Assembly (NCBI GenBank): GCA_973895155.1
Contig: OZ316896.1
Span: 8,267,539-8,331,538, forward strand
Reading direction: 5' to 3'
From: Marsupella aquatica
Taxonomy: Eukaryota > Plantae > Marchantiophyta
DNA length: 64,000 nt
Shown here: positions 1 through 64,000 of the stretch, piece by piece
Position numbering within the stretch: the first letter of the stretch is position 1
How the letters are laid out: each line of letters begins with the position of its first letter
Notes under the pieces: generated by a model
What the model saw: only the letters and a program-made list of their open reading frames with translations
The model's database searches: none
Told to the model about the DNA's origin: nothing
Translations under genes and position numbers: made by a program

Positions 1-684
1 AAGGCCTCTAGTAACCCGTCTATGCAATTCACACCTCTGTAGCTTTACGAGGCTTTCCAGTTGTTTCTCAGTTTAGTTTCCAGTTCACTTGTTCTTTTCT
101 CGTTGTTGGGACTCTCAAATTTTTGCCTCTTTGGACTTCTTGGGGTTTTCCCCGTTTTTCCCTCCTCCATTGGGGTTTCTACTTTGGGGATATGTCTCCA
201 GACCAGTTATATTCTTTGGTAGGTTTTTATAAACTGAGGGCAGAACCCAAACTACTCTACACTAAGTACAATAGACCAAGGGAGCAACACGTTACCGTGG
301 AAGACCATCGTACTTTTCCATCTCAAACTTCACTCCTCCGAATCTAGCCATCTCTCTCTTCTTTCCCACTACCGATAGCTCTGGTAGTAGAACAGCTTCC
401 TCCACTGCACGCCGCACCGATGATCGTACCGGTGATACTAGTTCCTCCTCAAACGATAGCAGCTCCTCAGACTCACCGTTTGACCGTCGCGATCCTAAAG
501 CTCCACCGACGCCAATTCTTCCAGTATCCTCCGAGTCACTCATATGAAACAATCACAAAAAAACTTCTTTTTTCGAAACTCCTCATAAAACTCAAAAACT
601 CAACACCGCCGCGTAGCCCACGAAGCTAGGAGTCCAAACACTGAAAAACAAAAATTGAAACCAAAATCCGTTGAGAGGCCACAG

Positions 685-1012
685 GCCGTGGGTGGTGGAT
701 GCGAGCCAAGCTTCCAAGATGATCTCGCACAGACCATGGGTCATAGGCTATCCGCCCCCAAACTCAATAATAATCAAGACCCCTCACAGACCGTGGGTCG
801 TGGGTACATGCCTACCCAGGCATACCCACATGACTCACGAACCGTGGGTTGTGGGATATCTTCTCACTCATATCAAAACCTCATGGACCGTGGGTCGTGA
901 GCTCAATACTCACTCAAGCCAAGACCTCACCACCTGTGGGTCGTGAGCTCACTACTCACTCAAGCCAAGACCTCACCACCTGTGGATCGTGAGCTCACTA
1001 CTCACACAAGCC
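685..1012. repeat. Degenerate tandem array (~7 units of ~46-56 bp, core ACC(T)GTGGGTCGTG) in the Copia leader
   Basis: Core recurs at about 687, 734, 790, 841, 888, 933 and 979; the last units are near-identical 46-mers (gctcactactcactcaagccaagacctcaccacctgtgg.tcgtga). Confidence 0.8.
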
Positions 1013-1747
1013 AAGCGCTAAATACGACGGAAATTACGGACAAAGTACTATTTCTTAATTTGTCGTTTTCTCTGTGCCCTAAGTCACAACTGCACCTCGC
1101 CTTTCTGCAGTGCCAAATCGCCATTTCCAACGAGAAAAGTGAACGCCGCCGACCGGAAATGTTGTCGAATTGCACCGGCACAATCTGTAGCTCCAGCAGA
1201 GTAAGAACTTCCGCCGCGTCGCCTTCACTCCGCGTCAAGTGCCAATCTTGGACTCAAAACAACCGCCTTGCCGCAATCTCTCCATTGAGCCCTAGCACTT
1301 TGCATTTCTTCCTTCGAGTTGAACGTCACGACAAGTAACCCGGTTCAAGGAAAAACAAGCACCATAGCTTGTCAAAAAACCAGAACTCAACTGACATCCA
1401 CCCGTCACGTTTCACTTGGTAACAGCTCGGTAGTAACTCAGCTACCAAAACAACCAGCTCGCTTCAACCTTCAACATGATCTACAACATGCGACACCTCC
1501 CGCACTACACAACTCACACCGTTGAAAAATGCAAACTCTGGTCTCTCCCCCAAAAACCCGTCGAACACGAATAAAACCTGAACGACATAAACTTTGATTC
1601 CTCCGCACCACCGTTAGAAAGCCCTCTCACTAACTTATCCACTCAGCCACACACATTTGAGTTTCATGCGATGAAACTCCGAATGTACCATCGACAATGA
1701 ACGCTTGAAAAACTTATCACAAAAAAACCTCGTCAACTCTCAGGCAT

Positions 1748-1759
1748 GCTCTGATACCA
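1748..1759 (-). promoter_or_regulatory. Primer-binding site (tRNA-iMet)
   Basis: TGGTATCAGAGC on the minus strand, 2 nt after the LTR end. Confidence 0.93.
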
Positions 1760-1761
1760 CT

Positions 1762-2113
1762 TGTTGAGCATAGACGACATTCGTAACATCAAGCCCATGA
1801 ACCATCCAACGCACAATAGTCGACACACAGAGATATGTGGTTCACCTCCACATGAGGCTACGTCCACGGGAACACACAAGAGCTTTACTACACTCTAGGC
1901 CGACAGGCCATACCAAGCATCCACAGCACAAGCTCTCCCTATCTCTCAACTAGCTCCGTAACAATGAGCCTATATAAGTTCCACCAGGGTCTGGCATTAG
2001 CCCTGGCTATATACACAACAGCACTACCGCTAACATTAGCTAAGTCCTAACCCGAGTTAGCCTAACTATAGTTAGCTCAGACATGAGTCACAAGACTAGA
2101 GCAATATCTAACA
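1762..2113 (-). repeat. Copia 5' LTR (352 bp)
   Basis: TG...CA termini (tgttgagca...atctaaca); close match to 30157-30500 and 36726-37069, with two 4-bp insertions (tata, gaca). Confidence 0.95.
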
Positions 2114-3052
2114 CGTTGGCCAGAAATTTGAGAAGCCTTCGATCATATCAATGTCACAGATTACTCATTGGATCGGTTTTGTGCAGTTATCAACAGCGAG
2201 TTTCGGGATCATGTCTAATCAAAAAAACTTCAAAACTGTTGCTGCGTGTAGGCAATGCATCCAAAGACTCCATAGGTCTAATAAGCTTTGAACACTTCAC
2301 TACTACATATTGGCCCCTTTTGCGAAGCTTTTTTTTTACGCCGGGATGGTCTTGCGATGTCATCGACTTCAGATATTTTGTGATCAAACATGCATCACAA
2401 TAAACCATGCTCACAGGTTCGCAACATGGTGTTGCGAAGCTAAATACCTCGCAATTTGTTTGAGATCGGATTGAATTCGCAACTCTTTCAGATACTATTC
2501 GTCTCGCAAAGTATTTGTGGATCCGCGACCATCGCGACTGCATTTGGATCTCTTTTGTTTCATAATTTAGTGATAATAATGTACTCAAATATATATTGTG
2601 AACCTATTAGCTTCGCACAATATTGTGAAGCATAAATAGTCGCAAGTTACCGAATCCAGTTGATTCGCAAAGTTGAGAACACATTGGCATCACAATTACC
2701 GATGGTGTGTTATTCACAAAGTGTTCAGAAGTTGCTTCTTGACAAGCTTGAAAATGTTTTGCAAAGAGAGTTGTTTGAAAATTTTGTAGAATGGAAATGT
2801 TTGAGAGAGTTTCTTTACAAGATGGAGAATGCATGTGTTTAGGTTACAGCTAGGGTTTTCAAAAAGGTGGCATGCATGAGGATAGCTTTGGAAACGGCTA
2901 AGGTTGCATATATAACAGTGAGATGAAATTTCAAAGTCCAATTAAGTGTTTGTAAAACAAAAGAAGAAAAGTAATATGTTAATATAAATAAAACCATGAT
3001 AGTTAGTTTAGGGTCAAATTCTGGGCCCACAACAAGTTTTACTACTAGTGCA

Positions 3053-6000
3053 TCAAACCTGGTCCTCATCCTCGCCTCCATTTGACATAATAATAACGTC
3101 AGGTTTTTCCGAGATAATGGAACGGGACCGTGGCACATACGGTATAACAACTGACCACTCTAGGTCTGGTGGGTACGGAATATAGAAACACTGCTCAAGG
3201 TGACTTGGGAATGTAAATGGTTCAGATGTTTGCCAATGAGATGGTTGAAAGCTAGTTGCTGATGTCTTCAGTCGAGTAAACCCACACTCATCAAGAAGTA
3301 CCGTGCGATTATCACCAACCAGGTGAATTTTGAACCACTTACACTTGAAAACATACTCTTCAAATTTGGAATTGGCATCATAGGATATGATCAAGATCTC
3401 CTCAATCTTCCCATAGTGAGGCACCACATCTCTGATCACATTAGTGTCATGACGGCTACTTTGTGAATCTTGCATGAACTGCCCTTGAACTCCACAATCA
3501 AAAGTTCTTCCCCTCTTCTCATCAAGGTCAGAAATCCTGAAATGCCTCCCTTGTGTCCACATTGCTGTTCTGGTTTGAACAAGTCTTAAAGGACCATGAA
3601 CAATTGTTCGAACCTCAGGAGTCATATCTGGAAAATGTGATACATTCTCACCTTGGGCCACCATAGCATCCAACTGAAGTACTTTCTCCTTCATATACTC
3701 AAGGAACTTTGGAAAGATCCTTGGGCGACGACTCTCCCTCTTTGCATCCTCATAAAACTCTCTCCAATCTTCCATCACATTGCTGTTACTCAACATGAAA
3801 GTACTAACCTGTGTCAACTCCACTGCGGTTAGTAAGCGTGTTTTTTTTGCACCTGTTAAATGGTCCTCCTCCACTTCCCTCTCTTCCATCCAAGTGCGTG
3901 GAAAACTAGGATCAATGGTAGCTAAGATGTTACTACAATAAAACATACTCTCAGCTGCCAAGTATCCAGTTGCCATGCTCCCCTCCACTCGTGCACGGTT
4001 CCGTACATAAGCCTTTAACACGGCCATATACCTTTCCAGCCAATACATCCACCTACAATGCACCGGACCGGCAATGGCAACCTCCCTCACAAGATGAACG
4101 AGAAGATGCACCTGACAATCAAAGAAGGAAGGAGGGAGGGCCTTCTCCAACTTGCATACCACCTCTGCTGCCAATACCTCCATCCGTGGTATCTCTTCTT
4201 CATATATTTCCTTTGAGCATATCCATCTCAACAAAGTGCCCAGTGACCAAAGGGCGTCTTGCACTTCTTCACTCCCCAAACCTATGATTGCCACAGGAAT
4301 TATATGTTGTAGTAAACGATGATAGTCATGTGTCTTGAGATACATTGGCCATTTATGACTATCCTCCATCCCAAAAGCCTTACGTAGATTGGCACCATAG
4401 CCTGTAGGAAACCGCATCTGCCCTATGCGTTGTCGAAACTCTCTTCTTTCACCAACACTCAAAACCCATGGAGCTGAAGGATGATGTTCCATCCCTGTGG
4501 ATTCATCAACTGTTATCCATACATCTGGATGTCGTTCTAGATCCTGGCATGCCTCCCTAAAATTAATGTTCTTTTCCCCATAAAAGTGCTTGATCAAAGC
4601 CTTCCCAACATTTCCCTCTATATGCATGGGGTCTAACAAGTGATGAATCTTCAACTCAGGCCAATAGGGCAAAGTGGCCAGTATACCCCACCTTGTCAAT
4701 CCACTACCATCAAATCCCATGGCATCTTCAGGGTCTGCCACCCTATCAGCTATGGACTTCCAATACGAAAATGTTGTGCGGTCAGGTATCTCACGCTCAT
4801 CACCATTGATCATGTCAAAGTCTGAAAAAAAAGGGGGTCAGACCTCATGTGATGCCCAAGTGGAAGAAACTTGGTATGACCAAGGTAGATTATCTTGTGC
4901 AGCCATTTTGAGTACTTGGCCATATCATGAAGGCTTGGACCACAAGTGGAGCATGCCTTGTACCCTTGAGTTTGGAACCCAGAAACAAACCCAAACCCTG
5001 CTCACAAAATAACATTCTCAATTAGAGTCAAAGGAATTGAAAAGTTCATGTACATAGAATTAAAGAGGGACTTCCTTCCAAACAAACTTGATCTCCAATA
5101 CATGAAAAAAATACAAATCCATACCACTCACCTGGATAGTCATGCATGGTCCACATAATGATTCCCTTCAATTGGAAGACACGTGGTAACCCTCCTGTAG
5201 TTGTCCGACCATCATATGCCCATACACCCCCCCCATAATTTATGGAGTTCCCCAACCAAGAGCGCCAAGTAGGTGTCCATGTTTTTTACCTTAGATGGAC
5301 CTGGGATAATCAATGATAGCAATAAAAATCCCTTTTTCATGGACAACCATGGGGGAAGGTTGTAATTCATAACAACCACCGGCCAAACCGAAGTAGGGCG
5401 CCCTTTCCCTCCAAGGGAGTGTGGGCTTACCCCATCTGATGCCAACCCCAACCTCACATGACGAGGGTCACGTGCAAATTCTGGCCATTGTGACTCCACA
5501 TGCTTGTGAGCAGGGGAATCAACTGGCAACCGCATGACACCGGCCTCTGATCGATGTGTCTTATGCCATACCATCAATTCTGCCAAGTCAGAACATCGGT
5601 ACATGTGCAACAATCGAGGAATAATAGGAAACCAACGAACAACTTTTCTAGGCACCTTTGAGGTCAACATGTTGGTTTCATATCGAGGCTCTTGACAAAT
5701 TGGACACTCAGTTGCGCTGGCATTGGTCTCGTGATAGAGAATGCAGTCATTCACACAAGCATGACTGATATGGTATTCCATGCCAATGGATGATAGAACC
5801 CTCTTTGCCTCCTTCCAAGTTCCTGGCAACACATTTTCACTAGGTAACAAGAGATCATGGCAAATTGCAAACAAATCCGATAGTAGCGCATTGCTTGCCT
5901 TGTGTTTTGCCTGAAGATTCATCAATGCCAAGATGGCAGATAGTCTATTCAAACGAGCACCCCCATAAATAGGTGTTCTAGCATGTGCCTCAGCTTCTTC

Positions 6001-7633
6001 CCATTGTTTTTGTCCTTCAGGTGTACGTTGAGGCCTTGGATCATGTGCAACATTTGGTGGAGGGTCTCCTTCATTGGGTGGGACACCTCCTTCACCACCA
6101 ATGTCTACACCAAACCAATTTGTCATGAAGTCATCCATGGCTGACTCTTGGTCTTGCATGACCTCATAATCTGTCTGAGGTGCCCCTTCATCTGGACTGT
6201 CATTATCATTGTCACTTGATGAGGAATCTGCTGATGATGTTTCCCCGTCTTGTGGCAAGCCCATTTCTTGATATGTAGCTCTCAACCTCCTTGGCAACAT
6301 ATCTTGACTAGGCCGCACATTCTATAGAAAATACAATAAAGTATTCACAATGAAATTAACGCCAAATATAGTAGTGCTCGAAACATATTATTAACAATAT
6401 AAAAAGAACATGTCATTACAAAACATACGTTCACATACGATGAACGTATAATACATGTCCCTAAAGTAATCCTAATCCCATTCATAATGTGTAAACAACT
6501 CCTCTCCAACCATAATGGTCCTATTAGCTACAACTAGACAATGGTCATGATGATATCTCTACCCATAAGGGGCTGGAGGGGGACCATCAACAAAAACCCA
6601 TTCACAGTTTTTCCTACGCTTAGGCCGGGTCCCCACAGTACTGTTGATGAAACTGGCAATATTCCCACTACGGATGGGATCACCATCAATTATACGCTGG
6701 TCACAATACTTTCTGGTGCAACCATCAAAAGTATCCATGTCCAATGCATAAGTCTTCCACTCAGGGTGTTGAACAAGGATCATGTTCCAATGTCTCCTCT
6801 TGTAAATGGGTCCACCATACGGGAACAACGTTGGTCCATCTGAAGAGCGTCCTTTTCCACCCATATCATCCACAATAATGTCCTGACAAGAGAAAATCCC
6901 ATACCCATGCCTCTCCCCTAGGGTCGAACTCTTGACAACCCAACGTCTTCCCCAAACTTCTATCTCCTCACCATAGGTTATATCACATGGCAAACCAAGG
7001 CACTCCGGATTCCAATCCTTTATGATAGGAACACACTTCCCTGTGAAGGTACAAGGGCCCCATCTACCATCAACCCTACAAGTGTACTGATCCACTTCCC
7101 CTCTAGGCTGTCTTTTTGACTTTTTTTTCCCTCTTGTAACAATACCTTCACCCTTAATTGTCCCAACACTACCTTGCCCTGCTGCCACTAAACGAAAAGC
7201 TTGTGAAAGTGCCGAGCCTATAGCATCTAGAACTCCTTGTGAGGGAACATAGGGTGTTGGTGTAGTGGGTGTAGGCCTACTGGATACCTATAGGAAGAAA
7301 TGGAACCAAGTGAGTGTGATGAACCTCCCAAATTTTATTTTATGCTACCTAGCAAGATTTACAAAATAAAATGGAAATCACAGTAAGTTTACAACTCACC
7401 ATACGGGATGAAGAAGCTCCCGGTGTAAGACCTCGATGTTGGCCATATCGAGCAATGTGCTCCGCACATACATATGACTTTTGGACAACCATCCCCACAC
7501 ATTTTTTACAACCACAAAGTTGGCGTGGTGGACCACTAGGTCGACGTACGGTTGGTTCAGGTTGAGGAGGAGGATGACTTTCTTCATCGGAAGAGGAATC
7601 TGATGTGGTGGAAGTTGTAGAGGATGAAGACAT
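3053..7633 (-). CDS. CACTA TnpD-like transposase (Transposase-associated + Transposase_21 + DUF4218/DUF4216-like); predicted exons 7633-7400, 6321-5132, 4997-3053; two 1-nt frameshifts
   Basis: Motifs CGCKKC..AEHIARYG; HACVNDCILY..CPICQEPRY; RHVRLGLASDGVSP; SVWPVVVMNYNLPPWLSMK; MWTMHDYPG; GYKACSTC; HLLDPMHIEGNV; LKTHDYH; PPSFFDCQVHLLVHL..GPVHCRWMYWLERYM; EPFTFPSHLEQCFY. GT-AG junctions are in phase. +1 in the G8 run (5227-5234) and -1 in the T8 run (4825-4832). Confidence 0.9.
6472..7287 (-). CDS. SET-domain (lysine methyltransferase-like) exon inside the CACTA element; one in-frame TAG at 6559-6561
   Basis: VKSSTLGERHGYGIFSCQDI (GxG motif), FPYGG (YxG), YALDM...IIDGDPIRSGNIASFINS...KNCEWV; reading through the TAG gives RYHHDHCLVVANRTIMVGEELFTHYEWD*, matching the SET C-terminal A.R.I..GEEL..Y motif. 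Acceptor ttcctatag|GTA at 7287 is in frame. Confidence 0.85.
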
Positions 7634-8065
7634 CTGACAAGTATAGCAATTGGAAGGCGATTAGTAAAAACTTCACCAAAACCATCATTGATAATCCCTA
7701 CCTAAACATATTAAAAAGAATTGACAGAAAAATACCTTTATGAGACCCGGGCTTAGCAATGCCTTGACGGATCTTGTGGCTCAAATTTCATGAACCAAAT
7801 CTGGAAGGAGGGGAAAATCTGCCAATATACAATGAATTAAGCCATGCCTTATGGTGAACCAGAAAAAAAGGATGATAGATTGTAACCCTCCATATTTACA
7901 GCAATGACTAGAAATGCATGAGAAAATGTTATACCTTTCAGATGCCCGGGCTCTCGCAAGGCATTATCATGCATTAGCCAAAACTTTAAAAAACATGGGA
8001 AAGTGCCCTACAACGCCAAAGAGTTTTCCTCTCCATGTTAATGAGATAGACAAAGAAATATAAGT

Positions 8066-8860
8066 AACCCAAACCCTACCCTAAACCCAAACCATGAAAT
8101 AAAACCCTTCATTAAAACCTAACCCAAATCCCTCAATCACCCTAAACCCTTACCCTTATCCTAACCAATACCCAAATCCCTCATTAAAAATTCAAACCTT
8201 TACCCTAAACCCAAACCCCTACCCTAAACCCAAACCATGAAATGAAACCCTTCATTAAAACCTAACCCAAATCCCTCAAGCACCCTAAACCCTTACCCTT
8301 ATCCTAACCAATACCCAAATCCCTCATTAAAATTTCAAACCTTTACCCTAGACCCAACCCAAATCCCCCAATTACATATAAAACTCTTACCCTATCTACA
8401 CCTTACTTTACCTATATAGGCCAACCCCCACCCCTATAGTTATTCTAAACTTCACCCTAACCCCTAAATTGAGGCCCTTTTTTAAAACTTAAGCAAAAAT
8501 TGTACCCCCTCAATTAGAACCAAATCCAACCCTATATCATGTTACACCCCAACCCAAACACTTACATTAGAAACCCAACCCCTTTAAAAAAACCACAATT
8601 AAACCCCCCAACTAAAAACCAAACCCAATCCCTTTAAAAAACAACCACAATTCAACCCCTCAACTAAAACCAAACCCAACCCCTGTAATTACTCACAACC
8701 TAATGCAAACCTCTACCTTGAACCCTAAGCCAAACCCATTAATTTAAACCCAACCCTTTTATTCCAACCTAACCCAAGTTTTAACCCCCTTAATTAAACC
8801 AAATACTCCTAGATTAAAACCAAATATAAACCTAACCTTTAATTAAACCCAAACCTTTGT
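8066..8860. repeat. Telomere-like (AAACCC/CCCTAAA-rich) low-complexity tract, including a 143-bp tandem duplication (8078-8220 and 8221-~8360)
   Basis: Dense aaaccc/ccctaaa/cccaaa words, almost no G on the plus strand; the unit accctaaacccaaaccatgaaat... recurs at period 143. Confidence 0.8.
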
Positions 8861-9354
8861 TAACTTATATTCTAGTTATCCTTACAACCCAAACATCCAT
8901 TGACACCCCTTCCATGTTAACTTATGGGCACTTAACATACCTTAAATGTCGTTTGACAAACCTTAATAGCCGTTTGACACCCCAAAGTGTTTTCCAACCC
9001 TAAACCGATAAGACCTGCCTCGCAAATTATTTCACAAGTTAGAGAATATTTTTGCGAACCTACGACCTTCGCACTTGCTTCGCAAAAATAGAGGCCGAGA
9101 ACAATTTTTTGGGTCTTCTGCGGGTTGCGATGGCTTTGCGAAGGGAATAGATTCGGAAGTGCCTCGCAAGTTGCGAGACTATTTGCGAGGGCGCGGGCTT
9201 CGCAGTTTCCCATGCGTATGTCATCGCAAACCCGTTTTTGAACGGCGTAAACATCGGCGGGAGCTCGCATTCGGGCTCATTTCAGTTTTTGAGCGAGACG
9301 AGAAGGGCCGGGGCGCGCGCAACAGTACGAGGGAGACTGTGAGAGAGGGGAGCT

Positions 9355-11399
9355 ATGGCTACCGGTGAGGGGAGTGGAGGGCAAGGTGGTAGTGGTAGTG
9401 GTAGTGGCAATGGGGGAAATCCAGAGAAAGAGAAGAATGCCTGGGCAGACTTAGTGGCCCAACATCTCAATGCTGCACAATTGGGAGAAGTGAATCTCAA
9501 TTCTCCAGCAGGCTTGCCTCTTTGAGTGCCATTCTTGGACAGGTTTTGCAAACTGGGATTGTAGCAGGACAAGCTACTAGAGAGGGGGAGGAGAGGGCCG
9601 CAGCTGAAGAGAAGGCTAGAGAGAAAAAAAGGAAGAGAGAGGAAAGAACTAAGTCGGGAGTTGCCTCTCCTCAAGCCCTAGAGAAGCAGAAGAGAAGAGA
9701 GGAGAGAGATTCAATTCGAAAACAGAGGGAGGAGCAACGTCAGAAAGAGGAAGCAAGAAAAAAACTTCCATTCATTGCCTTGGAGACGAGTGGGACTCCA
9801 ACTGAGCTAGCATATGCAGGGGCTAAGAGCACAATCAAGCAGATTATCACAAGCAATTTCTCACGAGGCATGCAGTGGGGGAAGATTGAGAAGGCAGAGC
9901 GAAAGAGGGTCATCAACCAAATCAAGGATGCATTTCGCAATGGGCCTGACATAGATGAGCAATGGTTGGCAGATAAGATTTCAAATTCTATGTCTCAAAT
10001 GCGATACCATGACAGGATGAAGATTAGAGCCCACCTGAAAGACTTGAGATCATACAGGAACTTGCGTAGACCCCTCCACTTCACCGAGGACATCTGGAAT
10101 TCGTTTTACAAGATTGAGGTGCAAATTAAGGCAGCTCACGAGTTGGAAGAGTGGAAGGGCAATCTAGATCGAGCCTTGAAAGCAAAGGAGGCCGGGAAGC
10201 TCCCCCCTGACCACGACCTGAAGCCACTTGAGCAGAAGGTAGCTGAGATGCAGAAGGTGGCCGACCAGGAGGGAAAGCCACCCAAGCGTTTCACAGATGC
10301 AGCCAAACGAGTGAAATCCACCCCCAATCCAGTCCACAAGTTGGGTCAAGGCGGGCTCCCCGGCCTCAAGTCACACTTTGTGAGTGCCTCTTGCTCCTCC
10401 CTAACCTCTCTATTCCTTTCAGAGTTGTGCAATGCAAGTGAATGACATCCCCGAAGGTTCTTGCTGTTGTGCATGCTTGCTTGGTTACTAGTTTAGGGCA
10501 ACTCTGACACTTAGAATTTCTGGCAAATTTTTAAAAACTCTCGGGAACACAGTTTGCGAAGGTGTTGCGATGCGTATTTGTTCGCAAACCCCTCGCAAAG
10601 TCTATCATAGACTTTTTCCATTTCAATTTTCCGATGCCTTTGCGAACAAATGTGCATCGCAAACTCCATCGCAACGCCTTCGCAAAAAAAGGTGGTTCGC
10701 AAGTTGCTATGCTTATAGGTTCACAAATTTGAATTTTAAATTTTTTTTGGGCCATGTTTAGTAGTTGAGGATTTAGGCGTCACTTGTGGCTATAGGGTAT
10801 GCTTAAGGGGAAATTTAACCAATTTTAATTGGTTTTATGCATGGCAGTATCGGAGGTACAAAAGGAAGATATCAAAAAAGCATATTGAGGTGGCGATAGA
10901 GCATGGACGAAAGTACCTCTTTGCGATGGTAGATGCCGAGTTGGCTACTGTAAGTGTCGAAGTGTGAACCATATGATTAGCATGCGAACATTGTGAGTGA
11001 CCCTTTATGTCTTGCGGAAACTAATGATATGTAATGGATGCAGGATTCGGATGAGCCTGAGGGGTCGGGTGCTGATGTGACCAGTAGTGATGACAATGAG
11101 GGGGCTACTCCTGGTACTAGTGGTGCTCGGGGGGGAGTAGTCATGAGGTAGGTTCTTCCCACCGTGGTAGTGGTGGTAGTCGTGTGTCATCAGCACACGT
11201 TGATGACCAGGGGGAGGAGGAGGACCCTGAGGATGAGGAGGAGGATCAGGAGGGGCAGGAGGAGCCAGAGGAGCAGCAGGAGCAGGAGCAGGAGCGCCGA
11301 CGGCCATCACGCACCCGTCACCAACAGGATCCCCGGAAGGATAAGGGCAAGAAGCCAGCCAAGAAGCCAACCAAGAGGAGCCGCAAGAGCCCATTCTAG
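9355..11399 (+). CDS. CACTA ORF2 (TnpA/Ptta-En/Spm-like accessory protein), exons 9355-10379, 10848-10949, 11044-11399; two 1-nt frameshifts
   Basis: ATG at 9355 (MATGEGSGG...), coiled-coil K/E/R region, W..I...ERK.V / W..F helical core and HKLGQGG motif typical of CACTA ORF2 proteins; GT-AG introns in phase; acidic/basic tail. Frame breaks at ~9513 and in the G7 run (11129-11135). Confidence 0.7.
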
Positions 11400-14251
11400 T
11401 TATTTTGTAGAGATACATGCATGAGAGTGACTTGTCATGCCGGAGCTTAGGGTAGGAAGAGGCAGCATAGGTTTAGAAGGGCGGACCTAGCATCAGATAT
11501 TTCCCCCCTCTTGTCCATGTATAGGGTTCTTTGAAGCCCTATCATTTTGTTCATGCTTTTTCATTTTATAAAACAACAATTTTGCCTTCCACATTGGGTT
11601 CCAAGGAAAACCCCTCGCAAATAATGTATTGAATCCTGTGTGATCATAATTTTGCGAACCCTTTAAGAACTCATTCCCATCGCACAATATTAACCCCAAG
11701 GCGTCGCACTTTTTGAGTCAATTAACTTCAGAACTTCAGATCCAAATATGTCGGGTTTTTGTGATACTTCTAGGATTGCACTTTCCTAATCGCAACCGTT
11801 CACAAACTTCTGAAATCACCGGTATCGCTCTTTGTCATACAATCCCCATCAAAACAATTGAACCAGTATCAATCGCAAATATGATGCGATGGTAAATCCG
11901 TCTCAAATATTGACGCCCGCGCGGGACGTGTGCATGTATGTTTGCGAACCTTATGCGACGTATAATGGATCGCAGAAGTATTGAATATTGCGAACCTCTC
12001 AGCTTCTCAGTTTGCCATGATGTTGCGATGCCGTTGCGATGGTCCGCGTGCGAAGTTATTAGGTTCGCAAAGTGCGAAGGGGGTGCGATGCGCGTATGTT
12101 CGCAATAGCCAGAATTATGAAAATCAGGGGCTTGTTAGTTGCGATGAGATTGTCTTCGCAAAACCGGCCGATAGTGTTGTAGTGCTTGTCTGATTCCATG
12201 CGTTGCCCAGCTTGTTCCGGGGGGATTTTTTTGTTTTATTGGGAATTTTTAAGTAGACGGTTGACTCTCAAGGGCCATGTACGTCCTCTAGTTGAAGTAT
12301 GCCTGTAGCTTACATCTAGCTGCTTTTAAACTAATCAAACATTGGGACAAGAAGCTGTCATTGGAGTTGAATCGTGTGTGGTATTAACATGGATTCGGTG
12401 ATGAGTGATCGGTGATGCGTGAACTGTCTTGACAAAAAAAATGGGCATGAGCCCAAAAGTATGGAAGAAAGAATCCACAATTCCCAAATGAGCATAATTG
12501 TACATTATTAATCCAGTCAGTACATGACGGTTGCAAAGGCATATTCCGATTTTCACAGAAGAATCGAAAGACTTGCATACATAAATTTCCCTCGATAAGA
12601 TTCGACGCCATCCATAATGGAAGATGTAAAACAATTTCTCAATACAGTTTCTCAAAATGTAATTCCATCATGAAAATATGAAGCTATCCTGTCGGAAGAT
12701 AGCTAGTGAAATGATAAGGACCAAATCCTTATCATCCAGCCATTGTGAACTCTTGCACCGGATGTGTATTAATTTCAATTCCTTGATGCTTTGGTCGTTG
12801 CTCAGATTGGACGTGAGTTTGCATCAATGGCGAAGCTGCTGATGGGCCGACGGTGTCGGGTTGATGGACAGGATGAAGGGGGTTAAATCGGGCGTCGGTC
12901 TTGTAACTGCGCTACTTGTTGTCGGAGTCGTGAAGCTCATCCTGCACTTTCATAACGCTAAACAAGAGAAAGAAAAATATGATAAGCTAGTCCCAAAGGT
13001 TCAGACCATTGATGGCAATGTGATATGCTTTGAGTGATTTGGCGATTATGTCGGTGAGTTCCTGCAAAATTCTTTGAAGCCTTCTGCTAATTCTTGCTTA
13101 TCTATAGCAGCTTGCCACGATCTTTGACCATAATCCTCAATCTTGGAGGATTTGAATGAGACGGCCTCACATCGTCACTGACTGAGCCTTTTACATAAGA
13201 CTCACATTGCTGTGTAGATCAGAAAATCTTAGCTGCATCCAATACGCAGCAAATCAACCACGAACATCATCAACACTGTCGACGCTCTACCACAATCCAG
13301 CACCTTTGCAGATCTAACTCAAAGCAGGTGAGAGATGAAGAATTCTGAGTTCTGCCCTTCTTTTGTTTGCTGAATTTTATTTGGGTTCGTGGGCGCTGAG
13401 TGATCTGTCTCAGCTTCCTCCATTGTAGTTTGTCTTCTGCACGAACAAGCTCTCTGGATGTGGATAGTCATTATTTGCATTAATGTTCCGCAATTTTGAG
13501 TAATTTTCTTGTGTTTGATGAAGTGGGGCAATGAGTCATACTCCTTCTAAATGGCATCGAGTCCCAGTTGTAGCCTTCGTCAATCGGATTGTATACTTAG
13601 CGGCATAGAATCAAGTCCACTTCTTCCTTCTTCTTAAAAAGCTAGTGGTAGCACAAGGTCGAGAAATTGTCACGACACACAAACCATCTCTGTCCTCCTT
13701 TCTTTTCTGTTCTTGATTTACTTATTACTCGATTGAACCACAATTCATAATGCGGGTGGGCAATCAGTTACTCAGAGTAAATGAAACATAGGGTGGGCCT
13801 ACTATTAATTGAATAGTTGGTTACTCAATGTAAATAAAACGGTTATTTTTAAACATTTTTACATCAAGGTTTACGGCATGGCATCCTCAATTTTATCAAA
13901 ATCCTGCCACAAACACAAATGTTGAATTAATTTTATGTTGTAAACCAATCCGTACCTGTTTACAGCGCGTCTTGATGATGTGACGCGCTGTGGAGTCTCA
14001 AATTTTGGAAGGGACCAGTCCTCTAGTGGGGTTTGTAAACACAAAAATGGCATACAAGTGTTGTGAGATCCCTGCCTTAAATATGGGAAAGACCGCCCTC
14101 CCCCTTCTTAAATGGTTAAATCACATTCCCTACCTCCCTACTGCATTCCTGTCCTATGATGGGCAGTGTATTCACCCTAAAAGCTGGAACCCAAGCCATT
14201 CCTTGTGACACTGAATGTGTGCACTTGAGCATCTCCTGAATGTGTGCACTT

Positions 14252-14667
14252 GAGCATCTCTAGCAGTCTGGAGGTTGCTTCAGACCTCCAAACCCAAAAT
14301 TTACCCTGTATGATTTGACACCGTAAACTAGTCCCGATCGCCATCATCTGACTCTCATCTCCAGCGGTAGTGGGATTCTTGGCTGCAAACCTCTAAAAAC
14401 CAGGGTTCGAACTGCCCTTGGCGCCCCAGATCGCGCGCAGCATGGATGGCTTTCTGCTGTAGATGCTGATGGAGGTCATGATGGGGGTTGCACGAGACGA
14501 CTGCCAAAGTAGGGAAATGTGGCGGCCAGAGTCCAAACTTTGAGATGGCGACCACCAGAAATATGGAGATAAGCGGGACAGGTGGGGAGGGTGACCTCTA
14601 CAAGTGACCCACCAAATTATGACTTTTGGAGGTTACAGGCAAAAAACGGGCACAACTGGAGATGCTC
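14252..14667. mobile_element. Possible Tourist/PIF-Harbinger MITE
   Basis: Ends GAGCATCTC(T)AG ... CTGGAGATGCTC followed by TAA; the left flank has a 25-bp tandem duplication (14211-14260) and no clean TAA/TTA TSD. Confidence 0.5.
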
Positions 14668-17600
14668 TAATTTACTAGACCGTCCCCTATTAAGCAGATG
14701 GGCCATAATTCACCAACTTTGGCCTATGCTCAGTTTGGAGACCACTAAATGGATACTCTAATGATGGCTATCACTAATTCAACATCCAATCGGACTCAGG
14801 CAGCTGTCCCAGCAGGACGGGATTGCGGTGTTGTGCTGGAGCACTCTATCTTGAACCTTTGCTAGGCAGGAATCTCCGAATTTCAGGGAGACACCGAGTT
14901 GTTAAACCACGCATCCGAGTATAAGGGGCTCCGCGTAACGCGGAGTCCCCATACGAAGTGTATTCCATACAGCAAAAAGACGGGCTACGCAGCAACGCCT
15001 GCCCTCCACCGTCCGATCGACGCTCATAGCTGCGCCTACCCTCAGCCATAGGATGTGATCTATGGCTCAAATTGTAGGTCTTGTTGAGATCTACGTCTCC
15101 AAAAAATCTCACACAAAATGGTTTATTATTTCAGGAGAAATGATAGAAAAACGAATGGTGCGCTCTGATTGGCTAGATTCAAAATTTGAATTTCGGGGGG
15201 AATATTGATCTAAGCCGTCTGATTGTTTTGCCTCCACAAATCTCATCCGTCTATCATATTGGTCAATCTATGGCTCAAAAGAAAGACCTCGAGGAGATCT
15301 ATGGATGGGTTTTTTCCGTTTTGTAAATGGGTTTATATTTCTCAAATTAAAAATAAAACAAATCTAAGCGCTCCTGGCCGTCGATTCATTGATTTTGCAA
15401 TCTCTGCCGTTCATTGTTTATTGCATCTTAAAATCTTGTCCGTCCACGTTAGAAGGCGATCTAGGGTGCAAAAAAGAGATCTCGATAAGATCTACAGTTG
15501 GGTGTTTTTAGTTTCTAAAATGAGTAAATAGTTTTTGCAATAAAATTTAATGAAGTTTGGAGTTGTGAACCATCTCTCCTGCCCCGATCCTGGATTTCCC
15601 TGCGCCGTGCCCAGCATTTATGGCCGTACAGTCCCTTGCTGCTTTAAATACCCCGATGCGTGGTTTAAAATCACCCTAGGCTCGTCAATTATAAATAGGG
15701 AACAAAATTGTGAAATTAGTATTCTATGTTCAAACGATGAAAGAAATGGAGGTGGAAATTAACACTAAAAAAGCAACGTAAATTCAATAGGGAAACACCA
15801 GGGAAACACAGCCCGTTGATATTCCCCGGTCCAGCTGCCAAAGAAATTCAAAACAGTCCACTCCATGTCAAAGTTAGATAGGTCTAAGACTGCTTGGAAT
15901 GGATGCAAACTGGTGAGCGTCTCTTCAATCGCAGAAGAACCAGTCAATGCCGAGGATGAAACGAACGTGAAATGGCTTCAAGGGTTCTAGCTCAGAGGAA
16001 AAGATAATAAATGAAGAATCACGGTGCAAAAACCACAGATACATGTCTGAATGAAAGTTGTCATTGGTGCTCTGGTCGTTTCAATCGCAGCCAAATGATC
16101 ATCAGCAAGTCAATGTCATGCAAGTACTGTACTTGCCGGTGGATCCAATCGAACGCAACTAACTTCTCCTGTTGCTTTCAAATGTTTGTTTACACTTTAC
16201 AGCCACACCCAGTTTCCGGAATTTGCACGACCGATCTCAGCTATCAAACTATCAAATGCTATACACGTAAATATTAAGTTTTTAGAAACATCGGCTGAAG
16301 TGCAAACACGAGTCACACCGAACAGAACGGAAGAGGGAAAAACCAACTAAGTCATGATCAAATCCAGGGGATCAGACTGTCCTCCTCTGAATTGGTGACT
16401 ACGGAGCTGCAGGGGGAGCTGCAGCTACTTGTTTAGCCATAAACCAAATTGCCCTGGCAGCAGCGGTATGATTATAGTGTAAATAGTCCACAAGGGCAGT
16501 ATTGGCTTATTAAAAGCAAGACACAACGAGCTGCCCGTTTGCATATGAAATTGCGGCGAAGTGGAAATGAAACAAATGATGTAGAATCCGAATTCTTTTA
16601 TCCCCAAAATACAAGCTCTTCGGCTACTAGGGGAAGTCGACGTCACTCAACATTATTTCGAAATTCACTAATGGATTCGCCGTATTTTTCGCTTTGGCTA
16701 GTAGGAGATGGTCACTGCTGGATCTTTAAACCCGGACTCCCCGGGTCGTTTCTGCACGTTTCCAGCTACAGTCTCGATCAAAGCTGTCAGCCGCAGGCTG
16801 CTAAGGTCGATCTTTACTCAGACTTACGACATCTGTTTGGCAATTCGCGGTGGCGGAACTCTCTCAGGAAGTGCTTCGCCCCTCAGCCACAAAGCATCCC
16901 ATAGCACAGTTGGATTTTCATGCCGCGTAGGTACGGCGGGATGGCTTTACAGTCTGCACGCGAGCGAGGCCGGAAGCTTGCCACTACTCTATGCCCAAGC
17001 AACAGCTCCTCGGCACCGGAAGCTTGCCAACACTAGTCACCGTGTGATGAAGGGATTGATCCAATGGTTGATATGGGTGGAAAATGAGGTATCTTGTTTG
17101 GTAGGAGTTAGTTCTATATCTGACGCAAGAATGCAAGAACAGTTAGACACACCGGGCTGCTGGTATGGGTCAAGATAGCTTGGCAGCTTGGTTAGTATTG
17201 AATCAAGGAAGCATGTGTGGTTTCTCTTTAATTTAGGAACGTACCTGAAGCGTTGTATTATTCTTGATGTACACCGGTAAGGAAACACGTGAGAGGGGGC
17301 GCTCACGTTGGGGCCATTGTTGTGTGATCGTCTCTTTGCATCCTGAGGAGAAAGCAATTGCTACTACTTTACAATAGGTTGGTCTTTGAACAGCTCAGGT
17401 AGGAGTCTAGATCGACCTCTAAATAAGCTATTGCACCGTACTGGTCGAGAGTTCGTTGCATCATCATATGTTGACTTTTGGTGATCTCAATTGATTTCTC
17501 CCGTACCTAGAGCCAGCACTGTGCTGGGATTGGGCTGATAAAGCTATGTTGCGTAGATCGCCTGACACGCCAGTTCACTCATCCAGATTTTGTCTGGCCT

Positions 17601-18585
17601 TGTAACGCATACTCTTCTTCGCTCGAGCTAGGTATATTATCTAGGTTTCCATGTCTAGTGGTCCACTATGTTTATTTGGAAAGGAGATGAGCCTCAGGTT
17701 CACAGTGCCTCACACCACGGGATGAACATCGAGACTAAGCTAGCTCGACTGCTGTCTTTCAGACGTACCGTCAGAACCGTCCGGGGAGTCGTCAATTCAA
17801 GAGATAGATCATAAATCTCCTCGCTCTCTATCGTCCTCAATAAGCTCAATTCCTGGGGGCGAGGTGGGGCTGTGGCAACAGGAATTGTGAAATGAATGAG
17901 CTGTGTGTCTGCTACATTCTAATCCGATAAATATGCACCACCCCAACTTGTGGGTTGATTTTCGAAAATCAAAATGCTGTGTTTCGTCGCTCCTCTTCAA
18001 TGACTGTTCAATTCAGGAAGAGGTGGGGGTTGTAAACGTACAGCCAGAAGATTTCATTCATATGGTGAACAAATTTTGAGAAGACCCGGAACTACTTGCG
18101 GTCCAATCACAGGGCAATGAAGAGAAGTACAGTTAAGGGCCTGTCGATCTAACGCTCTAGCTAGGTGAGGAGAATCATGCCGCAAGCTAGTTTGAAATTG
18201 AAAACGAGTAGGGGAAGAACGAAGAATAGGATCACAGTGTGTTACTTTCCACATTCGCGGGAAAGGTCGAGATTACAGGATTCCGCTAAAAAACATCATC
18301 GCCGATTCGTCTGAGAGCTTCTCTTCGCAAGTCTCAAGGCTGTCTACTGTCTAGGGAGCTCTGGACACCGTCCAAAACGCACCGATTAATTCAAGAGTTC
18401 TCACTCGACTACTCTCTGAGAAGTGGCACTGCTGTTGCTTTTGGGCCAGCATCCAAGTTCATCTTATGCTCGCCAGCCTCTAGAGATCATGCATAAAGCA
18501 GCAGCTTTCAATCTGGTGGGACAGTGAGCTCCTTTGACATGCAGTTCGGGCCTCTTGGCGAATACTGGAGTAAATCCTCAGTTGA

Positions 18586-18672
18586 CGTCTACTTCTTTCG
18601 TCTGAGTGGTCGGCGCAGACAGAACTGTACGTCTACTTCTTTCGTCGGAGTAATCGGCGCAGACAGAACTGT
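18586..18672. repeat. ~43-bp tandem duplication upstream of the ABCB start codon
   Basis: acgtctacttct(t)tcgtc.gagt..tcggcgcagacagaactgt present twice. Confidence 0.75.
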
Positions 18673-18773
18673 CTGGAAGGGTTTAGTTCGTTATAGCGAC
18701 AAGGTGGAAAACAGGCAGATGCATTGAGGTGAATTGTGATCGAAGAACGATTATTGCCACCGAGAACGAGGCA

Positions 18774-21700
18774 ATGGATTTCAGTTTTCCTCAGGCAAGT
18801 ACTGCAGACGCTGACGAAGAAACCATGCAAAACAAGGCAGACACTTCAATTGACAAGAGGGAAGATGTCATCAAAGAGGAGCACTTCGCGAGCAAGAATG
18901 GAGAAGCGGTGTTTCGTATAGAGGATGGCATTCCCATCGGCCCGAGGAATGCCTCGCAGGCTCTGCCAGAGCCCGGAGGGAAAGGATCGGAGCGTGGTCA
19001 GACAGCTGCGGCTGAGAAGGACGTCGACCCTTCCTTCCAGATTCGAGAGGTTTCATTTTTATCTCTGTTCAAATACGCTGACTGGAAAGATGTCTTACTG
19101 ATGACATTTGGTACAATCGGTGCAATACTCGATGGGTTAACCTTACCGGCCGCGCTGTTCATCACGTCGGGATTAATTAACACGTTCGGATCAGATGTGA
19201 CCTTGGCCAGTGTCAACCCTCAACAGTTCGACCAAGAAATTAACAAGGTATCATGCCGCCATATATATTCCCAAAACTGTAATCTATGTAGTACGAAATT
19301 AACAAGGTACCATGCCACCGTATACTTTCCCGCAACTGCCTGTAGTTTATTGCCAGGATTGTTGTCCTTGCCAGCTATTCTCGCCCACATTCAAGCACTC
19401 AATTAATTCTCGAATGCCAGAATTCCACATTTGTCAGTGCGCGTTACAAAATACAAAATCCTCGTCCTAGGTTCTAGATCGCTACTAGGAATTGGTATGA
19501 AGGGGTCACTCTTAATTACCGAAGGATCGCATTGCTCCTGTATCAAGTTTATAATCACCCACAGAATTACCCGTGTAAACGTTCACCGCAGGTTGATCAT
19601 GACAAGGTTCTGTACTTGGACGTAACGTAATGTGACAAGTATGAATGCCCACAAGAGCATAGTGCATTCATCTCAACCTGGCAGTGGCCGCCACACCAGA
19701 ACATGTCTAAGTAGTAACTTAATTGCTCGTACTTTAGTGCTAGTAATCCCCGAGCATTATTGACAATTTTCCATTTTCTGGTTTGGCTATCTGTGCAGTA
19801 CGTCATTCGATTCATATATCTAGCAATTGTCTGCTGGGTTGCCAGTTTCTTAGGTATGTTGTCAAATTTCCACAGAATGATTTTTTGCAAAGTTCATTTT
19901 GAAGTGCTGGTGGGCCCTCTTGGATGATCGAATTGCTGGCACTGTCTTAAGCTCAGAAAAGCAGCATATATATGATCTGGTTGAATATTGCAGAGGCGGC
20001 TTGCTGGATGCGCACAGGCGAGAGGCAAACGAGTTCTCTCCGTTCTAAGTACCTTAGAGCCATTTTGCGGCAAAATGAGGGGTTTTTTGATACCGCTGGT
20101 GCGAATACAGCTGAAGTGGTCAACAGTGTGTCCGCGGATACGCTCGTCATTCAGGAAGCAATTAGCGAGAAGGTGATTTAAATCACGAAGCTTGAATTGA
20201 AATCTCATTTGTAAATCTTGGTTATGGTACTAAGCATGTACATGAATTCTTGGGGGAATCACTTTAACTTGTCCTTGCCTACACTATACTCCCTTTGATT
20301 GACATTCACTAAGTGAATTTTCATAGACCAGTAAACTGCTTCCCGAGGTCAGTTGCCTCTCGGTGCTTTAAATGTCTTAGACTTAGATGCGACAAACTTA
20401 ATAGCGGATACACGGGCCGATGTATGTATTTCGCAGGTGGGTCATTTCATCACGAATGTATCAAATTTCATCGGAGGATTCGCTGTGTCCTTTTACATGG
20501 TATGGCGGGTGGCGCTGATCCTTGTGGCGTTCTCGCCTCTTCTTGTCATCCCGGGTCTCATATACGGCAGAACATTGACAGGCCTTGCCCGGAGTATGCA
20601 AGCCACCTATGGCGAAGCCGCCACTGTCGCCGAGCAGGCGATCTCCTCCATCAGAACAGTCTATTCCTTCGTGGGCGAGGAAAAGACCGAGAAACGCTTT
20701 TCCAATAGCTTGGACTTCAGCGTGAAGATGGGAATGAAAATGGGGCTGGCTAAAGGATTGGCTGTTGGATCGAATGGCATCACTTTTGCCGTATGGGGAT
20801 TCTTGTCTTGGTATGGAAGCACCCTGATCATAGACGGACGCGTCAGTGGCGGGAAGCTTATTTGTGCCGGATTGGCATCCTTAACAGGAGGATTGTAAGT
20901 TCCTTGGCTTCACCTTGATCCCATAACTATACTACTAGTATCCGCCTCTTGCATTGATCATTGTTATCTGCTTTGTTTGCACCTTACGTTATATCGTGCA
21001 GTACAAGATCTCGTTAGGTTCACACGGGAAAGATCATGTCTGAAGTGATATCATTCAAACACCCACCTAGTTAGCACTTGAAGAATTGCACGGTCCCTCG
21101 TCAGCCCTTAACTAATTCGCAGGGTGGCTCAATATAATTCTTGATAGATTTGCGTAGTCGTGGAGCTCATGAGGCAGATTCCTCTACAAACTACGACGTA
21201 CCGTAGCGGCAATTGAACCGAAAATCCATAGCTACAGTCACTTAGGTTAAAAATTCGAAATCTCTAGTGATAGGATCTATCGAGCTCTTCTGCAACTGGA
21301 AGCTTTCGTCAGCATATTTCTGGCGCCTTCAAGTGATCTTGGTGAATCTCAGCTATCCGCGGTTGGTCCTGCCTATGAGAGTTTGTATGATAGTTTACAT
21401 GATCTGAGCCTCTGTTTACTCTGTAGTCGCTGCCCGTATGCAAGCCATTTGCATATACCTTGGTACGTGCCGTCCATTCCAGAGACCAAACAAAGGAAAT
21501 AATTGACTACGTTGCTGATGTGGTTAGACTGTAGCTAGGCCCAAGTTCTTGTTTATGGGTCAAAGTGCAAGGCAGAAAAATGATGCTGACCAGAGGTCCA
21601 CTTTATGTCCTCGGTTTCGCAGAGCATTGGGAACTGCACTGCCAAACTTGAGGTACTTCTCTGAGGGTCGTTCAGCCGCCACTCGAATCTTTGCTATGAT

Positions 21701-24700
21701 CGACAGAGTACCAGAGATTGACCCCGATAATGTGAGTGGCCAAGTGCTGCAGAAAGTCCAAGGATCTATCGAGCTTCGAAACGTGGAGTTCGCCTACCCG
21801 TCCCGCCCAGATATGCAGATTTTCAAGAACTTCAATTTGCACGTTCCGGCAGGTATGTTTGCTCGATATATAGCTCTAATTCGTCTCATTATGCAAATTA
21901 GGACCCCGTGTACTGACCCGTTTACTGAAATATCCTAATGTCCTGGACTCGATTTTGTACTCTATTCATAATGCCCCTGTAGAGTGTACTCTTGAGGTAC
22001 ATGATGAACTCATGCTTACATAGCCGTCAGATTTTATTTGTTTAACTTCTGATGGACGGAAATTCAGGCTTTGATAGACACTCTCCTTCATCTTCAGTCG
22101 TAAATTAATCCAAGCTAGCAGCATCAATTTATGGTGGCTTTCTCTCTTGTAATCATCGAAATACGCGAGCCAGGCTGTAAATAGTGGATTGTTTGGGTAG
22201 AAGAGAGTTGCAACATATTAGGGCCCTACTCTGACATGAACTTCTCTATTTAAACGGTTGAGCAGGTTTGACAGTTGCACTTGTGGGAGGCAGTGGAAGC
22301 GGGAAATCCACTGTGGTGGCCTTGATTGAGCGATTCTACGATCCGTCGAAGGGTCAGGTCTTGCTAGGCGGCATCAATATCAAAGATCTGCAGCTGAAAT
22401 GGATGCGGAGTCAAATCGGGCTCGTCAGCCAAGAACCTGCTTTATTTGCGACCACCATTAAAGAAAACATTTTATTTGGCAAAGAAGGCGCTTCCATCGA
22501 CGAAGTTATACAGGCTGCAAAAGCTTCTAATGCCCACAACTTCATCTCGATGATGCCCATGGGCTATGATACACAGGTCAGGCTAAACGTCTGTCTTATT
22601 CCGAAACTATGAATATATTATAGGTGGCACTTCGCTACAGTACCACATCGTGATGATGATTGAACTTCCATTTTCAGGATAGATGGACGCAACGGAGACT
22701 GATGTGGTGTAGATGTTATCTCCTGGACTGGTATGCAGGTCGGAGACAAAGGAGTGCAAATGTCTGGAGGACAGAAGCAAAGAATAGCTATAGCTCGAGC
22801 TATTCTGAAGAACCCGCCAATTCTGCTTCTGGATGAAGCAACCAGTGCTCTGGATGCGGAGTCGGAGAAGGTGGTGCAAGGAGCTCTGGAAGCGGCATCT
22901 GTTGGCCGAACCACTGTGGTGGTCGCTCATCGCCTCTCGACTATTCGCACGGCTGACATGATTGCTGTGGTCTCAGGTAGACTTACACCCTGGATTCTAA
23001 AATATAGATTTGAGTATGTCATATTCGAAGTGTCATCAATTGATTGAGAAAAGAAAATCAATTTGGTATGACCTCATTGAACTGTATAGAATGAGGTCAG
23101 TCAGAATTTCTCTGTATGGCTCAGTGTCTGAAGGATTTGTCGCTGATAATCCAAATCGAAAACGAAAATGATGTTTTGGAGGTCACTCGTGATAGTTTGA
23201 CGAGCGTTCATGCACTATTTCCCAGACTTTTGGAGTATAACGTTACATGGTTTGATTCCACCCATATCCAGGCTAGGGAAGGATGAGTGATCTGTAGGTT
23301 CCGTCCTGTTCAGTTACGGTGAGTGAATAGATCGGAGGACGAAATATCAGGATGAAGCGCCGCGTGTACAGTAAGGGTTGTTTTAAATACCTTCGAACTT
23401 TTTCCTCCAAATGAATGTTTATCTCGAAATTGAACCTTAACGTTTTTCTGTGAACGATTTGCGTTGAATTCAAAGGTGGACAAGTGGTGGAAACCGGGAC
23501 CCACGACGATCTCGTACATATTGCCGGGGGTGCCTATGCAGCGCTAGTAAACCTCCAGCAAACTAGAAGTGCCCAAGACAACACCAGTGAAGAAGTGAAA
23601 TCATCTATCCAGAGAATGAGTCAAGAGAGATTGAGCTCACGGTCCATGGGGTCGAAAAGTTGGCGATCTTATTCGATGGGTGGATCACAGAGATACAGAG
23701 AGGAGCTCAGGCAATCATTTTCTGGACCAGAAGTGCATCCGATATCTGATTCGTCCAGAGACTTTGCCTCGGGCCTTGACTCTCCAGTTAAAGCTCCCTC
23801 GTTCACAAGGCTACTAGCTATGAACAAACCTGAGTGGAAACAAGCAATTCTTGGGTCAATTGGTGCAGTTGGCTTTGGGCTGGTGCAGCCATTGTATGCC
23901 TTCTGCTTGGGAAGCATGATCTCCATCTTCTACTTGCAAGACCACCATAAACTACAAAATGAAGTCGATCACTACGCTTTGATCTTCGTTGCTCTGGCCA
24001 TTGCTTGTTTTATCGTCAATCTCCTTCAGCACTACAACTTTGCAGCCATGGGAGAGCTTCTTACAAAGAGGATTAGAACCAACATGTTGTCGAAGATCCT
24101 CACGTTCGAGGTCGGATGGTTCGATCAGGACGAGAATTCGAGTGGGGCGGTCTGCTCAAGACTTGCATCCGAGGCCAACGTGGTATGGTTTGCGCTATCT
24201 GCAACTTCTGTTATCTGCTTTGTGAGGAATTCCGCTTCATTTCAATATCCAATGACTTTTAATGTGATAATTTCATGGATCTCGTTGTCCAGATATCGTC
24301 TCTCTTGGCTGAACCCCTTCATTCTTCATGCTTTCCAAAACTATGCAGAAAGTCATGTCTAAGATCCACGATATTTAAAAAATTTCATTCTCGCGAACCC
24401 ACACTTCCCTAATATTAATCACAGAAGCATTTAAAAGCTCTCGAAATTTAATTTCATTCCTCTGTAATTTTCGTTCCCCTGGAACATCGAAAAGCTTACA
24501 TCACCTAATACTTGAGCTTGTTCTTATGGAACGAATGAACTGTGAACGAATGAATGTATTAATCAATCAAGGAGACTCACCGTAGGAGTAGACTGTCGGT
24601 TCTATGGCTAACCATCTCCCGAAAAGATTGAGTTAAAGATCCCTGTCATCAGCGTTAAATTCCCTGAAATCTATTCGTCACAATTTTACAATTGTGACTT

Positions 24701-27064
24701 TGCATTGATGTGACCCGCCAAAATTTTGAATGTAACCAAACTTTACGTTGTGCTGAATGTGCAGGTTCGCTCCCTCGTTGGAGATCGGATCTCGCTGATC
24801 ATCCAGACCCTATCCGCCGTTACAATATCATTTGTCTTTGGATTGGCGATATCCTGGAAACTATCTTTGGTGATGATAGCAGTGCAACCGGTAGTCATCA
24901 CGTGCTACTACATCAAGAAGGTTCTTCTTCACAGCATGTACAATCTCACACTCGAAGCTCAGGAAGAAGGTAGTCAGGTGGCTAGCGAGGCTGTCTCACA
25001 TCACCGAACCATCTCTGCTTTCTCGTCTCAAGATAAGATCATGGGATTGTTCGCAGAAATGATGGCCGGACCCCAGAAGGAGTCGCAAAAGAGAGCCATA
25101 ATCGCAGGCTGTGGCCTTGGCACCGCTCAATTCTTCATGTATTGTACTTGGGCTCTGGACTTTTGGTGGGGTGGCAAGCTGGTAGCGGAAGGACAACTTT
25201 CCTTTGGCGCGTTGTTCAAGTGTTTTTTCATCCTGGTAGCATCAGGGAGGATGATTGCTGATGCAGGGAGCATGACTTCGGATCTGGCCAAGGGAGCCAA
25301 CTCGATCATTACCGTCTTCACTATCTTGGATAGAAAAACACAGATCAACCCCGATGATGCAGGAGCAACAAAGCTCGAGAAAGTTGATGGGCATGTAGAG
25401 ATCCGAGATGTGGACTTTGCCTATCCATCCCGACCTGACGTGTTGGTCTTCAAGAACTTCAACCTCAAAGTCAGGGCTGGGAGGAACGTGGCGCTTGTGG
25501 GCCAAAGCGGATCTGGGAAGAGCACAATAATTGGTTTGATAGAAAGGTAATCCAAAATTCTGGCCATCAGCCGAGTCATATTTTCATCTACGTGTGTGAT
25601 ATGTGTTTAGTTGAACATCAGGAAAAAACTTTCCATACTACGTGAGTTCTTTTTGCCAGTCGATTGCGAATTTTGGAAGTAGGCTTGAGATCCGTTGGGA
25701 GAAGGTATGGCACAGTTGGTCTCTTCTTAAAACATCAAAGGCGTATGAACAGGGCAACAGAAAGAACTTAAATGCAGACTGCATTGTCCCGTTCTTTAGA
25801 TGGAAATTCTTACGGGATGTTGAACATGTGCTGAATATGATCATACTCGACATTTTGTAATGAAGAGATTACTAGACTTGCCCCTGAATTTTGTAGATTG
25901 ACTTTTTGTCTAGATTTCGAATGCCATGTTCCCTTGAACTACATTCTGATGAAAATTCTCTCGTATTCCCTTTAACTACATTTATGCTTTGTCTAACCTT
26001 CTGCCTCGTAAGGTGTTTTTGTTCATTTTAAGTGATGTAATTCCAGAAGAGATTAGCTGAGATTGACTGGCTCCTAGTGCGTTGAAATGGATATCAGAAC
26101 CCGTTCTAGTAATATTCGTCGAGACTTGTGTGGAATCTAGTACTTACCTGTACATGATTTGTGCAGGTTCTATGATCCTTTGAAGGGACAGGTGAAGATT
26201 GACGGAACAAATATTAAGGCAATACATTTGAGGACACTAAGAAGTCACATAGCTCTGGTTGGACAAGAGCCGACCCTGTTTGCTGGTACGATTCGGGAAA
26301 ACATTCTGTATGGGAGGGACAATGCTACAGAGGCAGAAATTGTGGAAGCCAGTAAGGCTGCCAATGCCTTCAACTTTATCAGGTGACAATTGACCGAACA
26401 CGGGGCAGGATTCTTTGATCTGGTTGAATGAATTTTGATGCTAAATAATGTACCAAGTCTGAAATTTCCTTCCTCGTTCTCATCATCAGTATCACTCAGG
26501 TAGTAATCCTTGAAGTCGACTGAAGACCACATGACCTAGTGTGACTCAGGTTGACGTACACGGTGTGAATTGTCTAGGCAAGCCCCATCTTTCCTTCTTT
26601 GTTTCGTTTTCCCAGACCTAAAGGCAATCGCTGATAGTCTTAGAAACTGAATTCTTATCTTTCTTTTTAATTTTTTTTGCATTCTCAGTTCACTGAAAGA
26701 TGGATTCAACACTCAAACTGGAGAGCGTGGACTTCAGCTGTCAGGCGGTCAAAAGCAAAGAATTGCCATAGCCCGAGCAATCCTGAAGAATCCTGCAATT
26801 TTGCTGCTAGATGAAGCCACAAGCGCGTTGGATGCCCAGTCAGAGAGAATAGTCCAGGATGCACTGGATAGAATCATGGTGGGTAGAACTACAATAGTGG
26901 TGGCTCATCGACTTTCCACCATCCAGAATTGTGACACCATAGCTGTTATTCAGGATGGCTCTATTCTCGAGCAAGGCAAGCACGACGAGTTAATTTCCAA
27001 GGGTGAGGGTGGGGCTTATTATTCATTAGTGAAGCTGCAAACGAAGAACGCTCAAGGCGGCTGA
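18774..27064 (+). CDS. ABCB: Full-size ABC transporter B family (MDR/P-glycoprotein), resembling the plant ABCB15-like clade; exons 18774-19247, 19799-19853, 19994-20172, 20437-20894, 21623-21852, 22266-22576, 22739-22976, 23476-24182, 24765-25546, 26167-26382, 26689-27064
   Basis: TMD-NBD-TMD-NBD layout: [15 protein letters not shown], Walker [10 protein letters not shown] and GQSGSGKST, signature [14 protein letters not shown] and [14 protein letters not shown], Walker [12 protein letters not shown] twice; all introns GT-AG and in phase. Confidence 0.96.
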
Positions 27065-28507
27065 TGACCACTAAATCAATCCCGACTACTGTAGTCAACA
27101 AAACTACAGATGGGTGCTGCTCAGTTCACCGACCTTCTCACGGGCACTTTTGTTAGACAACAGCTGTTTGGAAGTCACTCCGGTACAAAAATGGTAAAAT
27201 TGGGCAATCCACACCGCGTCCTTAAAGGCACTCGAGTCAAACATGTCATCTGTGCTGCTAAGCACAAAAACATCCTGCTTGTCTGATGATCAGAAATGTC
27301 CCCATGAGCAACTCTGGGAAGGACAGTAATGAGTAGAGAAAGAAGTACCTTGAGATACAGCTGTAGCCAAACAAAGAAGGTCAGGTGATTATGTTAGCAT
27401 CCACAGCAATGACCTTGCAGAGAAGGATGGGGATGATCTGCTCTCTCAGGCTGCTGCAATCACCAAAGGAAATTCACCAGTTCCAGTGAGCCAGCCTTCT
27501 GGTAGGCGACTTTTGTCAATGATGATGACTCTCTTGTAATCTAAGGGTGCATCGAGACAACCTCACTATGTAACTGTTCAACGATAGAGAAAAGGAGGGC
27601 CTGAAAACAAGGCTAGCTACTAGACAGTAATGTACGTGAGGAATATGTAAACAGTGGCATTGCTGGAAGTGAAATGAAGATCATTCACACTGTGCTTTTA
27701 ATTCTCCTCGGCGATTCATGTGTAGAATTTAACTTTACAAGTTTGGGTCCTCTGGACAATGCAACAACTGCTGTCGGTCAGTGAGATGAAATGTGCTATG
27801 GGGGCACCGTCAGATAGAAGTGGTGGTGGTGGTGGTGGTGGTAGGAAAAAGTAATGGGGACGTGGATTGTTGTCTCATCACCACTTGGCACATAAGTTTT
27901 GTTTTAACTGTTTTGGGAGAGCTCTAAAAAGTTTCATCCCCAGTTCATTTGATCGAGCAAATTGTCCATTCTTGTCTCATCCCACTTTGGCACTCTTGGT
28001 TTCTTTCTTTTGGATACCCTGACCAGCGCGCACCTTTTTTGGTTGACCAAATTGTCATTGATCGATGTCTCATCCTCTCTTTCAATTGCCATTTTCATCC
28101 CCGGAATTTACAAGAATAGCTCTCTGAGAGGGACTAATTGACTGATACTTGGCCAAGATCTAATAATGGGGTCCAAAGGGCTTATCTCTGATGAGTGGGT
28201 GACGCTGTAGCTCCCACCCATTTTCCTCTTGTCGTCTCTTCGGCATGGACATATTGGATGGATGTTTGATAGAACAATGAATTTCTAAAGATACTGGTCA
28301 CTCATTGTCCACACTGTGCGCTTCGGAAAGTTTGTCAGCAGCTAAATTTGACATTCAGGATATCCCTCGATAAATAACGGAATCTGAATTTTCCGGTGTT
28401 GCACAAAGCCACTGGGATTGAGCTTTTGAAAGAGCCTGATTTCATCAAATTTCACTTAAAATTGAAAGACTTAAAAATTTCCAAAGAGGACTGTATTGTC
28501 ATCTTCC

Positions 28508-28850
28508 CACATTTCAGTAGTCTGTAATATATGTAATATGAGCAGAAAAGGGGGTTTTCCTGCGGTCCATCTGGGATGCAAAGTCTATCCCAGCATTTTG
28601 GCAAACATGGAGGTCCATCTGGGATGCAAAGTCACATTTCAGTAGTCTGTGTAATATATGTAATATGAGCAGAAAAGGGGGTTTTGCTGCGGTCCATCTG
28701 GGATGCAAAGTCTATCCCAGCATTTTGGCAAACATGGAGGTCCATCTGGGATGCAAAGTCTATCTGAGCATTTTGTCAAACATGAAGGTCCATCCTGGCT
28801 CCAATTGCTGCAGTTCATGTGGGTTGCAAAGTGTATCCGAGCATTTTGGC
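28508..28850. repeat. Nested tandem repeat (125-bp duplication containing ~48-bp subunits)
   Basis: cacatttcagtagtctg... at 28508 and 28633; the subunit ggtccatctgggatgcaaagtctatcccagcattttggcaaacatgga occurs 4-5 times and decays to the right. Confidence 0.8.
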
Positions 28851-30156
28851 GAAGGTGGAGATGCATGGTGCTTCAATTTCCCAGTTTCATCCCAAGCTCA
28901 TGTAGTTAAGCACTATGTCCTTTTAATTTGTGTTTCATCCCCACTTTGTCACTCTCTTCCCCATACTTTGCAAGACTTTTCTGTACATAGTAAGTGTTGT
29001 TCACAGGGAGTTATAATGGGCTGGTAAGAGGACCATGATAAACTTGAAGGCCTGACTGATTTCAATTTTAGTTTATTTTAGTAAAAATAGAGGAAATTGC
29101 CATAAAGTATGAGGTTAAGGACCTGGGGATATAAAGTCTCCTGTACATACCGTTGACCCACATAAACTTGCATGTAAGCTACACACTTTCTAAGGTTTGT
29201 TTTCAATGAGAATTTTCACAAATGGTGGCGGAACGGGGCTGGCGATGGCGCACACGAGCTTGCGCGCCTGCTGGCTGAGACAGAAGAAGCCATAGTTTAA
29301 CACAGGCCTGATGCCTGATCCTTGTGCTCGCTGGGAGACAACGTCGACATGGTTCTCTCGACATCGATCGATTTGAATTATGGTAGATTAAGTGTTGAAT
29401 TTAGAAGGTGAAGATTAGGTTAGGAAGTGATGAGTGAGTGTGAGAAGTTAGCGATGATAGGATCCAGGAATTATGAAACTGGGTATGAACAGAGCATTGA
29501 TGGGCGGTCTGTGCGCACTGGTCCTGATACCACGAAGAATGCACCCGACACCAGTATGACTGCCGAAGCTGTGCAGAGACCGTCTTATGCCGCTGTTGCC
29601 AACCCTAAACATAGGGCGGGTCGCAGGGAAATCGATCAAGAGGACGGTACTCTTTGGGAGGGAGACGAGGACGAGTCTGGGCAAGAGGAGGAAGAAGAGA
29701 GTGACAATCCTTACGAACACAACCTAGATATTGAAGCAGGACAATACGTGACCAGTGATGATCTGAAAGCTCAGTTGGCGCACCTACCCAGAGTCCCTGA
29801 AAAACCGTTGGCCGGAATGCGTGCTGAAACTCTGGTCGTCGACCGAAACATCATCGCCAGCAGGATTCTTCACCTCCAGAAGAGGGGCATTATCCTATAC
29901 ATTGTGGATTTCAATCCTACTCTGGACTACTTTCACGACTGGGCGTGTGACACCCGGTGTGACGTGATCGGAGCGAGAATGCAGATTGAGATCGAACAGA
30001 TCAAGGTAATGGCTAGATACACCTTTCTTATTGTTGTGTCTAACCCGGAGGAACATAAAAGGATATTGATGGAACCATTTCTGAACATGGGCCGCCGTAT
30101 GGTGATGGCCATGCCATGGACACCCGACTTCAATGCCAATGACATGAAGACCACCA

Positions 30157-30500
30157 TGTTGAGCATAGACGACATTCGTAACGGCAAGCCCATGAACCAT
30201 CCAACGCACAATAGTCGACACAGAGAGATACGTGGTTCACCTCCACATGAGGCTACGTCCACGGGAACACACAAGAGCTTTACTGCACTCTAGGCCGACC
30301 GGCCATACCAAGCATCCACAGCACAAGCTCTCCCTATCTCTCAACTAGCTCCGTAACAATGAGCCTAAGTTCCACCAGGGTCTGGCATCAACCCTGGCTA
30401 TATGCACAACAGCACTAGCGCTAACATTAGCTAAGTCCTAACCCGAGTTAGACTAACTGTGGTTAGCTCATGAGTCACAAGACTAGAGCAATATCTAACA
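30157..30500 (-). repeat. Copia 3' LTR
   Basis: tgttgagca...atctaaca, adjacent to the polypurine tract. Confidence 0.96.
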
Positions 30501-30706
30501 AACTCCCCCTTGACTCTTGTCTTGGGGACTGGACTAAATGCAACCATATGGAATCCTCAGCGGGAAGTTCTAGACAATCACCAAACCAGGTCTCCCCCTA
30601 AAAACCACAAGGGTTAACTAAGGGTTAACTAGAACTAAACCGTAGCCAAAAGGAATGAGTAATCCATATACAAATAGTCTCACATTGCTAAATAACTCTA
30701 CTTGCA

Positions 30707-33700
30707 TTACAACTGCAAAACCTGCAAAGTAGCACGGTGTCTTGAGAAACTCTCCAAAGGAATCACTTTGGTAAAGGCATCAGCGGGATTGAGCTTTCCA
30801 TCAATCTTGACTAGCTCAAAAGTTTTATCAGACACTGCTTGCCTGATAAAATGGTACCTGATATCAATGTGCTTCACCCTGCTATCCATCACCTGGTTAG
30901 CAGCCAAGTGAAGAGCACTCTGACTATCACAATTTAGAGTCATTTTTCCATGCTCTAAATTCATCTCCGCGATCAACTTATCCAACCAAATTGCTTCCTT
31001 TGCTGCTTCTGCTGTTGCAACATACTCTGCTTCTGTAGTAGACTGAGATATGCACTTCTGCAAGGTAGATTTCCAACTGATACATCCTCCTCCAAGAGTG
31101 TATACAAACCCAGTTGTAGATCTCCTTGTATCCAGACAGCCTCCATAGTCAGAATCTACATAGCCAACTAACGTTCTATTTGATCTGTTATCAAATAGTA
31201 ATCCATAGTCCTGTGTTCCTCTCACATACCTGAGAATCCATTTCACAGCTTCCCAATGTACCTTCCCTGGATTTGACATGAATCTACTGACCTTGCCCAT
31301 CGCTAGGGCCAAGTCAGGCCTAGTACAAGTCATCAAATACATCAGACTGCCTACTGCCTTCTCATAAGGAATCTTAGCCATCAGACCTTTCTCCACAGCA
31401 TCCGTAGGAGAGAAAGCCAATGATAACTTGAAATGTGAAGGTAAAGGAATACTCACTGGCTTACAGTTCTCCATGTTGAATCGTGCAAGTACTTTCCTCG
31501 CATACTGGCCTTGACTCAAGCACAACTGTCCAGTCTCAGAGTTCCTAAAAATCTCCATCCCTAAGATCCTCTTGGCCTTACCAAGATCCTTCATCCTGAA
31601 TTTAGCACTCAATTTCGCCTTGAGACTGTCAACCTCAGATTGATCTTTAGCCACAATCAGCATGTCATCCACATAGATCACTAGAATGATGAACCCAAAC
31701 ACATCATTCTTGACTGATTTCGTATACACACAAGGATCATACACCATCCTTGTAAAACCTTGAGCAAGCATGAAATTATCAAACCGCTTGTTCCACTGTC
31801 TGGGAGACTGCTTCAATCCATACAAGGGCTTGAGTAATCTGCAAACTAAGCTCTCTTGGCTCTTCTTCATAAAGCCTACTGGCTGTCTCATGAAGATCAT
31901 CTCTTCCAAGTTGCCATAGAGAAAAGCAGTAACAACATCCATCTGATCCATTATCAGACCAAAAAACACAACAAGCTGACACAAGATCCGAATTGTGGAA
32001 TACTTAGCCACCGGTGAAAAGACCTCATTGTAGTCCACTCCTTTCTCCTGAGTGAACCCCTTGGCAACAAGCCTTGCCTTGTAGATCTTATCTCCACCCT
32101 CTGAAGGACTGTCCTTCAACTTGTAAATCCACTTGCTGTCCACCACTTGTTGACCTCTTGGAAGCTCCACCAGCTCCCATGTCTTGTTGTCACTCAAAGA
32201 TTGCAACTCCCTCTGCATTGTTGCATTCCACTCATGCTTCTGCTCTGAAGCACAAGCCTCACTGTACGAAGAAGGCTCTCCTTCTTCCAAGATCAAAGCC
32301 ATATCATCATCATCAGATGCAATGTCAATGTCATCTAGCTTAGATGAGTCTGCCCATTGACCATACCTGGTAGGAGCTCTAGTAGAACGACTAGAAGTTC
32401 TTCTAGTAGATGACTCAGGCTGATCTGCTGCTGCTGCTGGTTGAATTTGAGGTACCCTAGCAACAATCTGCTCCTCTTGTTCCATCATAGGAACCAGCTC
32501 CAAGCCCGGAGCTTCTCCACCTCTCCTGTCATGAACAACATCATGACTAATCTCCCCCTCAACCGGGTCCGGGATGGGAGATTTCCCCTTGTTAGTATGG
32601 GAGTCCTGAGAACTCTCCCCCTCCTTTGATGATCTGGATTCATTAAAGGACACATCTTTACTGACAATTAGTTTACAGGTTACTGGATCCCATAACCTAT
32701 AACCCTTCACACCTTTCTGATAGCCAAGGAAAATGCACTTCTTCGACTTGGACTCCAGCTTGGATCGAAGCTGGGAAGGTGTAAGCACATAAGCATCACA
32801 TCCAAAAATCCTCAAATGTGAATAATCTGCTGGACGCCCGTACCTCATTTCAAATGACGTCTTGAATCCAATAGAACTGGATGGAGAAAAATTTACCAAA
32901 TAAGCTGCAGTGTTGACAGCTTCAGCCCAAAACTCATGTGGTAAGCATGATTGACTCAACATACTCCTCGAGCGGTCCAATAGTGTTCGGTTGAGTCTCT
33001 CAGAAACACCATTCTGTTGAGGAGTATAACTTGTTGTGAGATGGCGGGTAATCCCCTGCTCCTTACAATACGTTCCAAATTCCCCGGAACTGTATTCACC
33101 GCCGTTATCCGATCGAAGATATCTCACCTTATTACCAGTCTGATTCTCAACTTGGGCTTTCCACTCCTTAAAAATGGCAAAAACATCAGACTTACTGTGT
33201 AGAAAGTATATCCACACATACCTTGAGTAATCGTCTATGAACGTGACATAGTATAACCGTCCAGAATGTGAGGGAGTAGGGGCTGGACCCCACACATCAC
33301 TATGTACATACTCAAGTAACTCCTTGTTCGTGTGAGTTCCAACTCCGAAGGGTTTCCTGTGCTGCTTCCCAAGCACACAGTGCTCACAAAATTCCAACTT
33401 ACAAGATTGTAAATTAGAAAGTAATCCTTTCTTCTGAAGAATAACCAAACCTTTTTCACTCATGTGGCCCAAACGGAAGTGCCACAGCCGGGCCGTCTCC
33501 TCATGAGATAAGGTTGCATTGGCTTCATCACTGACTACACTGCCCTCCAAAACGTATAGATTGGAATGTCTCTTTCCCTTCAATACAACTTTAGTACTAG
33601 TTGAAACCTGAAGGACACCATTAGCAGAACTCCACTGATGGCCATTTGCTTCTAAAACTCCAAGTGAAATGAGATTTTTCATCATGTTGGGAATGTGTCT

Positions 33701-33925
33701 CACATTCCTCAACGTTCTTACAGCACCATCAAACATCTGAAATCTTACAGATCCAAGTCCAACAACTTGACATGGGATTCCATTTCCCATCAACACTGAC
33801 CCGTTGGAAACCGTGTAAGAACAGAAATAATCTCTTCTAGAGCAAATGTGAAAAGTACATGCACTATCTAGAATCCAGTCATCACTACCTGGATTTGACA
33901 CTACGTTGAGAGCATAACCTTGACA
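30707..33925 (-). CDS. pol: Copia pol (protease, GAG-pre-integrase/integrase, reverse transcriptase, RNase H)
   Basis: WILDSACTFH, LWHFRLGH, VHSDVWGP, LRSDNGGEY, PQQNGVSER, YKARLVAKGF, QMDVVTAFLYG, YVDDMLI, GYVDSDY, STTEAEY, KHIDIRYH; open 1064-aa frame. Confidence 0.96.
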   Translation of the reverse strand, partial: CQGYALNVVSNPGSDDWILDSACTFHICSRRDYFCSYTVSNGSVLMGNGIPCQVVGLGSVRFQMFDGAVRTLRNVRHIPNMMKNLISLGVLEANGHQWSSANGVLQVSTSTKVVLKGKRHSNLYVLEGSVVSDEANATLSHEETARLWHFRLGHMSEKGLVILQKKGLLSNLQSCKLEFCEHCVLGKQHRKPFGVGTHTNKELLEYVHSDVWGPAPTPSHSGRLYYVTFIDDYSRYVWIYFLHSKSDVFAIFKEWKAQVENQTGNKVRYLRSDNGGEYSSGEFGTYCKEQGITRHLTTSYTPQQNGVSERLNRTLLDRSRSMLSQSCLPHEFWAEAVNTAAYLVNFSPSSSIGFKTSFEMRYGRPADYSHLRIFGCDAYVLTPSQLRSKLESKSKKCIFLGYQKGVKGYRLWDPVTCKLIVSKDVSFNESRSSKEGESSQDSHTNKGKSPIPDPVEGEISHDVVHDRRGGEAPGLELVPMMEQEEQIVARVPQIQPAAAADQPESSTRRTSSRSTRAPTRYGQWADSSKLDDIDIASDDDDMALILEEGEPSSYSEACASEQKHEWNATMQRELQSLSDNKTWELVELPRGQQVVDSKWIYKLKDSPSEGGDKIYKARLVAKGFTQEKGVDYNEVFSPVAKYSTIRILCQLVVFFGLIMDQMDVVTAFLYGNLEEMIFMRQPVGFMKKSQESLVCRLLKPLYGLKQSPRQWNKRFDNFMLAQGFTRMVYDPCVYTKSVKNDVFGFIILVIYVDDMLIVAKDQSEVDSLKAKLSAKFRMKDLGKAKRILGMEIFRNSETGQLCLSQGQYARKVLARFNMENCKPVSIPLPSHFKLSLAFSPTDAVEKGLMAKIPYEKAVGSLMYLMTCTRPDLALAMGKVSRFMSNPGKVHWEAVKWILRYVRGTQDYGLLFDNRSNRTLVGYVDSDYGGCLDTRRSTTGFVYTLGGGCISWKSTLQKCISQSTTEAEYVATAEAAKEAIWLDKLIAEMNLEHGKMTLNCDSQSALHLAANQVMDSRVKHIDIRYHFIRQAVSDKTFELVKIDGKLNPADAFTKVIPLESFSRHRATLQVLQL

Positions 33926-34990
33926 TCACAATATGTCATCATCATCGAGTAAATCTACCTCATGCGAGCTCGATGCTGCGTTAGCAGAGGTAGTAGGGAC
34001 CTTTACTCGGCAATCCCTTTTCATGTGGCCTGGCTTGCCACAATTCCAACATGCAATAGGCTTCCTGTCTTGCGATTTTCCTCTGGATTTAGATCTCCCC
34101 CTTGATGTAGATCTAAACCTGTTCTGCCCATTCGTGCGCTGCGCTGCTCTCCCACGGTTCACATTCAGCGCAGTACCAGAAGAAGATGTTGTCTGTGATT
34201 GACCCAACTTCTTCTGAGCATCATCAAACAGTAAAGAGCTTACCACCTCATTATACAAAATGGACTTCAGATCTCTGTACAAGAGCATCTGTTTCAAGCC
34301 CTGATATGACGGCGGTAAGGAGCTTAGCAGAAGCAAGGCCTTATCCTCATCTTCAACTCCTTTTCCCAGGTTTGACAGATCCACCGCTAGACTGTCAAAC
34401 TCATCCAAGTGATCCTGCATCTTGCTCCCTTCTTTGAGCCTGCGGCTCATCAAGAGAGACTTCTTGTACAGCCGGTCTGACGCATCTTCCCGGTAGTACT
34501 TCTCTCTTAGAGCCTTGAACAGTGATGCACAATCCGCATAATCACCCAGCTGCTTGATGATGTGCGGCTTCAGATAAAGCATCACTGCATTAACAGCAAT
34601 CACCTGCTCCTGTCTCCACTACTTTTCTGAGATCTCCTCCTCTCCATCATACTGCTCTCGCGAAGAGAGCAAATGAGCTAAGCCCATGGCCCGAAGAACA
34701 CCCTTCACTTGCTTCTCCCACAGCAAATAATCAGTACGACCATCGTACTTCTCCACCTCAAACTTTACTCCTCCGAATCTAGCCATCTCCCTCTTCTTCC
34801 CAACTACCAACAGCTCTGGTAGTAGTACAGCTTCCTCCACTGCACGCCACACCGGTGATCGTACCGGTGTTACTTGTTCCTCCTCAAATGGTAGCAGCTC
34901 CTCCTCAGACTCTCCGTCTGACTGTCGCGATCCTAAAGCTCCACCAACGCCAATTCTTCCAGTATCCTCCGAGTCACTCATATGAAACAA
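33926..34990 (-). CDS. gag: Copia gag (UBN2-like + CCHC knuckle), with an in-frame TAG at 34619-34621 and ending in TGA in frame with pol
   Basis: FEVEKYDGRTDYLLW, DKALLLLSSLPPSY, CWNCGKPGHMKRDC; ORFs 34619-34990, 33926-34603 and 30707-33901 all share one frame. Confidence 0.9.
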
Positions 34991-36725
34991 TCACGAAAAA
35001 ACGTCGTTTTTTGAAACTTCTCATAAAACTCAAAACTCAACACCGCCGCGTAGCCCACGAAGCTAGGAGTCCAATACTGAAAGCCGAAATCAAAATCGAA
35101 ATTCGACGGAAAAGTTATTCAAATTTTGGTCGGGGTGGGTAAAACCTTGGGAAACTCCCCCGTTTTGACCACCTCGGAGAATAACCAAAATACCAAGTAC
35201 AACCCGTCGTCAGAATCGCGATGTGATTGGTGCGCCGCGTTGCTAACTCCAGTGGCAACGTCCTCACCAAAAAAGAACCAAAAAAGTTACCGTTCGGCGG
35301 ACGGAATCTTTGTCGAATGGCCAAAAAACAGCTCTCTGTTTTTCGGGAATATTCCCGCACAGTACAGCAGGTCTCACAGGGGGCCGTTCCCCCTGTTGGA
35401 GCGGTTAAAACGGAGGGTGACCGGTCCCGGGACAAGAGGAAAAGCAAGGGGAAAGAAAAAGGCTTAAAATAGGGCCCTTAAGGGGGTGCAAAGCCCCTTA
35501 AAAACAAAATACACCCCAAAACGCGCATCCGCGTATGCGCGACGCGAGGCGGGCCAGGGGGAATACAAGGCGTATGGCCAGCTAGTACAAAGGAAAAAAG
35601 CTCGCCGTCGCGATGGCAGTAGTAGGGACGCGAGGGCGAGGCCCTAAGGCACGGCACGGCCGGCCGAAGGGAGGCAAGGGGCAAGGAGGGCGGGCGCGGG
35701 GTCGCAGGCGTAAAGGCCAGGGGGAGTGGCACCGGCTGAGCCCGAGCACGCACTCCGAGCAGGGCAGCAAAGGGTCGGGGGTCGCAGGGGGCATTGGCGG
35801 TAGGCAAGGAGCGCCAACCGTCGCTGCGCCCTAATTAACAGGTGCGCGGGGGGGGAAGGGGGGGGGGCAATACACGGCCGACGGGGCCCGATCAAAAGAT
35901 GTACTTGGGAGGGGGGGAATTAAACGGTGTACTCGGGAGTATGGTGCCGAGGTGTGTATACACCTCGTGTTTATACACTCGAGAAAAACCCTCTAAAACC
36001 CCCCCAAAAACAAAAATTGACTCCACAAAGAAAAAAGGCAATAACTTACCTTTGCCGCCGCCGTTTCCAACAAGAAAAATGAAAGCCGCCGACGGTAAGT
36101 GTGGCCAAATTTCACCGGCACAGTCTGCAAGCTCAGTAGAGACCAAAGTTCCGTCGCATCACCTTCACTCCGCGTCAAGTGCCAATCCCGGGCTCAAAAC
36201 GACCGCCTCACCAAGATCAAACCGTTGAGCCGTAGCACTTCGCGTTTCTTCCACCGAGTCGGACGTCACAAAGAGAAACCCGGCTCAGATGGGAACAAGC
36301 TCCATAGCTTGTGAAAAAACCTGAACGCCTCCTTCACTCGTCACGTCGCACTCGGTAACACCTCGGCAACAATCCAGCTACCGAAACGACCAGCTCGCTT
36401 CAACCTTCAACTTGAGCTATAATGTGTGATCCCTCCCGCACCGCACAGCTCACACCATTGAAAAATGCGATCTCTGGTCTCTCCCCCGAAATACCGTCGA
36501 ACACGAATAAAACCTGAACGACGCAATCTTCAATTCCTCCGCACCACGGATACCGATCAGCGAGTTCTAACCATCGTTAGAAAGTCCTCTCACTAACCTA
36601 TCCGCACAGCCACACACATTCGAGTTTCATGCGAAGAAACTCCGAATGTACCATCGACAATGGACGCTGGAAAAAACCTGTCACGAAAAAACCTCGTCAC
36701 CTCCCAGGCATGCTCTGATACCACT

Positions 36726-37069
36726 TGTTGAGCATAGACGACATTCGTAACGGCAAGCCCATGAACCATCCAACGCACAATAGTCGACACAGAGAGATAC
36801 GTGGTTCACCTCCACATGAGACTACGTCCACGGGAACACACAAGAGCTTTACTGCACTCTGGGCCGACCGGCCATACCAAGCATCCACAGCACAAGCTCT
36901 CCCTATCTCTCAACTAGCTCCGTAATAATGAGCCTAAGTTCCACCAGGGTCTGGCATCAACCCTAGCTATATGCACAACAGCACTAGCGCTAACATTAGC
37001 TAAGTCCTAACCCGAGTTAGACTAACTGTGGTTAGCTCATGAGTCACAAGACTAAAGCAATATCTAACA
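36726..37069 (-). repeat. Copia 5' LTR
   Basis: Near-identical to 30157-30500; followed on the minus strand by the PBS TGGTATCAGAGC. Confidence 0.96.
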
Positions 37070-37339
37070 CACCAGGGCCCCAGTCTGGGTGGATCTACCA
37101 CTATTGAATCCAACATTCGAGTACTATGCCAACTCCCTACTTGCTAAGGTGGGCACAGTTCTGTATGCCCAAACACACAAGTCCAAGAGTAAATTCTCAC
37201 ACATCAGAGGATGTGTGCTCTGCAACCTCAACGAAGATCTATTGGAATATATTAATGTCTCTATCCCGGAGGTGGGAAACTACCGGGTAGACGTTATATA
37301 TCGCACTTTTATTACTAGAAGTTTGTTTTTCATGCAAAC

Positions 37340-38635
37340 CCCTGGGCCCTCACTCTTCCTATATTAAGTGAACCCCCCTGAGAACAGACACCCCCCGTGT
37401 ACCCCTTCTTAATATTTTTGTTCACAAAAAAAAATCCCTTGTTAATGTAAAAACATTATTTTTTCCTATAAAAATTTATCCTTTTGTAAATTATAACAAA
37501 GTTTTTCAAGGAATTAAAAAAACCCTTGAATTTTTAAAAATTGTAAATATCATACTGAAACATAAAAGATTCTATTTTGCATAGGGGAATATTATGTTAC
37601 GCTGATGTTCACGGTACATATTTTATGTAGATCATAACAAAATTAATACTAAAGATTTATAGTTCTTCCTAGAGTATATGACTATAACTCAGGCAACTTG
37701 TAGACCTCATAGAGATAAACTGAACTAGTACAAAGGCATTATTATGCTATGCTATATCCTTGGTCCTGGAGGAATAATTGCATATATACTACTTATGTAA
37801 ACTCCAATTGCTAAATTATTCTATCTTGACTAAGAATGGTATGACATCAACCATTAACACCAAATGATAAGTAGAGTTTTTGGCAACTTCTTTCATGCAA
37901 CTTGACACATCAAACCACACATTAATCATATATATTCTAGACACAAAGTACTAATAATACAAAAAATGACTACTGAAATTTGTGGAGAGTAATACCATCA
38001 AATCTCCTTTGGCTGAAATTGTTACTTAGACATGGTGGGTAATTTTCCTGCCATATCTGCAATCAAACAACTGTGAGCACCGGGTACCCCCCCAACCCAA
38101 TGATCAAGGGAGTACACCACCCCACACACAAACACACCTGGCCTCATACCTGGCCATTTGATTCGAGGGAATTCAAAAGTAATCTTGTTTGTCTATGTGG
38201 GATTGATTCATGGGTCCCCATCAATCCCATAACCCAAACGAGTTGGGCCCCAAAATCCTGACCCAACATTTACTTAACTCTCAACTTAACACATGCGGGT
38301 AAACAAGTCTACCATGCAAGCCCATGAAACCAAACTTGCCTTAAGAGGATAAATAATTAAATGTCTGATTTACTATATGGACATGTGTGCCAATGAAGTG
38401 ATGACATGTGTGCCAACCATATAGTGACACGTGTCCTTGGCATTTTAGGCACCCTTGCATAAGATTAATGTGACATGTATTTGATAAGAGCCTTATTACT
38501 AATATTGTGATGAATGTATATACATGGATGTTGCCTACTTTAAAAAATATTATAAAAATTAGTTTGCATTACATTAAAAATTACCTTGCGTTGTTCGCAC
38601 GTCCTCCCTGCATTAGTAACGCTGAGGGCCCAGGG
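37340..38635. mobile_element. Non-autonomous TIR DNA transposon (1296 bp), 13-bp perfect TIR, 8-bp TSD
   Basis: CCCTGGGCCCTCA ... TGAGGGCCCAGGG flanked by ATGCAAAC (37332-37339, 38636-38643); AT-rich non-coding interior; interrupts the LINE ORF1 zinc knuckle. Confidence 0.93.
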
Positions 38636-39510
38636 ATGCAAACAAAGGGGCCACATAGCTCGATACTGCCCACTTAAAAATAAAAACGACAAAGTCGGTG
38701 GGGATAGCAGAGGAGCAACCAAACAAACTACTAATAACACACAGAAGTCAAGAATAGATGCAGACGGATTTCAGACAGTGGAGGGACCACACGGAACAAA
38801 CACATATTTGCTACGCCGGGAGGAAGAACTAGGCTCTAAGCCTAATCCAAATCCTTTCGAAGTGCTAGCAGGTCTAGAAGAGAGAGAGAACGCAACAAGT
38901 CAGGAAAACAAGGAGAGACAACAATCTGAGAAGGAGCCGAAGGGAGATAAGGAGGTGGTCACTCAATGGGTAATAGGGGATCCCGCCTCACAAATTGGAG
39001 ATCTAGGGGAGGAATCAACTCCTAGGGGCGAGCATCAAGTGGAGGCACAGACTACACCAACCAAATCCAAGGGTAATCCCGAACCTGACTACATGGAACT
39101 AGAATTACAGAAGAATGCCCGAAAAGCTATTGGCTCACCATCTAGATTGAGCATTAGCGGACACAACAATCTTGTGATGCCAACAAACAAAGCTAGGCAA
39201 GCGCAAAAGAAGAAACGAATTGAACCACTGGTGAGTCAAGAACCTGCCTTTGCATCTGATAAATGAATGGCAAAAATAGTCCCAGAAGAACACCTTTCCA
39301 TTAGCAACACTATCAGTGGTAAGTCTGCTCCAAGGAATACAATCTTTGGGCTTGTTGGACAACATTGTGGAGTGGACTCCATTGCAGTAATAACAAGCCC
39401 CAAGACACCCACGGAGGCCACTCACCTGGGGGAAAGGAGAACAGCGGCAAAGCAAGCAACAAATCTGAGATTCACAACCAATTTGCGAAACAAAACAACA
39501 AAGGATGCAG

Positions 39511-41150
39511 ATGATTGACGGACTTACAGTAACCAACGTACTGGAACGTAAGGGGATTATGTGACCCTACCCGATTGACGCAAGTCAAGAAGTGGATCGC
39601 CAAATTTAAGTTGCAATCGGCAATTATTTGCTTACAGGAACTGGGAAGGAGAAAACAGAGTTCATCTTGAGAAACATCAACCCAGAGGGTACTAATACGG
39701 CTGATCACTCTAGCGAAGGGAAAGTGGGAGCCGCTATTCTCGTACCTAAGAACCTCAAGGTGATGCAATCAGGGACGAAAGGTGATGGCTCATTTGCATG
39801 GGCTGAAGTTGACACTTGCAATGGTCCAATCAAGGTTGGATCGATCTATGCACCAAATCAAAGAAAGGAGACTACCGCACTGTGGAAGTGGCTAACCAGA
39901 CTAGACCTAGGGGAGAACTGGGTTTCCAGTGGAGATTGGAATATGGTCGAATTGTGGGACGACGCGAGGGGACCAAGGGGTTACGAATGAGAGACGGAAG
40001 CAGTTTGTGCTACCAGCTATTTGCAGACGATACCGGTCTATTCTTGGAAGCAACAAAAGAGGAATTCAAAGTGGCCACTAGAGTCATCAATAGATTTGAG
40101 CACATCTCTGGGGCACGCCTAACCGTAAGGAAATCTCTGATCCTACCCATTTACTTTGAGAATAATCAATACTCGAATTGGCTGCAGGGAACTGGCTGCA
40201 GAGTTTCCCTGGAAGGAGAGATCCATGAATACCTAGGATGTCCAGTCGGATATAAGATCAGACCCGCACACAAAGCAGGCTTCATGATCACCAAACTCAG
40301 GAAGTGGCTGCACTCTTGGTCCAATCATTACTTATCCATGGCAGGAAGAATGATTCTACTCAAACATGTGCTGATATTCCTACTTACCATCTCATGATTT
40401 TGGCACTATTCCAATCGGGATACCAGGAACTGGAGAAAATCTGCCGCCGTTTTCTTTGGGGCTACAATAAGGAAGGTGGATTCAAGAAATCCTTAGTGGC
40501 TTTGATTACTAAACCTAAACAGGACGGAGGGCTGGGGATCCTCCCATTTGACAAGCAGTCCGAAGCACTCCAAATGCGGCACGTCTCGCGTCTGATCGTG
40601 GGAGAAAGGAAGGAATGGACCAGTATGGTACAAGACATCATCTTAATGAGCTCCAAATCTAGGCCACGTAAGAGAGAGCTTAAGAATTGGTCCTACTCTG
40701 AAATCATTTTACTGAACCCATCTATCGTGGTGAAGGGATCACCAACCACTCGAAACCTACTGAAAGGATGGCAAGGAAACCACAGACGACTTGAGTTCAA
40801 TTTTGGAACTTACCCTCTGCCCGCCCATCTGACCATTGAATAGACGTTGATTCTGTACTTTAGTGGCAGGAACGATATTGAGGGAATGAAAATTGATCTT
40901 AGAAGGTTTTTAATTAGCCAACAGAAGCATTAAGAAACTGGTTGACTTAACTAGTGACGGGAACACATGGAGAGATAAACAGGAAATCACTGCTCGAACT
41001 AGAAGTAACAGACAGATTGGAGTCAGAGAATTCAGTGAGTTCTTCGACAAGCTCAAATCTGGAGGGCTACCAACAGATTGGACATACATCGCTGCAGGAA
41101 CTGGCAGTGGGAGTGGAGACCTCGGGTGAAAAAATGGTGGGTTTGCAGAG
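39511..41150 (+). pseudogene. LINE ORF2 remnants (APE endonuclease N-terminal part joined by deletion to the RT C-terminal part)
   Basis: WNVRGL..ICLQEL, SIYAPN, GDWNMVE, then directly YQLFADDTGLFL, YLGCPVG, LSMAGRMILLKHVL, CRRFLWG, KPKQDGGLGI; several frameshifts; most of the RT is missing. Confidence 0.88.
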
Positions 41151-41765
41151 TTTTCAGGGAGTAGTCAAGCAGGTTCAATTCCTAGAGTATCCAAGTGATA
41201 TGCCTAGTTTCCCGTGAATGCCGTCATTGGTTGCCACGTCGTTGGTTCCCGTGAATGCCGTCATTTCCAGGGCCAGGGTGAGTTCCCAAGGCATTATTGG
41301 TGCCGCTGGCCTGATTAAGTTTCCCTCGGGCTGTTTTTGTTCTGGTTTGGGTGGCCGTTGCCCCCTGCCTGCTATAAAGCGTTCTCTTTATTTAAAAAAT
41401 AAATAATTAATTAAAAAAAGGTTTGTTTTCAATGAGATATGTCATGTAAACCCAACTTATAACTACATTGTCACTAAAGATGTTTGAATTTACAATACTG
41501 TCATTATTTTTTTCATATTTACAAAATTGTCACCATATACAAAATAATGATATTTTTATAAATACAAAAAAACCAGTGACAGTATTATGAATTAGAATAT
41601 CTTTAGTGGCAAAGTAATCCAAAGCTGATCCTGTAAAAAGGGCTTATGTGTCAACATGAGGGAACCAAAAAATGAACAGAAGCCCACACTACCTTAAATC
41701 ACCAATCACCACTAGCCATACCAAAAACGTGGTTACACCACTTTTCACCATAACTAGTATCCTCT

Positions 41766-41836
41766 ACTGAATTTGTGGGGCAACATGGTACTGAATTTGT
41801 GAGGCAATATGGTACTGAATTTGTGGAGCAATATGG
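41766..41836. repeat. 24-bp minisatellite, 3 copies
   Basis: tactgaatttgtg..gcaa.atgg repeated three times. Confidence 0.8.
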
Positions 41837-42351
41837 AATGGGAGAGGACGAGAATGAGAGTAAAATGAAAAATGGAAAAATACTGGACAATTCCCTTTTA
41901 TATGGCTAGTGGAAGTTTAACTCTCTGATCCAAAAACTCTTTTTAGTGTTACATTCTTATTACAAAGAGAAAACAAAATCACGAACGGCATCAAATTGGT
42001 ACTGCATTCGAATCAGTCGTCTGCTGCTGCTGACTATCCAAAATAATGCCGAAAGAGCAGTCTCTGGTCCACAATTCTGTCTCCACGGTGTTCATGCCAA
42101 GACGATGGCTCGAATCATCGCAATATGGAGTATTAGGACCCCTGGAATGTGATGGAGGGACGCTCGGCTTGGTCTCGGCTTGGCTGGGCAAAGCTGTCGA
42201 GAAGAAACGGGTGTGTGAGCCATCGAAGCAATGCCATGAAGGAAGGGTTATGAGATACTGCTGTGTAGCGCGAATCGGACTTGCTGTCCAGCCAGTTTGG
42301 TCGGTGTGACTTCCTTCGATCTTCCTCGATAGCTCAAGGAGATTTTGCGCA

Positions 42352-45300
42352 ATGGCTTCCCCTCCCCATTTTGTCGACGAAGTTGACCCCATGCAGCACG
42401 CTAGTGAACCGCTGCTCATTGTCTCTGGTCAAAATGACATTCCGATTTCGGAATCAGAGCAACCTTCTTCCAGTGCTGCGAGTCCTCCTGCTCCTGCTCC
42501 TGCCTCTTCAACTTCTCCTCCTTGTGTCCCTGCCTCTGCCTCGCGCAAGCTTCCACCTGTTCCCAAGTTTTTGCCTGAGAACTCTTCCGAAGAAGGAGGC
42601 CCTTCTTCTTCATCATCTGCTGCTCTCGTGCGACAGCTTCCGCCTGTTCCCAAATTCAGTGCTGACAACTCTTCAATGGGACCTCCGCCTTCGAAATCCA
42701 GTTCCCCAAGCTCTCGTGGAAGCGTGGGACCTCCCCCTGTCCCTAAATTCCACAGTTTGGCGATGGGTCCGCCCAAGGTGTCTCCTAACTCAAAATCGTC
42801 ATCAGACAAGCTCTCCGAGAGCGTGGAGCCGTCACGTTCTGAAGACGAGAGCGGTAAGGCAGTGGAACTATCAATTGCGGGAGGTGGCGATGATGCTCCT
42901 GCTGCACAGGGGAATGGTATGTCTGCGGTCGAAGGAACCAGCAGGTTATCGTTGGCTGTAGAGGGAAACGAGAGACAACTTCACCTAGCTGGTGCTAACT
43001 CCGGATCCAGTTCCGGCCAATTACCTTACTTAAAACCTTCATGGAGTGCAGCCCCGGGTCAACCCTACACTTTGGAGATTCTTAAGGAGGGTAACATTCT
43101 GGGAGTCGAAGACGTGTAAGTTACGCTCTGATTTTGTTGTTCTTATTGTAATATTGATGACCTAGAAATTGTGAAGACCTTCAGTATGATCCCGGTGCTT
43201 GCATCCCCGTTGTCCATCCCTCCAGAATTCTCCACAATGCGCTCTTCGTCTCGTTTGTGTTACGTTGACCTAGTAGCCAGGACAAATGTTTGATGCAATG
43301 CACAAGGATGCAGAGTAATTTATCACAGCTCATATGCAACAGGCTTCCAAGTCATGAACAGCCTTAAACGTTCTCATTAGAATATTTGTCCGGAGGACAT
43401 TACTTAGCTTATACGATTGGTTTGATCTGGTTAGACTCATCATTTTGGAGGGATGTCATTCGCTGCACTGCATTTCAGTTATTCCCGTGGCTGATGAGTA
43501 GGTCCTTTCTTGATGACAGCCTGCGGTTGAGATCTGGTTGAGTTTCACATTACTTTCATCTGTACTCTTTCTTGCAACTCTCCTTAGGCACGCGGGTGGG
43601 CGTCTACCGGGATGTTGAAACCTCTCCTTTTTCATGTTACAGCAATGATTACATATACCATAACTGGCTTCGACTGCAGGTCAAAGAAGGGAGCATACAT
43701 GTTTGGAAGGAGTGATCGATGTGACTTTGTCCTCGAGCATCCCACAGTTTCTCGGTATCATGCAGGCATGACTAATACCCAATTTCTTTCAGGAGCTTGT
43801 AGGAGTTGCATAGTTTGAGGTTCATTCCCTTAACCATGGTCTGCTTTTGATTTTTCATCGGAAAAACTACTCAGGATTCTCGTTCTGGATCTATCGTTGC
43901 TCGTGTTGATAAATTCATTAGGAGACTGCTAAAAGAGATAGAGCAAACTTCTATGAAGACTCTAGTCTACCCATGTATCGCTTTCCTTGCCGTTGCCTTA
44001 TTCTGTTTCATCACCTTTTTGGCACTTCTGCCACCTTCAACGGTCGGTCCACTAGAGGATCTGAGGAAACCCTACGTTCATATTTCAGTTTTTTACTGTC
44101 TGTCTTCTGAATGTTAGTAGGAAATGAATTGTTTTGAAAGATTTTATCATGAATTTGTGGGTGTCTTTAAACTTGAACGAGAACCAACTTACATGGATGT
44201 CTAAATTCCCTACGTATCTATGGTGTCATGTTACAGTGTTACAGTATAGCTCAAAGGGGGACTCGTTTCTTTATGACCTAGGCAGTACTCATGGCACTTT
44301 TGTCAACAAACTTCAGGTATCATTCGTGTAGAGCGTTCATCAGGTATTTGTCATGGTTTTGTCATACCTTATTCATAAGGCCACAAGATTTATTCGTTGG
44401 TTCCTGCTCTGAACCCTCTGAATTAATATGTCTGTAAGGGCAACAGTTTCTGACCTACCTGTTTTGCTATATCTATTGATTTGCATTCTTGGGCTTTAAT
44501 ATCTGCTGACAGGTCTAAACAGCATAATGGTGTACATGTCAACCTCACAGGTGAAAGGAAGAGAATACGTGCCATTGCATGTGGGTGACATATTACGCTT
44601 TGGATTGTAAGTCTCTTTTCAGCCCTGCGCAACCCGCATCAACAACATTGGACTTGCTGTCATAGGAAGTTTTTGTTCTCTTTTGTGGTGGAGGAATGTT
44701 GGCTCTTCATGACCCCGGAAAGAAAACTTCAACCTCTTATTCAACCTTGTTAGAGTCTTCCCATGGTTCAGATAGTCTGTGCGATGGCGTACTATTGTAT
44801 TACATAGAATGCTATCGGTTTAAAGGGAATCGAACTCTTCAGAACTACGGAAGGATCGCATCGATTTGTGTTTGCATTATTGAATTTTTTGTCTGTCGTA
44901 ATGTGCTGGTGCCATTACCTGGTGGTTGGGTGGGAACAGTTCGTCTCGTTTGCATCTGTTCCAAGGGCCTCAGGAACTGATGCCAGAGGTAATCACTGGT
45001 CCCACATTTGAGCTTGACAATTTGTTGGGTACCTTGGTCTCTACAGTCATCAAATTGGGCTCGATGGATGAACTTAATAACTCTTTGGCCATTCTTCGTT
45101 GAAGTACTGTTCCTATGACCGTTACACTTTATATTTTTGTTAGGTCTTCTGTGGTGCCTTACAGGTAATTTCACTTCTGACAGGCACCTTTTAGGACTCG
45201 CAGCAGAATTTATAGTGGTATGTTGAAAGTCGCAGTTAGATGGAACTTGGGGATAGACTTCCAGGTAGCTGACATGACGACAAGAATTTTTTCAGGTTCC

Positions 45301-48300
45301 TTTCATTTGACTTGATTTGTTCTTATCTAATTATGTGGTTGTCGCAGGAAGGATTGACCAAAAAAGAACGTCAGGCACAACGACTGGTTGAAGCTGCCCA
45401 GGATAGATCGATCAGAGAAGCCTCGCTCATTCGTGGGAAGAGGGATAGTATGGCCTCTGATGGTATATCTTGGGGAATGCAAGAAGATGCTGAGGAAGAG
45501 GCGGAGGTATTACTACTTATTTCCTTGAGGTCGAATTTGTGGGATTTAAAAATTAACTTTAGCTAGTTCAGAAAATTCTCATTCGAAGGTTGTATCGTAC
45601 CCTCTTGCCTGATATTATGGCCCTCAATCCTTGAACTGTATGATTTACCATGAACATACCCTAGTGCATCGCCTACTTTGCGTAAATTAGTCTGTGGGAG
45701 CGATCGCATTACTGAAATTTTAGCCCCTTATACTTTAATCTTCTTCAAGTCTCATTGTCCTTTCGAAATGTCTTTATTTACTTTATCCATTTCATGCAAC
45801 AGGAGAATGTGGAAGAGGTTACATGGCAGACTTTCAAAGGCGAACTGACAGAGAAGCAACAAAAAACACTTGGCAAGATACATAAGTACAACGAAAAGGT
45901 ATTTGCACCAGTTTTCGGTCTCACATACAATGGTTTTCAGCCCTGGATAAGTCGTTGTAGATGTCTCCTACAGACAAGATGCTGTTCTCATTTGCGAGAA
46001 GCTTGTCCAACAAATGGTTTACTTCGCTTACAGCTTTCAAATCTGAGAAAGGAGAATGATGCTATACAAGCCAAGGAAATTTCTCAAGGGGGCCTAACGC
46101 AAGGTCAGCAGACGCAAGTTGCCCGAAATGACCAACGAATGGAGCAGGTTTAACCACACCTCCATATTTTTGTGAAGCATCAAATCAAAGATACAATCTG
46201 AGAATGTTTTCAGTGACTTCGATTCACCTGAAACTCTATGAGGGCGTGGATCGATGGTCGTTTGCAACAGTTCTTCTTTGCTTTGTCACTCACCATCTTT
46301 GGTGTCATCTTGAAGCTTGTGGAGGAGGTGGAAAATTTGGAAGAGACTCTGAATGACAGTATCCAGGAGAGCATCAGTGGTCGAGCAGGTTTGAAAAGGA
46401 GGGGAAAGAAGAATTCTGTCGATGATGATGAGGAGGATGATCTCAGGTAGAGAGGCATCAATCAGATCTGACTTACTTGTTTGTTTAGTGAAGAAAACAG
46501 ATGTGATGCTTGGATTCTCAGTTCCACCTACAAGTCACAGAATGATGGATTGCTTAGGTTTCGGAAGTTTTGTACATAATATAAAGGTGAAGGTAGAGAT
46601 GCAATGACCCTGCAGATCGTGTTCATGAGACATCAGTCGATCCGATGCCAATATAACAAATCTTATCGATAGATGCCTTAAGGTGGATGTGGTAAGCTTT
46701 GCTGATTCGACCTGCTCAATACTGATAGGACATTCCCCTGGACCGCTTTGCAGTGACGACGATGAGTTCTATGATCGTGCTAGTAAAGGGCAACCACGAA
46801 AGAAGAAAGAAGTTGTCCAAAAAGTGGAGACTGCTGACTCACTCCTCGATCAAAAAGCTGCACTTACAATAGAGATCGAAAACCTGCGTGAAGCAATTAA
46901 AGCAGAGGAGAAAACTTCAAGCTTGTCTCAGGAAGGAGAGGTGGCAAAGATGGAGGTGGAAACTGAAGATCCCCTAGATCAATTTATGACGCATCTGTCT
47001 TCAACCATTGGTAAGGCTCCTTCATTGTGTCGTTTCAGTGCTGCCTACCCCTGCAGGGAATTTCTATTATCAAAATCTGGGCATCTGCCGGCCTGAGGTC
47101 CTCCCCATCTCCGACTACATCTAGGAATAATGCAAAAGATGGAATTTTTGTTTGACGAGTCCGTGTCTAGTTTGTCAGTAGCTTTCACGATGTACAACAT
47201 TTCAAAAGGACAATCGGAATGGCCGAGTTTAGTGGGAATTGTCATTTCTCTTGAAATATCGCTGGTCCCAGTACTCTTAATAGGATGTTTTACTGTACCT
47301 GTCCAAAACGAGACAACCGATTAGCTGGAGATCAATGTTGTAGAGGGATGCGTACCTCGGTATCAATGTAGACACGAGCAATCTGACGGGTATAATTCCG
47401 GTCCTAAATGTGTTGTATTTTGTATGAGTTACCCGTGCAAGTTGCACAACTGACTTTCCCATTTACTTCATGCCGCCAAAGAATGCCACTTTTCAGGATC
47501 TCAAACTCAAGGCAAACAGTGCGTTCTCTTGTAAACTGCGCCTATGGAATATGTACTCAGTCTCGTGGAACCGACATCATGGAGTTTCGAAGGATGCACA
47601 TTTAAACGTTCCCATGAAGCCAGGTCAGTATGCTAGTCCGCAATGCTGAATTTAATAATCTTTTGGTCTATGGGATTGCAGTGCAAGATAAAGCCTCCCA
47701 TCTCCAGAAAGAGTTGGACTCCTTGAGTAAGGAACTGGGCCGAGTTGAGCGTCTTCTCAAGCTTGCAGATCCGACCGGCGAAAGCTTAAAGAAGTGGGAA
47801 CTTAAGAAAAGCGTTGAGGGCAACCAGGAGGCTGAAATTCGGAAGAGGGAACTAAAAAGGATATTTCCAAGCGAAAAGGATGCTCAGGACCTTGCTACAT
47901 CCGTTATGGATGTCAAAACCGATCAGATTGGTGGGCAGGTGGGAACAGGGGATGATGGAGATCTAAAGGCCAATGACAATGCTGATAATAGTGCTGCATC
48001 CGAAGAAGACACAACTGTGTTGCCTGGTTTAGAGGCGCCCCTTAGGCTCGGGGCTCCCATGCCTGAGGCTTCAGAGGAAGTTAAGCCGGAGGTTAGTGCC
48101 AAAGTTAATGAAGAAGCAGGTAACTTTGTAACGTACAAGGAGAGGAAATCCGCTATTGGTAGTAATGGTGGGCCTCAGACATCAGACGTACAAGTTGTCG
48201 CGGTGAAGGATGAAGGACAGCGTTCAATGGAGACGGAAGAAGATGTATCCCCTGTGGATCTGCATGTGGCCGATTCTGTAGCCCTACTGCTTAGGCAAAA

Positions 48301-48801
48301 AAGAGGCTTAGTGCCGGAGGAGTCTGATGTCTTTCAGAGTACACAACAGAAAATTCCCGTTGCCGGTGTCGACGATAGACACCGCTCACAGCAGTCCAAG
48401 AAACGGAAGAAGCAAGGGCCTTCAAAGATGCCGCATTCTGCTGATATTGACAGCGCTGAAGACTGGGTGCCTCCTTCAGGTAAGAAATTGAGAAGATATA
48501 TATTACAAGGGCCAGCTCCCTGTCATTGTTGCTGTTCTTCAATGCACTTGAAAGGGAATGAAGATTTTCATGATGTTGGAATCTTTCCCAAATCTCCGCT
48601 GTTAGTAGCAGTTTTCACCAAGGACATATGTCTTCCTAGTGAGGGTTGTGAATTCGTAGCCTTCAGTTTTACAGTATGTGGCCTTTCTAAGGTATTTATA
48701 TTTTGACAGTAGGTAGGTAATGACTTTTGCTTCCTTGTTTCTTTTCTGCAGGGCAAACTGGCGACGGGAGAACCGCCCTCAACGACAAGTACGGCTATTA
48801 A
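42352..48801 (+). CDS. Kanadaptin-like (SLC4A1AP homolog) FHA-domain nuclear protein; exons 42352-43115, 43680-43765, 44237-44316, 44551-44606, 44940-44988, 45348-45506, 45803-45898, 46034-46147, 46316-46446, 46754-47010, 47682-48479, 48752-48801
   Basis: PYLKPSWS..YTLEILKEG, FHA motifs FGRSDRCDFVLEHPTVSRYHA, YDLGSTHGTFVN, LHVGDILRFG; ISWGMQEDA, DDEFYDR, DPLDQFM, LLKLADP; C-terminus WVPPSGQTGDGRTALNDKYGY*. Confidence 0.92.
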
Positions 48802-50661
48802 CTGATATTGGAGCCTTGATTGTCTGTGAGACGTTTGAAGGTACGAGTACAAGGTGAAATGTACAAATGTTGGACCGTTGACGTTCGTATCCAAGAAGTG
48901 GATCCTCTTGTTAAATTATCCGTTAAAAGTACAATGCCATTCGTTGTTAAAAGTACAATGCCATTCGTTGTGGATGTGCACGGCCAAGGAAGATATTAGA
49001 CATGAGCGCACAAGCAGCTGACGCAGACTTGTATCGCAGCCATTCAGAAGGATTTATTTTGCACCCACTAATTGTCACGTTATCCGGAAAGTTTATTGGA
49101 TGCATTATCCAAGTTATTTTGCACCCAATAATAATCTCACAAATTGTCTGTCTCTGCACATTGAACGAAGCAAGACTCACTCAATCTGAGCTGTAGATGA
49201 CTATTACAACCAAGATTAACTGCAAGCTGAAAAACCACACTATGTCTCAGGACCTAGAGAGAGCAAGCGTGCTTCACATGATGATCTCTAAAATTAATGT
49301 GAATGAGCGGACGTTCAATCGACAACGATATAATTCCTTCTGTCCTCATCTATACTATCTACTCAGCCATTCTGTCCAAAGCCTTTTCATAGATTGGAGA
49401 GACTAGAGTGACTCGAAATAGAAAGCGGGAAGACATTTTAAATTATGACTGGAACCTAAATACCGGGCCCCTGAGGTGTGGTCACAATAGGCTGAATACT
49501 GTGCATTCCTGTTTTGACCAACTTCCAACAACACAGCAAACAACACATCAGAGAATATGTTTCAGCCAATAATATCCGAGACAATTATGCATTTTTGTTA
49601 ACAATCTTCTTCACTACGGTGCACACATCATGTCGATAGTAAGTGAAGCATCAATCGTTGAATCCTTCGCTGCGATATTTCCAAGAAAACAATCGAAACA
49701 TTTTGCCGATGCAAAGAATGATCCTGCGAATACAGTAAACAAGCGTAAGCTTAGCTCGTCTCATTGAACCGTTGTGAAAAGCAGTGGAATGTATAGGATC
49801 TAAGAAAGTAATCCGGATTTCTCAATCAACCGTTGTGAAAAGCAGTGGAATCTAAGAAAGTGATCCAGACTCTTCACCTCACAAGGCACTCACTGAACCG
49901 AGCAAAGCACATTTTCCGCCTGAAGCAACTCAACGAGCTCCGGCAACTGACAGGACTCTTAGGCTTTCAATTTCTAGATGGGTTTCATAGACAGACATCT
50001 GAGATATTTGTACAGCAAAGATTCTTGATGAATAAGAACACGCACTCTCACCACGACATCGAAACTGTGGATTGATCAAACGTGCAGCACGCTGGACAAT
50101 GTATATGGAAATGCAACTTGCTTCTTCGGGGTACTCCTGGGATACACTTGTGTTTCAGCCAGTATATATAGCAACGAGCTACGGCGTAATTAATTCTATC
50201 CTCCCCTCTCTGCTCCTCTTCTCTACGACTACCCGTTCATTGGAGGCTGAAGAATCCACAAGGATAGTTCTTATGTATAGATTTTGGATTCTGATAATTG
50301 CCACGAAAAACTTGCCACCTATAGCAGTCAAACTGAAAGAATTCTCATTGTATAGAGATGAATGATACATGACGTCCCAATTTACTCACCGTTCATCCTA
50401 ACTACAGGAGCTCTAAGAAAACTACAAAGAGTCGGTCAAACCCAATTCCTTGTTCCTCACATGCACATATATTGGATTTGGATCCCAAAGCAGCGGACTT
50501 AAGAGGATTGGGTATTTCTGCAAACTTCACGTGACCACACATTAATGGGAAAAGGTTCCTTTCTGCTCAGGTATCAAAATAGAAATGCTTTGAGGCTCAA
50601 GGAGAGACGATCGAAACATACCCGCTTTTGGAAAATTCCCTCATCTTTAGAATGAAGCGCA

Positions 50662-52379
50662 CTAGGGTCTTACTTTCTCCTTCAAAAACTGTTCAATGTG
50701 CTCCGACTTCCAGTTGTCGATCCTGAGCAGAACAACGCACAAGATGGACACTTCTTTGAGCGTGTCCACTTTACATTGCAACTCTCTGATCTAAGAAAAG
50801 TTTTGTTACTCCCACCCAGCCCTAAAACTCAAGAAATGTTCTTCTCGACTGGATCCTTCACTGAAATTCGGAACCTTGGTAAAAGGCTGGCCATACAAGC
50901 AGCACATAACTTTTCAGGTCCATTCACACATAACTCAAGGGTTGGGGTTCTACAAGTAGGAGCAACAAGTACATAGGTGAGAAGCATACACAAGGATTGA
51001 GATTCCAGAATCTTCAGTTGGTTCTTCTTTATTGCAATTGAGTCTTCCGAAAGATTCATGGAAAAGAAGAAACAGACCTTATTGTTTCCTTGAAATTTCC
51101 ATGACGATCCAGCATGATGAGTTTTGGAGGTGACCCGTATCGATATTGGACTTCCACCGAAGGCAACTCAGATAACTTGCCTTCCACAATGGTCTGGATG
51201 TTCGGATAGTATGCTAGCTTTCTCGAACAAACTTCGAGTATTGCTCCAGCGTAGGTAGTCTGTAGCATCACAAGCAGGCAAGCAGGCAAGCAATCAGAAG
51301 CCTAAAACTGCGGATCACAGTCGTATCTGACTGGTCGAACACTGTGTTAAACAAACGACTTTTTCTATTAGGCCCGAATCGGTATGCAGAGTTTTGTGCA
51401 GAACAACTTAAGGACTTCGGCTATTCTATCGCAGATATAGTGCAAAGTAACTCAGAACTTTAGGATGTTTCATCTGGACTGAAACGCTTGCTAAGGTACG
51501 AGAGAAATAAGTAAGTGACTCAGAATGAGAAGCTCTTTAGCTTCTTATTAATATGCAAAGAGCTTCAGCAAGGTCGGGCCTGGAATGCCATACCTTGCTG
51601 ATGGAATCCTCTGATTCTTGAGCACAGCATTTTCGACAGTCTGACTCCAGCTCTGAAGAGACAGAACAACAGCCCTTAAAACCCAACAACAGCCCTTGAG
51701 ATAGAACAATGAATTCGAAAATTTGATTGTAGCACGTAAATCACATTTTCGCCGACAATATTCCGGCTTCAGGACATAAGCGACAGACTGCACAATTATA
51801 AGCGAGCTAATTGCGAGCCAATTATCGAAGATCCATGACAAAATTTCTGAGAAAATTAGGTTCCTACGTTCTGATTTTAAGTTCTGAAAGAAATGGCATT
51901 TACAATCCTCGACAAAGATCATTAAGAACCAGAGAACAATATATGACAAAACTAGACACCATGAGACTCTCGAAAGATAGATAATGTCTGATTCGTAGAA
52001 ATCTGCATGTATAAATACTTCAAAACTCGAAATCGGAGGCATTGAATATCGGTATGACCTGAAAATTGATCATTATTTCTGACCAACACATGTCAGCTGC
52101 CTTCTCGCATATCGTGAATCCATGTACTGAGTACGCACAATTGCAGGGAGGATTTAAATGCACCAGCAAATTGTGCACACAAAATTAGGGGTAAAGCAAA
52201 AATAGCGCACCTTCATCTTTAACATATTCAGCGAGGGAATCGCAATCAGAGCAGAGAGCGAGTCCTGTGAACCCAAGTGCCTCACACTTAACGTCGTCTC
52301 CCCCTGTTTCTCCTGTCGCTGTGCCGACCACAATCAATGCGCCCAAAATCAGCAACGCCCACCTGAGCCCCTTTCCCAT
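50662..52379 (-). CDS. SELENOF: Selenoprotein F (Sep15)-like ER protein, plant non-Sec homolog; exons 52379-52211, 51652-51594, 51259-51078, 50722-50662
   Basis: Signal peptide, Cys-rich CEALGFTGLALCSDC...CRKCC, thioredoxin-like AILEVCSRKL..YP, VQYRYGSPPKLIMLD, IRIDNWKSEHIEQFLKEK; in-phase GT-AG introns. Confidence 0.93.
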
Positions 52380-54058
52380 TCTGCAAGACTTGTCGACTCT
52401 GGTACAGTGCAGTCCTCCACTCCCGGGATCCCAGCTCGATGAAAGGCGGACCGGATTTTCTGCCTTCTTCCTCAGAATTGGGATCAATAATGCCACCCGA
52501 ACAAGATTGTTGCCTGCGTTCTGATATCTTTTGCCACCAGAGTGTTGGGTCTGGAGCCGGGTTCCTCAAAGTGGATCCCTCTCGATCCTGTCTAAACTTG
52601 AACACGTTCTGTAGACTAATACTGGAGTGAGATCTCCTCGCTATCGACGAGGTCTCAAACCTACCAATAGCATACCGTCGTCAAAACGACGGGCATTCCG
52701 AGACTACCCCGTCCAGCACTCGACGGCTGGCCCGTGGTGACTTCAATCGTCAGGGGCTCGAGCGACCAGCACGGGCTTTTCCCTAAACACGGGCTATTCC
52801 CGTGCGCTTCTCAGAGTGGTCGTGTCAAACCAGTCGATGAGCACTCAGAAACATGCTAGTGGATGAGAGAGAGCTGTCGAGAACGTGGGGATCTTCATCC
52901 CGGCATGGAACCTGCGAAATCCAAATTGATTGTAGGAGCCGTCTCAGCATTGAATTGAATGGAGTGAAGGAATCACGGCGTACGATGGAGCTGATGATTT
53001 TTGAGGGACAGCTATTTTCAAACAGAGAGAGACAAGGCAATCCAAATGCATTGAGACCCTGCGAGGCAGATGGCTCTTCAACCATAGCGAGTGACAGTCA
53101 GGGAGAGGATTCGGCTCAGGAGAGCTACCTTGCAGGTATCGTGAGCTCTTCATCACAACCAACCGAGCAGCTTATGTATATTCTTGTCATGTTTCTAATT
53201 TTATTGGTACACAAGAGAATGTAACATGTAGGATTCAGGCACTGTCTTGATCACAGATGCCCTCATTATCACATCTCTTTCTCACAGGCAAATTCAGGGA
53301 ATAGTAAATTCGATAGTAGGGATGTCACTACTGTATCTCACATCCCTTTGTTGTATTCTGTTGAACATTTTATCATCTGTTCGCAATGCCGTTTGCCAAT
53401 CCTCTGTCGTCCCACATCATTACTGTCGACGAGCAGCCTCCGCTGCACAATTCTATTGCAGTCAGGTGGGTATACAACAGATAGAATCGCTCTAGGGACA
53501 AGCACAACGAACTTCTTATTTTCTTCCAAGAAACCTCTACAGTACGGTTGCTACTGTTGTACTATTGGATGAGCGATGGTGGTGGAGTGTCTTCAAGAGT
53601 CGATTCAAGCAATTGCTTCTTGCTAGATTCGATATGAATGCAATTACTGAAACGAAAATGAAAGGAGGATAGTCTTCGGGCTGAACAACCGTTGCCATAC
53701 TCATGTTTCTCCTCCTGACGATGTTTGCCTAGTTGTTGAATTTTGAAGAAGGTTTATATCAAATTCAGGCTCAATGTAGGCATATTTCGAACTGATTGGA
53801 TGATTTACCGGCCATCGAAAGATTTTGTCAAATTGAATTGCACCTTCATTCTGGCGGGAGTGCTGTATTTGCTCTCATCTGCTAGAGAACATTTCTCAAC
53901 AAAACTGCTGATTTAAGTTGTATTCATTTCTAGTACAGAGATCTAGTTCACTCGAGTTTGAATTTAAGTTTTCTTACTTTGATTTTAGGGTTTATAACTT
54001 CGACAAACTTCATATTTTTCAAATGACAGGTAATCAGGCACGAAGAGTGGGAGAACGA

Positions 54059-55407
54059 ATGGCGCCAACCCTGCGAGAGAAGGCTGCAAAAGTCCCAGCA
54101 AAACGGACTGTCTGCAATGCTGATGATTTCCTCCTTCTCTTGGATTATTTGGAAGACAGCAACAATTTTGAGAAGCTTTTCGGGGCTGGGCGGAAAGCAG
54201 TCGTTGGAGGTAAATATCTGAAAAAGGAAGACGCGTGGGACATTGCAACGGCAGAGTTGAAAGCTGTAGGCTTCAAAGACACGACGGGGAAAAATCTGAA
54301 CAAGAAGTGGCAGAGGTACTTCGGTAAGTACAGGGAAGCCAAAAAATTGGAAAGACAGTCAGGGGGAGTCCTCACTGGTGACGAGTTGGAGAAGGGATTG
54401 ACGATAGAAAAAAAGCTAAATGGTATTTGTGACCATTTTTACAAAATGGATGCACTGTTGGGCACTAGGGTAAACATAACACCTCGGGATCAGTCAGGCC
54501 TTATGAGCTTTGAGAATTTCTCAGGACAATCCATGCCTGGGAAACAACAGCCAGAAATCGTGACAGTGTCTACTCCATCGCCAACTCGTGATCTCTCGGG
54601 TAAGTCAGCAGTCTTCAATCCATTCTCTCCCTAAATGTCCTGGTAAATCTACTCATCATTTAGCTTCCTTTTACATTTTGTCCAAATGCCAATACATGCT
54701 CTGTTGGATTGGAAAGTCTCGTTACTGAAATGTGGCTTGTGTGAGTGCCCCCACATTTACAACAAGCAGACGAGGTGCACACTCCTGCATGGATGAAAGA
54801 ACAACTCGACCGGAATGAAGAGGAACAACAAATTGGTGGACAAGAAGGAGAGCTAGAAACTCGCCAGCCAAAAACCCATCCACAATCACAGCAGTCACAA
54901 GGAGCAGTGCGGATCACCCAGGAAAAGGGCCCAGGGAGCACACAGCCTCCACCTGTAGTCGGAACTGATCCAGCATCACATACCAGTCCCTATGTAATAA
55001 TGGGTACCTCAGCTGCAGCTCAGAACTCACAACCTCCCAAGACAAAAAGGACACCTGCGGGCAAGATTGATCACGAGAAACGAAAAATAGGCAGCACATT
55101 CGCGCCAGTTTTGGCTAACGCGTTTCAGGAGAGTAAAGCTCAAGAGGTTGAAATGAAGTACAAGTACATTGAGAAAAAGGATCACTGGAAGATGGCAGAG
55201 CTTGAGGATAAACGTGAGGCCAGATTCTGTGATTATAAGAGGAGAAGATTAGAAATGGAGTTTGAAGCTGAGCAGAGAAATTTGGATAGATTGCACAGAG
55301 TGGAGACAACAAAACTGAAGAATAAGCTGGAATTGATCATTGCAGGCTGGACTCAAGGAAAATCCCAGGAAGAAATCACTCACATGTGCAATATCTTGGA
55401 TGATTAG
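54059..55407 (+). CDS. Myb/SANT-like DNA-binding protein resembling the PIF/Harbinger accessory ORF; exons 54059-54599 and 54770-55407 (alternative ATG at 54023)
   Basis: LLLLDYLED..NF..LFG...K..AW..A..L...KKWQRY..KYREAK..SGG..T....IEKKL..IC..F..MDALLG.R.NITP pattern, low-complexity linker and coiled-coil C-terminus; phase-1 GT-AG intron joins the two ORFs. Family assignment is by eye. Confidence 0.65.
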
Positions 55408-58400
55408 CAACTTAGGGTTGAGAGGATACGTGAGTCCGAGGTTTATTCTGTGATAATTTTTCGATAGCAGCTACAATTTGAGGCAGGCACAAAGTGCCAC
55501 AATGTTGGACGTCTACGTTATGGTGACACAAAACTACAAGCTCTCGCTGGTAGGCTTCTTGATAACATCACTTGCAGTTGGCTTTTATCTTTGGTTCTTG
55601 GAATGAGGTTTTGGTGAAGACTGATAAAATCTTTAGTACCTGCAGTCGCTAGTGCTTTGTCGTCGTCTTTTTATAACTGTTTGATAATCAGTCAGTTATT
55701 TTTGTCTTTGTCAGAAGCTTTGTAAGTGACAGAGGTAAATGATTTGGATTTATGTTCGTTCTGATGGATGTTTTGTGCAGCCGGGACTATGTTCTTCTTC
55801 ATGAGCATTTAATTGGATAGGGCTTGGGGTTTCTATCACAAGTGTATTACTGTTGACTCAGAGGTACAAGACGCAAACTACGAGAGCTAGTTGTGCCACT
55901 AAGTATTGTACATTCCTTGACAATTTGTAGAGGTCTGATGACATCGTCAATGCCAGCAGGCCAATGAGCCTCACTTGGACGTCCAGTATGTTCCACCTCG
56001 GCGAGTGACATCAGGGGTTAAATATTTGGTAGAGAAGAATCCCATAAGGCTTGGACAGTGCTTGTAGCTAGAGCACAAAACCAAAATTTGGGCTGTGCTG
56101 GTGGTGGTTGGTAGGCCAGGGTGATACTTCACTACGCTGCCAGGTTGATTTGTGTACTGAATATTGTTAAGTTTTTAAATTCTCTCGAGCTACATTCCAT
56201 ATCACAGTCATTTTTACTGAGTGCCAAAGTGTTGCTCTCAGGGCTGTCTTGCATGTATTGTCTCACAAGTTTCTGACCCTTACCACTCCCGGAAGTATCG
56301 GTGAAAAGCAGATGCAAAGCTCCCGAATCCCGGCTTACCCTGCTACGTGGGAACTACCAAAGCCTGTGCGGTCTTGCTTGTCGTTTTGACGTCTAGATTG
56401 TTACAGGGCTCTGCTGGGCATTGTTTCATTGTTTTATTCCAGTTTCAAGGTCTGGGACCTCAAGGGCTGGAAAGTTCTTTCGAAACCAAAGTGTTATGGC
56501 TTTATTGTTTTGGATGTATCACTCTTATGGGGTATGTATTTCGATAGCCCATAGTGATTTTGTCCTGGCCGTAACAGTTTTTTATGTCCTGAGCCAGTTG
56601 TTTTATGTCCTGGGCCAAAACTGAGTTACAGTTATGCTTTGACACGCCTTATTGGCTCTCAACCAACCAAATTTAAAGAATAGTAAAATACTCTTTCCTT
56701 GTGTCCCATGAAGAAATACTCCCTAATTCATCCATTCACCTCCTAATTAATGGAAGGATGAAATTTCTAGATTGACCCAAAAGGAAGCTATACTGGTGTG
56801 AGAACTAATCCTCCACTCTACAACAAATGTCATCCTATCCTCTAAAAAAATATTAATAAACCTAACTATTTAACTATTCTAGTATATCAGAAATCCACCA
56901 AAGAGGGAGAGGTTGTCTTGTGAAGTGGTAGTAGGCAGGAACTTTTATGGGTCCTCAGATTTTTTTTCATATTTTTTGAAGTAGAAAAATCACTCTTAAG
57001 GGGCTCACAGGTGATATGCACCCTTGCAGGAGTGGGTGGTTGAGTGGACAGGCAGCTCAGGGCAAACCCACCTCTACCTCAGGGCAGACCCACAACTACA
57101 AAGAGTTGTACCACTGGGGGACTCACAGCGTACAGGAGGGTGCTAGGCATGTTGCATATGGGGCATGTATGGGAGTAGGAAGGGGGCATGTATGGGAGAA
57201 GGAAGTGGGGCATGCATGGTGAGGGGGCAGGGGGCTGTGCAAGGCTTAGAGGAATATTAATATAGGGCATGCAGAGAAAATGTAGGGTTTAGGGAGGGCC
57301 AAAAGATATGTAGGGGAGAAATTGGGGGGAACAAAAGGGGAGACGAGAGGAACATGGACCAGTACGTGGGAAATGAAAAGTGGGCAGCAGTGGTTTATGT
57401 AGGGTTTAATAGGGGGTGTCAAAGTTGAGAATTCTGAGAAAGAAACGGGTCTTTCCTGTTCAGATATTTAGGCCGTCCATACTCTCTTTCCTGCAGAAGT
57501 CGGGAATCACTGGGCCAGGGGTTCACCACCTAATGAAGCCCTGAAACAGCAGCTTTCCGGGAATGAGTGGCACACAGTACTTGGCGGTATGCAACTGTGA
57601 ATATCTAACAGCGGCCAACCAGCCGACATGTTTATGTAGGTAGTAACGTGTCTGGCTCTGTTTGAGCCGCTTTGATTGTTGTTGATGGCTTCCCCCCTGT
57701 TTACAATTCAAACATGATTTCCAATTTCTGAGTTTTTTTGGTAGCAGTCCTTTACCGCCCCGCAGTGGCTGACATTGAGACACACGATGCTTTTGATCCT
57801 GAAGTCTTGATCAATGTCACTTCTGTACCAGACTTCACTATTTTCCTGACTCTCAAGTTTTTCAAGGACTGTCAGCTGCTGAGATGGCCGCGTGAGGACC
57901 CCGTGTGCTTTCACGTTCTCCAGCTTTAGCTTAGCATTCTTGCATGCCACAACCGACACAATCAAAAGCTGCTCAACATCCTGAAGCTTCTTCAACTCCA
58001 CCTGGAAATAAGTTAACTTACATTGAGTATGGCAAGAACATTGATTATATAGAGCTTGAGGATAACTTTGCCTCCATCCATGGATGTAGAAGGAAGACAC
58101 GGGTTGGGAGACGATACCAGACTAAGGGTGCTTCTTTTGCTTACATGGTTGTCGTGCTAGGCAAATTCGCAGATTTTGAGTATTGAGTTAGAGTAACCTG
58201 GCCAAACGGTTTGATAGATACCAGGACTATCTCATTCGTCCCTATGTGCCACAAAAAAAGATGTAGCATAAAAATGTCATTGTTTGATGGTGTTTGTCAT
58301 TGTTGCAAAAACGTTGTCATTTTGGTCATTATTGTGAATGTGTTATTGTTCAGGAGTATAAACGTGAGAACATGGAGATGCAAGATGGGTGATAGTGGCC

Positions 58401-58804
58401 ATTTCATCACTAAGTCGGAGCATGATCACCCAACAAATGATGCCAAATTAAAATTATTAATATTTTTAATACATACATATATACATGTTAATTTTTTTAA
58501 ATAACGGGGGGGGGGGGGGGGGGGAGGAGCAGGAAAATACTAAATTATCTCACTTTATCCCCTTCTCTATTTTTCCCTACCTTTTTCATTCTCCCCTTCC
58601 TCAATTTTTGTTCCCTATTTCCTTTATCTGGCCCTCCCCCTTTTTTCCTCCATGCCAAAGTCTGGCTACCTTCTCCTTGATCTTTGGATAGTGCTTTATC
58701 TTTATGTTTTTATGCTCGTTTTTATGGGAGTACAATATAATCATTGCACCTTTGTAGAGTTGTAGACCCCATGGGAGAGTAAAAAGGACAATCTAGTACA
58801 ATTC

Positions 58805-59390
58805 TGTTAAGATATCATAGTTAAGTTACTAGGGATACTTACCTAACCCTAGTTAGAAACCTTGTCCCCATCACCATATATATAAACATCACCCGGGGGA
58901 GAAGTTGTGATTCAGTTGGAGTTTATCATGCGACACGTTATTAGCACTTCTCAACCCGCTGAGCAAGGCCATGAAAAATTGATCCGGCACGACTATGGCG
59001 ATTTGAATCTGAAATTGAAATCCATGGAAGATTGAAGGACGGCCGATAATTAGACAGAAGCAGAGCAAACTGGAGTTCAGCCCAGCAATATCCCTTACAG
59101 TGAGAGTGCATAATAACTACCGAAAGCTATCAAAGCAAGCAAAGGAATCGGAGAGATCATGATCTAGAGAGGAAAAATAACAGAGAAGGTTTGAAGTAGA
59201 CAATGGAAGCCAACAATGGAACGAGAAGGCACTCTTTTGGAAAATTGAAGGAGATACGAAAAGGCTCCCTTCGTTAAGTCACTAGGGTTACTTACCTAAC
59301 CCTAGTTAGAAACCTTGTACCCATCACCATATATATAAACATCACCCGAGGGAGAAGTTGTGATTCAGTTGGAGTTTTTATCATGCAACA
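58805..59390 (+). mobile_element. Small non-coding LTR element (TRIM-like or deleted LTR retrotransposon), 586 bp
   Basis: TG start and CA end, 5-bp TSD AATTC (58800-58804, 59391-59395), direct repeats 58805-58935 and ~59273-59390 (the second lacks its first ~14 bp), PBS-like CGTTATTAGCAC after LTR1. Confidence 0.85.
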
Positions 59391-60726
59391 AATTCATAAT
59401 TGTATTCTCAAGTAAGCTATTGCAATGTCATTATGTGTTTACGCGTTTCCAGATCTAATATGGTCTTCAAAAAATGATATTTTAATGAGTTGTTTTTTTA
59501 CTAAAATATTTGGAGATGGAGGGCACACTTTCCATTGTGACTCCTTCCCATGTGCCTTTCTAGTCACATTGTTCTATGGTACCTTTATTGAGCTTTCTTT
59601 TATAAATCCAACAACCATCGTTATACATATTGTATATCTAATGGATACAAATCACTCCTGCCTTTTTCATGCTTTGTAACCAGACAAAAGTTGAGATTTG
59701 GCGGGCTTGCATATTATAGAGTGTAGATGTGTAGCTTGGCCACAAAATTAATAATCAAACGGTTACAAAAACTCACCCAAACAATCTAACGGCTGCCATT
59801 CATTCCTGCCCAAAATACATTTTGTAACTGGATGAAGGACTAAAATGAGCCTATTTAATCTCGGGGGTTTCACTTCCATAAAAATGACATATCATGTGCG
59901 ACGAAGGATAGGGATGTTTTATTGGTTCTAAGGGAAGACTTAAATTTTTTTGTAGAAGAACAATAAGGTATTTTAAATTCAATTTTGAGACTTATAAGAA
60001 TATTAGGGTCTTTTTAATTTAATTTTTAAAATATTCCAATAATATTCCAATTTTATAGGGGTTAAATTTTTTTTTTAAATTATTACATTTTAAGGAGTTC
60101 AAGACCTAAAAAATGTGGCAGGTTATCCAGATCCCCATATAGTGAGACCTTGAGATTTCAATATTATAGATGTAGATTGGCCCTCTCGACCTCTTTTGCT
60201 TTTCCTCCAATATACTTTGTTTTTCCCTCTTACACTAGATTGGCTAACTTGGTCCCTAGCTAGCCGAAACCTTGGTAAATTAAACCTAATTTCAGGACTC
60301 CTCGTTTGGCTAGCCAACTGCCCTCTGGACCTCCTTTGCTTTTCCCCAAGTATTCTTGTTGGCCATTTTTTTCCGAAAGTGGCGCTCTGGACCTCTTTTG
60401 CTTTTCTTCCAGTATACTTTGTTTTGGCCATTTTTTACTAAATTGGCCCTACCGTACTAAAAACAAATCCACTCCATTCAATCCAACCCACGGAGAGAGA
60501 ATTTGAATCTATCGACATCTTCTACCCCACAGTGAAGCTCAACACGACAATCTAATCTTTCTCTCATCCTAAATTTCGTTTTGCATTGGCCAAGGAAGAG
60601 AAACCCATTGCCTCGAGTGAGTGATTTGCCTTCAGTCGAGCTATCGAGAAACACTTCGACTAACGACAATTCACACGAACAAAGGGATAACAGAGAGATT
60701 GGATAGCGATTAGCTGCTTCGATGCC

Positions 60727-63700
60727 ATGAGTAGTCTCGGCATCCCTCTCAATCTTGGGAGCCCAGCGCTGTCCTCTGTGTCCTGCATTAACGGTAGGAG
60801 CAGTAGTAATTGTTGCATCTCGCTTGGATTTCAGCGGCCAGCTTCTTTTCTTCGGCTGCGCTGCAGCAGCGATGGTGCGAATGGCGATGGCGTCCGTCTC
60901 GTCTCCTCGAAGAAAGGATTCGGAAGTAGTGGTGGCAAGGCCACCGGTGGCGGGTCAAAGAAGAAGGAGAAAGGTGCAGGAGCAGGGGATAAGGGTGTCC
61001 TCGTCGGCCGGGGAAGGAATGCTTCGGAGAAAGCATCACCGGGATCTTCTGTCCGGCTGAATAAAGTGGTGGACATTGTTGACAAGGTGATTGAATGCTC
61101 CCCTCGGAGAAACGGGAAAGCACCTAATCCCCTAGTAAACACTTGGCACTGGTTGGGAAATGCGATTTTCGCCAACTCGAATTGATTCTTAACGTACCTG
61201 TACATTATTCCCTTCCTGACTTCAAGCTTTTAAGAACTTTTACAGAATGCAAAAGAATTGGGGATATTGAATGCCCTTAAATTCTTTGTTGGAACTCAGG
61301 ACTGAGATTCCATATCCAAAGTCTTTTTTCGTTAATTAAAACCTTTACAGCTGGGAACATCTTTCAACTCGGTTTCCAAACACCATTCATTCTCTGGATC
61401 TCGGATGGTGTTGACAAGGTGATTGAATCTTAGGCAAACGATCCAGCGAAAAACATTCTGTGTAGGTATGGCATCATTCGGATTAGCTCCGTAATCTGAG
61501 ATCTCTTTGTCTGTTTCCAGCGAAGAATGGTATCAAATAACTGATTGAATTTGCAGAAGAGTTCTGGGCGCTCGAGCATTGACCCAGCCCAAGCTAAGTT
61601 GGGAAAGGTTGATTTTGTGCGAGTTCAAAATTGGGGCGAAGGCGAAGATTCCCCCCAGTTGGAAGACCTGAAAGTTAAGAGCTTCAGCCCAGCAGCGACT
61701 TCCGCTCAAAATAACAGTGATGGACCCCTCTATGAGAAACTTGTCAACAGGCTACAGCTTCTGGAGTCCAAGGTACCCCCTTAAGGACTTGAGCGTGTAG
61801 TTCTTAGATTGAGGCTGAGAATTACCAGTCTCATTTTCGATGTTTTTCGCAGTAACTCGTAAACAGCATTGCTTCTAGCAAAGGACACTCCACTATGGCC
61901 TTTGGTTGTTAAGTACATCATGGACTCGCAATCCTGTGAATCGAATTGTGGAAGTGAGTTTAGCTTTTCACGGGTGCTTGCGCAAATAGCTGGCAACTTG
62001 TAATCTTTTTCTCTTGACCATGAAGGGTGAAATAGCCGTTGCCCAAGCAAAGCCGCTACCCTCCTTCGATCGCTGGGCCTTTGGAGAGAATCGCTACGTA
62101 CAATTTTTGGTGGATGAGGTCCACACTCCATATCACTAACTCCTCCCAGGGTTTTACGGTGTTGCATTTAGCGAACTTCTTGTTGTTTTGATCAATTTTT
62201 ACTTGAGACTGGTTTCCCAATTTCAGTTCTTCTTTGCTCTGGGATTTGACAATTACCTGGTTATCTGTTCTAGCTGTCAGTTTTCGAGGCTCTGAGGGAC
62301 GTTATTGGGGCTATTCGCAAAGAAAGATGTGGGCCTGTGAATGGGAGACTGGAAGAGGTGGTCCCACTTGGTGGAGCTGCATCTGCCCTTGGCTTGTTTG
62401 AAGTGGAGCTAGGTTTGGATCGTTGTGAGGTATGGCTTCGAACACCCCTGGGATCTTATCATGAGAATGTTACGATCCACAACAAGTTTAAGTCTTCTCT
62501 CGTTGGAAGGAGTGGCAACTATTACCTCGTCTCGGATGCAGATTCTGCCATACTTCTTCATGGGATTTTTTCCTTAGTGCCCCTAATAGTAGCTTATAAA
62601 AGATCATCGAAAAGAATGGTTTACAGTAATGGCTTGCAAATTGTGGGTAACGCCGTCCATTGTTCATAATAGGCTCTGAGCATAGACAGTTGCATTTTAG
62701 TCCAAAATCGGCACAGGATAGTTGATGTTTGTGGAGCTTAAGTTTTCGATCACTTTATGAATGTTTGTAACAATGACAATTTGGCAGGCTCTTTCTGCGG
62801 ATATTACTGCTATTGTAAGTTCATCTGGGCGAATAAGAGAATCTGGGTCTGAGTCAATTACAGCAAATACTCAAGCCGCTGCATATGCGAAGGTGAGCAA
62901 TTTTGTCTTCAATGAAGGAGACAGTTAGAAAGTTCCTTGATTTCAGATCGTCTCCCATCCATTTGGATCACCTGCCAAGCTTTAGTAGGCATCACGTTGG
63001 CTTTCGTGCTAGTTCTAAGAAAAGGAATTTCGTCCTCAGCTTCACTTATAAGTAAATGTTGTACCGAGTGGTTCTAGATTTCATGTTTTTCACATGTACT
63101 TCGTTATTTCCCTTTCCTGCTAAACAGAGGATTCAAACAATGTGTTCAAGTCGGTCCTCTAGTAACCCGATTCAATTCATCTTACAGTATATCAGACAGT
63201 TGGGGAAATCAAGTCTAGACGATGGTGAGAAAGCAAAAGAGGCTTGCCTTAAGTTGCTGGCACACGTATTTGCAATATATGTCTCTCACCTTACCACAGG
63301 TTTGTCCCTCTTCATGACTCTTAGCAACCAGATCGATTACTTTGCACTTGTTGTGATGTTATTTTGTCGTTGTACATTTTTGCGTGTCAACTTACCCGAC
63401 TAGATTATTTCTTTGAACTTGCAAAACTGGTTTTCACCGGATGGTGTATGTATGTAATTCGAAATAAGTTTGAATGTTGAATCTCGTGTCTAAATTGTGT
63501 TCACAGGAATGCGAATTGGAGCAAAGGCGTTGGACAATGTTGTGTCATTAAGGCAGATAAAGGCACTGAGATTTTATCGTGACTATCCTCCGGTATGTAA
63601 TTATGTCGTATAGCGCTCTGCAGTGGTGGTAGGGCTCGCTATGACGCGACTCCTGACCATAGGTGCTGCCATTGATTGGCATTTGTATTGGAGTTTAAAG

Positions 63701-64000
63701 GAATCCTAGGTGTCAAAACTTGGCTTTGTTTTGGTAAATTTGTGGTGATACATGATGGAATGACACTGACCATTTATCGTGGGCTTGTTTGTACACGGAA
63801 AAGCCTGCATCTTTTTTCCGTACTTATATAGAGATGCCCAGCATATTGCTTGCCTAGCTAAGCTGTTGCTCTTTTTTAGCATGAAGACCTTGTCTTGTTT
63901 GCAGCAAGTGAAGGATCCTCTGAAGCTGTTCGTATCAACAATAAACTCTGCAGGCTCCTCTATTACCCTGGACGACGGCCATGAGCAGGTGCCACACCCC
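60727..64000 (+). CDS. 5' part of a multi-exon gene for a predicted plastid-targeted protein of unknown function; likely exons include 60727-61086, ~61558-61772, ~62789-62892, ~63507-63591, ~63905-63988
   Basis: Ser/Arg-rich transit-peptide-like N-terminus (..FLRLRCSS..KKGFG), GT-AG bounded open segments (KLGKVDFVRVQNWG, RQIKALRFYRDYPP, QVKDPLKLFVSTIN); the exon model is incomplete and the family is not recognised. Confidence 0.6.

Follow-up and report, generated by a model that had tools for sequence, protein, structure and literature searches.

A CACTA transposon of the liverwort Marsupella aquatica with a SET exon predicted to share its first coding exon with the transposase

The element and the genes it carries

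The window analysed here is a stretch of 64,000 nucleotides of the Marsupella aquatica genome, and all positions are given within it. It contains a complete CACTA (En/Spm) element (Table 1), with ends of the form CACT(A/G), CACTAC starting at 2298 and GTAGTG finishing at 12184, and with a 3-bp target-site duplication, CTT, on both flanks. Subterminal repeats of the type TTGCGA/TCGCAA occur at 4.2 per kb within the element vs 0.24 outside, and cluster at both element ends and at two inner sites. The 64-kb window holds no second copy. Contigs from three of four public runs contain the empty site, with 2294 joined to 12185, and the insertion is therefore not fixed. An alternative empty site, in which 2288 is joined to 12189 with four letters between, is present in contigs of runs X3 and X4; this variant has small deletions on both sides of the duplication and represents either an excision footprint or a plain allele. 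In run X1 the flank has a depth of about 42 and single contigs of the element one near 600; although depth is no copy number, this points to a family with many copies that are nearly identical. The closest named relatives of the element's proteins come from liverworts and mosses.

Table 1. Features of the CACTA element, in window coordinates (L001 is a related locus from a metagenome)
Feature	Position	Strand	Description
Complete CACTA (En/Spm) element	2298..12184	.	9887 bp, CACTAC...GTAGTG ends
Left terminal inverted repeat	2298..2327	+	Adjoining CTT duplication 2295-2297
Last transposase exon	3053..4997	-	Rest of core, DUF4218, DUF4216; frameshift, T run near 4824
Transposase exon	5132..6321	-	Acidic linker and start of Transposase_21; +1 frameshift, G run near 5227
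150-nt spacer	6322..6471	-	73% A+T; predicted SET 3' UTR/poly(A) region and 3' end of long transposase intron
SET exon, predicted alternative last exon	6472..7287	-	271 codons and stop; broken here
Premature TAG in SET frame	6559..6561	-	CAG in L001
Phase-0 intron between E1 and SET	7288..7399	-	112 nt, GTGAGT...ttcctatag; 111 nt in L001
E1, first coding exon	7400..7633	-	78 aa; Ser/acidic start, then CxCxxC...H motif related to PF13963
Predicted non-coding exon B	7736..7818	-	83 nt; short upstream ORF inside
Predicted non-coding exon A, 3' end	7935..7953	-	Donor AAG/GTA; block and donor conserved in L001
Degenerate AAACCC-type repeats	8065..8860	.	Between the two divergent genes
Right terminal inverted repeat	12154..12184	-	Adjoining CTT duplication 12185-12187
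Second gene, three predicted exons	9355..11399	+	Divergent to transposase; frameshifts near 9510 and 11128

This copy is broken: SET, transposase and second gene are all disrupted. The transposase is recognizable from Pfam matches to Transposase_21 (E=8e-32, in the frame opening at 6321), DUF4218 (2.9e-34) and DUF4216 (3.1e-6, below its cut-off). Both of its frameshifts (5227 and 4824) sit in homopolymer runs, and because an X1 contig of depth 620 lacks both, they belong to this copy or its assembly. E1 and the downstream exons together predict a transposase of about 1120 aa, within the range of full-length relatives. The second gene gave no Pfam match with E below 0.07 and no usable match in an Atlas search; its position suggests a TnpA-like accessory gene. 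It lies head-to-head with the transposase unit, and clusters of the TTGCGA repeat (9020-9230 and 10550-10700) flank and interrupt it. The AAACCC(T) repeats between the two genes are degenerate and telomere-like and include a 143-nt duplication.

Elsewhere the window contains a Ty1/copia element (30157-37072) with a long pol frame (30710-33925) and LTR-like repeats, a partial copy related to it (303-2113), exons of an ABC transporter gene on the plus strand (18687-25547; ABC_membrane match at 23454-24356, E=1.7e-16) and, also on the plus strand, a frame at 53912-54631 with a weak Myb/SANT-like match (E=0.009) that is possibly a PIF/Harbinger accessory gene.

Splice signals, SET domain and the proposed shared exon

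An earlier sequence-only reading of this DNA had proposed that one exon is followed by two acceptors in the same phase, one opening a SET frame and the other the transposase frame. The signals are as described: 7633-7400 is 234 nt or 78 codons long and ends ATG/GTGAGT in phase 0 (slashes mark exon borders), and the acceptors ttcctatag/GTA (7287) and tttctatag/AAT (6321) are both phase 0 and in frame with E1. Both long frames start directly after the TAG of their acceptor; in the whole window, 16 of 359 frames of at least 60 aa start right after a TAG with at least 11 pyrimidines in 15 nt. Scored between 7640 and 6322 with a donor weight table, the GT at 7399 is the strongest donor, and the same scan found no strong in-frame donor near the SET end. 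The spacer behind the SET stop is proposed as SET 3' UTR and poly(A) region on the basis of its composition, its conservation against L001 being no better than that of shuffles.

E1 had also been called the first exon, which needs correcting. It begins immediately behind an acceptor (cttgtcag/ATG), and at least two predicted non-coding exons precede it. Exon B (7818-7736) lies between AG and GT and is 83 nt long both in the window and in L001, with 62 matches and a score reached by 0 of 200 shuffles; similarity of the introns on either side of it is at shuffle level. Given the acceptor directly before it and the conserved exon B upstream, E1 is therefore the first coding exon. The counterparts of exon B and of the exon A block in L001 lie at 413-495 and 288-310 (window 7818-7736 and 7953-7935), and the length of exon B is the same in the two loci despite more than one change per synonymous site. 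In both, its upstream ATG falls within a small predicted hairpin, and folding z values of -1.9 (window) and +0.1 (L001) lend no support to exon B as a structured RNA.

The SET protein had been given as about 349 aa. In this copy an in-frame TAG (6561-6559) leaves 320 aa, and 349 aa requires read-through. The TAG precedes the motif ELFTHY (ELxxxY), which we take to be the SET catalytic motif, and the catalytic end is lost from this copy. When read through, the 7287 frame matches the SET domain above the Pfam cut-off (E=6.6e-6), and the truncated 320-aa version alone gives no SET match. L001 has CAG at the position of the TAG, and Gln occurs in 15 of the 19 homologues whose alignment includes a residue there, so the stop is most simply a C-to-T change. 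The first Met of the window's SET exon does not come before residue 142, and SET in this subfamily therefore depends on E1. An early Met, 4-6 codons from the start of the SET exon, is present in Sphagnum-type copies and in L001, and there SET could start at this Met without E1.

The structure was modelled on the homologue P0005, whose match to the window frame covers 76% of that frame at 73% identity, from an alignment of 75 sequences. The model has a pLDDT of 92.3 and a SET fold (Foldseek, SET8, E=1.5e-7), and the Atlas search agrees with SET at the fold level. Its match to Set1 (Z 12.2, rmsd 2.5, 124 aligned residues) is tied with those to PRC2, SET7/9 and SET8, and because the top Z values lie within 1 of each other the fold gives no subfamily or substrate. 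A full E1 and SET model from 37 sequences is of low confidence (pLDDT 43). In the 75 sequences, which diverge to 25% identity, the motifs typical of SET enzymes are conserved with the exception of one His: the two Gly of GxG (65/69 and 68/70), Gly and Tyr of YxGxxY (72/73 and 73/73), Asn (64/72), Glu (60/62) and the final Tyr (56/60). Where the NH(S/C) motif usually has His after Asn, 69 of 72 sequences have Ser. A PDB sequence search with a shallow alignment returned no match; with a deeper one the closest solved sequence was Legionella LegAS4 (E=2.4e-6), which also has no His after Asn and for which a structure with an H3 peptide exists. In intact homologues the protein ends shortly after the catalytic Tyr, by a few residues at most; the chain compared stops three residues past it and has no cysteine post-SET region. 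Judging from the model and these motifs, the family's SET protein is likely to be enzymatically active, and its most likely function would be that of a lysine methyltransferase serving the element, probably by marking chromatin to counter silencing.

If E1 serves the SET protein, does it also serve the transposase? Its identification as a Transposase-associated motif (PF13963) stands in part. It falls short of the Pfam cut-off (16.7 vs 27.7 bits, E=0.0086), and a Pfam scan found no PF13963 match in 13 homologous models or in the E1 of L001. A profile-profile test was positive: HHalign aligned the E1 profile with 77 PF13963 N-termini over 34 columns (probability 76%, pairwise E=2.3e-5), with 0-1 of 500 shuffles doing as well; for the E1 of the window itself, 0 of 500 shuffles attained its score. 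The best PF13963-like match among the 255 frame fragments of the element is E1, which thus appears to be its only such segment, and the Cys/His motif of E1 is conserved in the family. Among the matches listed, 102 of 120 transposase relatives carry PF13963. Nine gene models enter the transposase exon from different SET positions, and in these the first exon residues resemble those of the window. Their first Met lies 62-81 residues into the transposase exon in six of the nine, and the exon therefore apparently codes from its beginning but has no initiator ATG there; of the six Met-less models, five belong to a single subfamily, and the junctions were placed by eye. E1 is thus likely also spliced to the transposase (7400^6321), to judge from frames and profiles. 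As a candidate for a conserved transposase exon start, ‘ENV’ in the Riccia model P0048 was ruled out, as P0201 places ENV in SET.

Conservation of the layout across bryophytes

Of 599 candidates from a search with the SET frame, 40 were homologues. The E1-SET junction (GASSSRM then VSSRP, phase 0) recurs in Calypogeia fissa P0001 (351 aa), and E1-SET models of 343-348 aa are annotated in Sphagnum jensenii, S. troendelagicum, S. balticum, S. fallax and S. compactum (15 members listed, from a cluster of 360). When 1.84 billion representatives were searched with a profile, 129 matched; 20 of these were looked up, 11 from Riccia sorocarpa, two from Calypogeia and seven without an organism, so that every nameable protein (13 of the 20) is bryophyte. 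E1 and SET are both present in 25 of 324 proteins examined, including distant Riccia sorocarpa models, and in Riccia and Sphagnum models SET immediately precedes the transposase. These gene models are predictions; P0196 (423 aa) is one continuous E1-SET frame from a 2141-nt Logan contig. Scans of viral contigs and of prokaryote genomes found no SET relatives in either.

A metagenome scan yielded one locus, L001, from 400 candidate stretches. At 60% amino acid identity L001 keeps the E1 donor, a 111-nt intron, the phase-0 SET acceptor and the SET stop, and it ends at ttgttcatag/AATATG, the counterpart of the far acceptor at 6321. A diverged relative thus retains the donor and both acceptors. 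One contig of run X1 (depth 604) covers the donor and near acceptor, running from 7006 to 7636 with a single letter changed; among the long pieces listed from the four runs, none reaches 6321 or 6561. In 17 of 18 unspliced E1 reading frames the residue after the E1 end is Val (GTN codon); two models of spliced type, a frameshifted record and a truncated one are excluded from this count. Compared between the window and L001, the E1 core has a dN/dS of 0.14 and SET residues 71-242 one of 0.17 (dS above 1, introns at shuffle level); E1 and SET are under purifying selection.

The E1-SET pairing recurs in Sphagnum and Riccia subfamilies merely 35-45% alike in SET, and the layout is, by this sequence comparison, a family trait and not a peculiarity of this copy. 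The purifying selection, the donor and acceptors conserved in L001, the E1-SET models in three bryophyte genera and the lack of an early Met in the window's SET exon thus lend good support to the proposal of SET as an integral part of the transposase unit rather than passive cargo. In a tree of 46 rows from the longer SET matches, drawn without an outgroup, the window falls with P0011, P0002 and Calypogeia P0001 in a well-supported group of 13 rows that includes Sphagnum. Distant members of the SET family on long branches are P0263, P0270 and their cluster mates (Calypogeia fissa), P0262, P0266, P0271 and P0281. Two of the distant Calypogeia models have no transposase part and could be domesticated or derive from other elements.

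One unit with two predicted products, and its relation to known systems

The reading that we consider probable is that one unit encodes two proteins through a shared first coding exon, a predicted zinc-site and SET methyltransferase and the transposase. Transcription would start from one promoter in the 8000-9300 region and run through non-coding 5' exons into E1. Splicing of E1 to the near acceptor at 7287, with the RNA ending in the AT-rich spacer after the SET stop, would give a protein of about 349 aa in intact copies; splicing to the far acceptor at 6321, with SET skipped, would give the transposase of about 1120 aa with PF13963, Transposase_21, DUF4218 and DUF4216 in that order. SET would then be an alternative last exon, inserted into the intron behind the transposase N-terminal domain or acquired together with it. 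A broader scenario is offered tentatively and is at present the less probable part: that a CACTA lineage across mosses and both major liverwort groups encodes a histone methyltransferase by exon sharing, that the zinc-site domain of E1 guides SET to the element or transpososome, that the resulting mark defeats silencing, and that the element toggles between lifting its silencing and transposing according to whether the RNA terminates after SET or SET is skipped. The parts given to E1 as a targeting or docking module and to the SET protein in anti-silencing are speculative.

Alternatively, E1 might now belong to the SET gene only, the transposase being made from a separate start or from a non-coding 5' exon joined to 6321, with the ATG at 6300 and no PF13963. 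None of the 324 proteins joins E1 directly to the transposase, the sole one with both (P0027) having SET between them, and a search with E1 for longer proteins returned 14 matches, none with a direct join. In the window itself a Met (the ATG at 6300) occurs 8 codons into the transposase exon, two Riccia models have one at +6, and in L001 AAT ATG follows the acceptor. The predicted distance from the Cys motif to IHAC, 224 aa, also exceeds that of all 78 angiosperm transposases measured of 118 relatives (121-207), and 18 of the 120 relatives, among the matches listed, do without PF13963. We nevertheless judge this arrangement unlikely, since the first Met of six of the nine models comes only after 62-81 residues, the E1 donor and both acceptors share phase 0 and the element has no other PF13963-like segment.

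A different product altogether, a SETMAR-like fusion of E1, SET and transposase made through a donor inside the SET exon, draws on the seven of 324 models in which transposase sequence follows SET (among them P0027, P0048, P0049 and P0246). The place at which SET is left varies from model to model and most of them cut it short, which is what gene prediction on broken copies would produce, and a fusion fits poorly with intact homologues that end close behind the catalytic Tyr, with the SET stop retained in L001 and with the want of a strong in-frame donor near the SET end; such a working product is very improbable. That SET is a fragment of a host gene carried along passively, its in-frame acceptors owed to coincidence and the habits of gene prediction, is scarcely credible, and the signal of selection has largely disposed of the idea. 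The interruption of SET in this copy is what such a fragment would look like, but its dN/dS of 0.17, the active-site motifs conserved across 75 sequences, the recurrence of the pairing in subfamilies so far apart in SET and the bryophyte origin of all 13 nameable proteins, from the 20 looked up of 129, speak against it.

We know of no function for PF13963, though it is found on most CACTA transposases, and the shared exon, should that reading hold, would offer a handle on this domain. Many ‘SET domain-containing protein’ models in the annotations of Sphagnum, Calypogeia and Riccia are probably transposon parts, and counts of bryophyte chromatin genes would therefore be inflated. The broader scenario, if true, would moreover amount to an enzyme-based anti-silencing system in land-plant transposons.

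How does this compare with known SET proteins and transposons? The transposon protein shares with Set1/COMPASS, EZH2, SET7/9, SET8, ATXR5 and LegAS4 the fold (Z 9.8-12.2, rmsd 2.3-3.2) and the GxG, YxG, Asn and Tyr motifs; unlike these lysine methyltransferases, to which it is 16-29% identical, it has no cysteine post-SET region. SETMAR/Metnase is a domesticated host fusion of SET with a mariner transposase. Its SET domain matches at Z 8.3, and the two have SET and transposase sequence in one locus; the unit described here differs in being mobile and in that SET and transposase core are predicted alternatives and not fused.

Maize En/Spm and Arabidopsis ATENSPM3/7 are described as making TnpD and TnpA from one alternatively spliced gene, and related families as splitting the two into separate genes (PMC13547354; bioRxiv 10.64898/2026.08.24.746577). 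With En/Spm the present element has in common its CACTA ends, the duplication of 3 bp, a TnpD-type order of domains and the prediction that one transcription unit yields a second protein. The second product is, however, a SET protein and not the TnpA DNA-binding factor, and SET lies upstream of the transposase core, with which it would share a coding domain. The extra gene stands head-to-head on the other strand, in contrast to the head-to-tail order described for the split Arabidopsis families. The En/Spm analogy drawn earlier is therefore a loose one: it fits the second protein predicted from one unit and fails on the nature of that protein and on the further gene on the opposite strand. The introns of 64 angiosperm CACTA transposases lie mostly in three regions, located at the catalytic core or behind it (PMC4158355).

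SET genes in other DNA transposons are reported for HarbingerS and MuDR of Phytophthora (PMC12730594) and for Helitrons and the red-algal Plavaka, PAG2 being a methylase-SET fusion (bioRxiv 10.1101/2025.02.11.637652). The present element is, like these, a DNA transposon with a SET accessory gene, and Plavaka belongs, on that account, to the wider EnSpm/CACTA superfamily. As described there, these SET genes are separate accessory genes, in oomycetes and red algae; the present element sits in a land plant, and its SET is predicted to be joined to the transposase's own N-terminal domain. A search of openly accessible articles and of the main text of preprints found no description of SET genes in land-plant CACTA elements, nor do the available sections of PMC11982613 contain any. 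SET cargo in transposons is thus already known, and what is new is probably the land-plant CACTA host and the exon sharing with the transposase.

VANC of VANDAL elements and TnpA are presented as sequence-specific DNA-binding anti-silencing factors that cause hypomethylation (PMC13547354; bioRxiv 10.64898/2026.08.24.746577). Like them, the SET protein would be an accessory factor that the element encodes and that may act against the silencing of its own family; unlike them, it is a predicted enzyme. These known plant anti-silencing proteins bind DNA; a transposon-borne enzyme that writes on chromatin in land plants would, if true, be a different strategy.
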